The notes under the pieces are model-generated. The model searched no databases, was not told the origin of the DNA, and worked only from the letters and a program-made list of their open reading frames with translations. The position numbers and the translations under genes are program-made. From Balanoglossus misakiensis (Eukaryota > Animalia > Hemichordata): a stretch of DNA of 64,000 bases. Within the stretch, counting starts at the first letter, position 1. The number at the start of each line of letters is the position of its first letter. The stretch lies in assembly GCA_040954595.2 (NCBI GenBank), contig CM082583.2:8418254-8482253 (forward strand). The letters run 5' to 3'. This document shows, piece after piece, positions 1 through 64,000 of this stretch.

Positions 1-2
1 GT

Positions 3-431
3 CAAATTTCATTTGACAGCCTGGTCAAGTATGATGCTCAAGTTTTTCAGTTTGAGAGGAAAAAGTTCCTTCAAATTTTGTGCCACGGTACAAATGTTTC
101 CACCTACATCGCCACAAATGAAAGCGGCCAAATTACTGGCTATATAAACGCGCGACCAGTGCGACTAGAGGGAAACGAATTTGCTGCTGTACCACTAATC
201 GCTGATGACGTCCACACCGCCGAGGTGTTACTGATCACTGTTCTTCATCAACTTCCGAGTCAATCTTTCATACGAACATATACAGTAATGTCACACCAAG
301 CGGCAGTAGAGCTGGCCAAAAAGTATAACATCCAAGAATTAATATTCACAGCGACTTGCCAATACACGAAAGAGCCACTAGCCCTAGATATTAATAAAAT
401 ATTTTCTCTGCCCACTGTAGAAATTATATAA
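3..431 (+). CDS. GNAT/YitH-like acyltransferase paralogue 1, 3' part of last exon (5' truncated by window edge)
   Basis: Open frame QISFDSLVKYDAQVFQFERKKFL...GYINARP...VPLIADD...IFSLPTVEII*; nearly identical to 3052-3480; C-terminal half of the two-domain GNAT (YitH/Acetyltransf_18-like) fold. Confidence 0.8.
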   Translation, partial: QISFDSLVKYDAQVFQFERKKFLQILCHGTNVSTYIATNESGQITGYINARPVRLEGNEFAAVPLIADDVHTAEVLLITVLHQLPSQSFIRTYTVMSHQAAVELAKKYNIQELIFTATCQYTKEPLALDINKIFSLPTVEII

Positions 432-1505
432 GTATTAAATTCTCAGTATGCCAAAACGAGTTGAAATTACAGTATTACCAGTGACTTCATAGCTCTTTTA
501 GCAATATGTTCATGGTAACTAATGGTTGTACTTTCAAACATACGTCAGCATTTACTTCTTTCATGGTTTTGGAAAGAATCTTCACAAACGTTTCGTGTAT
601 TTTCTCCGGTTGAATGTTTTAAATTGTATTGTAGTTGACAGTTTCGTGATTTGCATATTCATGATATTCAACCACGTTGCGCAATCAGCAATATAAATGC
701 AGGGTCACTGCATTTAATTTTATTAAATATTCCAGAGATACTTATGACGCCATACATAGTATAAATGTAATTTTGCAGATTGAATGGACTTTTAAAATGC
801 CTGACACTTTTCCGAAATAACTACTCAGATAATGAATGACAAAATTTTCCCTGGAGTTATGTGAGTATACTGGTCGAGCGTCACAACGACCTAAATACGA
901 CGTCACGTGCCAGATACCACGACGACCTGACTTACAGTAAAAAATAACTTCAAACCGCCACAGCAAATTGTCTTTCTCACTGCTCCCGAGAATCTATAGA
1001 TCGGGGTCAATAAACCCTCTTTTACGCGAATACATGCATAAATGTTGACATTTAACATATTAAATTGTAAGAATAGGCTCTTTTTAAATGATGCCAAGGA
1101 TATCAAACTTGCTGCTGACGGAGACCTACTTTTTATACTGACGTTGTGAATAACACGTATGAGGGTTAAAGGCCAAATTGCTGTGGCGGCCATTGTGTTT
1201 TCTATCACAGGTCTGAGGGACCCTTCCCCGGTTTAGATAAGCTTTAGCAACCACACCGCAGAAAACAGGCGATTTGCTGACAAGGGTCAGCGTATGTAGT
1301 CAACAGTGTGTTGGGCCCAAGAGTGCCTGAAGCTTCCCACGGTATATTGATTGGTGCGGTACGAAACGCGCAATATAAACCTGTTCCACTGTGGTACGTC
1401 AACGTTTCAGCAAACGAAAACGTGACTTGTTGTTTAACGTTTCTGATATCTAAAAATGGCAAGGTAAGTTTTTTCACCCTGGTGTAGAAATGGCACAGGT
1501 CACAT

Positions 1506-1527
1506 CGGGGGGGGGGGGGGGGGGGGG
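1506..1527. repeat. poly-G homopolymer (~22 nt)
   Basis: Directly visible G run. Confidence 0.9.
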
Positions 1528-1601
1528 TCATGAAAATAGGCCATTAACCATTTTCTAGATTCCACGACCCCCTGCGATATTTCTTAGGCCAGGGCATATT
1601 C

Positions 1602-2143
1602 TAGACTGTCGACAGTCCCTCGCGCCTAATGTGTATCGATGCGGCGTTTCGTGCGAGGGCCGTAAGGCCCGTATCTTTTGAGGGCCGAAGGCTCGATTCG
1701 GCGTTTCGTGGTGCGATGGCCGTAAGGCCTCGGGCATGGGCGTGGCCCGAGGGACTGTTATACCTTGTTTCGCCCTCACACGGGCACTGTGGGAAAATGC
1801 CCCTGTAAAATGATTGACAGTTAATATACGTCATGAACTCATAAACGGCAAAGATGTGTTTGTTGCGTCGCCAACGGGCAGTGGGAAGTCTTTGGCGTAT
1901 GAAATCGCACCTTTTCTCTTGGACAGAATTGGCGAATTTACCGAGGAACCGTCATCGATAGTTTTGGTTGTTTCGCCGTTGATTTACGCCCCCATATGCA
2001 AATTTTACTACGTCATTTTCTGCATGCATAATTAATATCAAGGCAAGGCTTACAAGCTATAACAGTCTCTCGGGCCTTACGGCCCTCGCACCACGAAACG
2101 CCGAATCGATACACATTAGGCGCGAGGGACTGTCGACAGTCTA
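1602..2143. mobile_element. Non-autonomous Academ (AcademH-like) DNA transposon, internally deleted
   Basis: TIRs start TAGACTGTCGACAGTCCCTCGCGCCTAATGTGTATCGAT (39 bp perfect, ~90 bp imperfect); 9-bp TSD GGCATATTC at 1593-1601 and 2144-2152; TAG..CTA termini; internal helicase fragment. Confidence 0.85.
1838..1984 (+). pseudogene. RecQ-like superfamily-2 helicase fragment (motifs I and Ia) inside the transposon
   Basis: LINGKDVFVASPTGSGKSLAYE (Walker A) and SIVLVVSPL (motif Ia); no downstream DExH motif. Confidence 0.75.
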
Positions 2144-2385
2144 GGCATATTCTAATTATGACACATGACACAACGCGTGGTCCATTGTGCTCAACGGTAT
2201 AAAAGTTAGTTTTTTTGTTTAACCCTGCAACTATTCCAGTTTCATACAAAGTTTGATTGTATTACTTGGCTACCAACCTGTTGCGATGGTAATTGACAAA
2301 TTCGGTGTTCTATTCATCATCGCTTGTGATATCTCGTGAATGTCCGCGTAACAGTAGTTATTGATGGCTCATCTAAATCTTACAG

Positions 2386-2546
2386 TATTGATGTCAACGT
2401 GCGGATCGCTAGCAAAGAGGACATGGCAAATGTCAAACGACTCGCAGGTGAAGTCAACTGGGACTACACTGTAGAATATCTCGAAGGTTTTCGTCAACTC
2501 GACCCAGAAGGTGTTTTCCTGGCTGAAAAGGGGAATGAGCTTGTTG
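2386..2546 (+). CDS. GNAT/YitH-like acyltransferase paralogue 2, internal exon (start exon not located)
   Basis: ttacag acceptor and G|gtacgt donor; IDVNVRIASKEDMANVKRLAGEVNWD...QLDPEGVFLAEKGNELVG, typical GNAT beta1-alpha1-beta2; phase joins the 2753 exon. Confidence 0.75.
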
Positions 2547-2752
2547 GTACGTTAACTTGCATACGACTTAAAAAACATATGCTAATGCGGTGTAAGAACG
2601 TGGTTTGCCAATTGTGCACAAATATAATTTGTGTGTGGTATGGTGTGTCTATACTCCATTTATTGTTAATTTTGCATATTTACTTATAAATTGAGTAAAT
2701 TATCCCTTTGTGTTTATTGCTCATTATGTTAATGTTTTGTAACATCCAACAG

Positions 2753-3480
2753 GTATGGCTTTTGCGATGAACTTAACAGATGAGCTCACATTTTTCGGAC
2801 TACGTGTAACAAAGGAGAAATATCGAAAGCAAGGAATTCAACACTTACTTATGGCGAGGCAATTCCAACACGCAGGCGACAGAAACGTTGGTCTACACGC
2901 CCTAGGCCAGCACCGAATAGATGTCAACACTAAACTCGGTTTTAAACACATTAGTTTTGAAACATCCTACTACCGTGGCCAAGTAAATCAGTCTGTCTTA
3001 CCCGAGCTTGACAAGATTATGCCAGCTGGCCTCAAAGTATTACCACTCAGTCAAATTTCATTTGATAGTCTGGTCAAGTATGATGCTCAAGTTTTTCAGT
3101 TTGAGAGAAAAAAGTTCCTTCAAATGATATGTCACGGTAAAAATGTTTCCACCTACATCGCCACAAATGAAAGTGGAGAAATTACCGGCTATATAAACGT
3201 GCGACCAGTGACACCAGAGGGAAACGACTTTGCTGCCGTACCACTAATCGCTGATGACGTCCACACCGCCGAGGTGTTATTGATCACTGTTCTTCACCAA
3301 CTTCCGAGTCAATCTTTCATACGAACATATACAGTAATGTCACACCAAGCGGCAGTAGAGCTGGCCAAAAAGTATAACATCCAAGATTTGATATTTTTTG
3401 TGACCTGCCAATGCACAAAAAAACCACTGGCGTTGGAAATCAACAAAATATTTTCACTGCCTACTGTAGAAATCATATAG
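2753..3480 (+). CDS. GNAT/YitH-like acyltransferase paralogue 2, last exon
   Basis: caacag acceptor; FFGLRVTKEKYRKQGI (acetyl-CoA motif A, R/QxxGx), KLGF motif B, then a C-terminal YitH-like domain (VKYDAQVF..R..FL, PLIADD). Confidence 0.85.
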
Positions 3481-5007
3481 GTAGTACATTCTCAATAGGC
3501 CTTAACAAGTTGACACTACAAGTGAAGTTAGATTATTATGTTTAGGCCTACAGCTCACAAATTCCCGACACGATTTGTACAAATTTGCTGCAAGAACAAT
3601 ATCCTTTGAGCTTCATTGACAGTATCTGTAACTATATTTAGAATTAAACTGTCTCAAAATAGTGCCGAGTTCGGTTAATTTATTTGTGAAAATGAGTTGG
3701 CATGGTTACAGTCCTTTGACTTAAAAGTAGAGGCCATTTGACTTGAGACGCGTCAGCGCAATCGTTTTCAAAAAGCTTCAAACAATTATGCAATCTCGTT
3801 GCTGATTGGTTAAAATCACCTGGACTACGTGAACATGGTAATTATCGGCTATCATCCGGGCACTTTCGTAAAAGACGGCCACGCTGCTCAGTGCACGTAG
3901 GCTTCATTTTGGTGCGGAGCGCAGACAACTCAACATCAGAGTTTCTGCAACTCAACATCAGAGTTTCTGCGCTGTTTTTTGCTGTAAAACCCGAGGTAAG
4001 TAAAGTGACAGAAATACACAATTTCTCAGTTATTGACCAGACCTATAGGTTATATTTTGGCGAGTTCAGGGCAACCAATTTACACGTTCGACGAGCACTG
4101 AAAAAGAACACACGTCGCAGTCAAGCAGCTCGAGTCAGTGTTTCACTGCGTTTGAATTCACAAATTCCTTTCTTACGCGTTACGCAACCTGAGGTGCACG
4201 CTTTAGACTGGTCGGTGTAGTAGCTCTTTGCCGGTGGGCAGCCGTTTTTTATAGGTCCAAAACACGATAGTTTCTCTGGGAAGGGAAGGTTCGGTCAATT
4301 GGTAGCGGGTTCGCGTGTGGTCAGTGTGTTTTCGAGTGTAAGTGAATGCAAATTGCGTATTACTCCAGCCCATAAGTGTAAAAAAACCGTGCATAACGTA
4401 AGCAACGCTTCATTTGAACCAGTTTTTATGTGCCCTTGCAGGCTTTCGTAAAAGAAACATTCTAGTAAATTTATCGCGGCTGCCACTTTTACACAATTTC
4501 TAGAAGCCTGTCAGTTTATAATGTCATTTGGAAACGTCTTTTTTGGTTGGTACAGTACAATTTACCAAGTTGTCAAAGTGAGGGGAAAATTCGAGGCAAC
4601 TGGCATGTACAGATTTATATGCATGTACCATCTGTGAATTAACAACAGTTGGTGTGCGGTGACCACGGCAGACATTTTGATTCGTGTTCTTGGATATAAT
4701 AGGCATTCACTTCAACGTACTTCTACTTATTTTGCAGATGCTATGGCCAGATGAACTGATAATAACCGAGCTGAGGCCGCCGTGCAGCTGTAACTGGGAG
4801 AGGCTTGTGTTTGTGTGTTAGCCAAGACCGAGGTCTAAGTGACCAGCTGCCCGTCCCAACTAAACTGCGTGAGGCTGGTCCTTATCCGTTCCACGTGGAT
4901 GCTATGATGTTACAAGCATGAGGCACAAGTAAGCGATATCGACATTATAAAGCCCCGGTATCAACCAAATCTATTTTATATGTGGCCACTTTGGTTGATT
5001 TATCCCG

Positions 5008-5184
5008 ATTCTGGCTGGTGCCGGTTGCCAGTTCAGCGAAATGGTTATGGACATAGAATCTGACTGGTGCCGGTTGCCAGTTCAGTGACATGATTATGGA
5101 CACAGAATTTGACTGATGCCGGTTGCCAGTTCAGTGACATGATTATGGACACATAATTTGACTGGTGCCGGTTGCCAGTTCAGC
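5008..5184. repeat. 49-bp tandem minisatellite, ~3.6 copies
   Basis: CTGGTGCCGGTTGCCAGTTCAG (one copy CTGATG...) recurs at 5015, 5064, 5113, 5162. Confidence 0.9.
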
Positions 5185-5414
5185 TTGAAATTGTTGCGTG
5201 TGTGTTATACGTATGTGTCACGGTAAGTTGTACGGTATATTTGGGCCATGCAACTAGCCTACAATGAGGTGAGCGTTTGTATGATCCATGGCTGAATGAA
5301 GACCAGTGGATTATATGAGGCTTAAAACAAGTAAGTTATATAGACATAAATAAAATCCCCGGGGCGGGTGGGTCCCATCCCTCAGACCGTAGGTTTAATA
5401 TAATTAATACGCGT

Positions 5415-5900
5415 TTTTTTAGAGTTGTTATCTTTCATCATTTTTCAATAAAAAAAATCAAAAACATGCATACACTGATTAAACTGAGTGGTTTATTTCC
5501 GTAACGATCATCTACTCGCGTGCGTATATAGTTAATACTAGTTTTGTTAAGTTTGTAATCTTTCGTCATTTTTCAATAAAAAAAAATCAAAAACATGCAT
5601 ACACTGATTAAACTGAGTGGTTTATTTCCGTAACGATCATCTACTCGCGTGCGTATATAGTTAATACTAGTTTTGTTAAGTTTGTAATCTTTCGTCATTT
5701 TTCAATAAAAAAAAAATCAAAAACATGCATACACTGATTAAACTGAGTGGTTTATTTCCGTAACGATCATCTACTCGCGTGCATATATAGTTAATACTAG
5801 TTTTTTTAAGTTTGTAATCTTTCGTCATTTTTCAATAAAAAAAAACCAAAAACATGCATACAATGATTAAACTGAGTGGTTTATTTGTACCGATCATCTT
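5415..5900. repeat. ~129-bp tandem repeat, ~3.7 copies
   Basis: AAAACATGCATACA(C/A)TGATTAAACTGAGTGGTTTATTT at 5461, 5590, 5720, 5849. Confidence 0.9.
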
Positions 5901-7898
5901 TGCCTGTGCCTATGTCCGTCAGTCTGTTTTTGAGATTTGTAATCTTGCTTTTTCCCTTAATCCGATAAAAGTTTATTCGAAAATATATAAGTACCAAATA
6001 AATCATTCCCATGCTTGAACCTGGGAGTGATTTATTTGGCACCCGTCAACCTCGCGTGTATGTCTCTGTTAGCCCGAGTCTGTCAGTATAGTCAAATAAG
6101 TTGTGTACTTATATTTTCCAGAAGTTTTATTGAGATTTGTTATGTTTTTCAATTACTCCATTGTAATTTTTATTAAATTTTTTCTCTAGGTTTTTGTGAT
6201 CGTACCTTTTGTATTTTATTGAGTGAAATATATGTTATTTAGAAACGTAAATAAAAATTGTATTTCCGTGGATGTTTACCGAGACGGTGCAATGCAATTC
6301 TACGCTATGTTACGCTATTTGTTACACGTTTACCAAACGTCATAACCAAGATGTGAAAACTATGAAAAATTTGCATTTTAGTCACCGTTTTGTATTGTAT
6401 TTAAATACGATTATTATATCAACCTGTATTGCTTTCACTTTGTTGTATGTTAAGTCCACAGAAATTATTGTATATCTTTTGTCTGTGGTCTCCAAACTTT
6501 ATACATGTGTTTATTTGAATTCTTGTATTTTCAATAAAAACTAGATTGAAATGAAAGATTTAACTCGTCTCTGTTTTATTTTTTTCAACCAATACTAAAA
6601 TATTCACTGAAACATGGAGAAATGTCGGCACTTGATTTGAAAACAATCTGTTCTCACTGACTCTAAAAAAGTATCCGATTTGCATCAATTATGAATGAAT
6701 CTGACTGGTGCCTGTACCCAGATCAGCGGACCAAATTTGTACTTACCTCAATGTTGGTGCTATATGAACATATTACATTTCAATGTTTTAAAACGAACCT
6801 TTTTGTTTGCCGACTCTGAATACTTCGAAAGGTGCTCGTTATTGTGTGTCTGTGTGTTTGTGACATGTGTAAGTTGTATGTTCCGGCCATGCTACTGTGA
6901 CTGCCACATGAGGTAAGCGCTTGTGTGTTTCATGGCCGAGTGAAGACCGCTGCCTGCTATGGGGATTTCAAGCAGTATTTAACAGGTAAGTGACAAAATC
7001 TCCATTGGGAAGTGTTTTTTTCTTTATCCAAGTTCACAGAACGTAATGTATATCCTCTTTATGAAAACTATGACTTTGTGTTCATTTGAAAACTGTTTTC
7101 AATAAAAATAGAAGAAACTAAGACTTTACTTGTGTCCGTATCATTTTATTCAACCATTGCTAATACAATTAATGAAAAGTGGTCAACAGTCGGTCCTGGA
7201 TTTGAAAACAATCAGTTGTCTCATTGATTGACCCTCTAGGTTTGCATTTGCAAAGATAGGTCATGTAGGTTAAAGGTCACCTGTAAACGTTGAAAGAAAT
7301 TCTGGTATCGTATTGAAGTACATTTATGAGCCAGGTCTGTTTTCTAAAGTTGCTGAAGCGCTGAACAGTAGGTATAAGTTGCCACAAAATCAGAAGTCTG
7401 ATCCCGTATTGAGCTTAAACTAGATACCTAGTAAAAGTATCCATCTACACTGCAGACGGTATACGTAAGACATGGCCTTACAAAAAAATATTTTCATCGC
7501 TGATGGCGCCATAATATTATTCACCACTTCTGCAACAAGTGTATTCCCTGACATTGAGTCGATCGGCAAACGACAAATCCGAATTGGTCATATTTTTAGA
7601 TAATGAAAAATGGCAACAAACTACCTATACTACTCCCAAAGCAGTATATCGTAACTGGTTATCAATTTGCCCTTTGATGAGAGACTTTTGTGCAAGATTA
7701 TCAGTTCTGCAATTTTATCACCAATGGCATAATATCATGCAAGGGTGTATGTATTCACTACTGGTAAGATAAACTGTAAGAAAGACCGTCATTTATCAAA
7801 AAATCTACTGAATCATTTAGTCAAATGGATCGCCTATTTTTTTAATTAATTAAGTCTGAAAAAGCAGTTATATATACACGTCCTTTTACTTTATCTCG

Positions 7899-8419
7899 TC
7901 AATGGTCGTCCTCAGCAGTTGGGTCTTCTTCGATATGAGAGTATCTTCCTTTCACAGCAATGAACACCAGAAAGGCAACCACTAAACCGACTTGCACCAT
8001 CGTGTACAAGACAAAATACGCCCGGTCGACGATTCTGGATATCTCTCTCCATTCTCTGAGACGGCGCTGTTGCGTTTCGGGGTCTCTGTCGTAGAAATCC
8101 GAGTCTTGCTTCTCTGCGTCGATTTCTCGATGGTCCAACGAATTCCTCAAGTGATCCTTTTCGCTCGTGCCGTTCACGAACGAACCGAGAGGTACGTCGT
8201 CTGCTCGTGAGATCTGCGGTCTCCGTCTCTTGCTCCTTTTCCGGTACTCTCTGATGCGTACGCGCGTACAGGCGAGTCTGGCGAGGCAGTAGAAGGCCAT
8301 TGATTTCAGGTAGCTCGGTGGCTCTGTGCAGACGGGGCCCTTGAAGTGCATGTTAAGTGTCCACGCAGTGGCAAAGGCGGACAAAACTGCCACTCCGATT
8401 GTAATGAAGAAATAACGCT
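7899..8419 (-). CDS. Nicotinic acetylcholine receptor alpha-type subunit (alpha9/10-like), exon 6 (M3, intracellular loop, M4, stop)
   Basis: ttttcag acceptor, phase 1 (PYLQ|RYFF); LNMHFKGP, MX helix, REWREISRIVDR-M4. Confidence 0.92.
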
Positions 8420-8596
8420 CTGAAAAAGGACAACAGTATGACGGTAGTATACACATTCGCAGTGAAAAATGATTCATAGCACCTCAGTAAGCATATCGAC
8501 CAGAAAAAAAGCTAAAAACTTCAATGCAATTTAAACTTAAATTGAAAATGAAAAATAAATTATTTTATCAACTTGGAAAATTTGGGAATTACTTAC

Positions 8597-9129
8597 GGAG
8601 GTATGGAACAACTTCAGCCGTTGGTGGCATGTAGTCGGATATAACGGTCAGGAAAACAAACTGAGACAAGATGCTGATGACGCAGAGGCTGACTCTCTCT
8701 CCCGAATCGGACGGTAGATAAAACCCAACAGAGATTAGGATACAGGCTAGGAAGGACGGCAGGATGATGTTTACAACATAGAACATTGATCTCCTCTGGA
8801 GGTGTATGGTGTAAGTAACATCCGAGAATTTCTCCGGACAGCACACGTACGTCTTTTCGTTTTTGGTCACGGGCATCTCCAGGACCTTCCACTCGCCGTT
8901 CTCGGTGAATCTGTCGATGGTGCTCGTCGGGTCGGTGACGTAGTCTATCAGTTCGATGTGGTAGCTCCAGGAGGCAAATTTGAAATCGCACCGCTGTTCG
9001 TCGAACGGGAACAGCGTGGCGTCGATGGAGCAGGTGGCTTGCAGGACCATCGGTTGCAGCGCTGTCACCGTGCCCTTAAAATCTATGATGGCGTCCGTCT
9101 CGAAGTGGCGTTGGAAGTCGGCCGTTACA
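8597..9129 (-). CDS. nAChR alpha-type subunit, exon 5 (Cys-loop, loops B and C, M1, M2)
   Basis: Cys-loop CSIDATLFPFDEQRC, loop B WSY, vicinal YVCC, RRSMFYVVNIILP, SGERVSL; ag/gt boundaries in phase. Confidence 0.95.
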
Positions 9130-9402
9130 CTGTGTGAGAGAAAAAACACGTTGTAGGTGTATTTTTAAAAAAAGCAACAGTCAGGCAATTTCAAAATGTT
9201 ATCGGTATATCAATTTGATACATTTCACTGTTATTGACGAAGATTTTTTCAATAATTTCCGATCTGAAGATATGTGTCCTTTTCGTGTGTTTTTTTTCTT
9301 TCAAAAATCGGTTTTGATATCTTCATATCATTTCAGGTTCTCCATGTACTGTGAATAAGACATGCCTCTGAATGGTCCCATGGGGAAACGATTGATGCTC
9401 AC

Positions 9403-9512
9403 CTTCCGTAAAGTACTGTGTCCGGCTGCCAAATCTCAGATATCGGTATCTGTAACTGGGCCAGCCCGTTGTAAGTGTCGGGCTCCCACGTTAAATATTC
9501 ATCGGTCCAAAC
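9403..9512 (-). CDS. nAChR alpha-type subunit, exon 4 (110 bp)
   Basis: VWTDEYLTWEPDTYNGL..IWQPDTVLY (loop A); conserved 110-bp exon size. Confidence 0.93.
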
Positions 9513-9819
9513 CTGAAGCAATGAAAGAAAGAAAGTAGGTGCACTCTTTTTATTTGAACATAATGACGTTTTGCAAAATATGAACGACAAATAGCATGCA
9601 TAAAGAACGTTACTAGAACTGACGTTTTCGGCATAATTTAAAATTCGACAGTATTATTCATAAGCTGGATTTATCGTAATTAGATAGTCATTTTTAATTA
9701 TAAAGCGTTAATTGCATTTTAGGAATCAGGGCAAAACAAACCATACACATTCGTCAACTTTTCCAGTTTAGTTTATAGCCACATGCAGCATCTGAGATCC
9801 CACAAGATAGTTAGCATAC

Positions 9820-9864
9820 CTGACCAAGCCAGCTTTTCAGTGTAATTACTTGGTTTTTCTCATC
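9820..9864 (-). CDS. nAChR alpha-type subunit, exon 3 (45 bp)
   Basis: ctacag|DEKNQVITLKSWLGQ|gtatgc; conserved 45-bp exon with loop D Trp. Confidence 0.92.
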
Positions 9865-10762
9865 CTGTAGGGTAGTTTAGAAAAGAAATGAATTAAGATT
9901 TTCTATCAACAAGGACAACACGTAAAAGACCACAAACGATAGATAATCGTATAACAATTGTTTGATTTCTATCCTGCGAATATGTTGATGAACCTTTTGC
10001 AAGACTATGTACATGTATTTGACTTTCGGGTACTCAATAAAGCTACTATACTGACACTCAAATCAGCGTTGTTGTCATTTAATAAACTAAGTACACATGA
10101 TGCAGAGACGTGTTTTTATACAAGGGAAGGTAAGAAAGATGACTTGCCAAACATCATCGTTCAGCACTTGGCATGGTTCAAAACAAATTAAGCTTTCTGT
10201 CTGACTCTGTCTTTGCAAAGAAAACATTTTAAATTTGTAAAGGAATTCATTGAAACTTATGCTGACGCTATTCGGTGGAAACCTTTCCCGATGTCTGTTA
10301 CAAAGACAGCAGACGGTGCGTATCTCCACGAATTACATGCAAATCAATGTGACATTCGTGACAGTTACATGTATGATAGTATCGTGTGTATGGAACATTT
10401 CGGCTGCATACTAGGGTTTTATTACAAACAGGCAATAAGTACGAATGTGTTTATGTACACAGCTGTGACGACAAAAAAACAATAGGGTGGGATTGAAGCA
10501 CCACATGTTATAGCTACTATTTTTACCTCTAAGGTTAACATGCTCTAATACTCCCTAAAATAAATCAGTCAAAAATAAAACAAAAACAACCGCAAGGTAC
10601 ATTTGGGTCAAGGCTATACGCAATTAAACAGAAAAGTCATCTGGGGGAAATATGAATCTGACCTTAAGCTGTGACAATTTTCATCAGCGATAACCCATGA
10701 AAACTGTCGAGAAATGACAAAAACACCAAAACCACAAAGACGGAAAACGGTCGATTATTGAC

Positions 10763-13700
10763 AATTTTCATGAGCTATAACCCATGGTTTTTTCGAAAAA
10801 ATGAAGAAATTTTGATATCTCGGAAAGTCGAAAAATTGTCATTTTTGGACGATTTTCATGGGCTATAACCCATGGTTTTTTCGAAAAAATGAAGAAATTC
10901 TGATATCTCGGAAAGTCGAAAAATTGTCATTTTTGGATGATTTTCATGAGCTATAACCCATGGTTTTTTCGAAAAAATGAAGAAATTTTGATATCTCGGA
11001 AAGTCGAAAAATTGTCATTTTTGGACGATTTTCATGGGCTATAACCCATGGTTTTTTCGAAAAAATGAAGAAATTTTGATATCTCGGAAAGTCGAAAAAT
11101 TGTCATTTTTGGACGATTTTCATGGGCTATAACCCATGGTTTTTTCGAAAAAATGAAGAAATTTTGATATCTCGGAAAGTCGAAAAATTGTCATTTTTGG
11201 AAGATTTTCATGGGCTATAACCCATGGTTTTTTCGAAAAAATGAAGAAATTTTGATATCTCGGGAAGTCGAAAAATTGTCATTTTTGGATGATTTTCATG
11301 GGCTATAACCCATGGTTTTTTCGAAAAAATGAAGAAATTTTGATATCTCGGGAAGTCGAAAAATTGTCATTTTTGGATGATTTTCATGGGCTATAACCCA
11401 TGGTTTTTTCGAAAAAATGAAGAAATTTTGATATCTCGGGAAGTCGAAAAATTGTAATTTTTGGACGATTTTCATGGGCTATAACCCATGGTTTTTTCGA
11501 AAAAATGAAGAAATTTTGATATCTCGGAAAGTCGAAAAATTGTCATTTTTGGACGATTTTCATGGGCTATAACCCATGGTTTTTTTCGAAAAAATGAAGA
11601 AATTTTGATATCTAGGAAAGTCGAACAATTGTCATTTTTGGACGATTTTCATGGGCTATAGCCCATGGTTTTTTCGAAAAAATGAAGAAATTTTGATATC
11701 TCGGAAAGTCGAAAAACTGTCATTTTTGGACGATTTTCATGAGCTATAACCCATGTTTTTTTTTCGAAAAAATGAAGAAATTTTGATATCTCGGAAAGTC
11801 GAAAAATTGTCATTTTTGGACGATTTTCATGGGCTATAACCCATGGTTTTTTCGAAAAAATGAAGAAATTTTGATATCTCGGAAAGTCGAAAAATTGTCA
11901 TTTTTGGACGATTTTCATGGGCTATAACCCATGGTTTTTTCGAAAAAATGAAGAAATTCTGATATCTCGGGAAGTCGAAAAATTGTCATTTTTGGACGAT
12001 TTTCATGGGCTATAACCCATGGTTTTTTCGAAAAAATGAAGAAATTTTGATATCTCGGAAAGTCGAAAAATTGTCATTTTTGGACGATTTTCATGGGCTA
12101 TAACCCATGGTTTTTTCGAAAAAATGAAGAAATTCCGATATCTCGGGAAGTCGAAAAATTGTCATTTTTGGACGATTTTCATGGGCTATAACCCATGTTT
12201 TTTTCGAAAAAATGAAGAAATTTTGATATCTCGGAAAGTCGAAAAATTGTCATTTTTGGACGATTTTCATGGGCTATAACCCATGGTTTTTTCGAAAAAA
12301 TGAAGAAATTTTGATATCTCGTAAAGTCGAAAAATTGTCATTTTTGGACGATTTTCATGGGCTATAACCCATGGTTTTTTCGAAAAAATGAAGAAATTTT
12401 GATATCTCGGAAAGTCGAAAAATTGTCATTTTTGGACGATTTTCATGGGCTATAACCCATGGTTTTTTCGAAAAAATGAAGAAATTTTCATATCTTGGAA
12501 AGTCGAAAAATTGTCATTTTTGGACGATTTTCATGGGCTATAACCCATGGTTTTTTCGAAAAAATGAAGAAATTTTGATATCTCGGAAAGTCGAAAAATT
12601 GTCATTTTTGGACGATTTTCATGGGCTATAACCCATGGTTTTTTGAAAAAATGAAGAAATTTTGATATCTCGGAAAGTCGAAAAATTGTCATTTTTGGAC
12701 GATTTTCATGGGCTATAACCCATGGTTTTTTCGAAAAAATGAAGAAATTTTGATATCTCGGAAAGTCGAAAAATTGTCATTTTTGGACGATTTTCATGGG
12801 CTATAACCCATGGTTTTTTCGAAAAAATGAAGAAATTTTGATATCTCGGAAAGTCGAAAAATTGTCATTTTTGGACGATTTTCATGGGCTATAACCCATG
12901 GTTTTTTCGAAAAAATGAAGAAATTTTGATATCTCGGAAAGTCGAAAAATTGTCATTTTTGGACGATTTTCATGGGCTATAACCAATGGTTTTTTCGAAA
13001 AAATGAAGAAATTTTCATATCTCGGAAAGTCGAAAAATTGTCATTTTTGGACGATTTTCATGGGCTATAACCCATGGTTTTTTTGAAAAAATGAAGAAAT
13101 TCTGATATCTCGGGAAGTCGAAAAATTGTCATTTTTGGACGATTTTCATGGGCTATAACCCATGGTTTTTTCGAAAAAATGAAGAAATTCTGATATCTCG
13201 GGAAGTCGAAAAATTGTCATTTTTGGACGATTTTCATGGGCTATAACCCATGGTTTTTTCGAAAAAATGAAGAAATTTTGATATCTCGGAAAGTCGAAAA
13301 ATTGTCATTTTTGGACGATTTTCATGGGCTATAACCCATGGTTTTTTCGAAAAAATGAAGAAATTTTGATATCTCGGAAAGTCGAAAAATTGTCATTTTT
13401 GGACGATTTTCATGGGCTATAACCCATGGTTTTTTCGAAAAAATGAAGAAATTTTGATATCTCGGAAATTCGAAAAATTGTCATTTTTGGACGATTTTCA
13501 TGGGCTATAACCCATGGTTTTTTCGAAAAAATGAAGAAATTCTGATATCTCGGGAAGTCGAAAAATTGTCATTTTTGGACGATTTTCATGGGCTATAACC
13601 CATGGTTTTTTCGAACAAATGAAGAAATTTTGATATCTCGGGAAGTCGAAAAATTGTCATTTTTGGACGATTTTCATGGGCTATAACCCATGGTTTTTTC

Positions 13701-16700
13701 GAACAAATGAAGAAATTTTGATATCTCGGGAAGTCGAAAAATTGTCATTTTTGGACGATTTTCATGGGCTATAACCCATGGTTTTTTCGAAAAAATGAAG
13801 AAATTTGGATATCTCGGAAAGTCGAAAAATTGTCATTTTCGGACGATTTTCATGGGCTATAACCCATGGTTTTTTCGAAAAAATGAAGAAATTTTGATAT
13901 CTCGGAAAGTCGAAAAATTGTCATTTTTGGACGATTTTCATGAGCTATAACCCATGGTTTTTTCGAAAAAATGAAGAAATTTTGATATCTCGGAAAGTCG
14001 AAAAATTGTCATTTTTGGACGATTTTCATGAGCTATAACCCATGGTTTTTTCGAAAAAATGAAGAAATCTTGATATCTCGGAAAGTCGAAAAATTGTCAT
14101 TTTTGGACGATTTTCATGGGCTATAACCCATGTTTTTTTCGAAAAAATGAAGAAATTTTGATATCTCGGAAAGTCGAAAAATTGTCATTTTTGGACGATT
14201 TTCATGGGCTATAACCCATGTTTTTTTCGAAAAAATGAAGAAATTTTGATATCTCGGAAAGTCGAAAAATTGTCATTTTTGGACGATTTTCATGGGCTAT
14301 AACCCATGTTTTTTTCGAAAAAATGAAGAAATTCTGATATCTCGGAAAGTCGAAAAATTGTCATTTTTGGACGATTTTCATGGGCTATAACCCATGGTTT
14401 TTTCGAAAAAATGAAGAAATTTTGATATCTCGGAAAGTCGAAAAATTGTCATTTTTGGACGATTTTCATGGGCTATAACCCATGGTTTTTTCGAAAAAAT
14501 GAAGAAATTTTGATATCTCGGAAAGTCGAAAAATTGTCATTTTTGGACGATTTTCATGAGCTATAACCCATGGTTTTTTCGAAAAAATGAAGAAATTTTG
14601 ATATCTCGGAAAGTCGAAAAATTGTCATTTTTGGACGATTTTCATGAGCTATAACCCATGGTTTTTTCGAAAAAATGAAGAAATCTTGATATCTCGGAAA
14701 GTCGAAAAATTGTCATTTTTGGACGATTTTCATGGGCTATAACCCATGTTTTTTTCGAAAAAATGAAGAAATTTTGATATCTCGGAAAGTCGAAAAATTG
14801 TCATTTTTGGACGATTTTCATGGGCTATAACCCATGTTTTTTTCGAAAAAATGAAGAAATTCTGATATCTCGGGAAGTCGAAAAATTGTCATTTTTGGAC
14901 GATTTTCATGGGCTATAACCCATGGTTTTTTCGAAAAAATGAAGAAATTTTGATATCTCGGAAAGTCGAAAAATTGTCATTTTTGGACGATTTTCATGGG
15001 CTATAACCCATGGTTTTTTCGAAAAAATGAAGAAATTTTGATATCTCGGAAAGTCGAAAAATTGTCATTTTTGGACGATTTTCATGGGCTATAACCCATG
15101 GTTTTTTCGAAAAAATGAAGAAATTTTGATATCTCGGAAAGTCGAAAAATTGTCATTTTTGGACGATTTTCATGGGCTATAACCCATGGTTTTTTCGAAA
15201 AAATGAAGAAATTTTGATATCTCGGAAAGTCGAAAAATTGTCATTTTTGGACGATTTTCATGGGCTATAACCCATGGTTTTTTTCGAAAAAATGAAGAAA
15301 TTTTGATATCTCGGAAAGTCGAAAAATTGTCATTTTTGGACGATTTTCATGGGCTATAACCCATGGTTTTTTCGAAAAAATGAAGAAATTTTGATATCTC
15401 GGAAAGTCGAAAAATTGTCATTTTTAGACGATTTTCATGGGCTATAACCCATGGTTTTTTCGAAAAAATGAAGAAATTTTGATATCTCGGAAAGTCGAAA
15501 AATTGTCATTTTTGGACGATTTTCATGGGCTATAACCCATGGTTTTTTCGAAAAAATGAAGAAATTTTGATATCTCGTAAAGTCGAAAAATTGTCATTTT
15601 TGGACGATTTTCATGGGCTATAACCCATGGTTTTTTCGAAAAAATGAAGAAATTTTGATATCTCGGAAAGTCGAAAAATTGTCATTTTTGGACGATTTTC
15701 ATGGGCTATAACCCATGGTTTTTTCGAAAAAATGAAGAAATTTTCATATCTTGGAAAGTCGAAAAATTGTCATTTTTGGACGATTTTCATGGGCTATAAC
15801 CCATGGTTTTTTCGAAAAAATGAAGAAATTTTGATATCTCGGAAAGTCGAAAAATTGTCATTTTTGGACGATTTTCATGGGCTATAACCCATGGTTTTTT
15901 GAAAAAATGAAGAAATTTTGATATCTCGGAAAGTCGAAAAATTGTCATTTTTGGACGATTTTCATGGGCTATAACCCATGGTTTTTTCGAAAAAATGAAG
16001 AAATTTTGATATCTCGGAAAGTCGAAAAATTGTCATTTTTGGACGATTTTCATGGGCTATAACCCATGGTTTTTTCGAAAAAATGAAGAAATTTTGATAT
16101 CTCGGAAAGTCGAAAAATTGTCATTTTTGGACGATTTTCATGGGCTATAACCCATGGTTTTTTCGAAAAAATGAAGAAATTTTGATATCTCGGAAAGTCG
16201 AAAAATTGTCATTTTTGGACGATTTTCATGGGCTATAACCAATGGTTTTTTCGAAAAAATGAAGAAATTTTCATATCTTGGAAAGTCGAAAAATTGTCAT
16301 TTTTGGACGATTTTCATGGGCTATAACCCATGGTTTTTTCGAAAAAATGAAGAAATTTTGATATCTCGGAAAGTCGAAAAATTGTCATTTTTGGACGATT
16401 TTCATGGGCTATAACCCATGGTTTTTTGAAAAAATGAAGAAATTTTGATATCTCGGAAAGTCGAAAAATTGTCATTTTTGGACGATTTTCATGGGCTATA
16501 ACCCATGGTTTTTTCGAAAAAATGAAGAAATTTTGATATCTCGGAAAGTCGAAAAATTGTCATTTTTGGACGATTTTCATGGGCTATAACCCATGGTTTT
16601 TTCGAAAAAATGAAGAAATTTTGATATCTCGGAAAGTCGAAAAATTGTCATTTTTGGACGATTTTCATGGGCTATAACCCATGGTTTTTTCGAAAAAATG

Positions 16701-19700
16701 AAGAAATTTTGATATCTCGGAAAGTCGAAAAATTGTCATTTTTGGACGATTTTCATGGGCTATAACCAATGGTTTTTTCGAAAAAATGAAGAAATTTTGA
16801 TATCTCGGAAAGTCGAAAAATTGTCATTTTTGGACGATTTTCATGGGCTATAACCCATGGTTTTTTCGAAAAAATGAAGAAATTTTGATATCTCGGAAAG
16901 TCGAAAAATTGTCATTTTTGGACGATTTTCATGGGCTATAACCCATGGTTTTTTCGAAAAAATGAAGAAATTTTGATATCTCGGAAAGTCGAAAAATTGT
17001 CATTTTTGGACGATTTTCATGGGCTATAACCCATGGTTTTTTCGAAAAAATGAAGAAATTTTGATATCTCGGAAAGTCGAAAAATTGTCATTTTTGGACG
17101 ATTTTCATGGGCTATAACCCATGGTTTTTTCGAAAAAATGAAGAAATTTTGATATCTCGGAAAGTCGAAAAATTGTCATTTTTGGACGTTTTTCATGGGC
17201 TATAACCCATGGTTTTTTCGAAAAAATGAAGAAATTTTGATAAATGTATCTCGGAAAGTCGAAAAATTGTCATTTTTGGACGATTTTCATGGGCTATAAC
17301 CCATGGTTTTTTCGAAAAAATGAAGAAATTTTGATATCTCGGAAAGTCGAAAATTTGTCATTTTTGGACGATTTTCATGGGCTATAACCCATGGTTTTTT
17401 TGAAAAAATGAAGAAATTTTGATATCTCGGAAAGTCGAAAAATTGTCATTTTTTGGACGATTTTCATGGGCTATAACCCATGGTTTTTTCGAAAAAATGA
17501 AATTTTGATATCTCGGAAAGTCGAAAAATTGTCATTTTGGACGATTTTGATGGGCTATAACCCATGGTTTTTTCGAAAAAATGAAGAAATTTTGATATCT
17601 CGGAAAGTCAAAAAATTGTCATTTTTGGACGATTTTCATGGGCTATAACCCATGGTTTTTTCGAAAAAATGAAGAAATTCTGATATCTCGGGAAGTCGAA
17701 AAATTGTCATTTTTGGACGATTTTCATGGGCTATAACCCATGGTTTTTTCGAAAAAATGAAGAAATTCTGATATCTCGGGAAGTCGAAAAATTGTCATTT
17801 TTGGACGATTTTCATGGGCTATAACCCATGGTTTTTTCGAAAAAATGAAGAAATTTTGATATCTCGGAAAGTCGAAAAATTGTCATTTTTGGACGATTTT
17901 CATGGGCTATAACCCATGGTTTTTTGAAAAAATGAAGAAATTTTGATATCTCGGAAAGTCGAAAAATTGTCATTTTTGGACGTTTTTCATGGGCTATAAC
18001 CCATGGTTTTTTCGAAAAAATGAAGAAATTTTGATATCTCGGAAAGTCGAAAAATTGTCATTTTTGGACGATTTTCATGGGCTATAACCCATGGTTTTTT
18101 CGAAAAAATGAAGAAATTTTGATATCTCGGAAAGTCGAAAAATTGTCATTTTTGGACGATTTTCATGGGCTATAACCCATGGTTTTTTCGAAAAAATGAA
18201 GAAATTTTGATATCTCGGAAAGTCGAAAAATTGTCATTTTTGGACGATTTTCATGGGCTATAACCCATGGTTTTTTCGAAAAAATGAAGAAATTTTGATA
18301 TCTCGGAAAGTCGAAAAATTGTCATTTTTGGACGATTTTCATGGGCTATAACCCATGGTTTTTTCGAAAAAATGAAGAAATTTTGATATCTCGGAAAGTC
18401 AAAAAATTGTCATTTTTGGACGATTTTCATGGGCTATAACCCATGGTTTTTTCGAAAAAATGAAGAAATTTTGATTTCTCGGGAAGTCGAAAAATTGTCA
18501 TTTTTGGACGATTTTCATGGGCTATAACCCATGGTTTTTTCGAACAAATGAAAAAATTCTGATATCTCGGGAAGTCGTAAAATTGTCATTTTTGGACGAT
18601 TTTCATGGGCTATAACCCATGGTTTTTTCGAACAAATGAAGAAATTTTGATATCTCGGAAAGTCGAAAAATTGTCATTTTCGGACGATTTTCATGGGCTA
18701 TAACCCATGGTTTTTTCGAAAAAATGAAGAAATTTGGATATCTCGGAAAGTCGAAAAATTGTCATTTTTGGACGATTTTCATGGGCTATAACCCATGGTT
18801 TTTTTCGAAAAAATGAAGAAATTTTAATATCTCGGAAAGTCGAAAAATTGTCATTTTTGGACGATTTTCATGAGCTATAACCCATGGTTTTTTCGAAAAA
18901 ATGAAGAAATTTTGATATCTCGGAAAGTCGAAAAATTGTCATTTTGGACGATTTTCATGGGCTATAACCCATGGTTTTTTCGAAAAAATGAAGAAATTTT
19001 GATATCTCGGAAAGTCGAAAAATTGTCATTTTTGGACGATTTTCATGGGCTATAACCCATGGTTTTTTCGAAAAAATGAAGAAATTTTGATATCTCGGAA
19101 AGTCGAAAAATTGTCATTTTTGGACGATTTTCATGGGCTATAACCCATGGTTTTTTCGAAAAAATGAAGAAATTTTGATATCTCGGGAAGTCGAAAAATT
19201 GTCATTTTTGGACGATTTTCATGGGCTATAACCCATGGTTTTTTCGAAAAAATGAAGAAATTCTGATATCTCGGGAAGTCGAAAAATTGTCATTTTTGGA
19301 CGATTTTCATGGGCTATAACCCATGGTTTTTTCGAAAAAATGAAGAAATTTTGATATCTCGGAAAGTCGAAAAATTGTCATTTTTGGACGATTTTCATGG
19401 GCTATAACCCATGGTTTTTTCGAAAAAATGAAGAAATTTTGATATCTCGGGAAGTCGAAAAATTGTCATTTTTGGACGATTTTCATGGGCTATAACCCAT
19501 GGTTTTTTCGAAAAAATGAAGAAATTTTGATATCTCGGAAAGTCGAAAAATTGTCATTTTTGGACGATTTTCATGGGCTATAACCCATGTTTTTTTCGAA
19601 AAAATGAAGAAATTTTGATATCTCGGAAAGTCGTAAAATTGTCATTTTTGGACGATTTTCATGGGCTATAACCCATGGTTTTTTCGAACAAATGAAGAAA

Positions 19701-22700
19701 TTTGGATATCTCGGGAAGTCGAAAAATTGTCATTTTCGGACGATTTTCATGGGCTATAACCCATGGTTTTTTCGAAAAAATGAAGAAATTTGGATATCTC
19801 GGAAAGTCGAAAAATTGTCATTTTTGGACGATTTTCATGGGCTATAACCCATGGTTTTTTTCGAAAAAATGAAGAAATTTTAATATCTCGGAAAGTCGAA
19901 AAATTGTCATTTTTGGACGATTTTCATGAGCTATAACCCATGGTTTTTTCGAAAAAATGAAGAAATTTTGATATCTCGGAAAGTCGAAAAATTGTCATTT
20001 TTGGACGATTTTCATGAGCTATAACCCATGGTTTTTTCGAAAAAATGAAGAAATCTTGATATCTCGGAAAGTCGAAAAATTGTCATTTTTGGACGATTTT
20101 CATGGGCTATAACCCATGTTTTTTTCGAAAAAATGAAGAAATTTTGATATCTCGGAAAGTCGAAAAATTGTCATTTTTGGACGATTTTCATGGGCTATAT
20201 AACCCATGTTTTTTTCGAAAAAATGAAGAAATCTTGATATCTCGGAAAGTCGAAAAATTGTCATTTTTGGACGATTTTCATGGGCTATAACCCATGTTTT
20301 TTTCGAAAAAATGAAGAAATTCTGATATCTCGGAAAGTCGAAAAATTTTCATTTTTGGACGATTTTCATGGGCTATAACCCATGGTTTTTTCGAAAAAAT
20401 GAAGAAATTTTGATATCTCGGAAAGTCGAAAAATTGTCATTTTTGGACGATTTTCATGGGCTATAACCCATGGTTTTTTCGAAATAATGAAGAAATTTTG
20501 ATATCTCGGAAAGTCGAAAAATTGTCATTTTTGGACGATTTTCATGGGCTATAACCCATGGTTTTTTCGAAAAAATGAAGAAATTTTGATATCTCGGAAA
20601 GTCGAAAAATTGTCATTTTTGGACGATTTTCATGGGCTATAACCCATGTTTTTTTCGAATAAATGAAGAAATTTTGATATTTCGGAAAGTCGAAAAATTG
20701 TCATTTTTGGACGATTTTCATGGGCTATAACCCATGGTTTTTTCGAAAAAATGAAGAAATTTTGATATCTCGGAAAGTCGAAAAATTGTCATTTTTGGAC
20801 GATTTTCATGGGCTATAACCCATGGTTTTTTCGAAAAAATGAAGAAATTTTGATATCTCGGAAAGTCGAAAAATTGTCATTTTTGGACGATTTTCATGGG
20901 CTATAACCCATGGTTTTTTCGAAAAAATGAAGAAATTTTGATATCTCGGAAAGTCGAAAAATTGTCATTTTTGGACGATTTTCATGGGCTATAACCCATG
21001 GTTTTTTCGAAAAAATGAAGAAATTTTGATATCTCGGAAAGTCGAAAAATTGTCATTTTTGGACGATTTTCATGGGCTATAACCCATGGTTTTTTCGAAA
21101 AAATGAAGAAATTTTGATATCTCGGAAAGTCGAAAAATTGTCATTTTTGGACGATTTTCATGGGCTATAACCCATGGTTTTTTCGAAAAAATGAAGAAAT
21201 TTTGATATCTCGGAAAGTCGAAAAATTGTCATTTTTGGACGATTTTCATGGGCTATAACCCATGGTTTTTTCGAAAAAATGAAGAAATTTTGATATCTCG
21301 GAAAGTCGAAAAATTGTCATTTTTGGACGATTTTCATGGGCTATAACCCATGGTTTTTTCGAAAAAATGAAGAAATTTTGATATCTCGGAAAGTCGAAAA
21401 ATTGTCATTTTTGGACGATTTTCATGGGCTATAACCCATGGTTTTTTCGAAAAAATGAAGAAATTTTGATATCTCGGAAAGTCGAAAAATTGTCATTTTT
21501 GGACGATTTTCATGGGCTATAACCCATGGTTTTTTCGAAAAAATGAAGAAATTTTGATATCTCGGAAAGTCGAAAAATTGTCATTTTTGGACGATTTTCA
21601 TGGGCTATAACCCATGGTTTTTTCGAAAAAATGAAGAAATTTTGATATCTCGGAAAGTCGAAAAATTGTCATTTTTGGACGATTTTCATGGGCTATAACC
21701 CATGGTTTTTTCGAAAAAATGGAGAAATTTTGATATCTCGGAAAGTCGAAAAATTGTCATTTTTGGACGATTTTCATGGGCTATAACCCATGTTTTTTTC
21801 GAAAAAATGAAGAAATTTTGATATCTCGGAAAGTCGAAAAATTGTCATTTTTGGACGATTTTCATGGGCTATAACCCATGGTTTTTTCGAAAAAATGAAG
21901 AAATTTTGATATCTCGGAAAGTCGAAAAATTGTCATTTTTGGACGATTTTCATGGGCTATAACCCATGGTTTTTTCGAAAAAATGAAGAAATTTTGATAT
22001 CTCGGAAAGTCGAAAAATTGTCATTTTTGGACGATTTTCATGGGCTATAACCCATGGTTTTTTCGAAAAAATGAAGAAATTTTGATATCTCGGAAAGTCG
22101 AAAAATTGTCATTTTTGGACGATTTTCATGGGCTATAACCCATGGTTTTTTCGAAAAAATGAAGAAATTTTGATATCTCGGAAAGTCGAAAAATTGTCAT
22201 TTTTGGACGATTTTCATGGGCTATAACCCATGGTTTTTTCGAAAAAATGAAGAAATTTTGATATCTCGGAAAGTCGAAAAATTGTCATTTTTGGACGATT
22301 TTCATGGGCTATAACCCATGGTTTTTTCGAAAAAATGAAGAAATTTGGATATCTCGGAAAGTCGAAAAATTGTCATTTTTGGACGTTTTTCATGGGCTAT
22401 AACCCATGGTTTTTTCGAAAAAATGAAGAAATTTGGATATCTCGGAAAGTCGAAAAATTGTCATTTTTGGACGATTTTCATGGGCTATAACCCATGGTTT
22501 TTTCGAAAAAATGAAGAAATTTTGATATCTCGGAAAGTCGAAAAATTGTCATTTTTGGACGATTTTCATGAGCTATAACCCATGGTTTTTTCGAAAAAAT
22601 GAAGAAATTTTGATATCTCGGAAAGTCGAAAAATTGTCATTTTTGGACGATTTTCATGGGCTATAACCCATGTTTTTTTCGAAAAAATGAAGAAATTTTG

Positions 22701-25700
22701 ATATCTCGGAAAGTCGAAAAATTGTCGTTTTTGGACGATTTTCATGGGCTATAACCCATGGTTTTTTCGAAAAAATGAAGAAATTTTGATGTCTCGGAAA
22801 GTCGAAAAATTGTCATTTTTGGACGATTTTCATGAGCTATAACCCATGGTTTTTTCGAAAAAATGAAGAAATTTTGATATCTCGGAAAGTCGAAAAATTG
22901 TCATTTTTGGACGATTTTCATGGGCTATAACCCATGGTTTTTTCGAAAAAATGAAGAAATTTTGATATCTCGGAAAGTCGAAAAATTGTCATTTTTGGAC
23001 GATTTTCATGGGCTATAACCCATGGTTTTTTCGAAAAAATGAAGAAATTTGGATATCTCGGAAAGTCGAAAAATTGTCATTTTTGGACGATTTTCATGGG
23101 CTATAACCCATGGTTTTTTCGAAAAAATGAAGAAATTTTGATATCTCGGAAAGTCGAAAAATTGTCATTTTTGGACGATTTTCATGGGCTATAACCCATG
23201 GTTTTTTCGAAAAAATGAAGAAATTTTGATATCTCGGAAAGTCGAAAAATTGTCATTTTTGGACGATTTTCATGGGCTATAACCCATGGTTTTTTCGAAA
23301 AAATGAAGAAATTTTGATGTCTCGGAAAGTCGAAAAATTGTCATTTTTGGACGATTTTCATGGGCTATAACCCATGGTTTTTTCGAAAAAATGAAGAAAT
23401 TTTGATATCTCGGAAAGTCGAAAAATTGTCATTTTTGGACGATTTTCATGGGCTATAACCCATGGTTTTTTCGAATAAATGAAGAAATTTTGATATCTCG
23501 GAAAGTCGAAAAATTGTCATTTTTGGACGATTTTCATGGGCTATAACCCATGGTTTTTTCGAATAAATGAAGAAATTTTGATATCTCGGAAAGTCGAAAA
23601 ATTGTCATTTTTGGACGATTTTCATGGGCTATAACCCATGGTTTTTTCGAAAAAATGAAGAAATTTTGATATCTCGGAAAGTCGAAAAATTGTCATTTTT
23701 GGACGATTTTCATGGGCTATAACCCATGGTTTTTTCGAAAAAATGAAGAAATTTTGATATCTCGGAAAGTCGAAAAATTGTCATTTTTGGACGATTTTCA
23801 TGGGCTATAACCCATGGTTTTTTCGAAGAAATGAAGAAATTTTGATATCTCGGAAAGTCGAAAAATTGTCATTTTTGGACGATTTTCATGGGCTATAACC
23901 CATGGTTTTTTCGAAAAAATGAAGAAATTTTGATATCTCGGAAAGTCGAAAAATTGTCATTTTTGGACGATTTTCATGGGCTATAACCCATGGTTTTTTT
24001 TCAAAAAAATGAAGAAATTTTGATATCTCGGAAAGTCGAAAAATTGTCATTTTTGGACGATTTTCATGGGCTATAACCCATGTTTTTTTCGAAAAAATGA
24101 AGAAATTTTGATATCTCGGAAAGTCGAAAAATTGTCATTTTTGGACGATTTTCATGGGCTATAACCCATGGTTTTTTAAAAAAATGAAGAAATTTTGATA
24201 TCTCGGAAAGTCGAAAAATTGTCATTTTTGGACGATTTTCATGGGCTATAACCCATGGTTTTTTCGAAAAAATGAAGAAATTTTGATATCTCGGAAAGTC
24301 GAAAAATTGTCATTTTTGGACGATTTTCATGGGCTATAACCCATGGTTTTTTCGAAAAAATGAAGAAATTTTGATGTCTCGGAAAGTCGAAAAATTGTCA
24401 TTTTTGGACGATTTTCATGAGCTATAACCCATGGTTTTTTCGAAAAAATGAAGAAATTTTGATATCTCGGAAAGTCGAAAAATTGTCATTTTTGGACGAT
24501 TTTCATGAGCTATAACCCATGGTTTTTTCGAAAAAATGAAGAAATTTTGATGTCTCGGAAAGTCGAAAAATTGTCATTTTTGGACGATTTTCATGGGCTA
24601 TAACCCATGGTTTTTTCGAAAAAATGAAGAAATTTTGATGTCTCGGAAAGTCGAAAAATAGTCATTTTTGGACGATTTTCATGGGCTATAACCCATGGTT
24701 TTTTCGAAAAAATGAAGAAATTTTGATATCTCGGAAAGTCGAAAAATAGTCATTTTTGGACGATTTTCATGGGCTATAACCCATGGTTTTTTCGAAAAAA
24801 TGAAGAAATTTTGATATCTCGGAAAGTCGAAAAATAGTCATTTTTGGACGATTTTCATGGGCTATAACCCATGGTTTTTTCGAAAAAATGAAGAAATTTT
24901 GATATCTCGGAAAGTCGAAAAATTGTCATTTTTGGACGATTTTCATGGGCTATAACCCATGGTTTTTTCGAAAAAATGAAGAAATTTTGATATCTCGGAA
25001 AGTCGAAAAATTGTCATTTTTGGACGATTTTCATGGGCTATAACCCATGGTTTTTTCGAAAAAATGAAGAAATTTTGATATCTCGGAAAGTCGAAAAATT
25101 GTCATTTTTGGACGATTTTCATGGGCTATAACCCATGGTTTTTTCGAAAAAATGAAGAAATTTTGATATCTCGGAAAGTCGAAAAATTGTCATTTTTGGA
25201 CGATTTTCATGGGCTATAACCCATGGTTTTTTTCGAAAAAATGAAGAAATTTTGATATCTCGGAAAGTCGAAAAATTGTCATTTTTGGACGATTTTCATG
25301 GGCTATAACCCATGTTTTTTTCGAAAAAATGAAGAAATTTTGATATCTCGGAAAGTCGAAAAATTGTCATTTTTGGACGATTTTCATGGGCTATAACCCA
25401 TGGTTTTTTAAAAAAATGAAGAAATTTTGATATCTCGGAAAGTCGAAAAATTGTCATTTTTGGACGATTTTCATGGGCTATAACCCATGGTTTTTTCAAA
25501 AAAATGAAGAAATTTTGATATCTCGGAAAGTCGAAAAATTGTCATTTTTGGACGATTTTCATGGGCTATAACCCATGGTTTTTTCGAAAAAATGAAGAAA
25601 TTTTGATATCTCGGAAAGTCGAAAAATTGTCATTTTTGGACGATTTTCATGAGCTATAACCCATGGTTTTTTCGAAAAAATGAAGAAATTTTGATATCTC

Positions 25701-26372
25701 GGTAAGTCGAAAAATTGTCATTTTTGGACGATTTTCATGGGCTATAACCCATGGTTTTTTCGAAAAAATGAAGAAATTTTGATATCTCGGAAAGTCGAAA
25801 AATTGTCATTTTTGGACGATTTTCATGGGCTATAACCCATGGTTTTTTCGAAAAAATGAAGAAATTTTGATATCTCGGAAAGTCGAAAAATTGTCATTTT
25901 GGACGATTTTCATGAGCTATAACCCATGGTTTTTTCGAAAAAATGAAGAAATTTTGATATCTCGGAAAGTCGAAAAATTGTCATTTTTGGACGATTTTCA
26001 TGGGCTATAACCCATGGTTTTTTCGAAAAAATGAAGAAATTTTGATATCTCGGAAAGTCGAAAAATTGTCATTTTTGGACGATTTTCATGGGCTATAACC
26101 CATGGTTTTTTCGAAAAAATGAAGAAATTTTGATGTCTCGGAAAGTCGAAAAATTGTCATTTTTGGACGATTTTCATGAGCTATAACCCATGGTTTTTTC
26201 GAAAAAATGAAGAAATTTTGATATCTCGGAAAGTCAAAAAAGTGTCATTTTTGGACGATTTTCATGAGCTATAACCCATGGTTTTTTCGAAAAAATGAAG
26301 AAATTTTGATATCTCGGAAAGTCGAAAAATTGTCATTTTTGGACGATTTTCATGAGCTATAACCCATGTTTT
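10763..26372. repeat. 88-bp satellite DNA array, ~177 head-to-tail copies, inside nAChR intron 2
   Basis: Consensus TTTTCATGGGCTATAACCCATGGTTTTTTCGAAAAAATGAAGAAATTTTGATATCTCGGAAAGTCGAAAAATTGTCATTTTTGGACGA; period 88; most copies 0-2 differences. Confidence 0.98.
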
Positions 26373-26922
26373 TTTGTCGGAAAACGGTCGATTTTTGACA
26401 ATTTTCATGAAAAACATTTTAATAAACGACAAAATCACAAAGATTTGCAATGTTTAGAAATTTTTATTTAGTACCAATTTCATTAGCTATAATCCATTAA
26501 AAATGACCGAAAACGACAAAAAATGGGAGTGAATAACTATTTATAACTTTTTTTTTACAAATGAACGTGTTAGACGACATTCGTATTTAGCTCGCAAACA
26601 CCGGATGTTCATTTATCGGAACGAAATGAGTTCGCGCCATCATGGAAATGAATGAGTCACCAAACGACTCCCAAGCGTCTTCTTCAGCATTGCGTAATTT
26701 CTAAAATGGCGTAAACATTTGGGTGTGAATATTATGTGATAGTTACGAATACATATCTGCAGCACATGTCAAGATTCTTGTTCAGATATAACCTTTCCAT
26801 CGGCTTCTGACATACACGTAACCGATAACCTCAGTATTTCCTCTAACTGAATTATGCAACACCAGCTAATAGAAAGAAGCTCATAACAAGGTATGGTGTT
26901 AAAGTATAAATAGGCATCTTAC

Positions 26923-27068
26923 CATATCTATTAACTGGATAGGATTCATCCGATGTTTTACAACGACTGCTGTACTTTCGTTTTTCACTGGACGTACCGG
27001 GTACTTTGGATAGTTGCCAAGAAGTGTCTCTACCAGGACTCTGCTAGCGTCGGATGAGATGACAAATC
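26923..27068 (-). CDS. nAChR alpha-type subunit, exon 2
   Basis: ttgcag|(G)FVISSDASRVLVETLLGNYPKYPVRPVKNESTAVVVKHRMNPIQLIDM|gtaag; LL.NY...RPV.N and QLID motifs; phase 0 into DEKNQ exon. Confidence 0.9.
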
Positions 27069-30000
27069 CTGCAAGTAAATGAAAATAAAATAAAGGATAC
27101 GTTCCGTACGTGGCTGATGGACCAGAGAATGTTAAACCAACCCGAGAAGAGCGAATTCATTTGTGACCTTGGTTTGATTAATACAGGAAAAAGAATGGTA
27201 TACCTGGCATGTTGATCAAGTGAAACTGACGACGATTTCGAATGTGTCTTTTTTAAAATTAAATTTGTTGACCCCAGTCTCAGACGTGTGCGTTTGGCAC
27301 AGTGCAATTACAGAATTCACATGGCAATTAAAGTAAGAGCGCACTGGAAACATCAGTTATGTATGACCGAACATCTTGAATATTTTTCTTCCGATTTCAG
27401 AGTTGAAAGCATTAGTGTCTCAATTTTGGCTTGATATTATGTAGAGATGTGTTGTGACAATATTATAATATGATCTCGTTCAATCTTTGCGTTTTACGAA
27501 TTTCATAGGAGATTTTCATCTCGTGTTTGGCCGCATGGCTATGTTTAATTAGTACATATGAACTGTCACCGTGCACCAATTCATGATTATTCACGTTTAC
27601 ATGGATATGAAATTTAAATTTGTAAATATGACGTGAAAGTGAGTCTTTTCTAATGCAACTCCATTCTCGTGCTATGCGTTTAGACAATGTGGAAAGTGTC
27701 AGAGGTAGTTTGAAATGGCCAACTTGATTAGTTTTCTCACCCTCACACGCCTTCAGAAAACTAAACTCCCACAACTCAGATTCACACTTCGGAATGTCTA
27801 TCAAACTTTACGGGACAATTGCGTCTTGATGACTCAATGTTTGAACTTTGAAACTGACGCCTGTATACTTCTATACTGTTAAGAACCATAATAAATATAT
27901 AACTACACTTGGGACCGATATCGTCAATGAGACAACACGTACTTTTTGTACGACCTGAAATTAGGTTCCCAGAATGCAATAAAAACAAGGTATCTCATTA
28001 ATTGACTTTTACGAGGAGATCATCAGCTTTTGAAGGGTCACTGTAAATTTCACGCAGTCACTGCTGTACGCCAAGTAGAACAACTGCTAAAATGCTGTTG
28101 ATTCTTAAGCATTGGGGAAATATGCTTCTTCAGAGTTTCTGCAACGTTTACGTCTGAACGAAAAGGCCTGGTTTTGAAGTTGAGACGCCTTCCTTACAAA
28201 GTATGGGAGTTGTTCGCACCTGCACCAGCCGTGGACCCAAATGAATGCTACGATCACTCTATGTCGGAAAAGTAAAATGGCTGAATATAAATCAATTTAA
28301 ATAATAAAACTGATAAAGAATAAAAAAAGGGGTCATCATTAGATGAATGTTCGAGTGTTTATATGTTTGCAATTAATCATGGTGAATCTCATGGCGCGGG
28401 TGATTCATATAGCCTGGGTTCTAATGACACACGTCCCTGACACTGTTTTGCCATTTGATTTCATTAGCCGACGACAGTTTTCTGTGCTTGTCCGCATTAT
28501 GGCGGGAAAAGGACAAACAAATTTTGCTCGGCCTTAATACAAATCAACATTCACCGCGCGTGGCCTCGCTATGAATTTGCTCTCCGAATTCAATAAACTA
28601 GAAATTCTACGAGATTTACGGAAATGGTTCTCCACCTCAGTACAATGTATGCGACGTGTTCTGCTCATATCAAAACTGTTGCAGTGTCTCTTTAAGTTTG
28701 AGTGACATATGAGTGGGTCGAGTTTAGAGTACGGCACGCGTCCCTTGATGTTTGAGAGCAGTCCTTCAACTTTGAAAGAATACATCGTTGTTGCTTTTCC
28801 TGAGAGAGATCCCGATTGAGTTGTCACTGTCCATTTATGTTCAAAAAAATAAAATTATAGGTTTGAATGACATATCCGGCGTCATTGGAAATTGGGTTTC
28901 TATGCGGTGCGTGCATAATTAATTAACTTTGCAGCAGCGAAGGTCATTCAACTTGAGTTTCAGACTTTTTTTGACATGCGCAGTTTCTACCTTCGCTTGT
29001 ACCTCATTGCGACACCGAATGAAATACAAAACGACGCAGGATGGAAACGTTGTTCGTAGTAGAATTTCAAGCACTCAAAATGTATAGATTTGCCACGATT
29101 GGCATGATTCAAAAAGATAAGAGGATGGTTCGTTCGCCAGGACACAACGATAACCACTGTTATTGTCTGGTAATTTATTTTCTTTGGATGTTTAATACCT
29201 GCATATACAGGGTAAACCTTTTCTAAACATTCTTGCACCGTTAGTCTGTCTGTGACAATTTCACATTAATGACACGGTTCACAAGAAAACATCCTGTCAT
29301 CTTTTGTGATCAATTACATGTGCATATTTGTAATTCAATTAATTGCTTCCTATCAACTCTAATAAGCAATACATCACCATGTTTTTTGCGTTTGTGTCGA
29401 TCAATAAACCCTCCGGCAATTCTGCAGCTGCCTAAAATAACCTTTCAGCGTTTACTTTAGTGCGGCTAAACTGCACCAGCTTCCGTTCAAAAGCTCGTCT
29501 TTACAGAGAACAATTGAATACAGACCAGGTACTGACACATGTGTCACGTATCCATTTATAGGCGCCTATATCACGAAAGTTGGTATTTATATCAATTATT
29601 GTTAGAGTGTGGAGTGGCAAACAATTTTATCACGAAAACCTACGATAAATTTCAAGTGGAGCTTCTCTCAAGGGCTTCGATGACACAGCTGCTGTCGTTC
29701 GCCGGTTATTTGCTTTCATTTCTTCGTTTCGTCATACGATCACAAGCGTGGTGAGATCGGCCGCGCCCAAAACGGAACCAACTCTTTTGTCTATATGCGC
29801 ATGCACGTTTATAAAAATATCCCTTGAATATACAATCACTCAAAAAATCGGAATATGTGTTTTCAGGTCACTTGCGTAGGGTTCACTTCGCGCTCGTACT
29901 ATTAAATATAGCAAAACGATTATTTTTTCAACCTGTGGCTTGTACGCGCAGTCTGCCAGTGAGCAGCTGTATACAGGAGTTCTCTTCGTTCATAACAAAA

Positions 30001-31724
30001 TACCCCATGCTAATTGAATATCTCAAATTGTTGTCATTTCAGAAATATATTCATGTTTGTCAGTGAAACTCGCGTACTGGAATTGCAAATCTGTCTCATG
30101 GTAATCACCCGCGTCATTTTTACCACGGATGACTTGGTACCTACAAAGCTGTTTGACATATATATTTCAATACATGATCATAAAAAACGTGTATCGATTG
30201 TAATAACTTTATCCGTCGGTTAATTATCATTGGCGCGTCATATTGCACAGGTGAATGTCCATGTGCCATCTGATCAAATTACATGTAATACCATGATTCA
30301 AAGTACATAATACTAGACTTTGAGAATGAAAGACACCACAGCAATAGCGGATTTTGAACACAAGCTTTCAAAGTTATGTTCGTGTTTTAAAAAATGGACA
30401 GATGTTTTGAAGGAGTACTGAAATCGACGGTTTCACGGTTATGTGGCTGCAGTCTCGGTGAGGTACAATTGTTGTTGTTTACGGTCAGACCCTCGTTATT
30501 CCCCGCCTGCCTGTACATTAATTGCCATTAAGATGACAATATGTGACAGACAAAGTCTTTATGCCACAATACCACCTGCAAAATTCAGTCATGTCCAGGT
30601 ATAGCTACTGTCAACTTGTATTTTACATACTTAGCCACGTATATCGCACGTATTTTTCTTGCATTTATCCAAACTTTCTCCAAGCTACACTACATTGACC
30701 GCTGTCACAACCATGCGTGCAACAGCATAAACCGAATTTGTTATACAGACATATTATGCTTACTGTGAGCACCATTCTGCAGTAAACCTCACCAGGAACA
30801 AGTAATATGGGAATTACAAATGTAGTTATCGCAGAGTCAAAGTTCATTTACCTGCACAATCATTTATTCACCAAGGGGCCGCATTATTCAAGAGACACTG
30901 CCTCTAAACATAGAAGTGGGAGTTAAATTACCAACTGAAAGCAGGTAGGTACTGACAGGTCGTCTCTCCCCAGTTATTTTGATTTTGACATGATTCATTA
31001 CGACCGCAGTATTTTGTGGGCTAACACCCGATTATTTAAAAAAAAGTGTCGGCAGAAACAAGCAAAAAATTGCCTGTATATAGTGCCTTGGCGCAGTTGA
31101 TGTCATTACCGTGTGTCTTAGATGGTGAATAACGATAGTACTACATACAACTTAGACTGGTATATGTATTCCTGAATGAAGGCGATAGTGGTGATGCAGT
31201 TAACGTAGAAAAAGACATCGACAGGACCACAGCTAGCTACTGCAGCAGTCATCAGTGTACTGTCACCCATATATAAGCACACTGGTCACAGCGATAATGA
31301 AGTACACAGAGCTTTACACAGGTGACATAGTATGATGTCGGACTGAAGATCACGATGGCAATATTTCTGACAACACTTACTTTTTGTACCAAGCTCGATT
31401 TTAATCGACCCTCTCTCTACGTGTCAACAGAGGATTGGGGACAAATTAGGTTGGCGTGACACTAATCGCTATCCCGACAGTGCCATCAAAAGCCCGAGAC
31501 AAAAATAGTTGTCAGTACGAAACTACATTAAAAGTGGGTTTCAGATGCTCGCGGCATTTCACGATCAACTGACCTCGAAATTCACTACGGATTATTTGAA
31601 GATGATATTTTCTCACAAATTGTGATCTTAAACTGTAGTCACCATGGCTAATGATGATTCAGCGAAATGTGCACAGCCGATTAGAAACCATTGAAATTCT
31701 GAATGAAATCTGTTCACAACTCAC

Positions 31725-31785
31725 CGGTTCGCTGGAGAAGCATCCCACAAATGCACAGCGCTTTAACTAGCAGTGACGTTCCCAT
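31725..31785 (-). CDS. nAChR alpha-type subunit, exon 1 (signal peptide)
   Basis: ATG..MGTSLLVKALCICGMLLQRT G|gtgagt; phase 1 matches exon 2; total CDS 1416 nt = 471 aa + stop. Confidence 0.75.
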
Positions 31786-34700
31786 GATGTCTCAACGATT
31801 ACTGGCGAGGTAAATGAAGCACTTTCTTTATCAGCCAAGCTAGGGAGTCAAGTTTATGCACGGGGTCTTCGTCCTATAATCTCTCCCAGAAACTGCTGGT
31901 TTGAGACGAACCTGCGTGGGCCGGTTGAACCGAGAAAACGCCACATCTGGTCTAACATGGAGTGACCGTGATATAATGTATGCAATCCATCGGCAAACAA
32001 ACAACACTACAGGGCGTGACCGCGTCAGAAGTATTTTTTCTCGATTAATTTACCGCTAAAATTAGATCGTATAGCGTGTTTAGGCGGTATTACTAATCCG
32101 TAGTTGTACAGTTTGAGGTTGTCAATTACGTATTTTATGCGCATGTGCCAGCCCCGTTTACATATTTCTGCCTGTGTGCTAATGATTTCAACCGGCAGAG
32201 ACATACAATTTGTTAACTGGAAGATTACATTATCCACGGGCAAAATACGTCTTTCTAGACAAAATAAACCCGTCTATTCAAATCATTGAACAAAATGCAA
32301 TGTATTAGGATGCTCAATCCATTTAACTCGTGAACACTGTGGCTAGTTTGGATTTAATACAAAGTAAAAGTAAAATGTCCTGATAATGTAATCATTTAGC
32401 ATTGACGGAGCTTTTAACAATACATTTGCAATTATTTTTGATGTCCCATGTAATCCAGACAAACATCTCTGGACGTAATGCAGATCATATGAATTCAAGG
32501 ACGCGTTAAATTATTTCAGTTTCCCACGCAATTACACTCTGGGGAGGAAGCTGACGGTGATGTCTTCTGGCTTCGACAACATGCAAGTGTGATTCAATAG
32601 ACCACTGTCCGAACTCCGCGAGACCGTGCGAGATCTCGTGTGGCTGGGCAGTTTGTGTGGGAGGACATTCTCACGTGACACGAGAAAAACAACACATGGC
32701 CTATCGTGGTGAACAGCACAGAAGTTACATTTTTTGTTAAATTCTGCACCTATTCTAGTTCCACACAAAGCGTGACTTGGCTTGCTGCCCATTACTATGG
32801 TAATTAACTTGAACCAAGTCTCACGGGATCTCGTAATGAGCGGAAACTAATTTTTTGAGATTTTAGGAGAAAGGGTAATAATCCTATAGAACTATAGTAA
32901 TAAAAGAATTAGATTGTTGAAATCGGCATTAAATTTTTATAACTAACAGAATAAACAAGAAAAATTTATTCTTTAAATTCCTAGATTAACTGGCGTTATA
33001 TACACAAACTAAGCAGTCAATTAACATTAAGAAGTGGTTGAATAGCGGTGATTTACAGGTCAAGAAATTCTGACGTGATATTACTATGCGTATGACAGTC
33101 ATCAGCAAGCAAAAGTATGCACGGTAAATAAATGAAAAACATAATCATCAAAGAGCAGAAATAGAGAAATAAGTAAAGTTCTATCTATGACCTGTGTACA
33201 GTAATACAAACCAAAATACAAGCTGTCTAAGAAAATGTGCACCAGTCCTTGTGTAGTGGTCACAGCGTCCTCCCAAAAGTCTATTTAAAGTTTTGAAATG
33301 TTATCGTTTTGACGTGTGTGGGCGATATTTTACCAGCAATCTTCCCGCATCATGACGTGACACATGTACCTTGTTATCATGGCGATGGTGACGCGTGTAC
33401 GTCACTCCTTTCATCCACCCAGGCCTCGGAAGCCCAACGCAATCACGACCAGCGTTCACCGAAGTGTTAGCGAGCACTGAGGTACATGATTGATAGCGTC
33501 GGAAGTGTTAATATTGCCATGGTGATCTGTGGGAATAAACCTCACGACTCGCGAGTGTTGTTGCCCGTCGGATTGTGTTATCAGTGAGCTCTATAACATA
33601 CAAATCCTTAAAATATTTAAACGTACGAGGAGACTGTGGCCACGAAAATTACTGATTCTTTTCATAGTCATTTTCTTTTCTTGTATAAACTCCTCGGATT
33701 TGGGTTAATGGTGATAGACTCGGCTTGCGGGAAAATGTTCCAGAAGGTGTAAGATATTTTTCAATTAAATCCTGTATTAGAGGTCAGGTGATTTCGATTT
33801 TGCATACCGCATATCACAATGCACCACGACTGAAGAAGGTGACAAAAGAAAAGCTTTGTCAAATGACATAAAGGAAACACTATGTCAATGTCCTTCAGTT
33901 TTTAAGGGCCTGTTCAGATATTGCGAAGTGCATATATGTTATGTACACGACAAAGTTAGCAGCTGAAAAAGGAAATTGGTGTTTTGGAAGTCTTTGTCAA
34001 ACTCGCCATATTTAGCTATTTTTTTAAAGACGAAAGGGATCTTGTAGTAAATGATGAGGGCGTTATTCGTGAGAATTCTCGGCCTGGGCATAAACTGGTG
34101 TCACGGTTTGCGTTGCCGCAAAATGGCTAATTAATTCATTGATTGGGGAATCTTTCTGTTGGGCGTAATATTTGCAAGGCTAGAAATCGATGTCAACGTG
34201 TCATATATCGTCCTAAATTTTTTAGAGCAATTTGTACGTTGGGAGCATATTTTGGGGAAGCACTTCAGTTCCCGGCGCGAATCACACTCGTGTGTGGAGT
34301 GACTGCGCGAATCTACGACGTGTTGGGCATGTCGAGTGGGTTTATAACTCCCATCCCGCTGACACCTTGGCAGTGACGTCACGTGAGACGGGCCAAATTC
34401 CGAGGCACAGTCTCGAAGTGCCAAAACGTCCAACTCAATTGTCCTTCACAAAGTCCGACACGTACACGTGAGATCTGATTCTGTCAAAATATCCGACGCA
34501 CCGCGCGCGGTAACGTGAGGAAAGAGTCAGAAAAACTCTAGTTGACATTTTATAGATATACTGTCATCACTGGTGATCTAGAGGTTTTGTTATTAAAATG
34601 CCCTAGGGAGACCACCACAGATGGAAATAATAGTACGCCTGTTCTACGTCATCAGCCGGGAGTGTTTGCACCGACTCGCTCCAATTAAGATCGATCCGAG

Positions 34701-37700
34701 GACTATGGAAAACAGAATACAGGTATTTATAGAAATGAAATGGTCGCGGGGGGGGGAGAATCCTCACATGGTGTGGGGCTTTCATAACGACGCGTTAGAC
34801 AGCGCTGGAAAGAAACTCCTCAATATTTTGCCGCTTGTCGGTGACATTCAGCGCATGCAGCGTGACGACTGGGTGAGAGTGTGGGATCGATTTGTTCTCA
34901 CACACTCTGATCCCGCATCCCTTAGCTTGCCAGGAGTGTGAAAACTCTACATATCCGCTCATCGACATGCGTGAAGGGCGGAAACACGACGCAGTCAAGC
35001 AAGAGAAGATCCGAGATTCTGTCAAGGAGATCGTTTGTAGTTCTTCGGAAGCAGCGATCCACTCGTGTTTCTGTTGGTGCTGTCTTGACGACGCGGCAAG
35101 ATCCTTGTAAATGTAATAAACCATTGAAAATGGCATGAATATAGCTTCGGATTAAAGACTTCTGACATGTTCTTGCACAGTCATGAAACATTAAAATGAT
35201 TTTCTCTCATCCCCTGGTTTGTATAGATCATGATACCCCTCCCCACAAAGCATATATTAGACTGTATCATCGTTTTCGCGCAATTATGGGTGGCTAGTAT
35301 TTTGTACATGACGATACATTGTGAAAAAAATAAGATCACGAAAATGTCAATGCAGATTTAAACAATTTATATGTTTCTGGATATCTTGCATTTCCGATTG
35401 TGTTCAGGATAAGGCCCTGGGTTCTTAGGTTATTTGGGAATATAATTGGGGGGGGGGAGGGGTAGTACGCTAGTGCATACTGATTCAGAAGCTCGACTTT
35501 CATATCAGAGATTGTATTTGTCGTGGTAGTAGGCCCTACGTGTTTTAGATCCACCTTGTTTATTCGGGTGTATTTCAAGGATAAGTTGCATTTGACAGCA
35601 TGAGTCGTTCATTACGTTTCATTCAATCAATTGTACGATGACACCGACATGCGGCGACTACATATTCTGAGGACACCCGTATCTTTTTTCCGGTTGTTAT
35701 GGGCTTTTGTATACGACAGTATACACTCTGTTTTGGACGAAACCGCTTTTTTTCCAACTGACAGCGTGACAACGTCGTGTGATTCATGTGATGTGGCGAC
35801 ACATGATGATCCTGTTGAGAAGATGGCTAAACGCAGCAGGGAAGGCGGGGATGAGTAGCTGTACATCCATGACTGATAAAAAAACCTATAAAGTCACAAG
35901 TGTGGAAAATCGAACGACGTCAAGATTGTGCGTTGGCAAGAATAATTTGAGTGGACGGACTTCGAATGTGGTGTACATGTCGTCGCGAAGGAGAAATCAG
36001 AATACGATAGAATGACGTCCCAACAATTATATAAAGAAAACAAAAACAAAATGCAGCAATTTAGACTCGCAAAAAAGTACGGGCGCCCATCTTATCTCAG
36101 TAGTAACAATGCTGAGAGAATTCACCTTTCAAGAAAAGTGCCGTCACGCTGATAATGTCTGACTGGCAATGCTGTCAAATATTCAGACACCTGTAGTGAA
36201 ATTGCCTTAAAGCTGGGAGAATACCTCTTTCAAAAACGCCTACCTCTATACCCATACAAGTTGTTGTACTCGATACTCCAGCAGTTTTGGGTAGCGAATA
36301 ATAATTCTAGGGTTTATTTTCCGAATGTACATTTAAAAGTCGGTTAAAATGTGATTTTTATACTGTAAACAATATGACAAATAAATTCGATAAAACTAAA
36401 GTCTAACAATAACGGTCACCTGCAAAAAAGTACAGCAAACTATCTCATTTATCAGAGAGCGAGCAGTCTCTCCCTTTCAAGTTTTAACCAGACTCATATC
36501 ATTAAAAGACACCATTAGTTAGTACGTGCCATAGTCCAATCTTTCCTTGCAGTCTACTCAGCATGCGTGCATTATATGTGCTCCCTTGTTATAGCATACT
36601 GTGTAAATCAGCATTAAATTGTCACAAAACGATGTATTTTGATATGATGCTGTTGTGAGGTCACTGAACTATGTGTAGCTTTTTACATTATTTCGGGACA
36701 TTATTTTGGATATAATTTGGATATCGGTATGCCTTTATACTTAATAAAATCAAGACTAACGACATGGTTAGTATGACAATATTTAATACATAACAAAATG
36801 TAGTATATATATATGCTTTGTTTCCAACAAAGTGCATGGTGAAAATCTGAAAAAAGTGATTAAAATGAATTTATTTAGGTCGGAAATGGGCTCAGTTTGT
36901 TGGGTGTGCTCCCCTCATTAGTACAATGAGTTATATGTGACGTAATCAATTTATGTGTTATAAATGTTACAATACAGAATTTATATCGAAATGTTACAGG
37001 CTTGATAACCTGCCATGGCATTCAATCGTTTAAAAAAAAAATTTTTTCATGTATACATGTAGTTTAATGAGACATGGAACTGTGCAAGCAAACGTACTAC
37101 ATGTACTAACAAAAGAAACTGTTGTGGCTTGTTACAGAATAGTAAACCATGTATCAAATTAAACAAGATGGAAAATATCGCTATAAAACTACATTCAATT
37201 GAATAATTATGAATTTAATATCACATCCAGTGCGATGAAGCTACTCCTTAGTTTTCACCGTATATAAGTTTCCAGATGAGAACGTATTGTATTACAATTT
37301 TGGCGCTTATTATCATGTCAGGTATGTCCACAGTGACCGTTAACGGAAAGGGGACGGACGAATTGTGGTGTCTGGGTTTTGCGAATCGAAAGTGCGCCGC
37401 TTTCCCGGTCCACCAATCTTTGACTATACGTAGCATTTTGTCATTTTTCAGTTTGTTTCTTGGAGCTGGCAATTTCTTGCCTGAAAAGGCAAATGAATGA
37501 TTATTTTCAATATTGATTGCTTATGTCGAATTTCTTTCTCCTCAAATACATAATCGTGAACGGAGATGAAAACTGGAAAAACAAAATATCGCGTGAGATA
37601 TAGTGAGCGAAATTATACGTTCCACAAGTGGTAGGATCACGCACACCCCCCCCCCCCCGTCTGAATACTCAAGAGAGCCCGTGTGTTTGGGCGAAGCAAG

Positions 37701-38196
37701 GTTGCCTTATGCGTCACACGGGAACTCTTTTCCCAAGTGTGCTCACGACTGGACCACAGTTGTTATTCAGTCTACTCCTAATTGGGTGCAATTTGTGCAT
37801 ACCGGTTCTCTCAATGGTCCCTGTCAGATTCGTTCACGATCAAACGTTAATTTTGAATCGGATAATGATCACATGAATGTTCATTGATCAATAGACTAAA
37901 AAGGTGCATGGTACCCGCATGTACGCAGTCAGTCGATTTGTCTGATCTACATGACAGCCAGCTAAGAAACAAATTCCCTCGGGCAATTTAGCAGCACCCC
38001 GGCAAGGACATACAGCAAAATTTGTAAAGCGCCCCGGTGATGATTTATGGACGGATCACGTGACGTGTGTTATCAACAATTCCCCGAAAGCTATCGACTG
38101 CTGTTTCTTGTCTGAAACCACCTAAGCGCGATGAATTGTTTGGCACGTGTATTTAGCTTATGCAAACAGCCTAGCCTGTACCGTGTGTTCAGTCAG

Positions 38197-38233
38197 TGTC
38201 GTCGTCGTCGTCGTCGTTGTTGTTGTTGTTGTC
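38197..38233. repeat. (GTC)n(GTT)n compound trinucleotide microsatellite
   Basis: Directly visible. Confidence 0.85.
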
Positions 38234-38642
38234 AGGTCCGGTGGGCTTGAATTAACATTCATAAAGTCAACCAAAAAAAGGGGTTATCAGATATCGACAA
38301 AGTATGTCGACAGACAGATACAAGTACAGAGAGATACAGTTTTTGATCATTAGATCAAGAAACTGTAGTTGTTAGACTGATCAAAATGAAAGCTTTGACA
38401 TACAATCAAAAACACACCGAACACTGAAGCAATCAGATTAAAATTGTCAAGTTATTGTCAATGACATAGTCCTCGCTGGATCAACGAGACCCCGACAATC
38501 TGGTTGTCTAGCAGGTCCGACTAGTGCCTTTCGAATTGAACAAACCTCTCTCTCTGCCCCGCCCAATATACATGTAATTATACCACACAAGATAGGTGTG
38601 CATCCGGCGAAACTTTACGGCTCGTCCCAACTGTAGATATCT

Positions 38643-39680
38643 TCACAAGATTGGAACAACGGGAGATTTAGGTCTTCGTCTCTTCAGGTGTCCCCAGAAA
38701 TGCCGCATCCTATCAATAATCCTGCGATTCCTGGCGAAGTAAACGATGGGGTTGAGCACCGGCGGGCAGTTGATGACGATGGCGGCGATGCGGTGGAAGG
38801 CGTGCGGCAGGGCGTTGCAGTAGTTGTCGAAGATGAGCACGACGGCAGTCGGGAGGTAGCAGACGGCGAAATTGGCAATGATGATCAGCACACTCATGGC
38901 AATCTTGCGGCCGTCTTGGATGCGCCGCGTGCGCTTGGCCTTTTCGGTGGGACTCAACGCTTCCACGGTCTGGGTGTCCACCCTGACACTCTGTCGGCGG
39001 AAAGCCAGGCCAATCTGGGCGTAGCAGATAATGATGGTGACGAGAGGTATGATGAAGAAAAGCAATCCCGATAATATGGGATACCAGAGGCCGCTCTTAT
39101 GCCGCTCGACGTGACAGAGAAAATACCGTTCATCATAGACAGTGCGCGTTTCGGCGGGGATTAGGGGCACAACACTGAGCAGGCATAGGCACCACATGGT
39201 CACCAACATGACGCACACGTAACGCACTCGGAACAGTTTCTCGTGGAGAGTATTTTGACAGACAAGTAAACAGTTCTTTAACGCCAACAGCATGATGGTC
39301 ATTATGGAGACGGAGCCTAGACAGTACTTGAGAGCGGAGACCATTCTGCACAACACCAGTTCTTGCCTCATCCAGCGATGGTGAATGATTGAGACGACCA
39401 GAAAGGGCTGATACAGCATGGATATGACAAAGTCCACAAGTGCGAGATTTAAGATCAGGACGAGAACATTCTTCCTCCTAAAGTTCGCTCTCAGCAGACA
39501 ACACCCTATGATCAACACAGTCGCATTGCTGCAGAAGCCAAACGCCGACAAAGTTGACATGATAAACGCCTGTGACATTATCGCTGCAGGTCGAAGATCC
39601 ACATTGACGGTACAGTCGTTGACCGCTAGGTGAGACGTTATGTTTGAGACGGTCGCCTCGCCAATCTTTGTCAAAGTCAT
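38643..39680 (-). CDS. Intronless rhodopsin-family (class A) GPCR, orphan; melatonin receptor/Tre1-like appearance
   Basis: 345 aa, 7 hydrophobic segments; TM1 GxxxN, TM2 NLALVD, TM3 Cys plus ECL2 Cys, TM4 W, TM5 P..I..CY, TM6 F.VCYLP, TM7 LNPIVY; N-terminal NIT sequon. Confidence 0.93.
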   Translation of the reverse strand: MTLTKIGEATVSNITSHLAVNDCTVNVDLRPAAIMSQAFIMSTLSAFGFCSNATVLIIGCCLLRANFRRKNVLVLILNLALVDFVISMLYQPFLVVSIIHHRWMRQELVLCRMVSALKYCLGSVSIMTIMLLALKNCLLVCQNTLHEKLFRVRYVCVMLVTMWCLCLLSVVPLIPAETRTVYDERYFLCHVERHKSGLWYPILSGLLFFIIPLVTIIICYAQIGLAFRRQSVRVDTQTVEALSPTEKAKRTRRIQDGRKIAMSVLIIIANFAVCYLPTAVVLIFDNYCNALPHAFHRIAAIVINCPPVLNPIVYFARNRRIIDRMRHFWGHLKRRRPKSPVVPIL

Positions 39681-40349
39681 GATCGGCTTTTCAGTGATTC
39701 ACAAGTTCCTTGTCTATAGAGAAGATGTTGTGACGCGGCTTTCTTAGTGTTCCTCGTCACGGGCAGTCACTTTCCCGATTAATACCACTGGAAAAACGGT
39801 ACCATTGCGATAACACCAACAGGATGATGAAGCAAATGATCGCCTTCGCTGCTAAACTACCAACTGGTGATGAACACGTATTGTCCCCCTCGATTTACAC
39901 TTCCAACTAGTCTCAAATCTTGTTTTCATAGACTCATATTCCTAAACTTCGTAGAATCTTTCACGCGCAGCAGTTATGGCGTGAGTTTTATCTTGTTGCT
40001 CTTGTGTCTTCAGGTGCCTGACGTCTTTGTACTTCTGCGCTTTCTCCCAATATATGTCTGACTCGAACTTGTGAGCGGCAATCACTCCGCTCGACCACGG
40101 CCACTCCACAAATGATAAGAAAGACCTTGTTTCGAACACAATACTGTATTGAGTGTGCCTGTTGGAACAAACCATTTAACTTGAGGGAGGGCCACTTCGC
40201 GACAATACTTTAGTGAGGGGAGCCTTTGTCCAGTAACAGTAGGCGTTCGCTTGAACATACTTTACACGACACTTGTTGCAGTGTGTTTGATACGAGTGCA
40301 CTTGTGAACACGCATGCAACACGTGTGTTCACGTCATGAGATTAACATG

Positions 40350-40780
40350 GTTAAGGTAGAATAGCCTCGAAAATAAAAGTCTTGAACTTTTTCTCACATT
40401 TTGCTCAATTGAAGGCAACTTTGCATTTATTTCTCTTAAAATTGACAAAAAAACTCAGATACCCCTATGTCTTGAGACATTGATTAAAGCAATTTCAAAA
40501 ATACGCGATAATGCCTAAATGTTATTGAACCACCCTCTCATTTATTTGGGGTTTTGAACAATCAAATTTTGCTGAGCCATCCATGGTACAAACACGATGG
40601 AGTCAAGGAAATTAATACCCTTTCCAGTAAACACACTTTCAAGGTAAGTAATTTGATACAAATAGAAGCTGTAAAAACTCCTGTTTCGGGAAATCCTAAA
40701 AGTTTCATAAAACCACAATAAATAAGCGGGTGTTTTGACCAAATCTATCGCCGAGGAATGAAATAGCAACATTTCAAGGG
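40350..40780. mobile_element. Degenerate dispersed repeat (MITE-like), related to 51420-51780
   Basis: Shared start TTAAG..CCTC(G/A)AAAAT.AAAGTCTT(G/A)AACTTTT..CTCA.ATTTT.CTCAA..GGCAAC at both sites; right boundary approximate. Confidence 0.45.
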
Positions 40781-42302
40781 CAATAAATGTATCGGGAATT
40801 CGAAAGTTTTAACGTATCTCCGAAGATTATAATGGTTTTTGGGGGGATCAAGATGTTAAGAGACACAACTAGATGGTTGAGATTAATTGACCACTAATCC
40901 TCGTTTGGTTCTTGTAGAACACGTGGGGCCGATAAAATTTCATGAATAGATGCGAGATATAAATACCCAGGAAAACTGTGTAAAAGATATAGCTTCATTG
41001 TATTCCAGTAAACCAACGACTTGAAAGCATTGAATTACTGTGTAAGCTTATATTATCTTTCTTTCCGGATCACATCTGAATTTACCGATTGTGGATCACA
41101 TTTGGCCCGGGCAATGATTAATTGAAAATACGTATACAGATTTTTATTTATCAGCATTAACATTAAGCGTCGGATCCAAATGTCTTATCTTACGCCCGTA
41201 GTAACAATCGGAGAATTCAGAAACATAAAAAGCTTCATTCTTGCTTTCGAATCAAACGCCCACAGTTTCGTCTCTTTGATATCGTAAACAAGGTCAACCG
41301 TTACTGGAAACTGCATACTGGCTCAGTATATTGTGAAAACATGCGTTCGGTTACATGTAAATAGACTCCCTTCCTTCAATATTGTTAAACAGATGTGTGA
41401 ATCACGAAGAGGGAGGAAATGTATATTGCCAAAAGCAAAATTGTAAAGAGAATGCTTTCCTGAAATGGGAAAATGTTGACTTAACATTTTTTTCACGCAA
41501 TGTGGTAGGGTTTAGACATGGTTCATAGTCAAGTATAAATTTTATTTTATAAGCAAAATGCAATTATGCAAACTAAATTTTGAATTGACAGGTTGGATAC
41601 CCTTATGAAGTGCAATTCATGTTATAAACTTTAGTTCTGTCATATCTTTGTCCAATTGAATATATTTTCAAATGCAATTCGGTGCAATCACCCAGGAAAT
41701 ATGGCACTCTGGCCTAACCTAGTCATAAATGATCTCTTGCGTCCAATAATAAATAAGGATATGCGGAATTAATAAATTATTCATAATTGACTTAATCTTC
41801 TCCATCAGGATCTTTATCCCCAAGACTGTATTAATTTTGCAAGCACCCTAAGTATACGTACTTGTATTCCCGATTTGTGAACTATCAAAAGGTCCATGTC
41901 CCTGATGGTAAGTTGGTGGCAAAGTTGTAAATGTGAGGTTGCAATTTTGTTTTTCTCTGGGACAATACAAAAGTTGTCAATGTGAGATAATTCCTTCTCT
42001 GCTTGCCTCTTCCATTATTAAACATATGAATCTCTTTCTTCAACTGCGTCAAGACAAGGTCTACTTGACATTGGTAACATGCTGAACGAGTTTTTCGCGA
42101 AGCCAAAGGGTTGTTATGTGTATCGTGGCACAATCCTACAAAGGTGTTGATTAGCAGAATGCCAAAGTGACTTCCTGCACACGGGCACTTGTGAACATTA
42201 TATATGCATGAACACTTACGTAGGAACAAATTTGTTCTCAGACATCAGACAAACAAGATATTGGACAACTGTTTGCCTTTGGCACGTACACAGTGTTGAA
42301 AA

Positions 42303-43211
42303 TCACAATATTGTGCAAACGTTTGACTTTTTCATGTCATCATCAATTTTTGATGGCAGAACATCATCATCCTCGTTTGCATCGATCGTTGCGGTCAACT
42401 GAAGGTTTCCGTTGTCCAAGTCTGTCGCAGAAAGAATATGCTGTACACTTCCGTTACTTTTATTGTTGATTACTGTGGCTCCTTGGTGGCAGACTCCATT
42501 TGAAATCTTTCTCGTCTCGCTGTGCGTTTCACCGTTGTGATTCATTGGCATCTGTGCTGTCTCCAGTACCTCCAAGGCAGGTGTTTCACAGCTTTCTGTT
42601 ATCTCACTATCTTCCATCTTCTCCAACACACCACTCTGCTGTGTACTTCCTGTTTTGGCACCAGTAGTGACATATTCTCCATCTTTTCCCTTCTTTATCT
42701 CACTGACACCCTTCATTGATTTATTTGCTTGAATGTGCGTGTGGTTCCCTAACACTTGGTCCTTCCTAACTTGCTCCTTATCAGGTCCAGCTGTTGATAT
42801 GTTTCCATGTTGAGAATCTGCTTCACTGCGAAATGCATTGACAGTGCCAGATTCTTCCAACTCATCTGTACTCTCAAAATCACTTGATATGTGAACTGGG
42901 ACATCGACGTTTGCTATTTCTGTAAATAAAATATCTTCAATATTCACTTCTTTCCGCGGTATGGCATTCTTAATAAGGCGATCGTAAAGTTCTCTCAGTT
43001 TTACAGATGTAAATGGTGCTTCATTTTCAGCACAGGTGAAGTCAATATAGGAATATTTGCTTAATGGCAAGTCGACAGACCCCCTAGGAGGCCAGAACAT
43101 TTTCTCCATGACAAGTGGAATGATGGGTATCTTCTGGACACAGCCTAAGGTGACCTCTCTGCAGCAGCTTGGTAATGTGGTGAACTTTGGTGTGACACAA
43201 CAAAGCATTAC
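42303..43211 (-). CDS. ARM-Death-TIR-TIR-CaaX protein, last exon (C-half of TIR2, low-complexity tail, CTIL stop)
   Basis: ttgcag|VMLCCVTPKFTTLPSCCREVTLG..KIPIIPLV..WPP..YIDF (TIR_2 betaC-betaE); ends KKSNVCTIL*. Confidence 0.85.
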   Translation of the reverse strand, partial: VMLCCVTPKFTTLPSCCREVTLGCVQKIPIIPLVMEKMFWPPRGSVDLPLSKYSYIDFTCAENEAPFTSVKLRELYDRLIKNAIPRKEVNIEDILFTEIANVDVPVHISSDFESTDELEESGTVNAFRSEADSQHGNISTAGPDKEQVRKDQVLGNHTHIQANKSMKGVSEIKKGKDGEYVTTGAKTGSTQQSGVLEKMEDSEITESCETPALEVLETAQMPMNHNGETHSETRKISNGVCHQGATVINNKSNGSVQHILSATDLDNGNLQLTATIDANEDDDVLPSKIDDDMKKSNVCTIL

Positions 43212-43753
43212 CTGCAAGAGGACAACATGAAAGTATAAGCTTCAGTGCAATAAAGGTTTCATGGCATATACCTTTTGGACAGGATGTGCAAGTGTCTGTT
43301 GGACACACGCCCTAGTGTTTGCCCAAGCACCGTCGATGTTCGCCACCCTAAACTTTAACTTGTGGGTGGAAAATGTCCAGATGGTACAGGGAGTGATCAT
43401 CCTGGTTGATCTATTGTGGGTGACACAGTTCGAGCAGGATGCGCCAACTAACTTTTCAAAACACCAGACGTCACTTGCTGGTCTTTTTGCCGGAATTCCA
43501 TGTATCTTTCTTTCACGGACTTGACTTCGTTAAGTGTCTTTTGTTGATTGTGCTGTGCTGTGCTGTATTATTTAGTGACATGCAGTCTGTTTTTGAAACT
43601 GGCCATGTAAATACTTTACATTTGACCTATGATCTTTAGATTATGAATAGGTAAGATCGCAATTATATGTTTGATTTATTCTGACAAACACACAATTGTT
43701 TCTTGTGGTGTAAATTCAGAACACTTAAGCAAAAAACATGATGTGATGTCCAC

Positions 43754-43924
43754 CTTTGAATTTTGAATAGCTTTGGCTGCTTGCTCGGCGAGGGGAACAC
43801 TTCCGAGATTAAGAACGTCCAACCAACATGAGAATCCCAACTGAGACAGCACAGCATTCAACACCAGGGCTTCCGCTAATTTGTCCCATTGATAGCAGAT
43901 GAACACTGACGCTGCTTGATTGCT
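43754..43924 (-). CDS. ARM-Death-TIR-TIR protein exon (N-half of TIR2)
   Basis: cctcag|SNQAASVFICYQWD..LSQLGFSCWLDV..AIQNSK|gt; TIR box 1 F(I)xY and GxxxWxD; phase 0/0. Confidence 0.88.
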
Positions 43925-44530
43925 CTGAGGATGAAGACAACAACATTAACATAAACTTATAAATCAGACAAGCAATGATACATACTGGTAACACTACATT
44001 GATTGATTTTCAAAGAGCAGTATCTATTAAACAAATGCAAACTTAATCAATAGAACTGCATTATAGCAACTTTATATCAAAGCTTTGATTATTTGCATCA
44101 TGTAATTTTAGCGATTTTAGAACTAGTTATAAATGTAAATAGTAATGTTATATGTTTGCAGAATAAAGCTGCATAGAAAAGTTGACACATAGGCCATTCC
44201 CTATGCAAAACTTTCAATGAAAATTAATCCTCCTGTACGTCTCAGTGAATATGTCAGGTGGATCGACAGACAAGACATAAAACTACATTCCTGACATCAG
44301 TCCTGCTAAATTAATGTTCCCCAGTATACCATATAATTACTTAATTGCCTCAATTGGCTCTGACAATGATGAAAGGTTACCCATGACGCGTCCATGTGAG
44401 ATACCCTTTGTACAGGGCCTTAATAACAAGGCTCACATTTCTTGTCCATGCATCTTTCGTGTAAAGGATATTCCTGTGACCTTTCATAATCACCATCTAA
44501 AATCATCCAAGAGACAGGATACATACATAC

Positions 44531-44619
44531 CTCAGGAGTCTGCTTAATGGGAAATTTCAATAAGCTCTCTTGTAAGTTGGGGGATATCTTCTCAAGAGTG
44601 GGTATCCAGTTTTTATATT
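44531..44619 (-). CDS. ARM-Death-TIR-TIR protein exon (inter-TIR linker)
   Basis: cacaag|(E)YKNWIPTLEKISPNLQESLLKFPIKQTPE|gtatgt; phases 1/0 fit neighbours. Confidence 0.75.
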
Positions 44620-45444
44620 CTTGTGAAAAAAAAGATAAAAAAAACTTAATATGATTATTAGAATTTAATCTGAAGGGCAAACGTTTTCTATTGGTATCAT
44701 TATACCTGCATGGTTGAAACATTATACATGTACCACTGAGATAAAAAACAAGGGCAGTATTAGAATAGCTGCATGCACCCCATGCAGAGCAGCTAGTACA
44801 TTGTACACTACTATTTCATTTACCTCAGGTTATTTTTTACAGCACGCACATATGCGAACTTTCTGACATTAACGTCACAATATTCAGTGGAGTAACTTTG
44901 GATTTATAGTGCTAATAGTAGAAATTAACCATCAGAAAATTAATCTACAGTCCCCCAAATTTAGTCAGCTTTTGCCATTTCAAAAGTATATCTGTTCACA
45001 AAATTTAGCTTAAATTCGATCAAGCATTCTTGGGATATCAATAAGACAGACATATAATCACAGACAATGATCACTGTGGCATATAACTTGAGCCCTGATG
45101 TATGAAAAAACGGCTAAAAAGTCCGCCCTACAGCCTTATAAGATCAAACTGTGACACAAATTAATATTTGTCTATGGGGACTAAACATGGCCTTGACATT
45201 CACTGGTCTGTGATTTCATCTGTAATTCAATCAGCTTGAAAAGAAAACATTACTAACACCTCAATACACAAGACTAACAGTGAACTGTAAACATTCAAGT
45301 CGAGTTCAACTAAGGAGCAGTGAAAATTGAGAAGTACAGCTTAGACAAACAACAGAGACCTAGCAAAGGTAAAGGTACAACATAATCAGATTGTCCTTAG
45401 AGGAACATAAGACAAGTCAGACACCAAATAAACTAATTTTTTAC

Positions 45445-45682
45445 CTGCTTTGGTGATTTTGTCTACTCTGGGTGGCACATAATAGCAGATTCTGGCTAAG
45501 AGTTCCAGGAAATGAGAGAGCGGCCAAAAGATTCGTCCTCTTCTATTCTGAGCGCTGAATTCATACAACTGTACACACGGCAACTGCGAGAAGATGACAC
45601 TCATCGGGCCAGATGGTGGCCATTGCAATGGACCAATGATAACTGGAATAATTGGCTTGTCCAATCGTTGGGCCAGCTGGAC
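45445..45682 (-). CDS. ARM-Death-TIR-TIR protein exon (C-half of TIR1)
   Basis: cacag|VQLAQRLDKPIIPVIIGPLQWPPSGPMSVIFSQLPCVQLY...; G|gtaaaa donor. Confidence 0.88.
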
Positions 45683-45900
45683 CTGTGTCAAAATGTTAAT
45701 ATGTTTATCAATCAACCCTGATGAGATTACGGTAAAATGCACTTATTAGTTAATGAACAAAACCATGCTGGGAAAGGTTTTAGTCACCTTTGATACGCCG
45801 AACACCATATGCAAATGTGGCCACAGTTACCATGGAAAGTTGAGGTCTGGCCAATCACAGATTGCCCAAAATTCAAAATAGACCCTTTTGAAAATATTAC

Positions 45901-46163
45901 CTGTTTCAAACATGTAGGTGATGTCATGTATGTGCTGGTGCACATAACTAACACCAATTGACAGCCTTTCATGGCTTCTTCCATTTTCTGTAACAACTTC
46001 TCGCCACTTATAAACTTGCCCTTGTCCATCCAGCAGTCTAGTCCTGCCAGCTCCAAATGATAATGCAGCAACTTAACCTCTGAGTGGTTGCCAGAATGGT
46101 AACTGATGCAGACTGGGGAGATTTTCTCGGTGGTGCCGGCGAACGTCTCGGGTATGAGTTCAT
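45901..46163 (-). CDS. ARM-Death-TIR-TIR protein exon (N-half of TIR1); NAGNAG acceptor 46166/46163
   Basis: PVCISYHSGN..LELAGLDCWMDKG....GEKL...MEEAMKGCQLVLVMCTSTYMTSPTCLKQ|gtaata. Confidence 0.88.
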
Positions 46164-46939
46164 CTGCTTGTAAAGGGAGAGAGAAAGAGACATCTGAAAA
46201 CAAATTCTTCCTAATGTGTATGGCTACAATCAACTAAAATAATGCTATGTTTTATCAAAATTTGGACAAAGGACCTGAAGTCAAATTTGAAGCAAGTGGA
46301 CCTGCTGTTTTTCAGAATAGATCCACAGTATACTACATATTTTTGTCAAATATTTCCATGCTGTGTAATCATAAAGGAAATATTTCTACAATACAAAAAA
46401 AATGATTCCCAACTATATAAGCTATATAGGAACATAGTGATGTTTATGTGATACAAATGATGTTTGACTACTGAAAGTCTTACTGTGAATGCCTTCAGGA
46501 GCTAACATGTTTCTTGCATTGGGCCATGAAAGTCGTGACTTTATGTTCATTTTGAATGTGTTATACATGCTCATATAAACATCATGCGACAGGCAGTACC
46601 AGAAGAATTACTCAGATGTGAATAAATAAAAGCCTGAAATGCAATGGGCAGTTGGAATGTATAAACATGACCAGACTCAGATTGCTCATGCAGTTTAATT
46701 GCTACCATGAACAATTTGCTTTTGATGTTTATAGAATATGAAATCAACATGCAAACTGAATATGTCATAGTGTGCACTGATTTGCATAATGCATGTACGA
46801 TATGTGCCTGTGATTGACAGTGCAACATATATGACGTCAGCTAAGCTTCTCTGACCTTTACACGTTCCAACTCGTCCAATGCCTAAAGAAACAGAAAACT
46901 GAGTAATCTGACAAATGGCTGGTGCAACCTTCTCCATAC

Positions 46940-47213
46940 CATTCACTGACGAGGAATCAGTCAAGATCTCAAGGCAATCTTTCCTCCCTACGTGTTGTAG
47001 TGCGACGTACACTGCATGGACTGCGCTGTAGTCGTCGCGCGTCTTGCACCACTGACCGAGAAGTGCGCATGTCGGACTGGTTTTCTTGGAGAAGGACTGG
47101 ACGTCTTCAAACGAGAAGCCAAGATACACCGCCAAGAACCTCCAGTCATTTGGGCCATCTCTGTCCAGCAGAACAGCTAAACGATTGCACCATTCTGGTA
47201 CAGAATTGACATT
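46940..47213 (-). CDS. ARM-Death-TIR-TIR protein exon (Death domain)
   Basis: RLAVLLDRDGPNDWRFLAVYLGFSFEDVQSF...SPTCALLGQW...VYVALQHVGRKDCLEIL; classic Death-domain pattern. Confidence 0.9.
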
Positions 47214-47397
47214 CTGAAGGGAAACCACAAAGAATAGGAATCAAAGATGGTTATACAGTTTTATTAAAAATTGCCAAGAGAGTTTTATTTCTGCTTCAAC
47301 TTTGAAACATTTGGGGTTTTGTTCCAGGTAACACACAGTGGCGCACAAAAAAACACAATTTACAGTTGCTGCTTCTTTCCAAAATTGCAGTACTCAC

Positions 47398-47608
47398 TTG
47401 TGTCTGATTAATTTTGGAATCTTCATTCTTCACGTTCTTCTCATCGCGCAAGGCTGTCTTCTCTGCTGAAAGTGCATCCGTCGGTTTCAGACAACTTCCT
47501 CCACTGACGTTTGATTTTTCATTCCCTTTTTGGTTGTTTTGATCAACAGCTTCGGGTTGTTCCAGAGAAGGATTGTGCGTTTTGGTTTTGAAAAAGTCAG
47601 GGTCTGTA
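47398..47608 (-). CDS. ARM-Death-TIR-TIR protein exon (hydrophilic linker)
   Basis: ttcacag|(S)TDPDFFKTKTHNPSLEQPE...DSKINQTQ|gtgagt; open frame, phases 2/0 fit. Confidence 0.7.
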
Positions 47609-47761
47609 CTGTGAAAATAAATCCGGATTGGGTTTTAGCTTTTGTGGTCACCCATGGGAGCTTCCAATGTACCATCTGTCTGTAAGACATATAACTTATC
47701 TCGTCCAATGAAATCTTGTCATGAGAGGGGATGTAGTTATAAAATATGTATAATTATTTAC

Positions 47762-47970
47762 CTGTTGCCATCAATGAAATCCATAAGACTTTGAACATAG
47801 TCCTCACTTCCCCTTGTTCCCAGAGCAGTTATTGCACTTTTATAATTTTGTAAGAGTTTCTTGTATTTGATTCCGATTGCTCGTATACATGTAAATATGG
47901 CAGGGTAGTAGGCTTCATCGACTGCTTTGAACTGTACCAAGCAGTTGGTCAGAATTTTCCGAGCTTCTGT
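47762..47970 (-). CDS. ARM-Death-TIR-TIR protein exon (end of VEPH1/Melted-like helical region)
   Basis: ttcag|TEARKILTNCLVQFKAVDEAYYPAIFTCIRAIGIKYKKLL...DGN AG|gtaaat. Confidence 0.8.
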
Positions 47971-50900
47971 CTGAAATGTATGGCATTGAAACAGTAATTT
48001 TAAAAATCAAGGCACAGATATAGTTTGTTAACCTGTCAGCAAATGCAAAGAAGCATATTGTTAAGGTTTCTGTGTGCGTCTCACACTTTTCTATCATTGT
48101 ATGGGGGTATCTGGAGAAATGATAGGTGGTAATTCCATCCTGCACAAACTGGTACTAGCTGTTACAGACTATAAATTGTACTGTTCTCTTTAAATGTACC
48201 GTACTGTACACCTCCCAAAAAACCAAGTAGATGGGGCACATTAACAGGAAGCAATTTGAGCTGATGGAACCAATGATGTGCACATAAACGGTGAATCCAT
48301 CAGGCGGCATAAATGGAACAATTCAAGTAAGCAGTGATTGCCATTTAACCACCTTTGAGCTGTCAACAAAGAAAACCTTAGACAGTAATTTTCATTTCAT
48401 AGGTGTACTGAAATAACTGCAATAGCATTCGCAAGGCCCATTACTGATCGTTAACATCATGGTCATGCCTGGCTTGATTTGAAAAGCCAGCAGCCCAGTT
48501 TCCCTGAGAAGAAAACGAACTAGAGATTGACAATTTCGATTTTCAAGTGTGTATATCTTTACAGCGTGTTTGCTATACTGTCCACCAAAAGATTATATGA
48601 TCGTGCTGGCGTCAAACTTGCAAAAGATTTCACCTTTCTGGAGTTGGTTTCAGTTATTAGTTTCATCCACACAAATGTTCAATTTTAAAAGGTTTGGATG
48701 TGTAAGTTCCATCTGCAACAGTTTCCAGAATTTTAGGAAAAACCTCATCAAATCTAATCTAAACCACGCACTGTCTATTAGTGTTCAGTACAGTCACACC
48801 ACAATACAGTAAGCTAAACTGAAAGAAATTGAATCTCACACTCTATAGAGATTTAATTAGACTCTGGGTCAAGGCCCACTTGTTTACTATATATGGGAAA
48901 GTAGTTGTCGGTATCTGTTAATATTTAATGATCAATATATATACAATAATTGGTTTGAAGGAGGCAATTTTGAGTTTGATGAGACCTGCTTACGATACCT
49001 CCATTATTGACTTCTTTCTCCTCTATTACTGGTCGAAAAACATCTTAGTTATTGAATAAATAATACCAAAGGTTCTATAGGCTTCCACACCCACATGAGT
49101 GCATGGATATCAAAAAGTTCAAATCCATGGTTTTGGATGCACGCATGCATACATAACTACGTGCACAGGAGACTAGGGATTTAGGTAGCTTGTGAAGTTC
49201 ATGACAGCATATTTTTCACCGCAAATATTGTGGTAAAAAAAACATATTTACATGAAAGACCTACATACCAATAGAAAGTTAATCTTATGCGTGGAATCAG
49301 CGTCTTGATTTCATGAAAATTGGTTCTTTAAATTTTCTCCATAGACTTGAGATTTGCGGCCATTTTAAATTTCAAATTTATTATCACTGGAAATGTTGCA
49401 TGGTGACCCAGATTATCGACCTAAGAAATTCATTTTTTTTTGACGCGAAAACTTCCAGAGCAGTGCAATAACTCTAGTCTATCGCTTTTAAGTTGAGAAT
49501 ACAAATTGGGGGTAATGCCTGCAAAATTTTGAATGAAACAGCAAATTTGCCTTAAATTTGAAACCGAAAGTGGAGAAAAGCTGCAGGAATCATACAATTT
49601 TCACTCATTTTTTCCCTTTCACTAAACGTTCAATTTACATTCACTGTGTCTAAACTACACCTTCTAGGAAGGGTTGTTACAGGAACTCTTGCACAAAGAG
49701 CTCACAAATACCATATTCTGCTGTTGGCAAGTATTTCAAACCAGTGGCAATTTTTTCTCTTTCATCAAGTTTACCCTGCAGATCATTCACATGAAGAAAA
49801 GAAAGACAGGACTATATGTGATACTTAGACAACCACAGGTTTCAAATTGCTACCCATGCATGCAGTTCAAGGTAAATCTTGCGTTACACGTATACATACA
49901 AATATTAATACACCCACACACACTGATATGCTCTTGGAAAATCAAGCCTGCTGCAATTTCGGCTCTGATAACTTTGCTCAGGTTTTTCCCTGCATAAATG
50001 TCACTGGTGCATACAATTTCACTTGACTGATTCTAAAAGCAGGTTTTTGTTCAAACTCCACTATCTGTAACTGTTTACTTTTTTTCTCGCAGCACTTTTC
50101 TTCCGTGTATTGACCGTGATTTCCTGTTTGCCGTCCTACATATTTTTTTCGTTCTGTTTGGCTCTCAACATAGCAAATGTGTGTATAATCAGCATGACTC
50201 TTGTTATAAAATAAAGTTTAGACTTGAATGTACATGTACGGTACTTGTCATTCAATAACAATGGTCAGTACATGACTTATGGACGACCTGAAAACTAGGA
50301 ATCTAAGGACACTGTATGGAGGAAGGATACATTAAGATTGTTAACGAAACCTGAAAAACAACACATAAAAATGCCAGAAGTTGCAATTAGTGACACTGTA
50401 AGTAATCTGCAGCATTTTCAGAAGATTTGCTAGCCTTAAATTGTGTCTATTATTTGATAAAAAAATTATAGATGGCAGGCGTACGAATTAGATACTGTTG
50501 CAATAAGAAGTACATAATAGTCTAGACATTTGAATATCTGTTATATGATATGCAATTGGGGTTGCATTTCACCAATCATTTTCTGCAGTCGTATTTGTAC
50601 CAAGGTGAAGCTTTAATGTTGGCTATTATAGATAATTCAAATGGTGTCAAAATACATCGTACATGTCAATTGAATGAAATTCATCCCTGCACGCTTTATG
50701 CTCACATGAAAAGCAAAATTTTGTTTTCTTCTTTGGACTCAAGGAAAACTTGTGAAATGGATAAAATATCTAGCTAATCGGTCAAGTTGTAATCATTGTG
50801 CAGTGTACATTACATTGAGATGAACTGTTTGCATAAACTTGTGTGCTATGGTACATTCTAATCTCCTAACAAAGCTTTTTGTTAGCTTATAATCTGAAAT

Positions 50901-51026
50901 ATAAAATGTATGAAATCTTCTCGGGGAATGGTATAAAACTTGTGAAAGACACAGAATTGTATCTGATATCTGTCAATTTAAGTATAAATTCAGTTCAACA
51001 ATTATTGTTTGCAAATTTACACTCAC

Positions 51027-51236
51027 CTCATTTTGCATTGCCACATTGGTAAATATTTTGTCCACATAGCCCACGTGGTAGGGTTGCCTTTCAACCAGCA
51101 TACTGAGTTTGTCGACCATTGCAACAAATCGCTCGGGATAGTGATCAGACAGAATACAAAGGCAAGGCAGAGAAGCCGATGACACCACAGTGTCACTGAA
51201 ACTGTCAGTCAAAATTCTTAAATAGGAAAGGATTTG
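51027..51236 (-). CDS. ARM-Death-TIR-TIR protein exon (helical repeat region)
   Basis: tttcag|QILSYLRILTDSFSD...LSDHYPERF...LVERQPYHVGYVDKIFTNVAMQNE|gtgagt; resembles VEPH1 segment ERFPYLTGQMARIYGAVG (from memory). Confidence 0.82.
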
Positions 51237-51419
51237 CTGAAAAAAAACACAGAAAAAAACAGACATAGATGAGCAGACTGATCATTATGCAGATGGACTG
51301 TATACTGAGATTATAATCACCTCAACAGCCAACGCTTCTTGACACACAGTACAATACTATATATTACTACATCACACCATTAGAGTCTACCTACAGAAAT
51401 TCAATGCTAGATTTGGATT

Positions 51420-51780
51420 TAGGTTAAGTGTGCACCTCAAAAATCAAAGTCTTAAACTTTTCTCATATTTTACTCAAGGCAACAGTAGATTATGAAAATT
51501 GAGAATAAAATATTAAGGGTCACTGTGCTAAACTTTTATATGATAGAGCGAAATTGTCTCAAATTTGAAATTCAAAATGGTAACCTGAATCTGTGTTATC
51601 TTTATGAAGGAAATCAAAAGTAGAAGTGAATGATTTTTTTATGAAACAAGACAGTAAACACCCAGTTTTCTTCTTCGTTTTTAAAAAAGACTCCTCACAC
51701 ACTTTAATATAGCAAAGAATTGAAAGGCTTCGAGAATTACCATCTTACTGAAAATTATGTCCCCGCGGCACGGATATGTA
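51420..51780. mobile_element. Degenerate dispersed repeat (MITE-like), intronic
   Basis: Similar 5' part to the 40350 copy; boundaries approximate. Confidence 0.45.
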
Positions 51781-54011
51781 CATATGTCGATCACTAAAAC
51801 GACATGTAAAATGGTTCTCAGTCCTTGGAACCCTTTTTCATTACAATCTAAATCACAGCCAAGCCAGATGGAAGGAAATGAATGGAAACAAGATCCCAAC
51901 CTCGAGGGCCATGGCGGATATGTGTGACTTATAAGGGTACGAAATCTCAAATCTAACAAGCATATTAACATCTGATTTAAGCCTGCGAACACGCACCCTA
52001 GAACAATCATTAAAATTCATACTATAATTCAGAAAATCGGATAGAAGTCACTATGGTATGTCATAAGAGACAAGACATTTAGGCTGAAGTCATTATAGAG
52101 AGATGCAGTGGAAAGAAACTTTTGAAATACATGGAATCATTAAATGTAAATCTAGTAGGTCAACATGCATTAACTCACTTGATATAGTTCCCCTAAGTGT
52201 TCACTGCTGAACGATTAGAAAACATATCTTGAAAAGTGGAAAGTTTGACAATGATGAACAAAGAAAATATCAACGAATATGTCATATTTATTGGTAACAT
52301 ATTTCATAAACTGGGCAGCCACTTTTATCAGTATAGATCTCAAACTGATAACTTAAAGAAGAACGAAAGACTTAAACTCTGCAAAGAAACAGCAGAAAAA
52401 CACTTTGGGTGATGCAGTGGTAGCTATGGCAACAGTTGTAACAATAGTCTCTTTGTATATCCCCGCAATCATGCTAAATTTACACCCAACTATGCTGTGG
52501 AAAATGTTCAATCCTAATGACTCTTGCTAAAGAACTTCCTGCATCATGTTGATTCCGATCCCGGCCCATTGAAACACAGACCAATCGTGGCATATCTTAC
52601 AGGCATGCCGAGCAATTAACACACTTCATGGGCTCAAAAGCCTTTTGTGTTACGTATATGAAACAGCCACATGCACTGACAAATTGAGATTCTCATTCCC
52701 ACCGTCTTCCTTTCCCCCTTCCTGTTGACAGGAAACGACGTACACAGCTGCAATATGGATGCAATGTTTAAAGAGGGTGCATGGACAATACAACTTAGTG
52801 CCGCAAGACAGCGCAATTATATCATCTTCAAGGAATCGAGCTTCTGATCGACGGTTCAAGTTAGTTTCAGCGATCATTCACTCCATGTGAAGATGGTGAC
52901 ATGTCGTCAGAAACCATTCTTTGATCCAATGACAGGTCCACAGCTAGGATACTGTTATTATCTTTGTTATACAAATTTCCATGCTGGCTTCTTTTTTCAC
53001 CATTTTGAAAGTTTCAAACAGCTACACAGTGGGTCAAATCATCCCGAGTTCCACGTGTGCTATGGTTGGGGAGGGCAGTTAATTTTTTCAGGATGCGGCT
53101 GTAAAAATTCTTCCTCTACTAGATATGTCATGATGTAATTATATCAATTCAGGCACATCTTGCAATTGTTCAAATCATATGCTAAATGCACTGACAGATC
53201 AGCCGGCAAATGGGATTCTTTCCAACTAAAACTCACAATTTTATAGACAGAGAAACATCGAGTACCTATGGGCCATGTGTTTTATCAAGGATTGTCAAAA
53301 TCACCTTCTTTCCTTCAGCTTTTGGCATTTACAATTTTTTTTCAAACTACAGTGTATCAGATGAACCCTAGTCCTTTACAATCAATCCCATTCCCCCCCC
53401 CCCCCCAAGGCATGAGTCAGCTTTGTTGATTATTCCTCCATTATCTGCAACCTTCAAAGAGCGTTTACTTTCAGCTTATATTCTCCAACCTCTGCATGAA
53501 ACAAGACCCTCCGGCTGAACCCTCCCTAATCAAAACTTGTTGAAGGATCACACAAGCTGTCAACAGAGGGCAGTTGACTACTTTACCCGGGGCACACATA
53601 GACTCTAGAGGGCAGTAGATTCTAGAAGGCGGTATGATGCCGGCTGAGGTAAAATTCTCAGGCTTTATTTGTAATTCTTATAACAATATGGGGAGACCAG
53701 TGAGAGAGAAGTGGTAAATTTTGAATATTCAATGCTAAAATTTACTGTACGTTATTCGGTCTTTAAAAGCCTGTATAGCATCCTAAAATGCAGTTTGTCA
53801 GTTACCAAGCCTGCATATATGTCATGACCATTGACACTGTTCATAAATGAATTCATACCGGGACCTAAATTAAATTCTAAGTAATTAAACAGTGCTGGCC
53901 GTACACATACAGGTTGTGTGTGACGTACCTCGATCCAAACATTCATTCACCACAAAAAAATGCATTTCTCATCCACCAAGCAAAAAGAACCATAAGTTAA
54001 TCGCGACCAAC

Positions 54012-54157
54012 CTGGGGATATTTCTCTGCGACGGCTTGATAGAGTCTGAAGACACTGTATTTCTCCATAGCCGGCAAATCTTCCACATGCAGACTGATGG
54101 CGTTCAGGTTGGCCATGATTTTCTCTTCACAGTGTGGAAACAAAACGCTGAGACATG
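54012..54157 (-). CDS. ARM-Death-TIR-TIR protein exon (helical repeat region)
   Basis: ttttag|(A)CLSVLFPHCEEKIMANLNAISLHVEDLPAMEKYSVFRLYQAVAEKYPQ|gttggt. Confidence 0.8.
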
Positions 54158-54700
54158 CTAAAATGAGAAAGAATTGAGGCTGAGAGCTGTGTTTGACAAA
54201 GAATAAGGATCTTGCATGAGATCTACAACTCTGAAACGAAAAGTAATATAAGATTAAAATTTTGCTCATGCCTTTATATATTGCATGGCTAAGACAAAAA
54301 TCTAGAATGAGAGCAAAAGCAGAGGTGATCAACATTTCTTGAACTACTAGTATTTTCTCTCCACATTATCAGCAAAATGTAATGAATTGGCAAAAAACCT
54401 GATAATAACATTCTGCAATTTTTTTTTACTTCACAAGATTGAAACATTAAGAACTTAGAATGGAACGTTGGGATTTTGTTTAATTGGCATGAAATATAAC
54501 ATATACAAAGCTATCAGATCCATCAACCGTAACTATAAAGACGTGATACAGATCTGTGGGTCACCATGGCAACATATGCAAAACTGAATCAATAGTTCAC
54601 ATACATGTATGGAAATCCGGGGAGATAAATTTGCATACTAAGCCGCAAATGTCTACAGATTTTGACCCCTGAAGTACAGATTATTGAATTTTACGTGTAC

Positions 54701-54893
54701 CTGCTAGATTGAAGTGGTGATATGTCAGATAACACTGGAGGATTTCGTCTATGTATGGTATCAGTAATTCAGGATATGCATTCAATGTGTACACGAATGC
54801 CGCGGCCGAGTCACTGATGTGCGGTAACTCCATCCTCATCAGAGTGAAAGCATGCGGTAGAAAGCCTTGGATGACGTCGGGGTTTGAGTGATT
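54701..54893 (-). CDS. ARM-Death-TIR-TIR protein exon (helical repeat region)
   Basis: gacag|NHSNPDVIQGFLPHAFTLMRMELPHISDSAAAFVYTLNAYPELLIPYIDEILQCYLTYHHFNLA G|gtacac; this frame is not in the ORF track. Confidence 0.8.
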
Positions 54894-55956
54894 CTGTCAG
54901 GAAAAGACAAGACAAAACAAAGCTATTATGTTTTGTTACAAAAAAACAAAAGTACTTCTTTAATAAAATATGGTTTTGTGTCAAAAACAAAAAATGAGGA
55001 AGCAAAATAGCTAGAGTTGCGAAAAATTTATTGACTCATAAAATTTCTGATTTATAATCCTCCCTGTGTGATTATATGGCCATAGTTACTGTTGATTAAG
55101 AGACACAAATATACATCTTAAACATAAAAAACACTAGAAATAAATTACCGACAAACTGACAAAGACTACAATTCAGCTATTGACATCCTGCCAAACAATA
55201 GACAATCTTACAACTGCTTCAGAGGACGAAGGACTAAATCTCCTGGAAGTAAACCCAGTGTTGGGAGATTATAGGAGCAGTTCAAAGGGTCACAGACAGG
55301 TCACCAGAACCAGTGATTGGGATCAGACGTGCCATGCAACTGTCACAATGGGATGATGTCAGCAGAGTCAGTTCTAATTGAGTGGAAAAAAAATGCCAGG
55401 CCCCAGGAAGAATGCCCTTATCCAGGAGAATTGTGCTGAGAGTAAATCGGGCCTTTGTTAGTTTGTAGGATTGGACCCTGCAGCTGTGACGTGACCAATT
55501 TGGAACCAAATTGTATCTATAATGCCATGCAATGTAATTGAGCAGAAAGGGACTACTGTGTTCACTTCACAGCCGTGACATCATGAATCGGAGGGCAGTG
55601 AGTAATTACAGAATTCAATCGCAACCAAAGCTGCACCCTGGTTGTAATTCACATTTTCTTGAGTCTGAACAATCCATGCCCTTTAACCACCGATTTTTTC
55701 ACTGGAGAAACGACTACTTCTCAACAGACAACCATTGATCAAATGTTCATGTTTTCTTGTTGTTGATACAGGCGAAATTTTGTTGAAGCATATGAGTTAG
55801 CCAACAATTAGCCATCTGTCAGATCAACACATAACAAATCTGTCCTTCGATCAATCTGTCCATCTATCCATAATAAGTGCTAGTGAAGATGATACATGTA
55901 TAAACATACACTGCCTTTAAACTTTTCTGTATAATATTAACAAAAAGTCGACTTAC

Positions 55957-56110
55957 TGGATGAAGAAAGCCCAGGAGGATTTCTTTGACGACATAGCCAT
56001 GCAGTGTCAGTTGTCTGCGTAGGCTTGCCTTGCCAACCAGCTGATGCTTGAGAGAAAACTCCAAGATTCTGAGAAGCTGGGATGAGTGATGGGCAGAGGT
56101 GTTGAAATTC
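55957..56110 (-). CDS. ARM-Death-TIR-TIR protein exon (helical repeat region)
   Basis: cgcag|(M)NFNTSAHHSSQLLRILEFSLKHQLVGKASLRRQLTLHGYVVKEILLGFLHP|gtaagt; phases 2/0. Confidence 0.78.
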
Positions 56111-58181
56111 CTGCGAACACAAAAAGTGAAATGAGCTCCAAATGCAACAATTCAGTGCCAATGTTCAATGTATTTTTCCTTGGGTGCTTGTTGTGCCCAG
56201 CAAGAAACCATTCAGCATCTCACGGACGCTTCCATCAATGGTGGCTTTACAAAAGTCCTGCTGTTTAATTTCTGTGACAATTGTATATGTGTTTATACGA
56301 GTGTCTGGTAAATTTAGCCTTCACTTTGACTGACAGTCTCGTTTGCAGAAGACATATTCTGCGGCAGATGCCATCGCCATTCTGTACTCATTTCCCCTGA
56401 CACAAAGAAATTCCCATAGCAACGCTGGTTACCGAAAAGATATTTTTAAAAATCCACAGATTTACATATCAAGCGGTGTGCTTATTAAAAACGGTAACAA
56501 TTCACAGAGTAAGAAAAAGTCAATATTTCTGTTTTTTCCAGCATTCACACAAAGAATAAGTTTGTTAGGTGGGTGTGAATGTTTAACAACAATGATAACC
56601 TATGACCCCGTTTATTACTAGCTTGAATAATTTATAACCACCTGTTGATTGATGTCAGATTTGAACTACGACCCGTGGGTCAAACGAAAAGTTACAGTGA
56701 AATATTTGCATTTGGAACACCATAATACAGGCCAACAGACTAAATTATGACAATTGTGTCTTAATAATATGTTTATTTGGAGTGTGGTTTCTCGTTTTTG
56801 AAATTTGCCTTTCACTTGTGAAATTTGTTTAGTCCTGTTTGGTGTGAATTGTGTAAAACTAAAACGAGAATTTTTCTGGAGTGGCTGAGACACTCATAGT
56901 CATAAACACACCATAACCAGGTCAGTCAAGTGTCAATGCATTGCAAGCACACTGCTTTTAGTTTAGACCACCATATAATTCAAACTTCGTGCAAAATATA
57001 TGCTATCAGTTTCAGGGAGGTAGTTTCAGGCTAGTGACTCGCACACATATTCCAACACTGACCAAAGGAATGTAAACAGTGAATTTAATCACGTTTTTCA
57101 TGAAACAGAAGTGCATACCACTATAGAAGCCGAAAGGTCAGCCTATAAAGTCTGTCCTCGCTGGCAGAGTTATTACACACTTGAAACTGTGAGTTTAATG
57201 GTATATCCAAGCCAAATACCTAATAAACCTGTATATGAAAAATGCCATCCGTCTAGGGCCTGAAACGTCAAATGCCACATTGTACACTAGAACATTTTGA
57301 CATAAACTGTCCTTTGAAATATAGCAAAATGATATATGATTTCTAAAAGTTTTACATTGCAACACAAGAAACAAGGTAAGATTTCCCTGAATAACGATAT
57401 GAAAGTCCAAATTTACTTTGAAAGAAGGAACTAAAACCAAAAAAATTCCATGGTATCTACTCACTGTGACCTTTTAGTTTTCTGGTGGATCAATACTGAA
57501 AAGATGCATAGACTTACTTTGAAATACAGGATATTCAAGATATTAACCCATAAACGAAGGCAGTTCAAAAATTCCACTATAATTGAAATGGCCCCATTTA
57601 AGATTTTAAGTGGGTCCGTGTTCAGCTCCTCAATTGTCCCGGAAAACAATTGAGCGGAAACGAAGTGGAACTTTTCCTGTTAACAACGGCGGTGTAAGTA
57701 CAGGAGTTGAGCTCAATAACTTGTTGGTTTACAAGGAGACTGGCAAATTACAAACGATTGGAAAGTGGCAAATGGTTGGAAAGCAGCTATTAAAATCACA
57801 GTTCACTTAAATCAATCATGGGATATCTGTCACGAAAATAACAGGATTTCAAAAAAGGACGAGTGACTCCATTATAAATTTAACTACATTATTCCACTCC
57901 CATACTAGAGTAGACATATACTATTAGCCTTTGAACTATAAACTCATTTTGCGTTTTGACGTTTCCTGCCTCGTGCAATCAATTATTATATTTCCGTTTT
58001 CTAGAATTTGTCACGTTTTCTGGAAGTCGTCAAATTTCATTCAAGGGCATGCTGAAATGAAAGATTATTTATAGAAAACTACATCATCATCATCACTAAT
58101 TTTATAACCAAGCTGTGTATTCATATTAACTACTATTTGCATCGGACCAATAACATAATTGATATCAGGTCAATGACTTAC

Positions 58182-58315
58182 ATAATCTTCATGGTAACAT
58201 TTCGCATTATTGCCCAGACGATTTCTACAGCTTCCCAATCATCAGACGTGATCCAGTCCTGCTGTAACCACAATTCAAAGGCATCCAATATACCAACAAT
58301 GTCATCTTTGCTTAT
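58182..58315 (-). CDS. ARM-Death-TIR-TIR protein exon (N-terminal helical region)
   Basis: acacag|ISKDDIVGILDAFELWLQQDWITSDDWEAVEIVWAIMRNVTMKI AT|gtaagt; phase 2 joins the 56110 exon. Confidence 0.75.
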
Positions 58316-59799
58316 CTGTGTAAAAAAAAAACATTCACACAATGAATAAGATGAATGGTATAGTCAATATAATAGCATATTTCTTTTATTTTCTAAATTT
58401 CAACCGCACATTAAATTTAATGCTGCAATTATTCTATAACTTTTTCTCAAAACATTTGAAATTGGTTGTTTTGGGGAGTGAGTGTTTATGTACCTACCCA
58501 CCTCCCATTCAAACTGCTCAGAAGATGTACAACATAAACATTTATTACTATAGCCAGTTGTTGCAGCCTGGTTACCGTGATACAGTGTGTTTCTAATGTA
58601 GGTGCACAAATAGAGGAACTGGGGTAACATGACCCTCGCAAATAATGACTGTCTGGAATGGGAATACTTTAGAGGACTGTTCATTCAAATATTGAAATGA
58701 TATGCAAATGTTATGCAAATCAGACAGAATGGGATATACCTATTGGCCATAGAGGGATTTACCTTCTGGCCATAGAGGGCGCCCTTAATTGAAACAAGCT
58801 CGGTTAGGAAAAAAATATTTCAATCTTTTATTCATGATCTCTCATAATGCACATACTACCTCAATCCACTGCAATACTAGTAAAATATTGTCATCAGTGT
58901 TCTTCAATACTATTGACAACATAATATGAATATCAATAGTGGTATATGTACTGAAATCATTTTACAAATTGTAGCAACTAGTAAATGTTCTGCTTGAATG
59001 ATTAATTGATTATGGTTATTAGCAATTCTTTGGTTCGTTGGTTCTGGTCAGTTTCCTAATGCATTATAATTGCAGGTGTTATTATAGTGGGGTATATCAA
59101 TATTATTTTTATATCAATTTCATTTTCGGTACTCTATTTAAGACTACACACTTCATCACAAGTGAACATGACACTCACGCAATCATAATATAAGTTGACT
59201 TCCTGCAGCATAAAAATTATAGTAATTGCCATCATCACCATTAATTATTCAAATGGAAACTGTCAATGATGAGCCACATGACGGCTAAATTGCTAATCCA
59301 AGGTCAATAGAAGCATACACGGACAAGTTATGACCAGGGAGAGTTGGAAATTATTAATCGATCAATATGCTGTAACCTATGCCAGTTTTCAGTCTTTTTT
59401 GTTATTTTTATGAAAATGCTGCTTCATATATATTTCATTTTTAGTGTGTAAACTCTGCATAACTGAAATAAAATTTTACCAGTTCACTAAAAGACCGTTA
59501 AAATATAGTTTGCTCATCATTCTGCTGCTTTACAGAATTCATAAATTAATATTAAAGGACTCGACATCTTTGGACACCTGGTGAGCGAGATGTGTATTAT
59601 GCGATATCTGGGGCATCATTTCTGTCTGCCAAATATCGATTTGCTCTTCTGAAAATGGGCAGAAAATAAACAAACCTACACAACACTCGAAAAATGCTGC
59701 TGGTAGTACACGTAGATTAAATCGTAAAAATGAACAACTGTTTACGAAGGCTCTCGGCTTCAGCTTCGCGACAGACATGTTACAAAGGGCTTTCATAAA

Positions 59800-60560
59800 A
59801 TATATGTTATGCCCGACCACGCATGTTGTCAGCTGACGCGGCCGGCAAAATAAGGATGTTTATGAATAATAAAGGAGTGTGCTTTTACCTTCTTTGGGTC
59901 TTGCATATACCGCTTCAGTAGTTTCCTTTCGTGGGCCATATTGTCCCCGGTGTTTTTGTCAAAGACCGACCGGACGTGTAGCTAGCTGGACAGCCAGAAA
60001 AGTTACGGCTTCAAGTCTGACTTCACCGGCGTCATTGTCGATTTCATCCCGCCGAAATCAGCACATCTACATCTGTTCATCACTGCCCGATGGCTGCTTG
60101 GATTTAAACGCGCTTTTTCGATTTGTGGGCAGTTCGAGTTTACAACAAGCGACACGTCCTCACGCAGCGCAACCTATTTTAGGGCGAGTGTGCCACCACG
60201 CTAGTCATACAAACGCATTAGCTCCTCTGTTCTTATATATTGTAATCCGTTACGCACGCCCGTAAGCGCTGAAAGCCTGTCGTGTTTGCTGGCGTCGCGT
60301 ATGGCAACCAAACGCAACGCGCTGTTTTCCCGCGTTGGCACGCGTATGTTTGGCCCGCTATCTATCAGAGCAGCATCGGTAAGGTATCGCCCATGGTCAG
60401 AGTTCGGTTTCGGGTGGCTAGTCAAGGCGGTAGTTGGGGTGGCAACGGTCAAACGACCTAGGCGTTACCTTGCTCGACTCTGCACCTATTGTCCGTTCAT
60501 TGTCCCCGCCCGCCTCATCTTCAGAATTCCTACGTGATATGAACGTTGACCTGAAAATAG
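59800..60560. promoter_or_regulatory. CpG-rich island, probable (bidirectional) promoter
   Basis: Sharp rise in CpG and GC content relative to the CpG-depleted introns on both sides; coincides with the 5' end of the TIR gene. Confidence 0.55.
59889..59939 (-). CDS. Candidate first coding exon of the ARM-Death-TIR-TIR gene
   Basis: First ATG after an in-frame stop, MAHERKLLKRYMQDPKK|gtaaaa, phase 0 fits the 58315 exon; lies in the CpG-rich region; tentative. Confidence 0.45.
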
Positions 60561-63500
60561 CGCCATCGGATGGTTTTCAAAATAACTTTATACGGGGATA
60601 CATGCGCAACTTATAATAATCAAAGTTTTTTTTACACAGCTAAATGAAGCACATAGCTCAAATGAGAGAGTGTGTGGTGTACAAATTTTCAAAACTATAA
60701 TCATAGTAATTTGACATAGCGAGATATGCTACTTTTTTTCTAGCTAATAAAAAAATACCTGCAACAAGCCCTAAGGTCAAGTCCTCTCTCAGCCTGGGTG
60801 ATAAGATCTTGCTGCTTGTTTTGACATGATTGGCAGGAGGAATTACACTGTGTCTACAAGCTATTAATTTCCTTCTTTTATCAAATCATCTGTCTCTATA
60901 CTCAATCACACAGGCCTGTCAGTTTGCATATGGTAGCACTGATATGATACTAGTAGATTTCCAAAGAGATAAATTACTAATCTTTCAAGGATAGGTGAGT
61001 TTGAAATAATGTATACTGACGAAGAAAAGCAGTGATGAAATTTTCGGGAGAAAACTGCAACCAACAGGATTATTGTCAGATTTCGCTTCATGCTACAGTT
61101 ACATTTTGGGTTTTATTCAAGTTTCCCCCCAAAAATATTAGCTGTTCTTGTTTTTGAAACATGCAAGTAAAAGTGTGAGAAAATGTCTTACATAAAATAC
61201 TGGTGTTTCACAGATATTGACATAATCAAGAAGACTCAATTTTCTGCAATGCATTGAGCCTTCAAACCATCGCTTACTAACCAAGTCCAATTCTGTCAGG
61301 GAAAACCAAGGGGATGAATACAATACAAAAATTTTAACAAAAGCAATAATATACTTTATTTTTATTTTTTTTGGCATTCAAGGTAAGCAGGATGCCACAG
61401 CTTTTACAATCACACTGGCATGTCTTCTGATTCATATCTAATCACAGCCTACAGAAAAGATATGATTTCATGTGTAACACTGTACTACCGGAGACATAAT
61501 TTGTAGGACACTTTTTTTGCTTTATAGACACAGTACTACACTGGTAGAACAATTGAACAAACAGTGACATAGTTGATCTGTCACCCATCTGATTCTCTGG
61601 TAGTACAATATGCATGAATTATCATTCTCTGCTGAAAAAAAATATAAATGTGATCTAACTGGTTATCAAAATAACTTACATGGCATCTACAAGCTGAGCT
61701 ATGTGATTCTTCCAAAGCAAATACATGTACATAGCAGTATTAACTATCCACATAGGTTATATAGCATGTAACATTTCTGATGTATAAACACATCTGGCCA
61801 TCTGCTTGAAAACAATCCCCTTTGGCCCTCTCTCCTCGACCATCTTTTGGTCACACCTGATCTGAAGTATTACAACAAACTTGGTACAGATTTGGCAAAC
61901 AGGACATCTGAATGCATCAAATTATTTTGTCCATGTCCTTTCAAAAACATCTCGGTAAATTTACATGCATACTTCTGAATACCAAACGCAGTATATATAC
62001 CGTGTTCGGGGAAAGGGACCTCCACCACCCCCCTCCACACACACACTCCACCCCAGGAAGGGGCAAACCCCCCCCCCCCCTTTTTTTTACTGTGACATCC
62101 TGAATGAAACACTTATACACTGTATTCTGCTGTTGATATTTCTTTAGAAATACAGTTCACTACTAAATCATAAATGCACATAAACCTGTTGGTTAGCATT
62201 GTACATATAGGGAGGCCATCCTTGGCACAATGTTTAAAATGTCATATGGACCTCTAACACAACCATTACAAATGAAACATAGATTCATATAGACCTATAC
62301 AATTGATACACATGGTATGTACAAAGGGAGTACCTGTTATTGCAAATTGATTGTCATGAAACAAACTGCAAAAGTTGAAAGGTGTAACGTTTTTGGGGAT
62401 TTGGTGAAATTAATTATTGTACAAAACATATTGTCTATAAACAGGAAAGTCCCAAGACAGTGCCAAAAATGGCCCCTTTTCATTAATGACAGAAAAAAAC
62501 CTATTTAAAGCTGTCAAAAGTTCAAAAGTTATTCTTTTATCACACTCTATTTTGATGACAGAGAGACTTCATGAAAATCTTTGGTAAACTCTTTTTTTAC
62601 ACATCTATATCTTAAACAAGCAAACATTTATGGTATCCAGAAGACATAAACAATGCTTTTTATCTCTATACAATTCAATGACTTGGAAGAATTTATGATG
62701 GGCTACAAACAAACAATAAACAAAGCCTTTACATAATATGTACTGTTTAAGTACGGCCACATTGTACATGCCCATCTTGAAGAGTGATAATGGATTGTTA
62801 TGTACATCAGCTGTTACCATATCACATATTTCTGGGGAGAACACTGGATTATAACGTTAGTTGTCACCATTGATTTGATAGTGGTACTGCATATTTTTTG
62901 TCAGCACTGCATTGCCAGCAGTAATTACAATACAAAATGTTAACTATAATACAAAACAGTGACAAATTAGTCATGGCAGTGAAGTATTTAGATACCCCCA
63001 AGTATTAACTCCCTCCAATTTTCCCCCTTCCCAAATATTTCACACACAAAAAACCATTAAATACAAAGATTGTGAAAAGGTTGTCTATTTGGAATGTGAC
63101 ATTTAAAAGTTGCATACAAAACCGGCCCATTCGAATTCAGAGAAGTCATGAGTTGAAAACCATACTGACACTGCCATAAAATACCCGAGTCCTCTAACCA
63201 CTTCTAGCCTCATCGAGTCAATACTGCATGATTTAGTAGACCCTCACTTGCTCTGCCTAAACTGGCTTTTCACATTGGCTTGCGATGTCAATGTTTAGGA
63301 ACTGTGAGTCAGTTATTGGATGCAGCACCCCCTAAAGGTCACAAATGAAACCTCTGAATTTGCAGTTCATCCACAGGCACAAAAATTGAAATGTCTGTCA
63401 GTACACAATTACATATAACATGAAATTAAACATTAAGTCTTGGACATAGTACTGCTCTTACTTAGCAGTGATGTGTGGAAGTACTACCAGTCAATGAAAA

Positions 63501-64000
63501 TACTTAATGCAAAACTAGAAAAACCATGTACATTTGTGGAAGTTTTCATGCAAACACATAGGTGACCGAACCAGATTCTGGTAAAAAGTACACAATAAAT
63601 ATGTGCATTCTTATGTACACACTAGGTTGTATTGCTGTCACATGACCTCATCAGCAATTCAGCATGTTTTTTTTTTCAGAGAAGACTGCAATAGTCTGTC
63701 TTTTATCAGAGAATGAAGGAGATACAAACTTTCAATGCAAACTGGAGCATATCATTGTGGTTGTCACATATTCAGTGTTGACCAGGAATATTAAAAGACA
63801 CCTGTTATTTACAAATACTGTGTCAGGTGAAATAAAATTTAACTGAAAACGCTCTTTCTTATATAAAATCACTAATGTACCTAACAACAGGATACTGACA
63901 ATTACAAAACCTGTCCAAAATTCTGAGCACTTCATTTTTGCATCTTTTATGTCAGTCTTATTATTATTATGTTTATGGATGAACAATCATATCTTTTTTT

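What the first reader, a model, noticed from the sequence alone, without database searches (positions are those of the whole stretch)
42303..59939. Candidate new innate-immune architecture: VEPH1/Melted-like ARM solenoid - Death domain - TIR - TIR - prenylation box
Seen: 13 firm exons plus one tentative first exon join in phase to ~1083 aa. Six N-terminal exons encode amphipathic helices that follow, segment by segment, the N-terminal ARM-like region of VEPH1/Melted as I recall it (AVEI, FSLKHQL..TLHG..KEIL, NHSNPDV, EKYSVFRL, ERQPYHVG, EARKIL). Then come a linker, a clear Death domain, two TIR_2-type domains with WPP motifs, a low-complexity tail and CTIL. Known: VEPH1/Melted ends in a PH domain, MyD88 is DD-TIR, and SARM1 is ARM-SAM-SAM-TIR NADase. 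Inference: a domain-shuffled sensor/adaptor paralleling SARM1 logic (autoinhibitory ARM, oligomerising DD, TIR effector). I know of no characterised protein like this, though uncharacterised homologues may exist in invertebrates.
Basis: partly seen in the sequence, partly recalled or inferred. Interest (0 to 1): 0.85.

Follow-up and report, generated by a model that had tools for sequence, protein, structure and literature searches.

The report
Half-disarmed VEPH1-like Death-TIR-TIR acorn-worm protein
This acorn-worm gene belongs to an already named but little-studied invertebrate Armadillo-Death-TIR-TIR family whose Armadillo part is related to VEPH1/Melted; this copy lacks the family's coiled coil and one enzyme-type glutamate, so it likely works as a lipid-anchored regulator rather than a full enzyme.

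Summary
In detail: 14 minus-strand exons join through 13 in-phase GT-AG introns into 1083 aa (solenoid, linker, Death, TIR, TIR, tail, CTIL). A 1096-aa Glandiceps protein matches end to end, exon 1 included (55%). The solenoid is homologous to the VEPH1/Melted N-terminus (hhalign 99.85%, 302 columns).

The architecture is not new. A paper describes ARM-Death-TIR-TIR as ecTIR-DC family 6 (Gerdol 2017, not readable here), and at least 264 relatives exist, including sea-urchin 'MyD88-like L1/L2' and Aplysia ARM-MyD88-like genes.

Not found in my literature searches: the VEPH1 link, the family-wide CaaX box (104 of 122), and the near-invariant alphaC glutamate in both TIRs.

The window gene is a divergent paralog found only in acorn worms. 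It has no coiled coil, TIR1 Glu is Gln in 4 of 4 orthologs, the BB-loop motif is gone, and the conservation pattern is reversed: fixed solenoid, relaxed Death domain.

Best reading: a prenylated scaffold or regulator of family or TLR signalling (0.42). The SARM1-style autoinhibited enzyme reading is untested. Verdict: new variant of a known kind; interest 0.5.

The parts
59889..59939 (-). Exon 1 (coding part, ATG at 59939), aa 1-17
   Evidence: N-terminus matches Glandiceps P0002
58182..58315 (-). Exon 2, solenoid aa 18-61
   Evidence: tblastn P0002 74%
55957..56110 (-). Exon 3, solenoid aa 62-113
54701..54893 (-). Exon 4, solenoid aa 114-177
54012..54157 (-). Exon 5, solenoid aa 178-226
51027..51236 (-). 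Exon 6, solenoid aa 227-296
47762..47970 (-). Exon 7, end of the VEPH1-like solenoid, aa 297-365
47398..47608 (-). Exon 8, poorly conserved linker, aa 366-436; stands where canonical family members have a coiled coil
   Evidence: equivalent stretch of P0002 has pLDDT under 50
46940..47213 (-). Exon 9, Death domain (about aa 447-522)
   Evidence: Pfam Death E 1.6e-10; donor choice from orthologs
45901..46163 (-). Exon 10, first half of TIR1; its last codon (45903-45901) is Gln615, where the family has Glu
45445..45682 (-). Exon 11, second half of TIR1 with the WPP motif
44531..44619 (-). Exon 12, inter-TIR linker
43754..43924 (-). Exon 13, first half of TIR2
   Evidence: Pfam TIR_2 E 1.6e-6
42303..43211 (-). 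Exon 14: second half of TIR2 (Glu800 at 43157-43155), disordered tail, CTIL CaaX box (42317-42306), stop codon
59600..60600 (.). CpG-rich region around exon 1, likely the promoter
   Evidence: CpG o/e 1.24 against 0.50 in the gene body; promoter role inferred

Best explanation
The gene encodes a divergent acorn-worm paralog of the invertebrate Armadillo-Death-TIR-TIR family (ecTIR-DC6), predicted to be anchored to membranes by a C-terminal geranylgeranyl group and likely acting as a scaffold or brake on TIR signalling rather than as a full NAD-cleaving enzyme. Shown: the domain order, the VEPH1-type solenoid, the CaaX box, and the loss of the coiled coil, of the TIR1 glutamate and of both BB-loop motifs. 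Also shown: its solenoid is the most conserved part and its Death domain the least, the reverse of canonical members. Inferred: the canonical proteins are membrane-tethered oligomers (likely trimers) with a variable solenoid and two enzyme-type TIRs. In this paralog the fixed solenoid would dock on one conserved host protein at the membrane, and the TIR pair would join canonical ecTIR-DC6, TLR or MyD88 TIR assemblies and damp or position them.
For: Family membership: the best phmmer hits of the ortholog's solenoid after its own clade are mostly ARM-Death-TIR-TIR proteins. The window's Death/TIR1/TIR2 are 37-39/45-49/37-40% identical to two canonical hemichordate proteins. The four window-type proteins form one long branch apart from canonical hemichordate copies (SH-aLRT 99, quick tree; solenoid tree, 3 rows, 100). 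AlphaC Glu is present in 122 of 123 (TIR1) and 121 of 123 (TIR2) other aligned family rows; TIR1 has Gln in 4 of 4 window-type proteins. The BB-loop pattern occurs twice in 106 of 122, once in 15 and never in 1 canonical protein, and in 0 of 4 window-type proteins. The coiled-coil end motif is in 102 of 122 versus 0 of 4. Identity between genera: window type, solenoid 63-74%, Death 42-51%; canonical, solenoid 30-50%, Death 76-84% (solenoid columns 232-372). CaaX is in 104 of 122 canonical and 4 of 4 window-type ends; 80 of 105 end in Leu; Cys background is 1.65%; 0 of 9 VEPH1 ends have it. Leu-ending CaaX as a geranylgeranyl signal is established knowledge. No hydrophobic 19-residue window exceeds 1.53. 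Precedent for inhibitory invertebrate TIR adaptors: amphioxus bbtTIRA/bbtTIRC (PMC6043800, passage; their architecture was not seen).
Against: TIR2 keeps its Glu in 4 of 4 window-type proteins, and both TIRs stay 51-79% identical among orthologs, so one active site may remain. The Glu does not track enzyme activity reliably (PMC7075850, passage), so the canonical family may not be enzymatic and the loss may mean little. Gln615 is the last codon before a splice donor, so the change could reflect splice-site preference. The 16 residues before CaaX have net charge -1 in 4 of 4, against a family median of +3, which weakens stable plasma-membrane targeting. The canonical set is the best 120 of 264 hits to one query plus a few others, which inflates its conservation counts. 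No expression, localisation or binding data exist. The clade's position in the family tree is unresolved.
Confidence: 0.42

Rival explanations
1. SARM1-like half-site enzyme: TIR1 has become a structural half and TIR2 (Glu800) the catalytic half of a tandem NAD+-cleaving unit. The solenoid would hold it off until a conserved ligand binds.
For: Glu800 is kept in 4 of 4. The closest solved TIRs to a family profile are annotated NAD+ hydrolases: SARM1 TIR E 2e-4 over a stretch matching SARM1 residues 560-663, AbTIR E 2.2e-4, Cat1 E 6e-4. Foldseek ranks full-length SARM1 and TIR-1 first for the ortholog model (E 6e-6), though TM-scores are only about 0.16/0.24, which reflects domain order. That SARM1 active sites span two TIRs is recalled, not from a call.
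Against: The BB-loop pattern is lost in both TIRs and the coiled coil is gone. The position four residues before the Glu is Ser, Thr or Asn, where SARM1 has Trp (W71 in the numbering of PMC7075850). The solenoid is related to VEPH1, with no SARM1 ARM among the 18 phmmer hits.
Confidence: 0.23
2. Positive MyD88-type adaptor: a membrane-anchored sorting and signalling adaptor in one chain, binding TLR TIRs and recruiting IRAK or other Death-domain proteins to activate NF-kB.
For: Death plus TIR; relatives are named MyD88-like; ecTIR-DC6 transcripts are high in bivalve gills together with TLR or MyD88 genes (PMC6836662, PMC5549309, passages); loss of the Glu fits adaptor TIRs such as MyD88 and TIRAP (PMC7075850).
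Against: The Death domain is the fastest-changing folded domain in this paralog. The nearest solved Death domain is p75NTR (E 6e-5) rather than MyD88 (E 0.02). The TIRs score as TIR_2 rather than TLR-type TIR.
Confidence: 0.17
3. Non-immune signalling scaffold in the VEPH1/Melted manner: the solenoid binds a growth-factor receptor or kinase, the prenyl group does the job of the PH domain, and the Death and TIR domains are passengers or couple to apoptosis.
For: Solenoid homology to VEPH1; the VEPH1 N-terminal region binds the TGF-beta receptor ALK5 (PMC6734325, passage); strongly conserved solenoid; CpG-depleted gene body, as expected of a broadly expressed gene (inference).
Against: Identity to VEPH1 is only 18-22%, and the window clade is no closer to VEPH1 than other family members are. 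Both TIRs remain well conserved among orthologs.
Confidence: 0.15

Closest known systems
ecTIR-DC family 6 (Gerdol et al. 2017, as described in PMC6836662); includes sea-urchin MyD88-like L1/L2 and Aplysia LOC101850562/LOC101855561
   Same: N-terminal Armadillo-like region, central Death domain, two TIR domains, no transmembrane segment; sequence homology in every domain; CaaX end.
   Different: Shorter solenoid, no coiled coil, TIR1 Glu replaced by Gln, BB-loop pattern absent, conserved solenoid and relaxed Death domain; found only in three acorn-worm genera besides the window.
VEPH1 / Drosophila Melted
   Same: Homologous N-terminal solenoid of about 300 residues (hhalign 99.85%); membrane targeting by a C-terminal module (predicted for this protein).
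   Different: VEPH1 ends in a PH domain and has no Death, TIR or CaaX; about 20% identity.
SARM1 / TIR-1
   Same: Armadillo solenoid, interaction domain, TIR in that order; TIR sequence similarity.
   Different: Death instead of two SAMs; two TIRs; C-terminal lipid anchor; solenoid of VEPH1 type; NADase activity and autoinhibition untested.
MyD88
   Same: Death domain followed by TIR.
   Different: TIR_2-type tandem TIRs, p75NTR-like Death domain, solenoid and CaaX added.

Membership tests
ecTIR-DC family 6 | Long N-terminal Armadillo-like region | tested here: met
   Ortholog model all-helical over residues 2-370, mostly pLDDT 80-98 from residue 100; importin-alpha Z 20.9, rmsd 5.8, 314 aligned. 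About 350 aa, shorter than in canonical members.
ecTIR-DC family 6 | Central Death domain | tested here: met
   Pfam Death E 1.6e-10
ecTIR-DC family 6 | Two TIR domains | tested here: met
   Two TIR_2 hits
ecTIR-DC family 6 | Cytosolic: no transmembrane segment or signal peptide | tested here: met
   Hydropathy scan only: maximum 19-residue mean 1.53, N-terminal maximum 0.62
ecTIR-DC family 6 | Orthology with the reference sequences of Gerdol et al. 2017 | not testable with these tools
   Paper not held; definition taken second-hand from PMC6836662. Homology to bivalve and gastropod proteins of the same architecture is shown.
VEPH1/Melted | N-terminal Armadillo-type domain homologous to VEPH1 | tested here: met
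   VEPH profile scores the window model 106 bits over aa 22-358, reversed controls at most 7 bits; hhalign 99.85%
VEPH1/Melted | C-terminal PH domain | tested here: not met
   No PH hit in the last exon or in the orthologs; PH is found in the VEPH1 hits
SARM1 | Tandem SAM domains | tested here: not met
   No SAM hit; Death domain in that position
SARM1 | Catalytic alphaC glutamate in TIR | tested here: inconclusive
   Glu in TIR2, Gln in TIR1. Equivalence to SARM1 E642 rests on motif position and on the matched range 560-663; no residue-level alignment was seen.
SARM1 | NAD+ hydrolase activity under ARM autoinhibition | not testable with these tools
   Needs enzyme and cell assays
MyD88 | N-terminal Death domain plus a single TLR-type TIR | tested here: not met
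   Death is central; two TIRs that score far better on TIR_2 than on TIR
CaaX-prenylated proteins | C-terminal Cys-aliphatic-aliphatic-X | tested here: met
   CTIL; the pattern is in 4 of 4 orthologous ends and 104 of 122 family ends. Prenylation itself is untested.

The most novel reading that the evidence does not exclude
ecTIR-DC6 is an unrecognised class of prenylated intracellular immune receptor-enzymes. A fast-evolving, tandemly duplicated VEPH1-type solenoid senses pathogens, a trimeric coiled coil and Death domain assemble the complex, and tandem TIRs cleave NAD+. The window gene is its dedicated half-dead helper or decoy, and VEPH1/Melted is the non-immune relative of the same sensor module.
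Probability: 0.22. Interest if true: 0.85.

Novelty: new variant of a known kind. Interest (0 to 1): 0.5.

Why it matters
The family is widespread in invertebrates and named, but I found no functional study of it. Three features make it testable: a family-wide prenylation box, near-invariant enzyme-type glutamates in both TIRs, and a variable solenoid on a frozen signalling core, the pattern expected of a receptor. [quoted passage not shown] The window paralog is a natural loss-of-feature variant, useful for separating scaffold from enzyme function.

Tried and rejected
RNA evidence: no RNA holder was listed; this says nothing about expression. No whole genome is held.

Solenoid-to-TIR-pair complex prediction on the Glandiceps ortholog gave no verdict (score 0.15, mark 0.34, alignment not used), so autoinhibition is neither supported nor opposed.

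Single-sequence folding gave a poor model (pLDDT 41.9); the 116-sequence alignment gave 72.1. Both model P0002, not the window protein.

ESM Atlas look-ups returned only generic HEAT/ARM clusters and no VEPH1. Word-based searches did not reach VEPH1; the full HMMER search did.

Rejected gene models: the 1111-aa model with the later exon-9 donor, and separate ARM and Death-TIR genes (end-to-end ortholog; uniform CpG depletion). The EDC3 fusion of the Ptychodera record is not seen here: its first 560 residues have no tblastn match in the window.

The careful tree did not finish; both trees are quick trees on subsets (51 of 128 cores; 31 solenoids) and leave the clade's position open. A residue-level alignment of family TIRs to SARM1 was not obtained, so the Glu equivalence stays inferred.

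Literature: 'VEPH1 + TIR domain + death domain' gave 0 papers. The CaaX/prenylation/TIR search listed 3 papers with unrelated titles (listing only). The NADase/armadillo/invertebrate search listed only the TIR survey. Searches were seen as listings, apart from the papers cited. Gerdol 2017 and a recalled sea-urchin MyD88 paper are not held and may already note some of these features. The column heads of TIAMMAt supplementary table 4 were unreadable. Passages of PMC4346834, PMC2575513 and PMC6321704 (with its supplement) did not describe this architecture. Earlier scan findings: none.
Full report
Observation. The gene lies on the minus strand. Fourteen exons from 59939 to 42303 join through 13 GT-AG introns in phase into 1083 aa with a single terminal stop. 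Acceptors are pyrimidine-rich (mean 0.75, against 0.50 for 1007 background AG sites). Pfam finds Death in exon 9 (E 1.6e-10), TIR_2 in exon 10 (1.8e-13) and a second TIR_2 across exons 13-14. A search with exon 6 returned 3 proteins of 16 candidates, all from acorn worms: Ptychodera flava, Glandiceps talaboti and Saccoglossus kowalevskii. The Glandiceps protein (1096 aa) aligns from model residue 1 to 1083 at 55%, supports exon 1, fixes the exon-9 donor and ends in the same CTIL. CpG o/e is 0.50 along the gene and 1.24 around exon 1. One transcript is supported by homology, not by reads.

The VEPH1 link. phmmer with the Glandiceps solenoid over 1.84 billion representatives gave 18 hits at E up to 0.001. 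Three are the window-type proteins. Nine belong to a wider family: eight carry Death and TIR_2, and one Saccoglossus model is partial. Six are VEPH1/Melted-type: five named so by their sources and one an unnamed tardigrade PH-domain cluster. No other HEAT or ARM family appeared. A profile of 12 VEPH1/Melted N-termini scores the window model 106 bits over aa 22-358, and 96 of 122 family proteins at E under 0.001 (Z 1e6); reversed controls reach at most 7 bits. The seeds came from the hit list, so I also ran the reverse: a family profile without the window clade scores 11 of 11 VEPH1-type proteins 83-143 bits, reversed at most 3.4, and hhalign gives 99.85% over 302 columns. For scale, a whole-family profile scores the best solved HEAT protein 38 bits. 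The AlphaFold model of the ortholog (mean pLDDT 72) matches importin-alpha at Z 20.9, rmsd 5.8, 314 aligned. A review (PMC6734325, passages) says VEPH1 has an Armadillo-type fold at 57-337 and no paralog in any species; this family is a domain-level relative.

The family is known. A search with the core of a crinoid member found 264 proteins at E up to 1e-20. The 120 listed come from echinoderms, hemichordates, amphioxus, molluscs, annelids and a nemertean, often with several copies per species; I could not see the other 144. Two sea-urchin members are deposited as MyD88-like L1 and L2. Two Aplysia hits are listed as ARM-TIR and MyD88-like in PMC9334734 (passage and supplement rows). [quoted passage not shown] 2017, a paper I could not read. 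PMC5549309 (passage) reports family 6 as high in mussel gills. The architecture is therefore not new; I found no functional study in the searches named under Tried and rejected.

What the family shows. Of 122 members examined, 105 have Cys four residues from the end and 104 fit a CaaX pattern; 80 of the 105 end in Leu, the usual geranylgeranyl signal (established knowledge); the Cys background is 1.65%. The alphaC glutamate is present in 122 of 123 TIR1 and 121 of 123 TIR2 rows (1 of 124 family proteins gave no core and 127 rows were aligned, 4 of them window-type). A heptad repeat precedes the Death domain; its best solved matches include gp26, reovirus sigma-1 and EibD, which I recall as trimeric coiled coils. 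The nearest solved TIRs include SARM1, AbTIR and Cat1. Among paralogs of one species the solenoid is 29-90% identical, while Death and TIR are 77-100% (7 pairs). That is the pattern of a variable receptor on a fixed signalling core (inference). The set was chosen by similarity to one query, so these counts overstate conservation.

What is special about the window gene. It groups with three acorn-worm orthologs on a long branch, apart from canonical hemichordate copies (SH-aLRT 99; quick tree of 51 of 128 cores). The solenoid tree rooted on VEPH1 agrees and leaves the placement open. The orthologs score 207-858 bits in the full search and the next hit 76, so no close ortholog outside acorn worms was seen. 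All four lack the coiled-coil motif and the BB-loop pattern and carry Gln at the TIR1 glutamate, while TIR2 keeps Glu. Between the same three genera their solenoid is 63-74% identical and their Death domain 42-51%; canonical copies show 30-50% and 76-84%. The CaaX box is kept, but its upstream charge is -1 rather than +3. Caveats: Gln615 is the last codon before a donor site, and the glutamate does not reliably predict activity (PMC7075850, passage).

Mechanism. Most likely (0.42) the protein is geranylgeranylated, docks through its fixed solenoid on one conserved partner, and uses a half-disarmed TIR pair to position or damp canonical ecTIR-DC6, TLR or MyD88 assemblies. The domain content and losses are shown; prenylation, partners and inhibition are inferred. 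Rivals are a SARM1-like half-site enzyme using Glu800 (0.23), a positive MyD88-type adaptor (0.17) and a VEPH1-like developmental scaffold (0.15). Foldseek ranks SARM1 first for the full model, but with TM-scores near 0.16/0.24, reflecting domain order only.

Verdict. Real gene; known architecture; new variant. The VEPH1 homology, the conserved CaaX box and the reversed, half-disarmed paralog were not found in the open literature searched, but the two most relevant subscription papers were not readable. Interest 0.5. The boldest reading, a prenylated receptor-enzyme class with a dedicated decoy, has probability about 0.22 and would merit 0.85.

Noticed in passing
window 10760-26375: 15.6-kb satellite of about 177 copies of an 88-bp unit, 98% matches; AT-rich but CpG o/e about 1.85.
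   Followed up: no
window 3-428 and 2330-3477 (+): Two near-identical tandem GNAT acetyltransferase genes (Pfam Acetyltransf_18).
   Followed up: partly
window 7902-9164 (-): Cys-loop ligand-gated ion channel subunit with long exons (Neur_chan_LBD E 5e-27).
   Followed up: partly
window 38646-39698 (-): Single-ORF rhodopsin-family GPCR (7tm_1 E 3.6e-28), the downstream neighbour of the gene.
   Followed up: partly
window 60301-60378 (+): A 26-codon Arg-rich ORF start followed by a strong GT donor, head-to-head with exon 1; no Pfam hit. CpG is strongly depleted downstream (o/e 0.21), suggesting a second gene on a shared promoter.
   Followed up: partly
P0001 (Ptychodera flava record): The ortholog is annotated fused behind EDC3-type domains (LSM14, FDF, YjeF_N), joined at exon 3; probably an annotation chimera, with no EDC3 match in this window.
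   Followed up: partly
P0007/P0022 (Saccoglossus records): A second divergent paralog lacks the glutamate in both TIRs and ends in a UBX-like domain instead of CaaX.
   Followed up: no
P0003/P0050 (Saccoglossus records): The ortholog's N-terminus is replaced by a 7-residue repeat, probably a mis-modelled exon; the newer annotation splits the gene in two.
   Followed up: no
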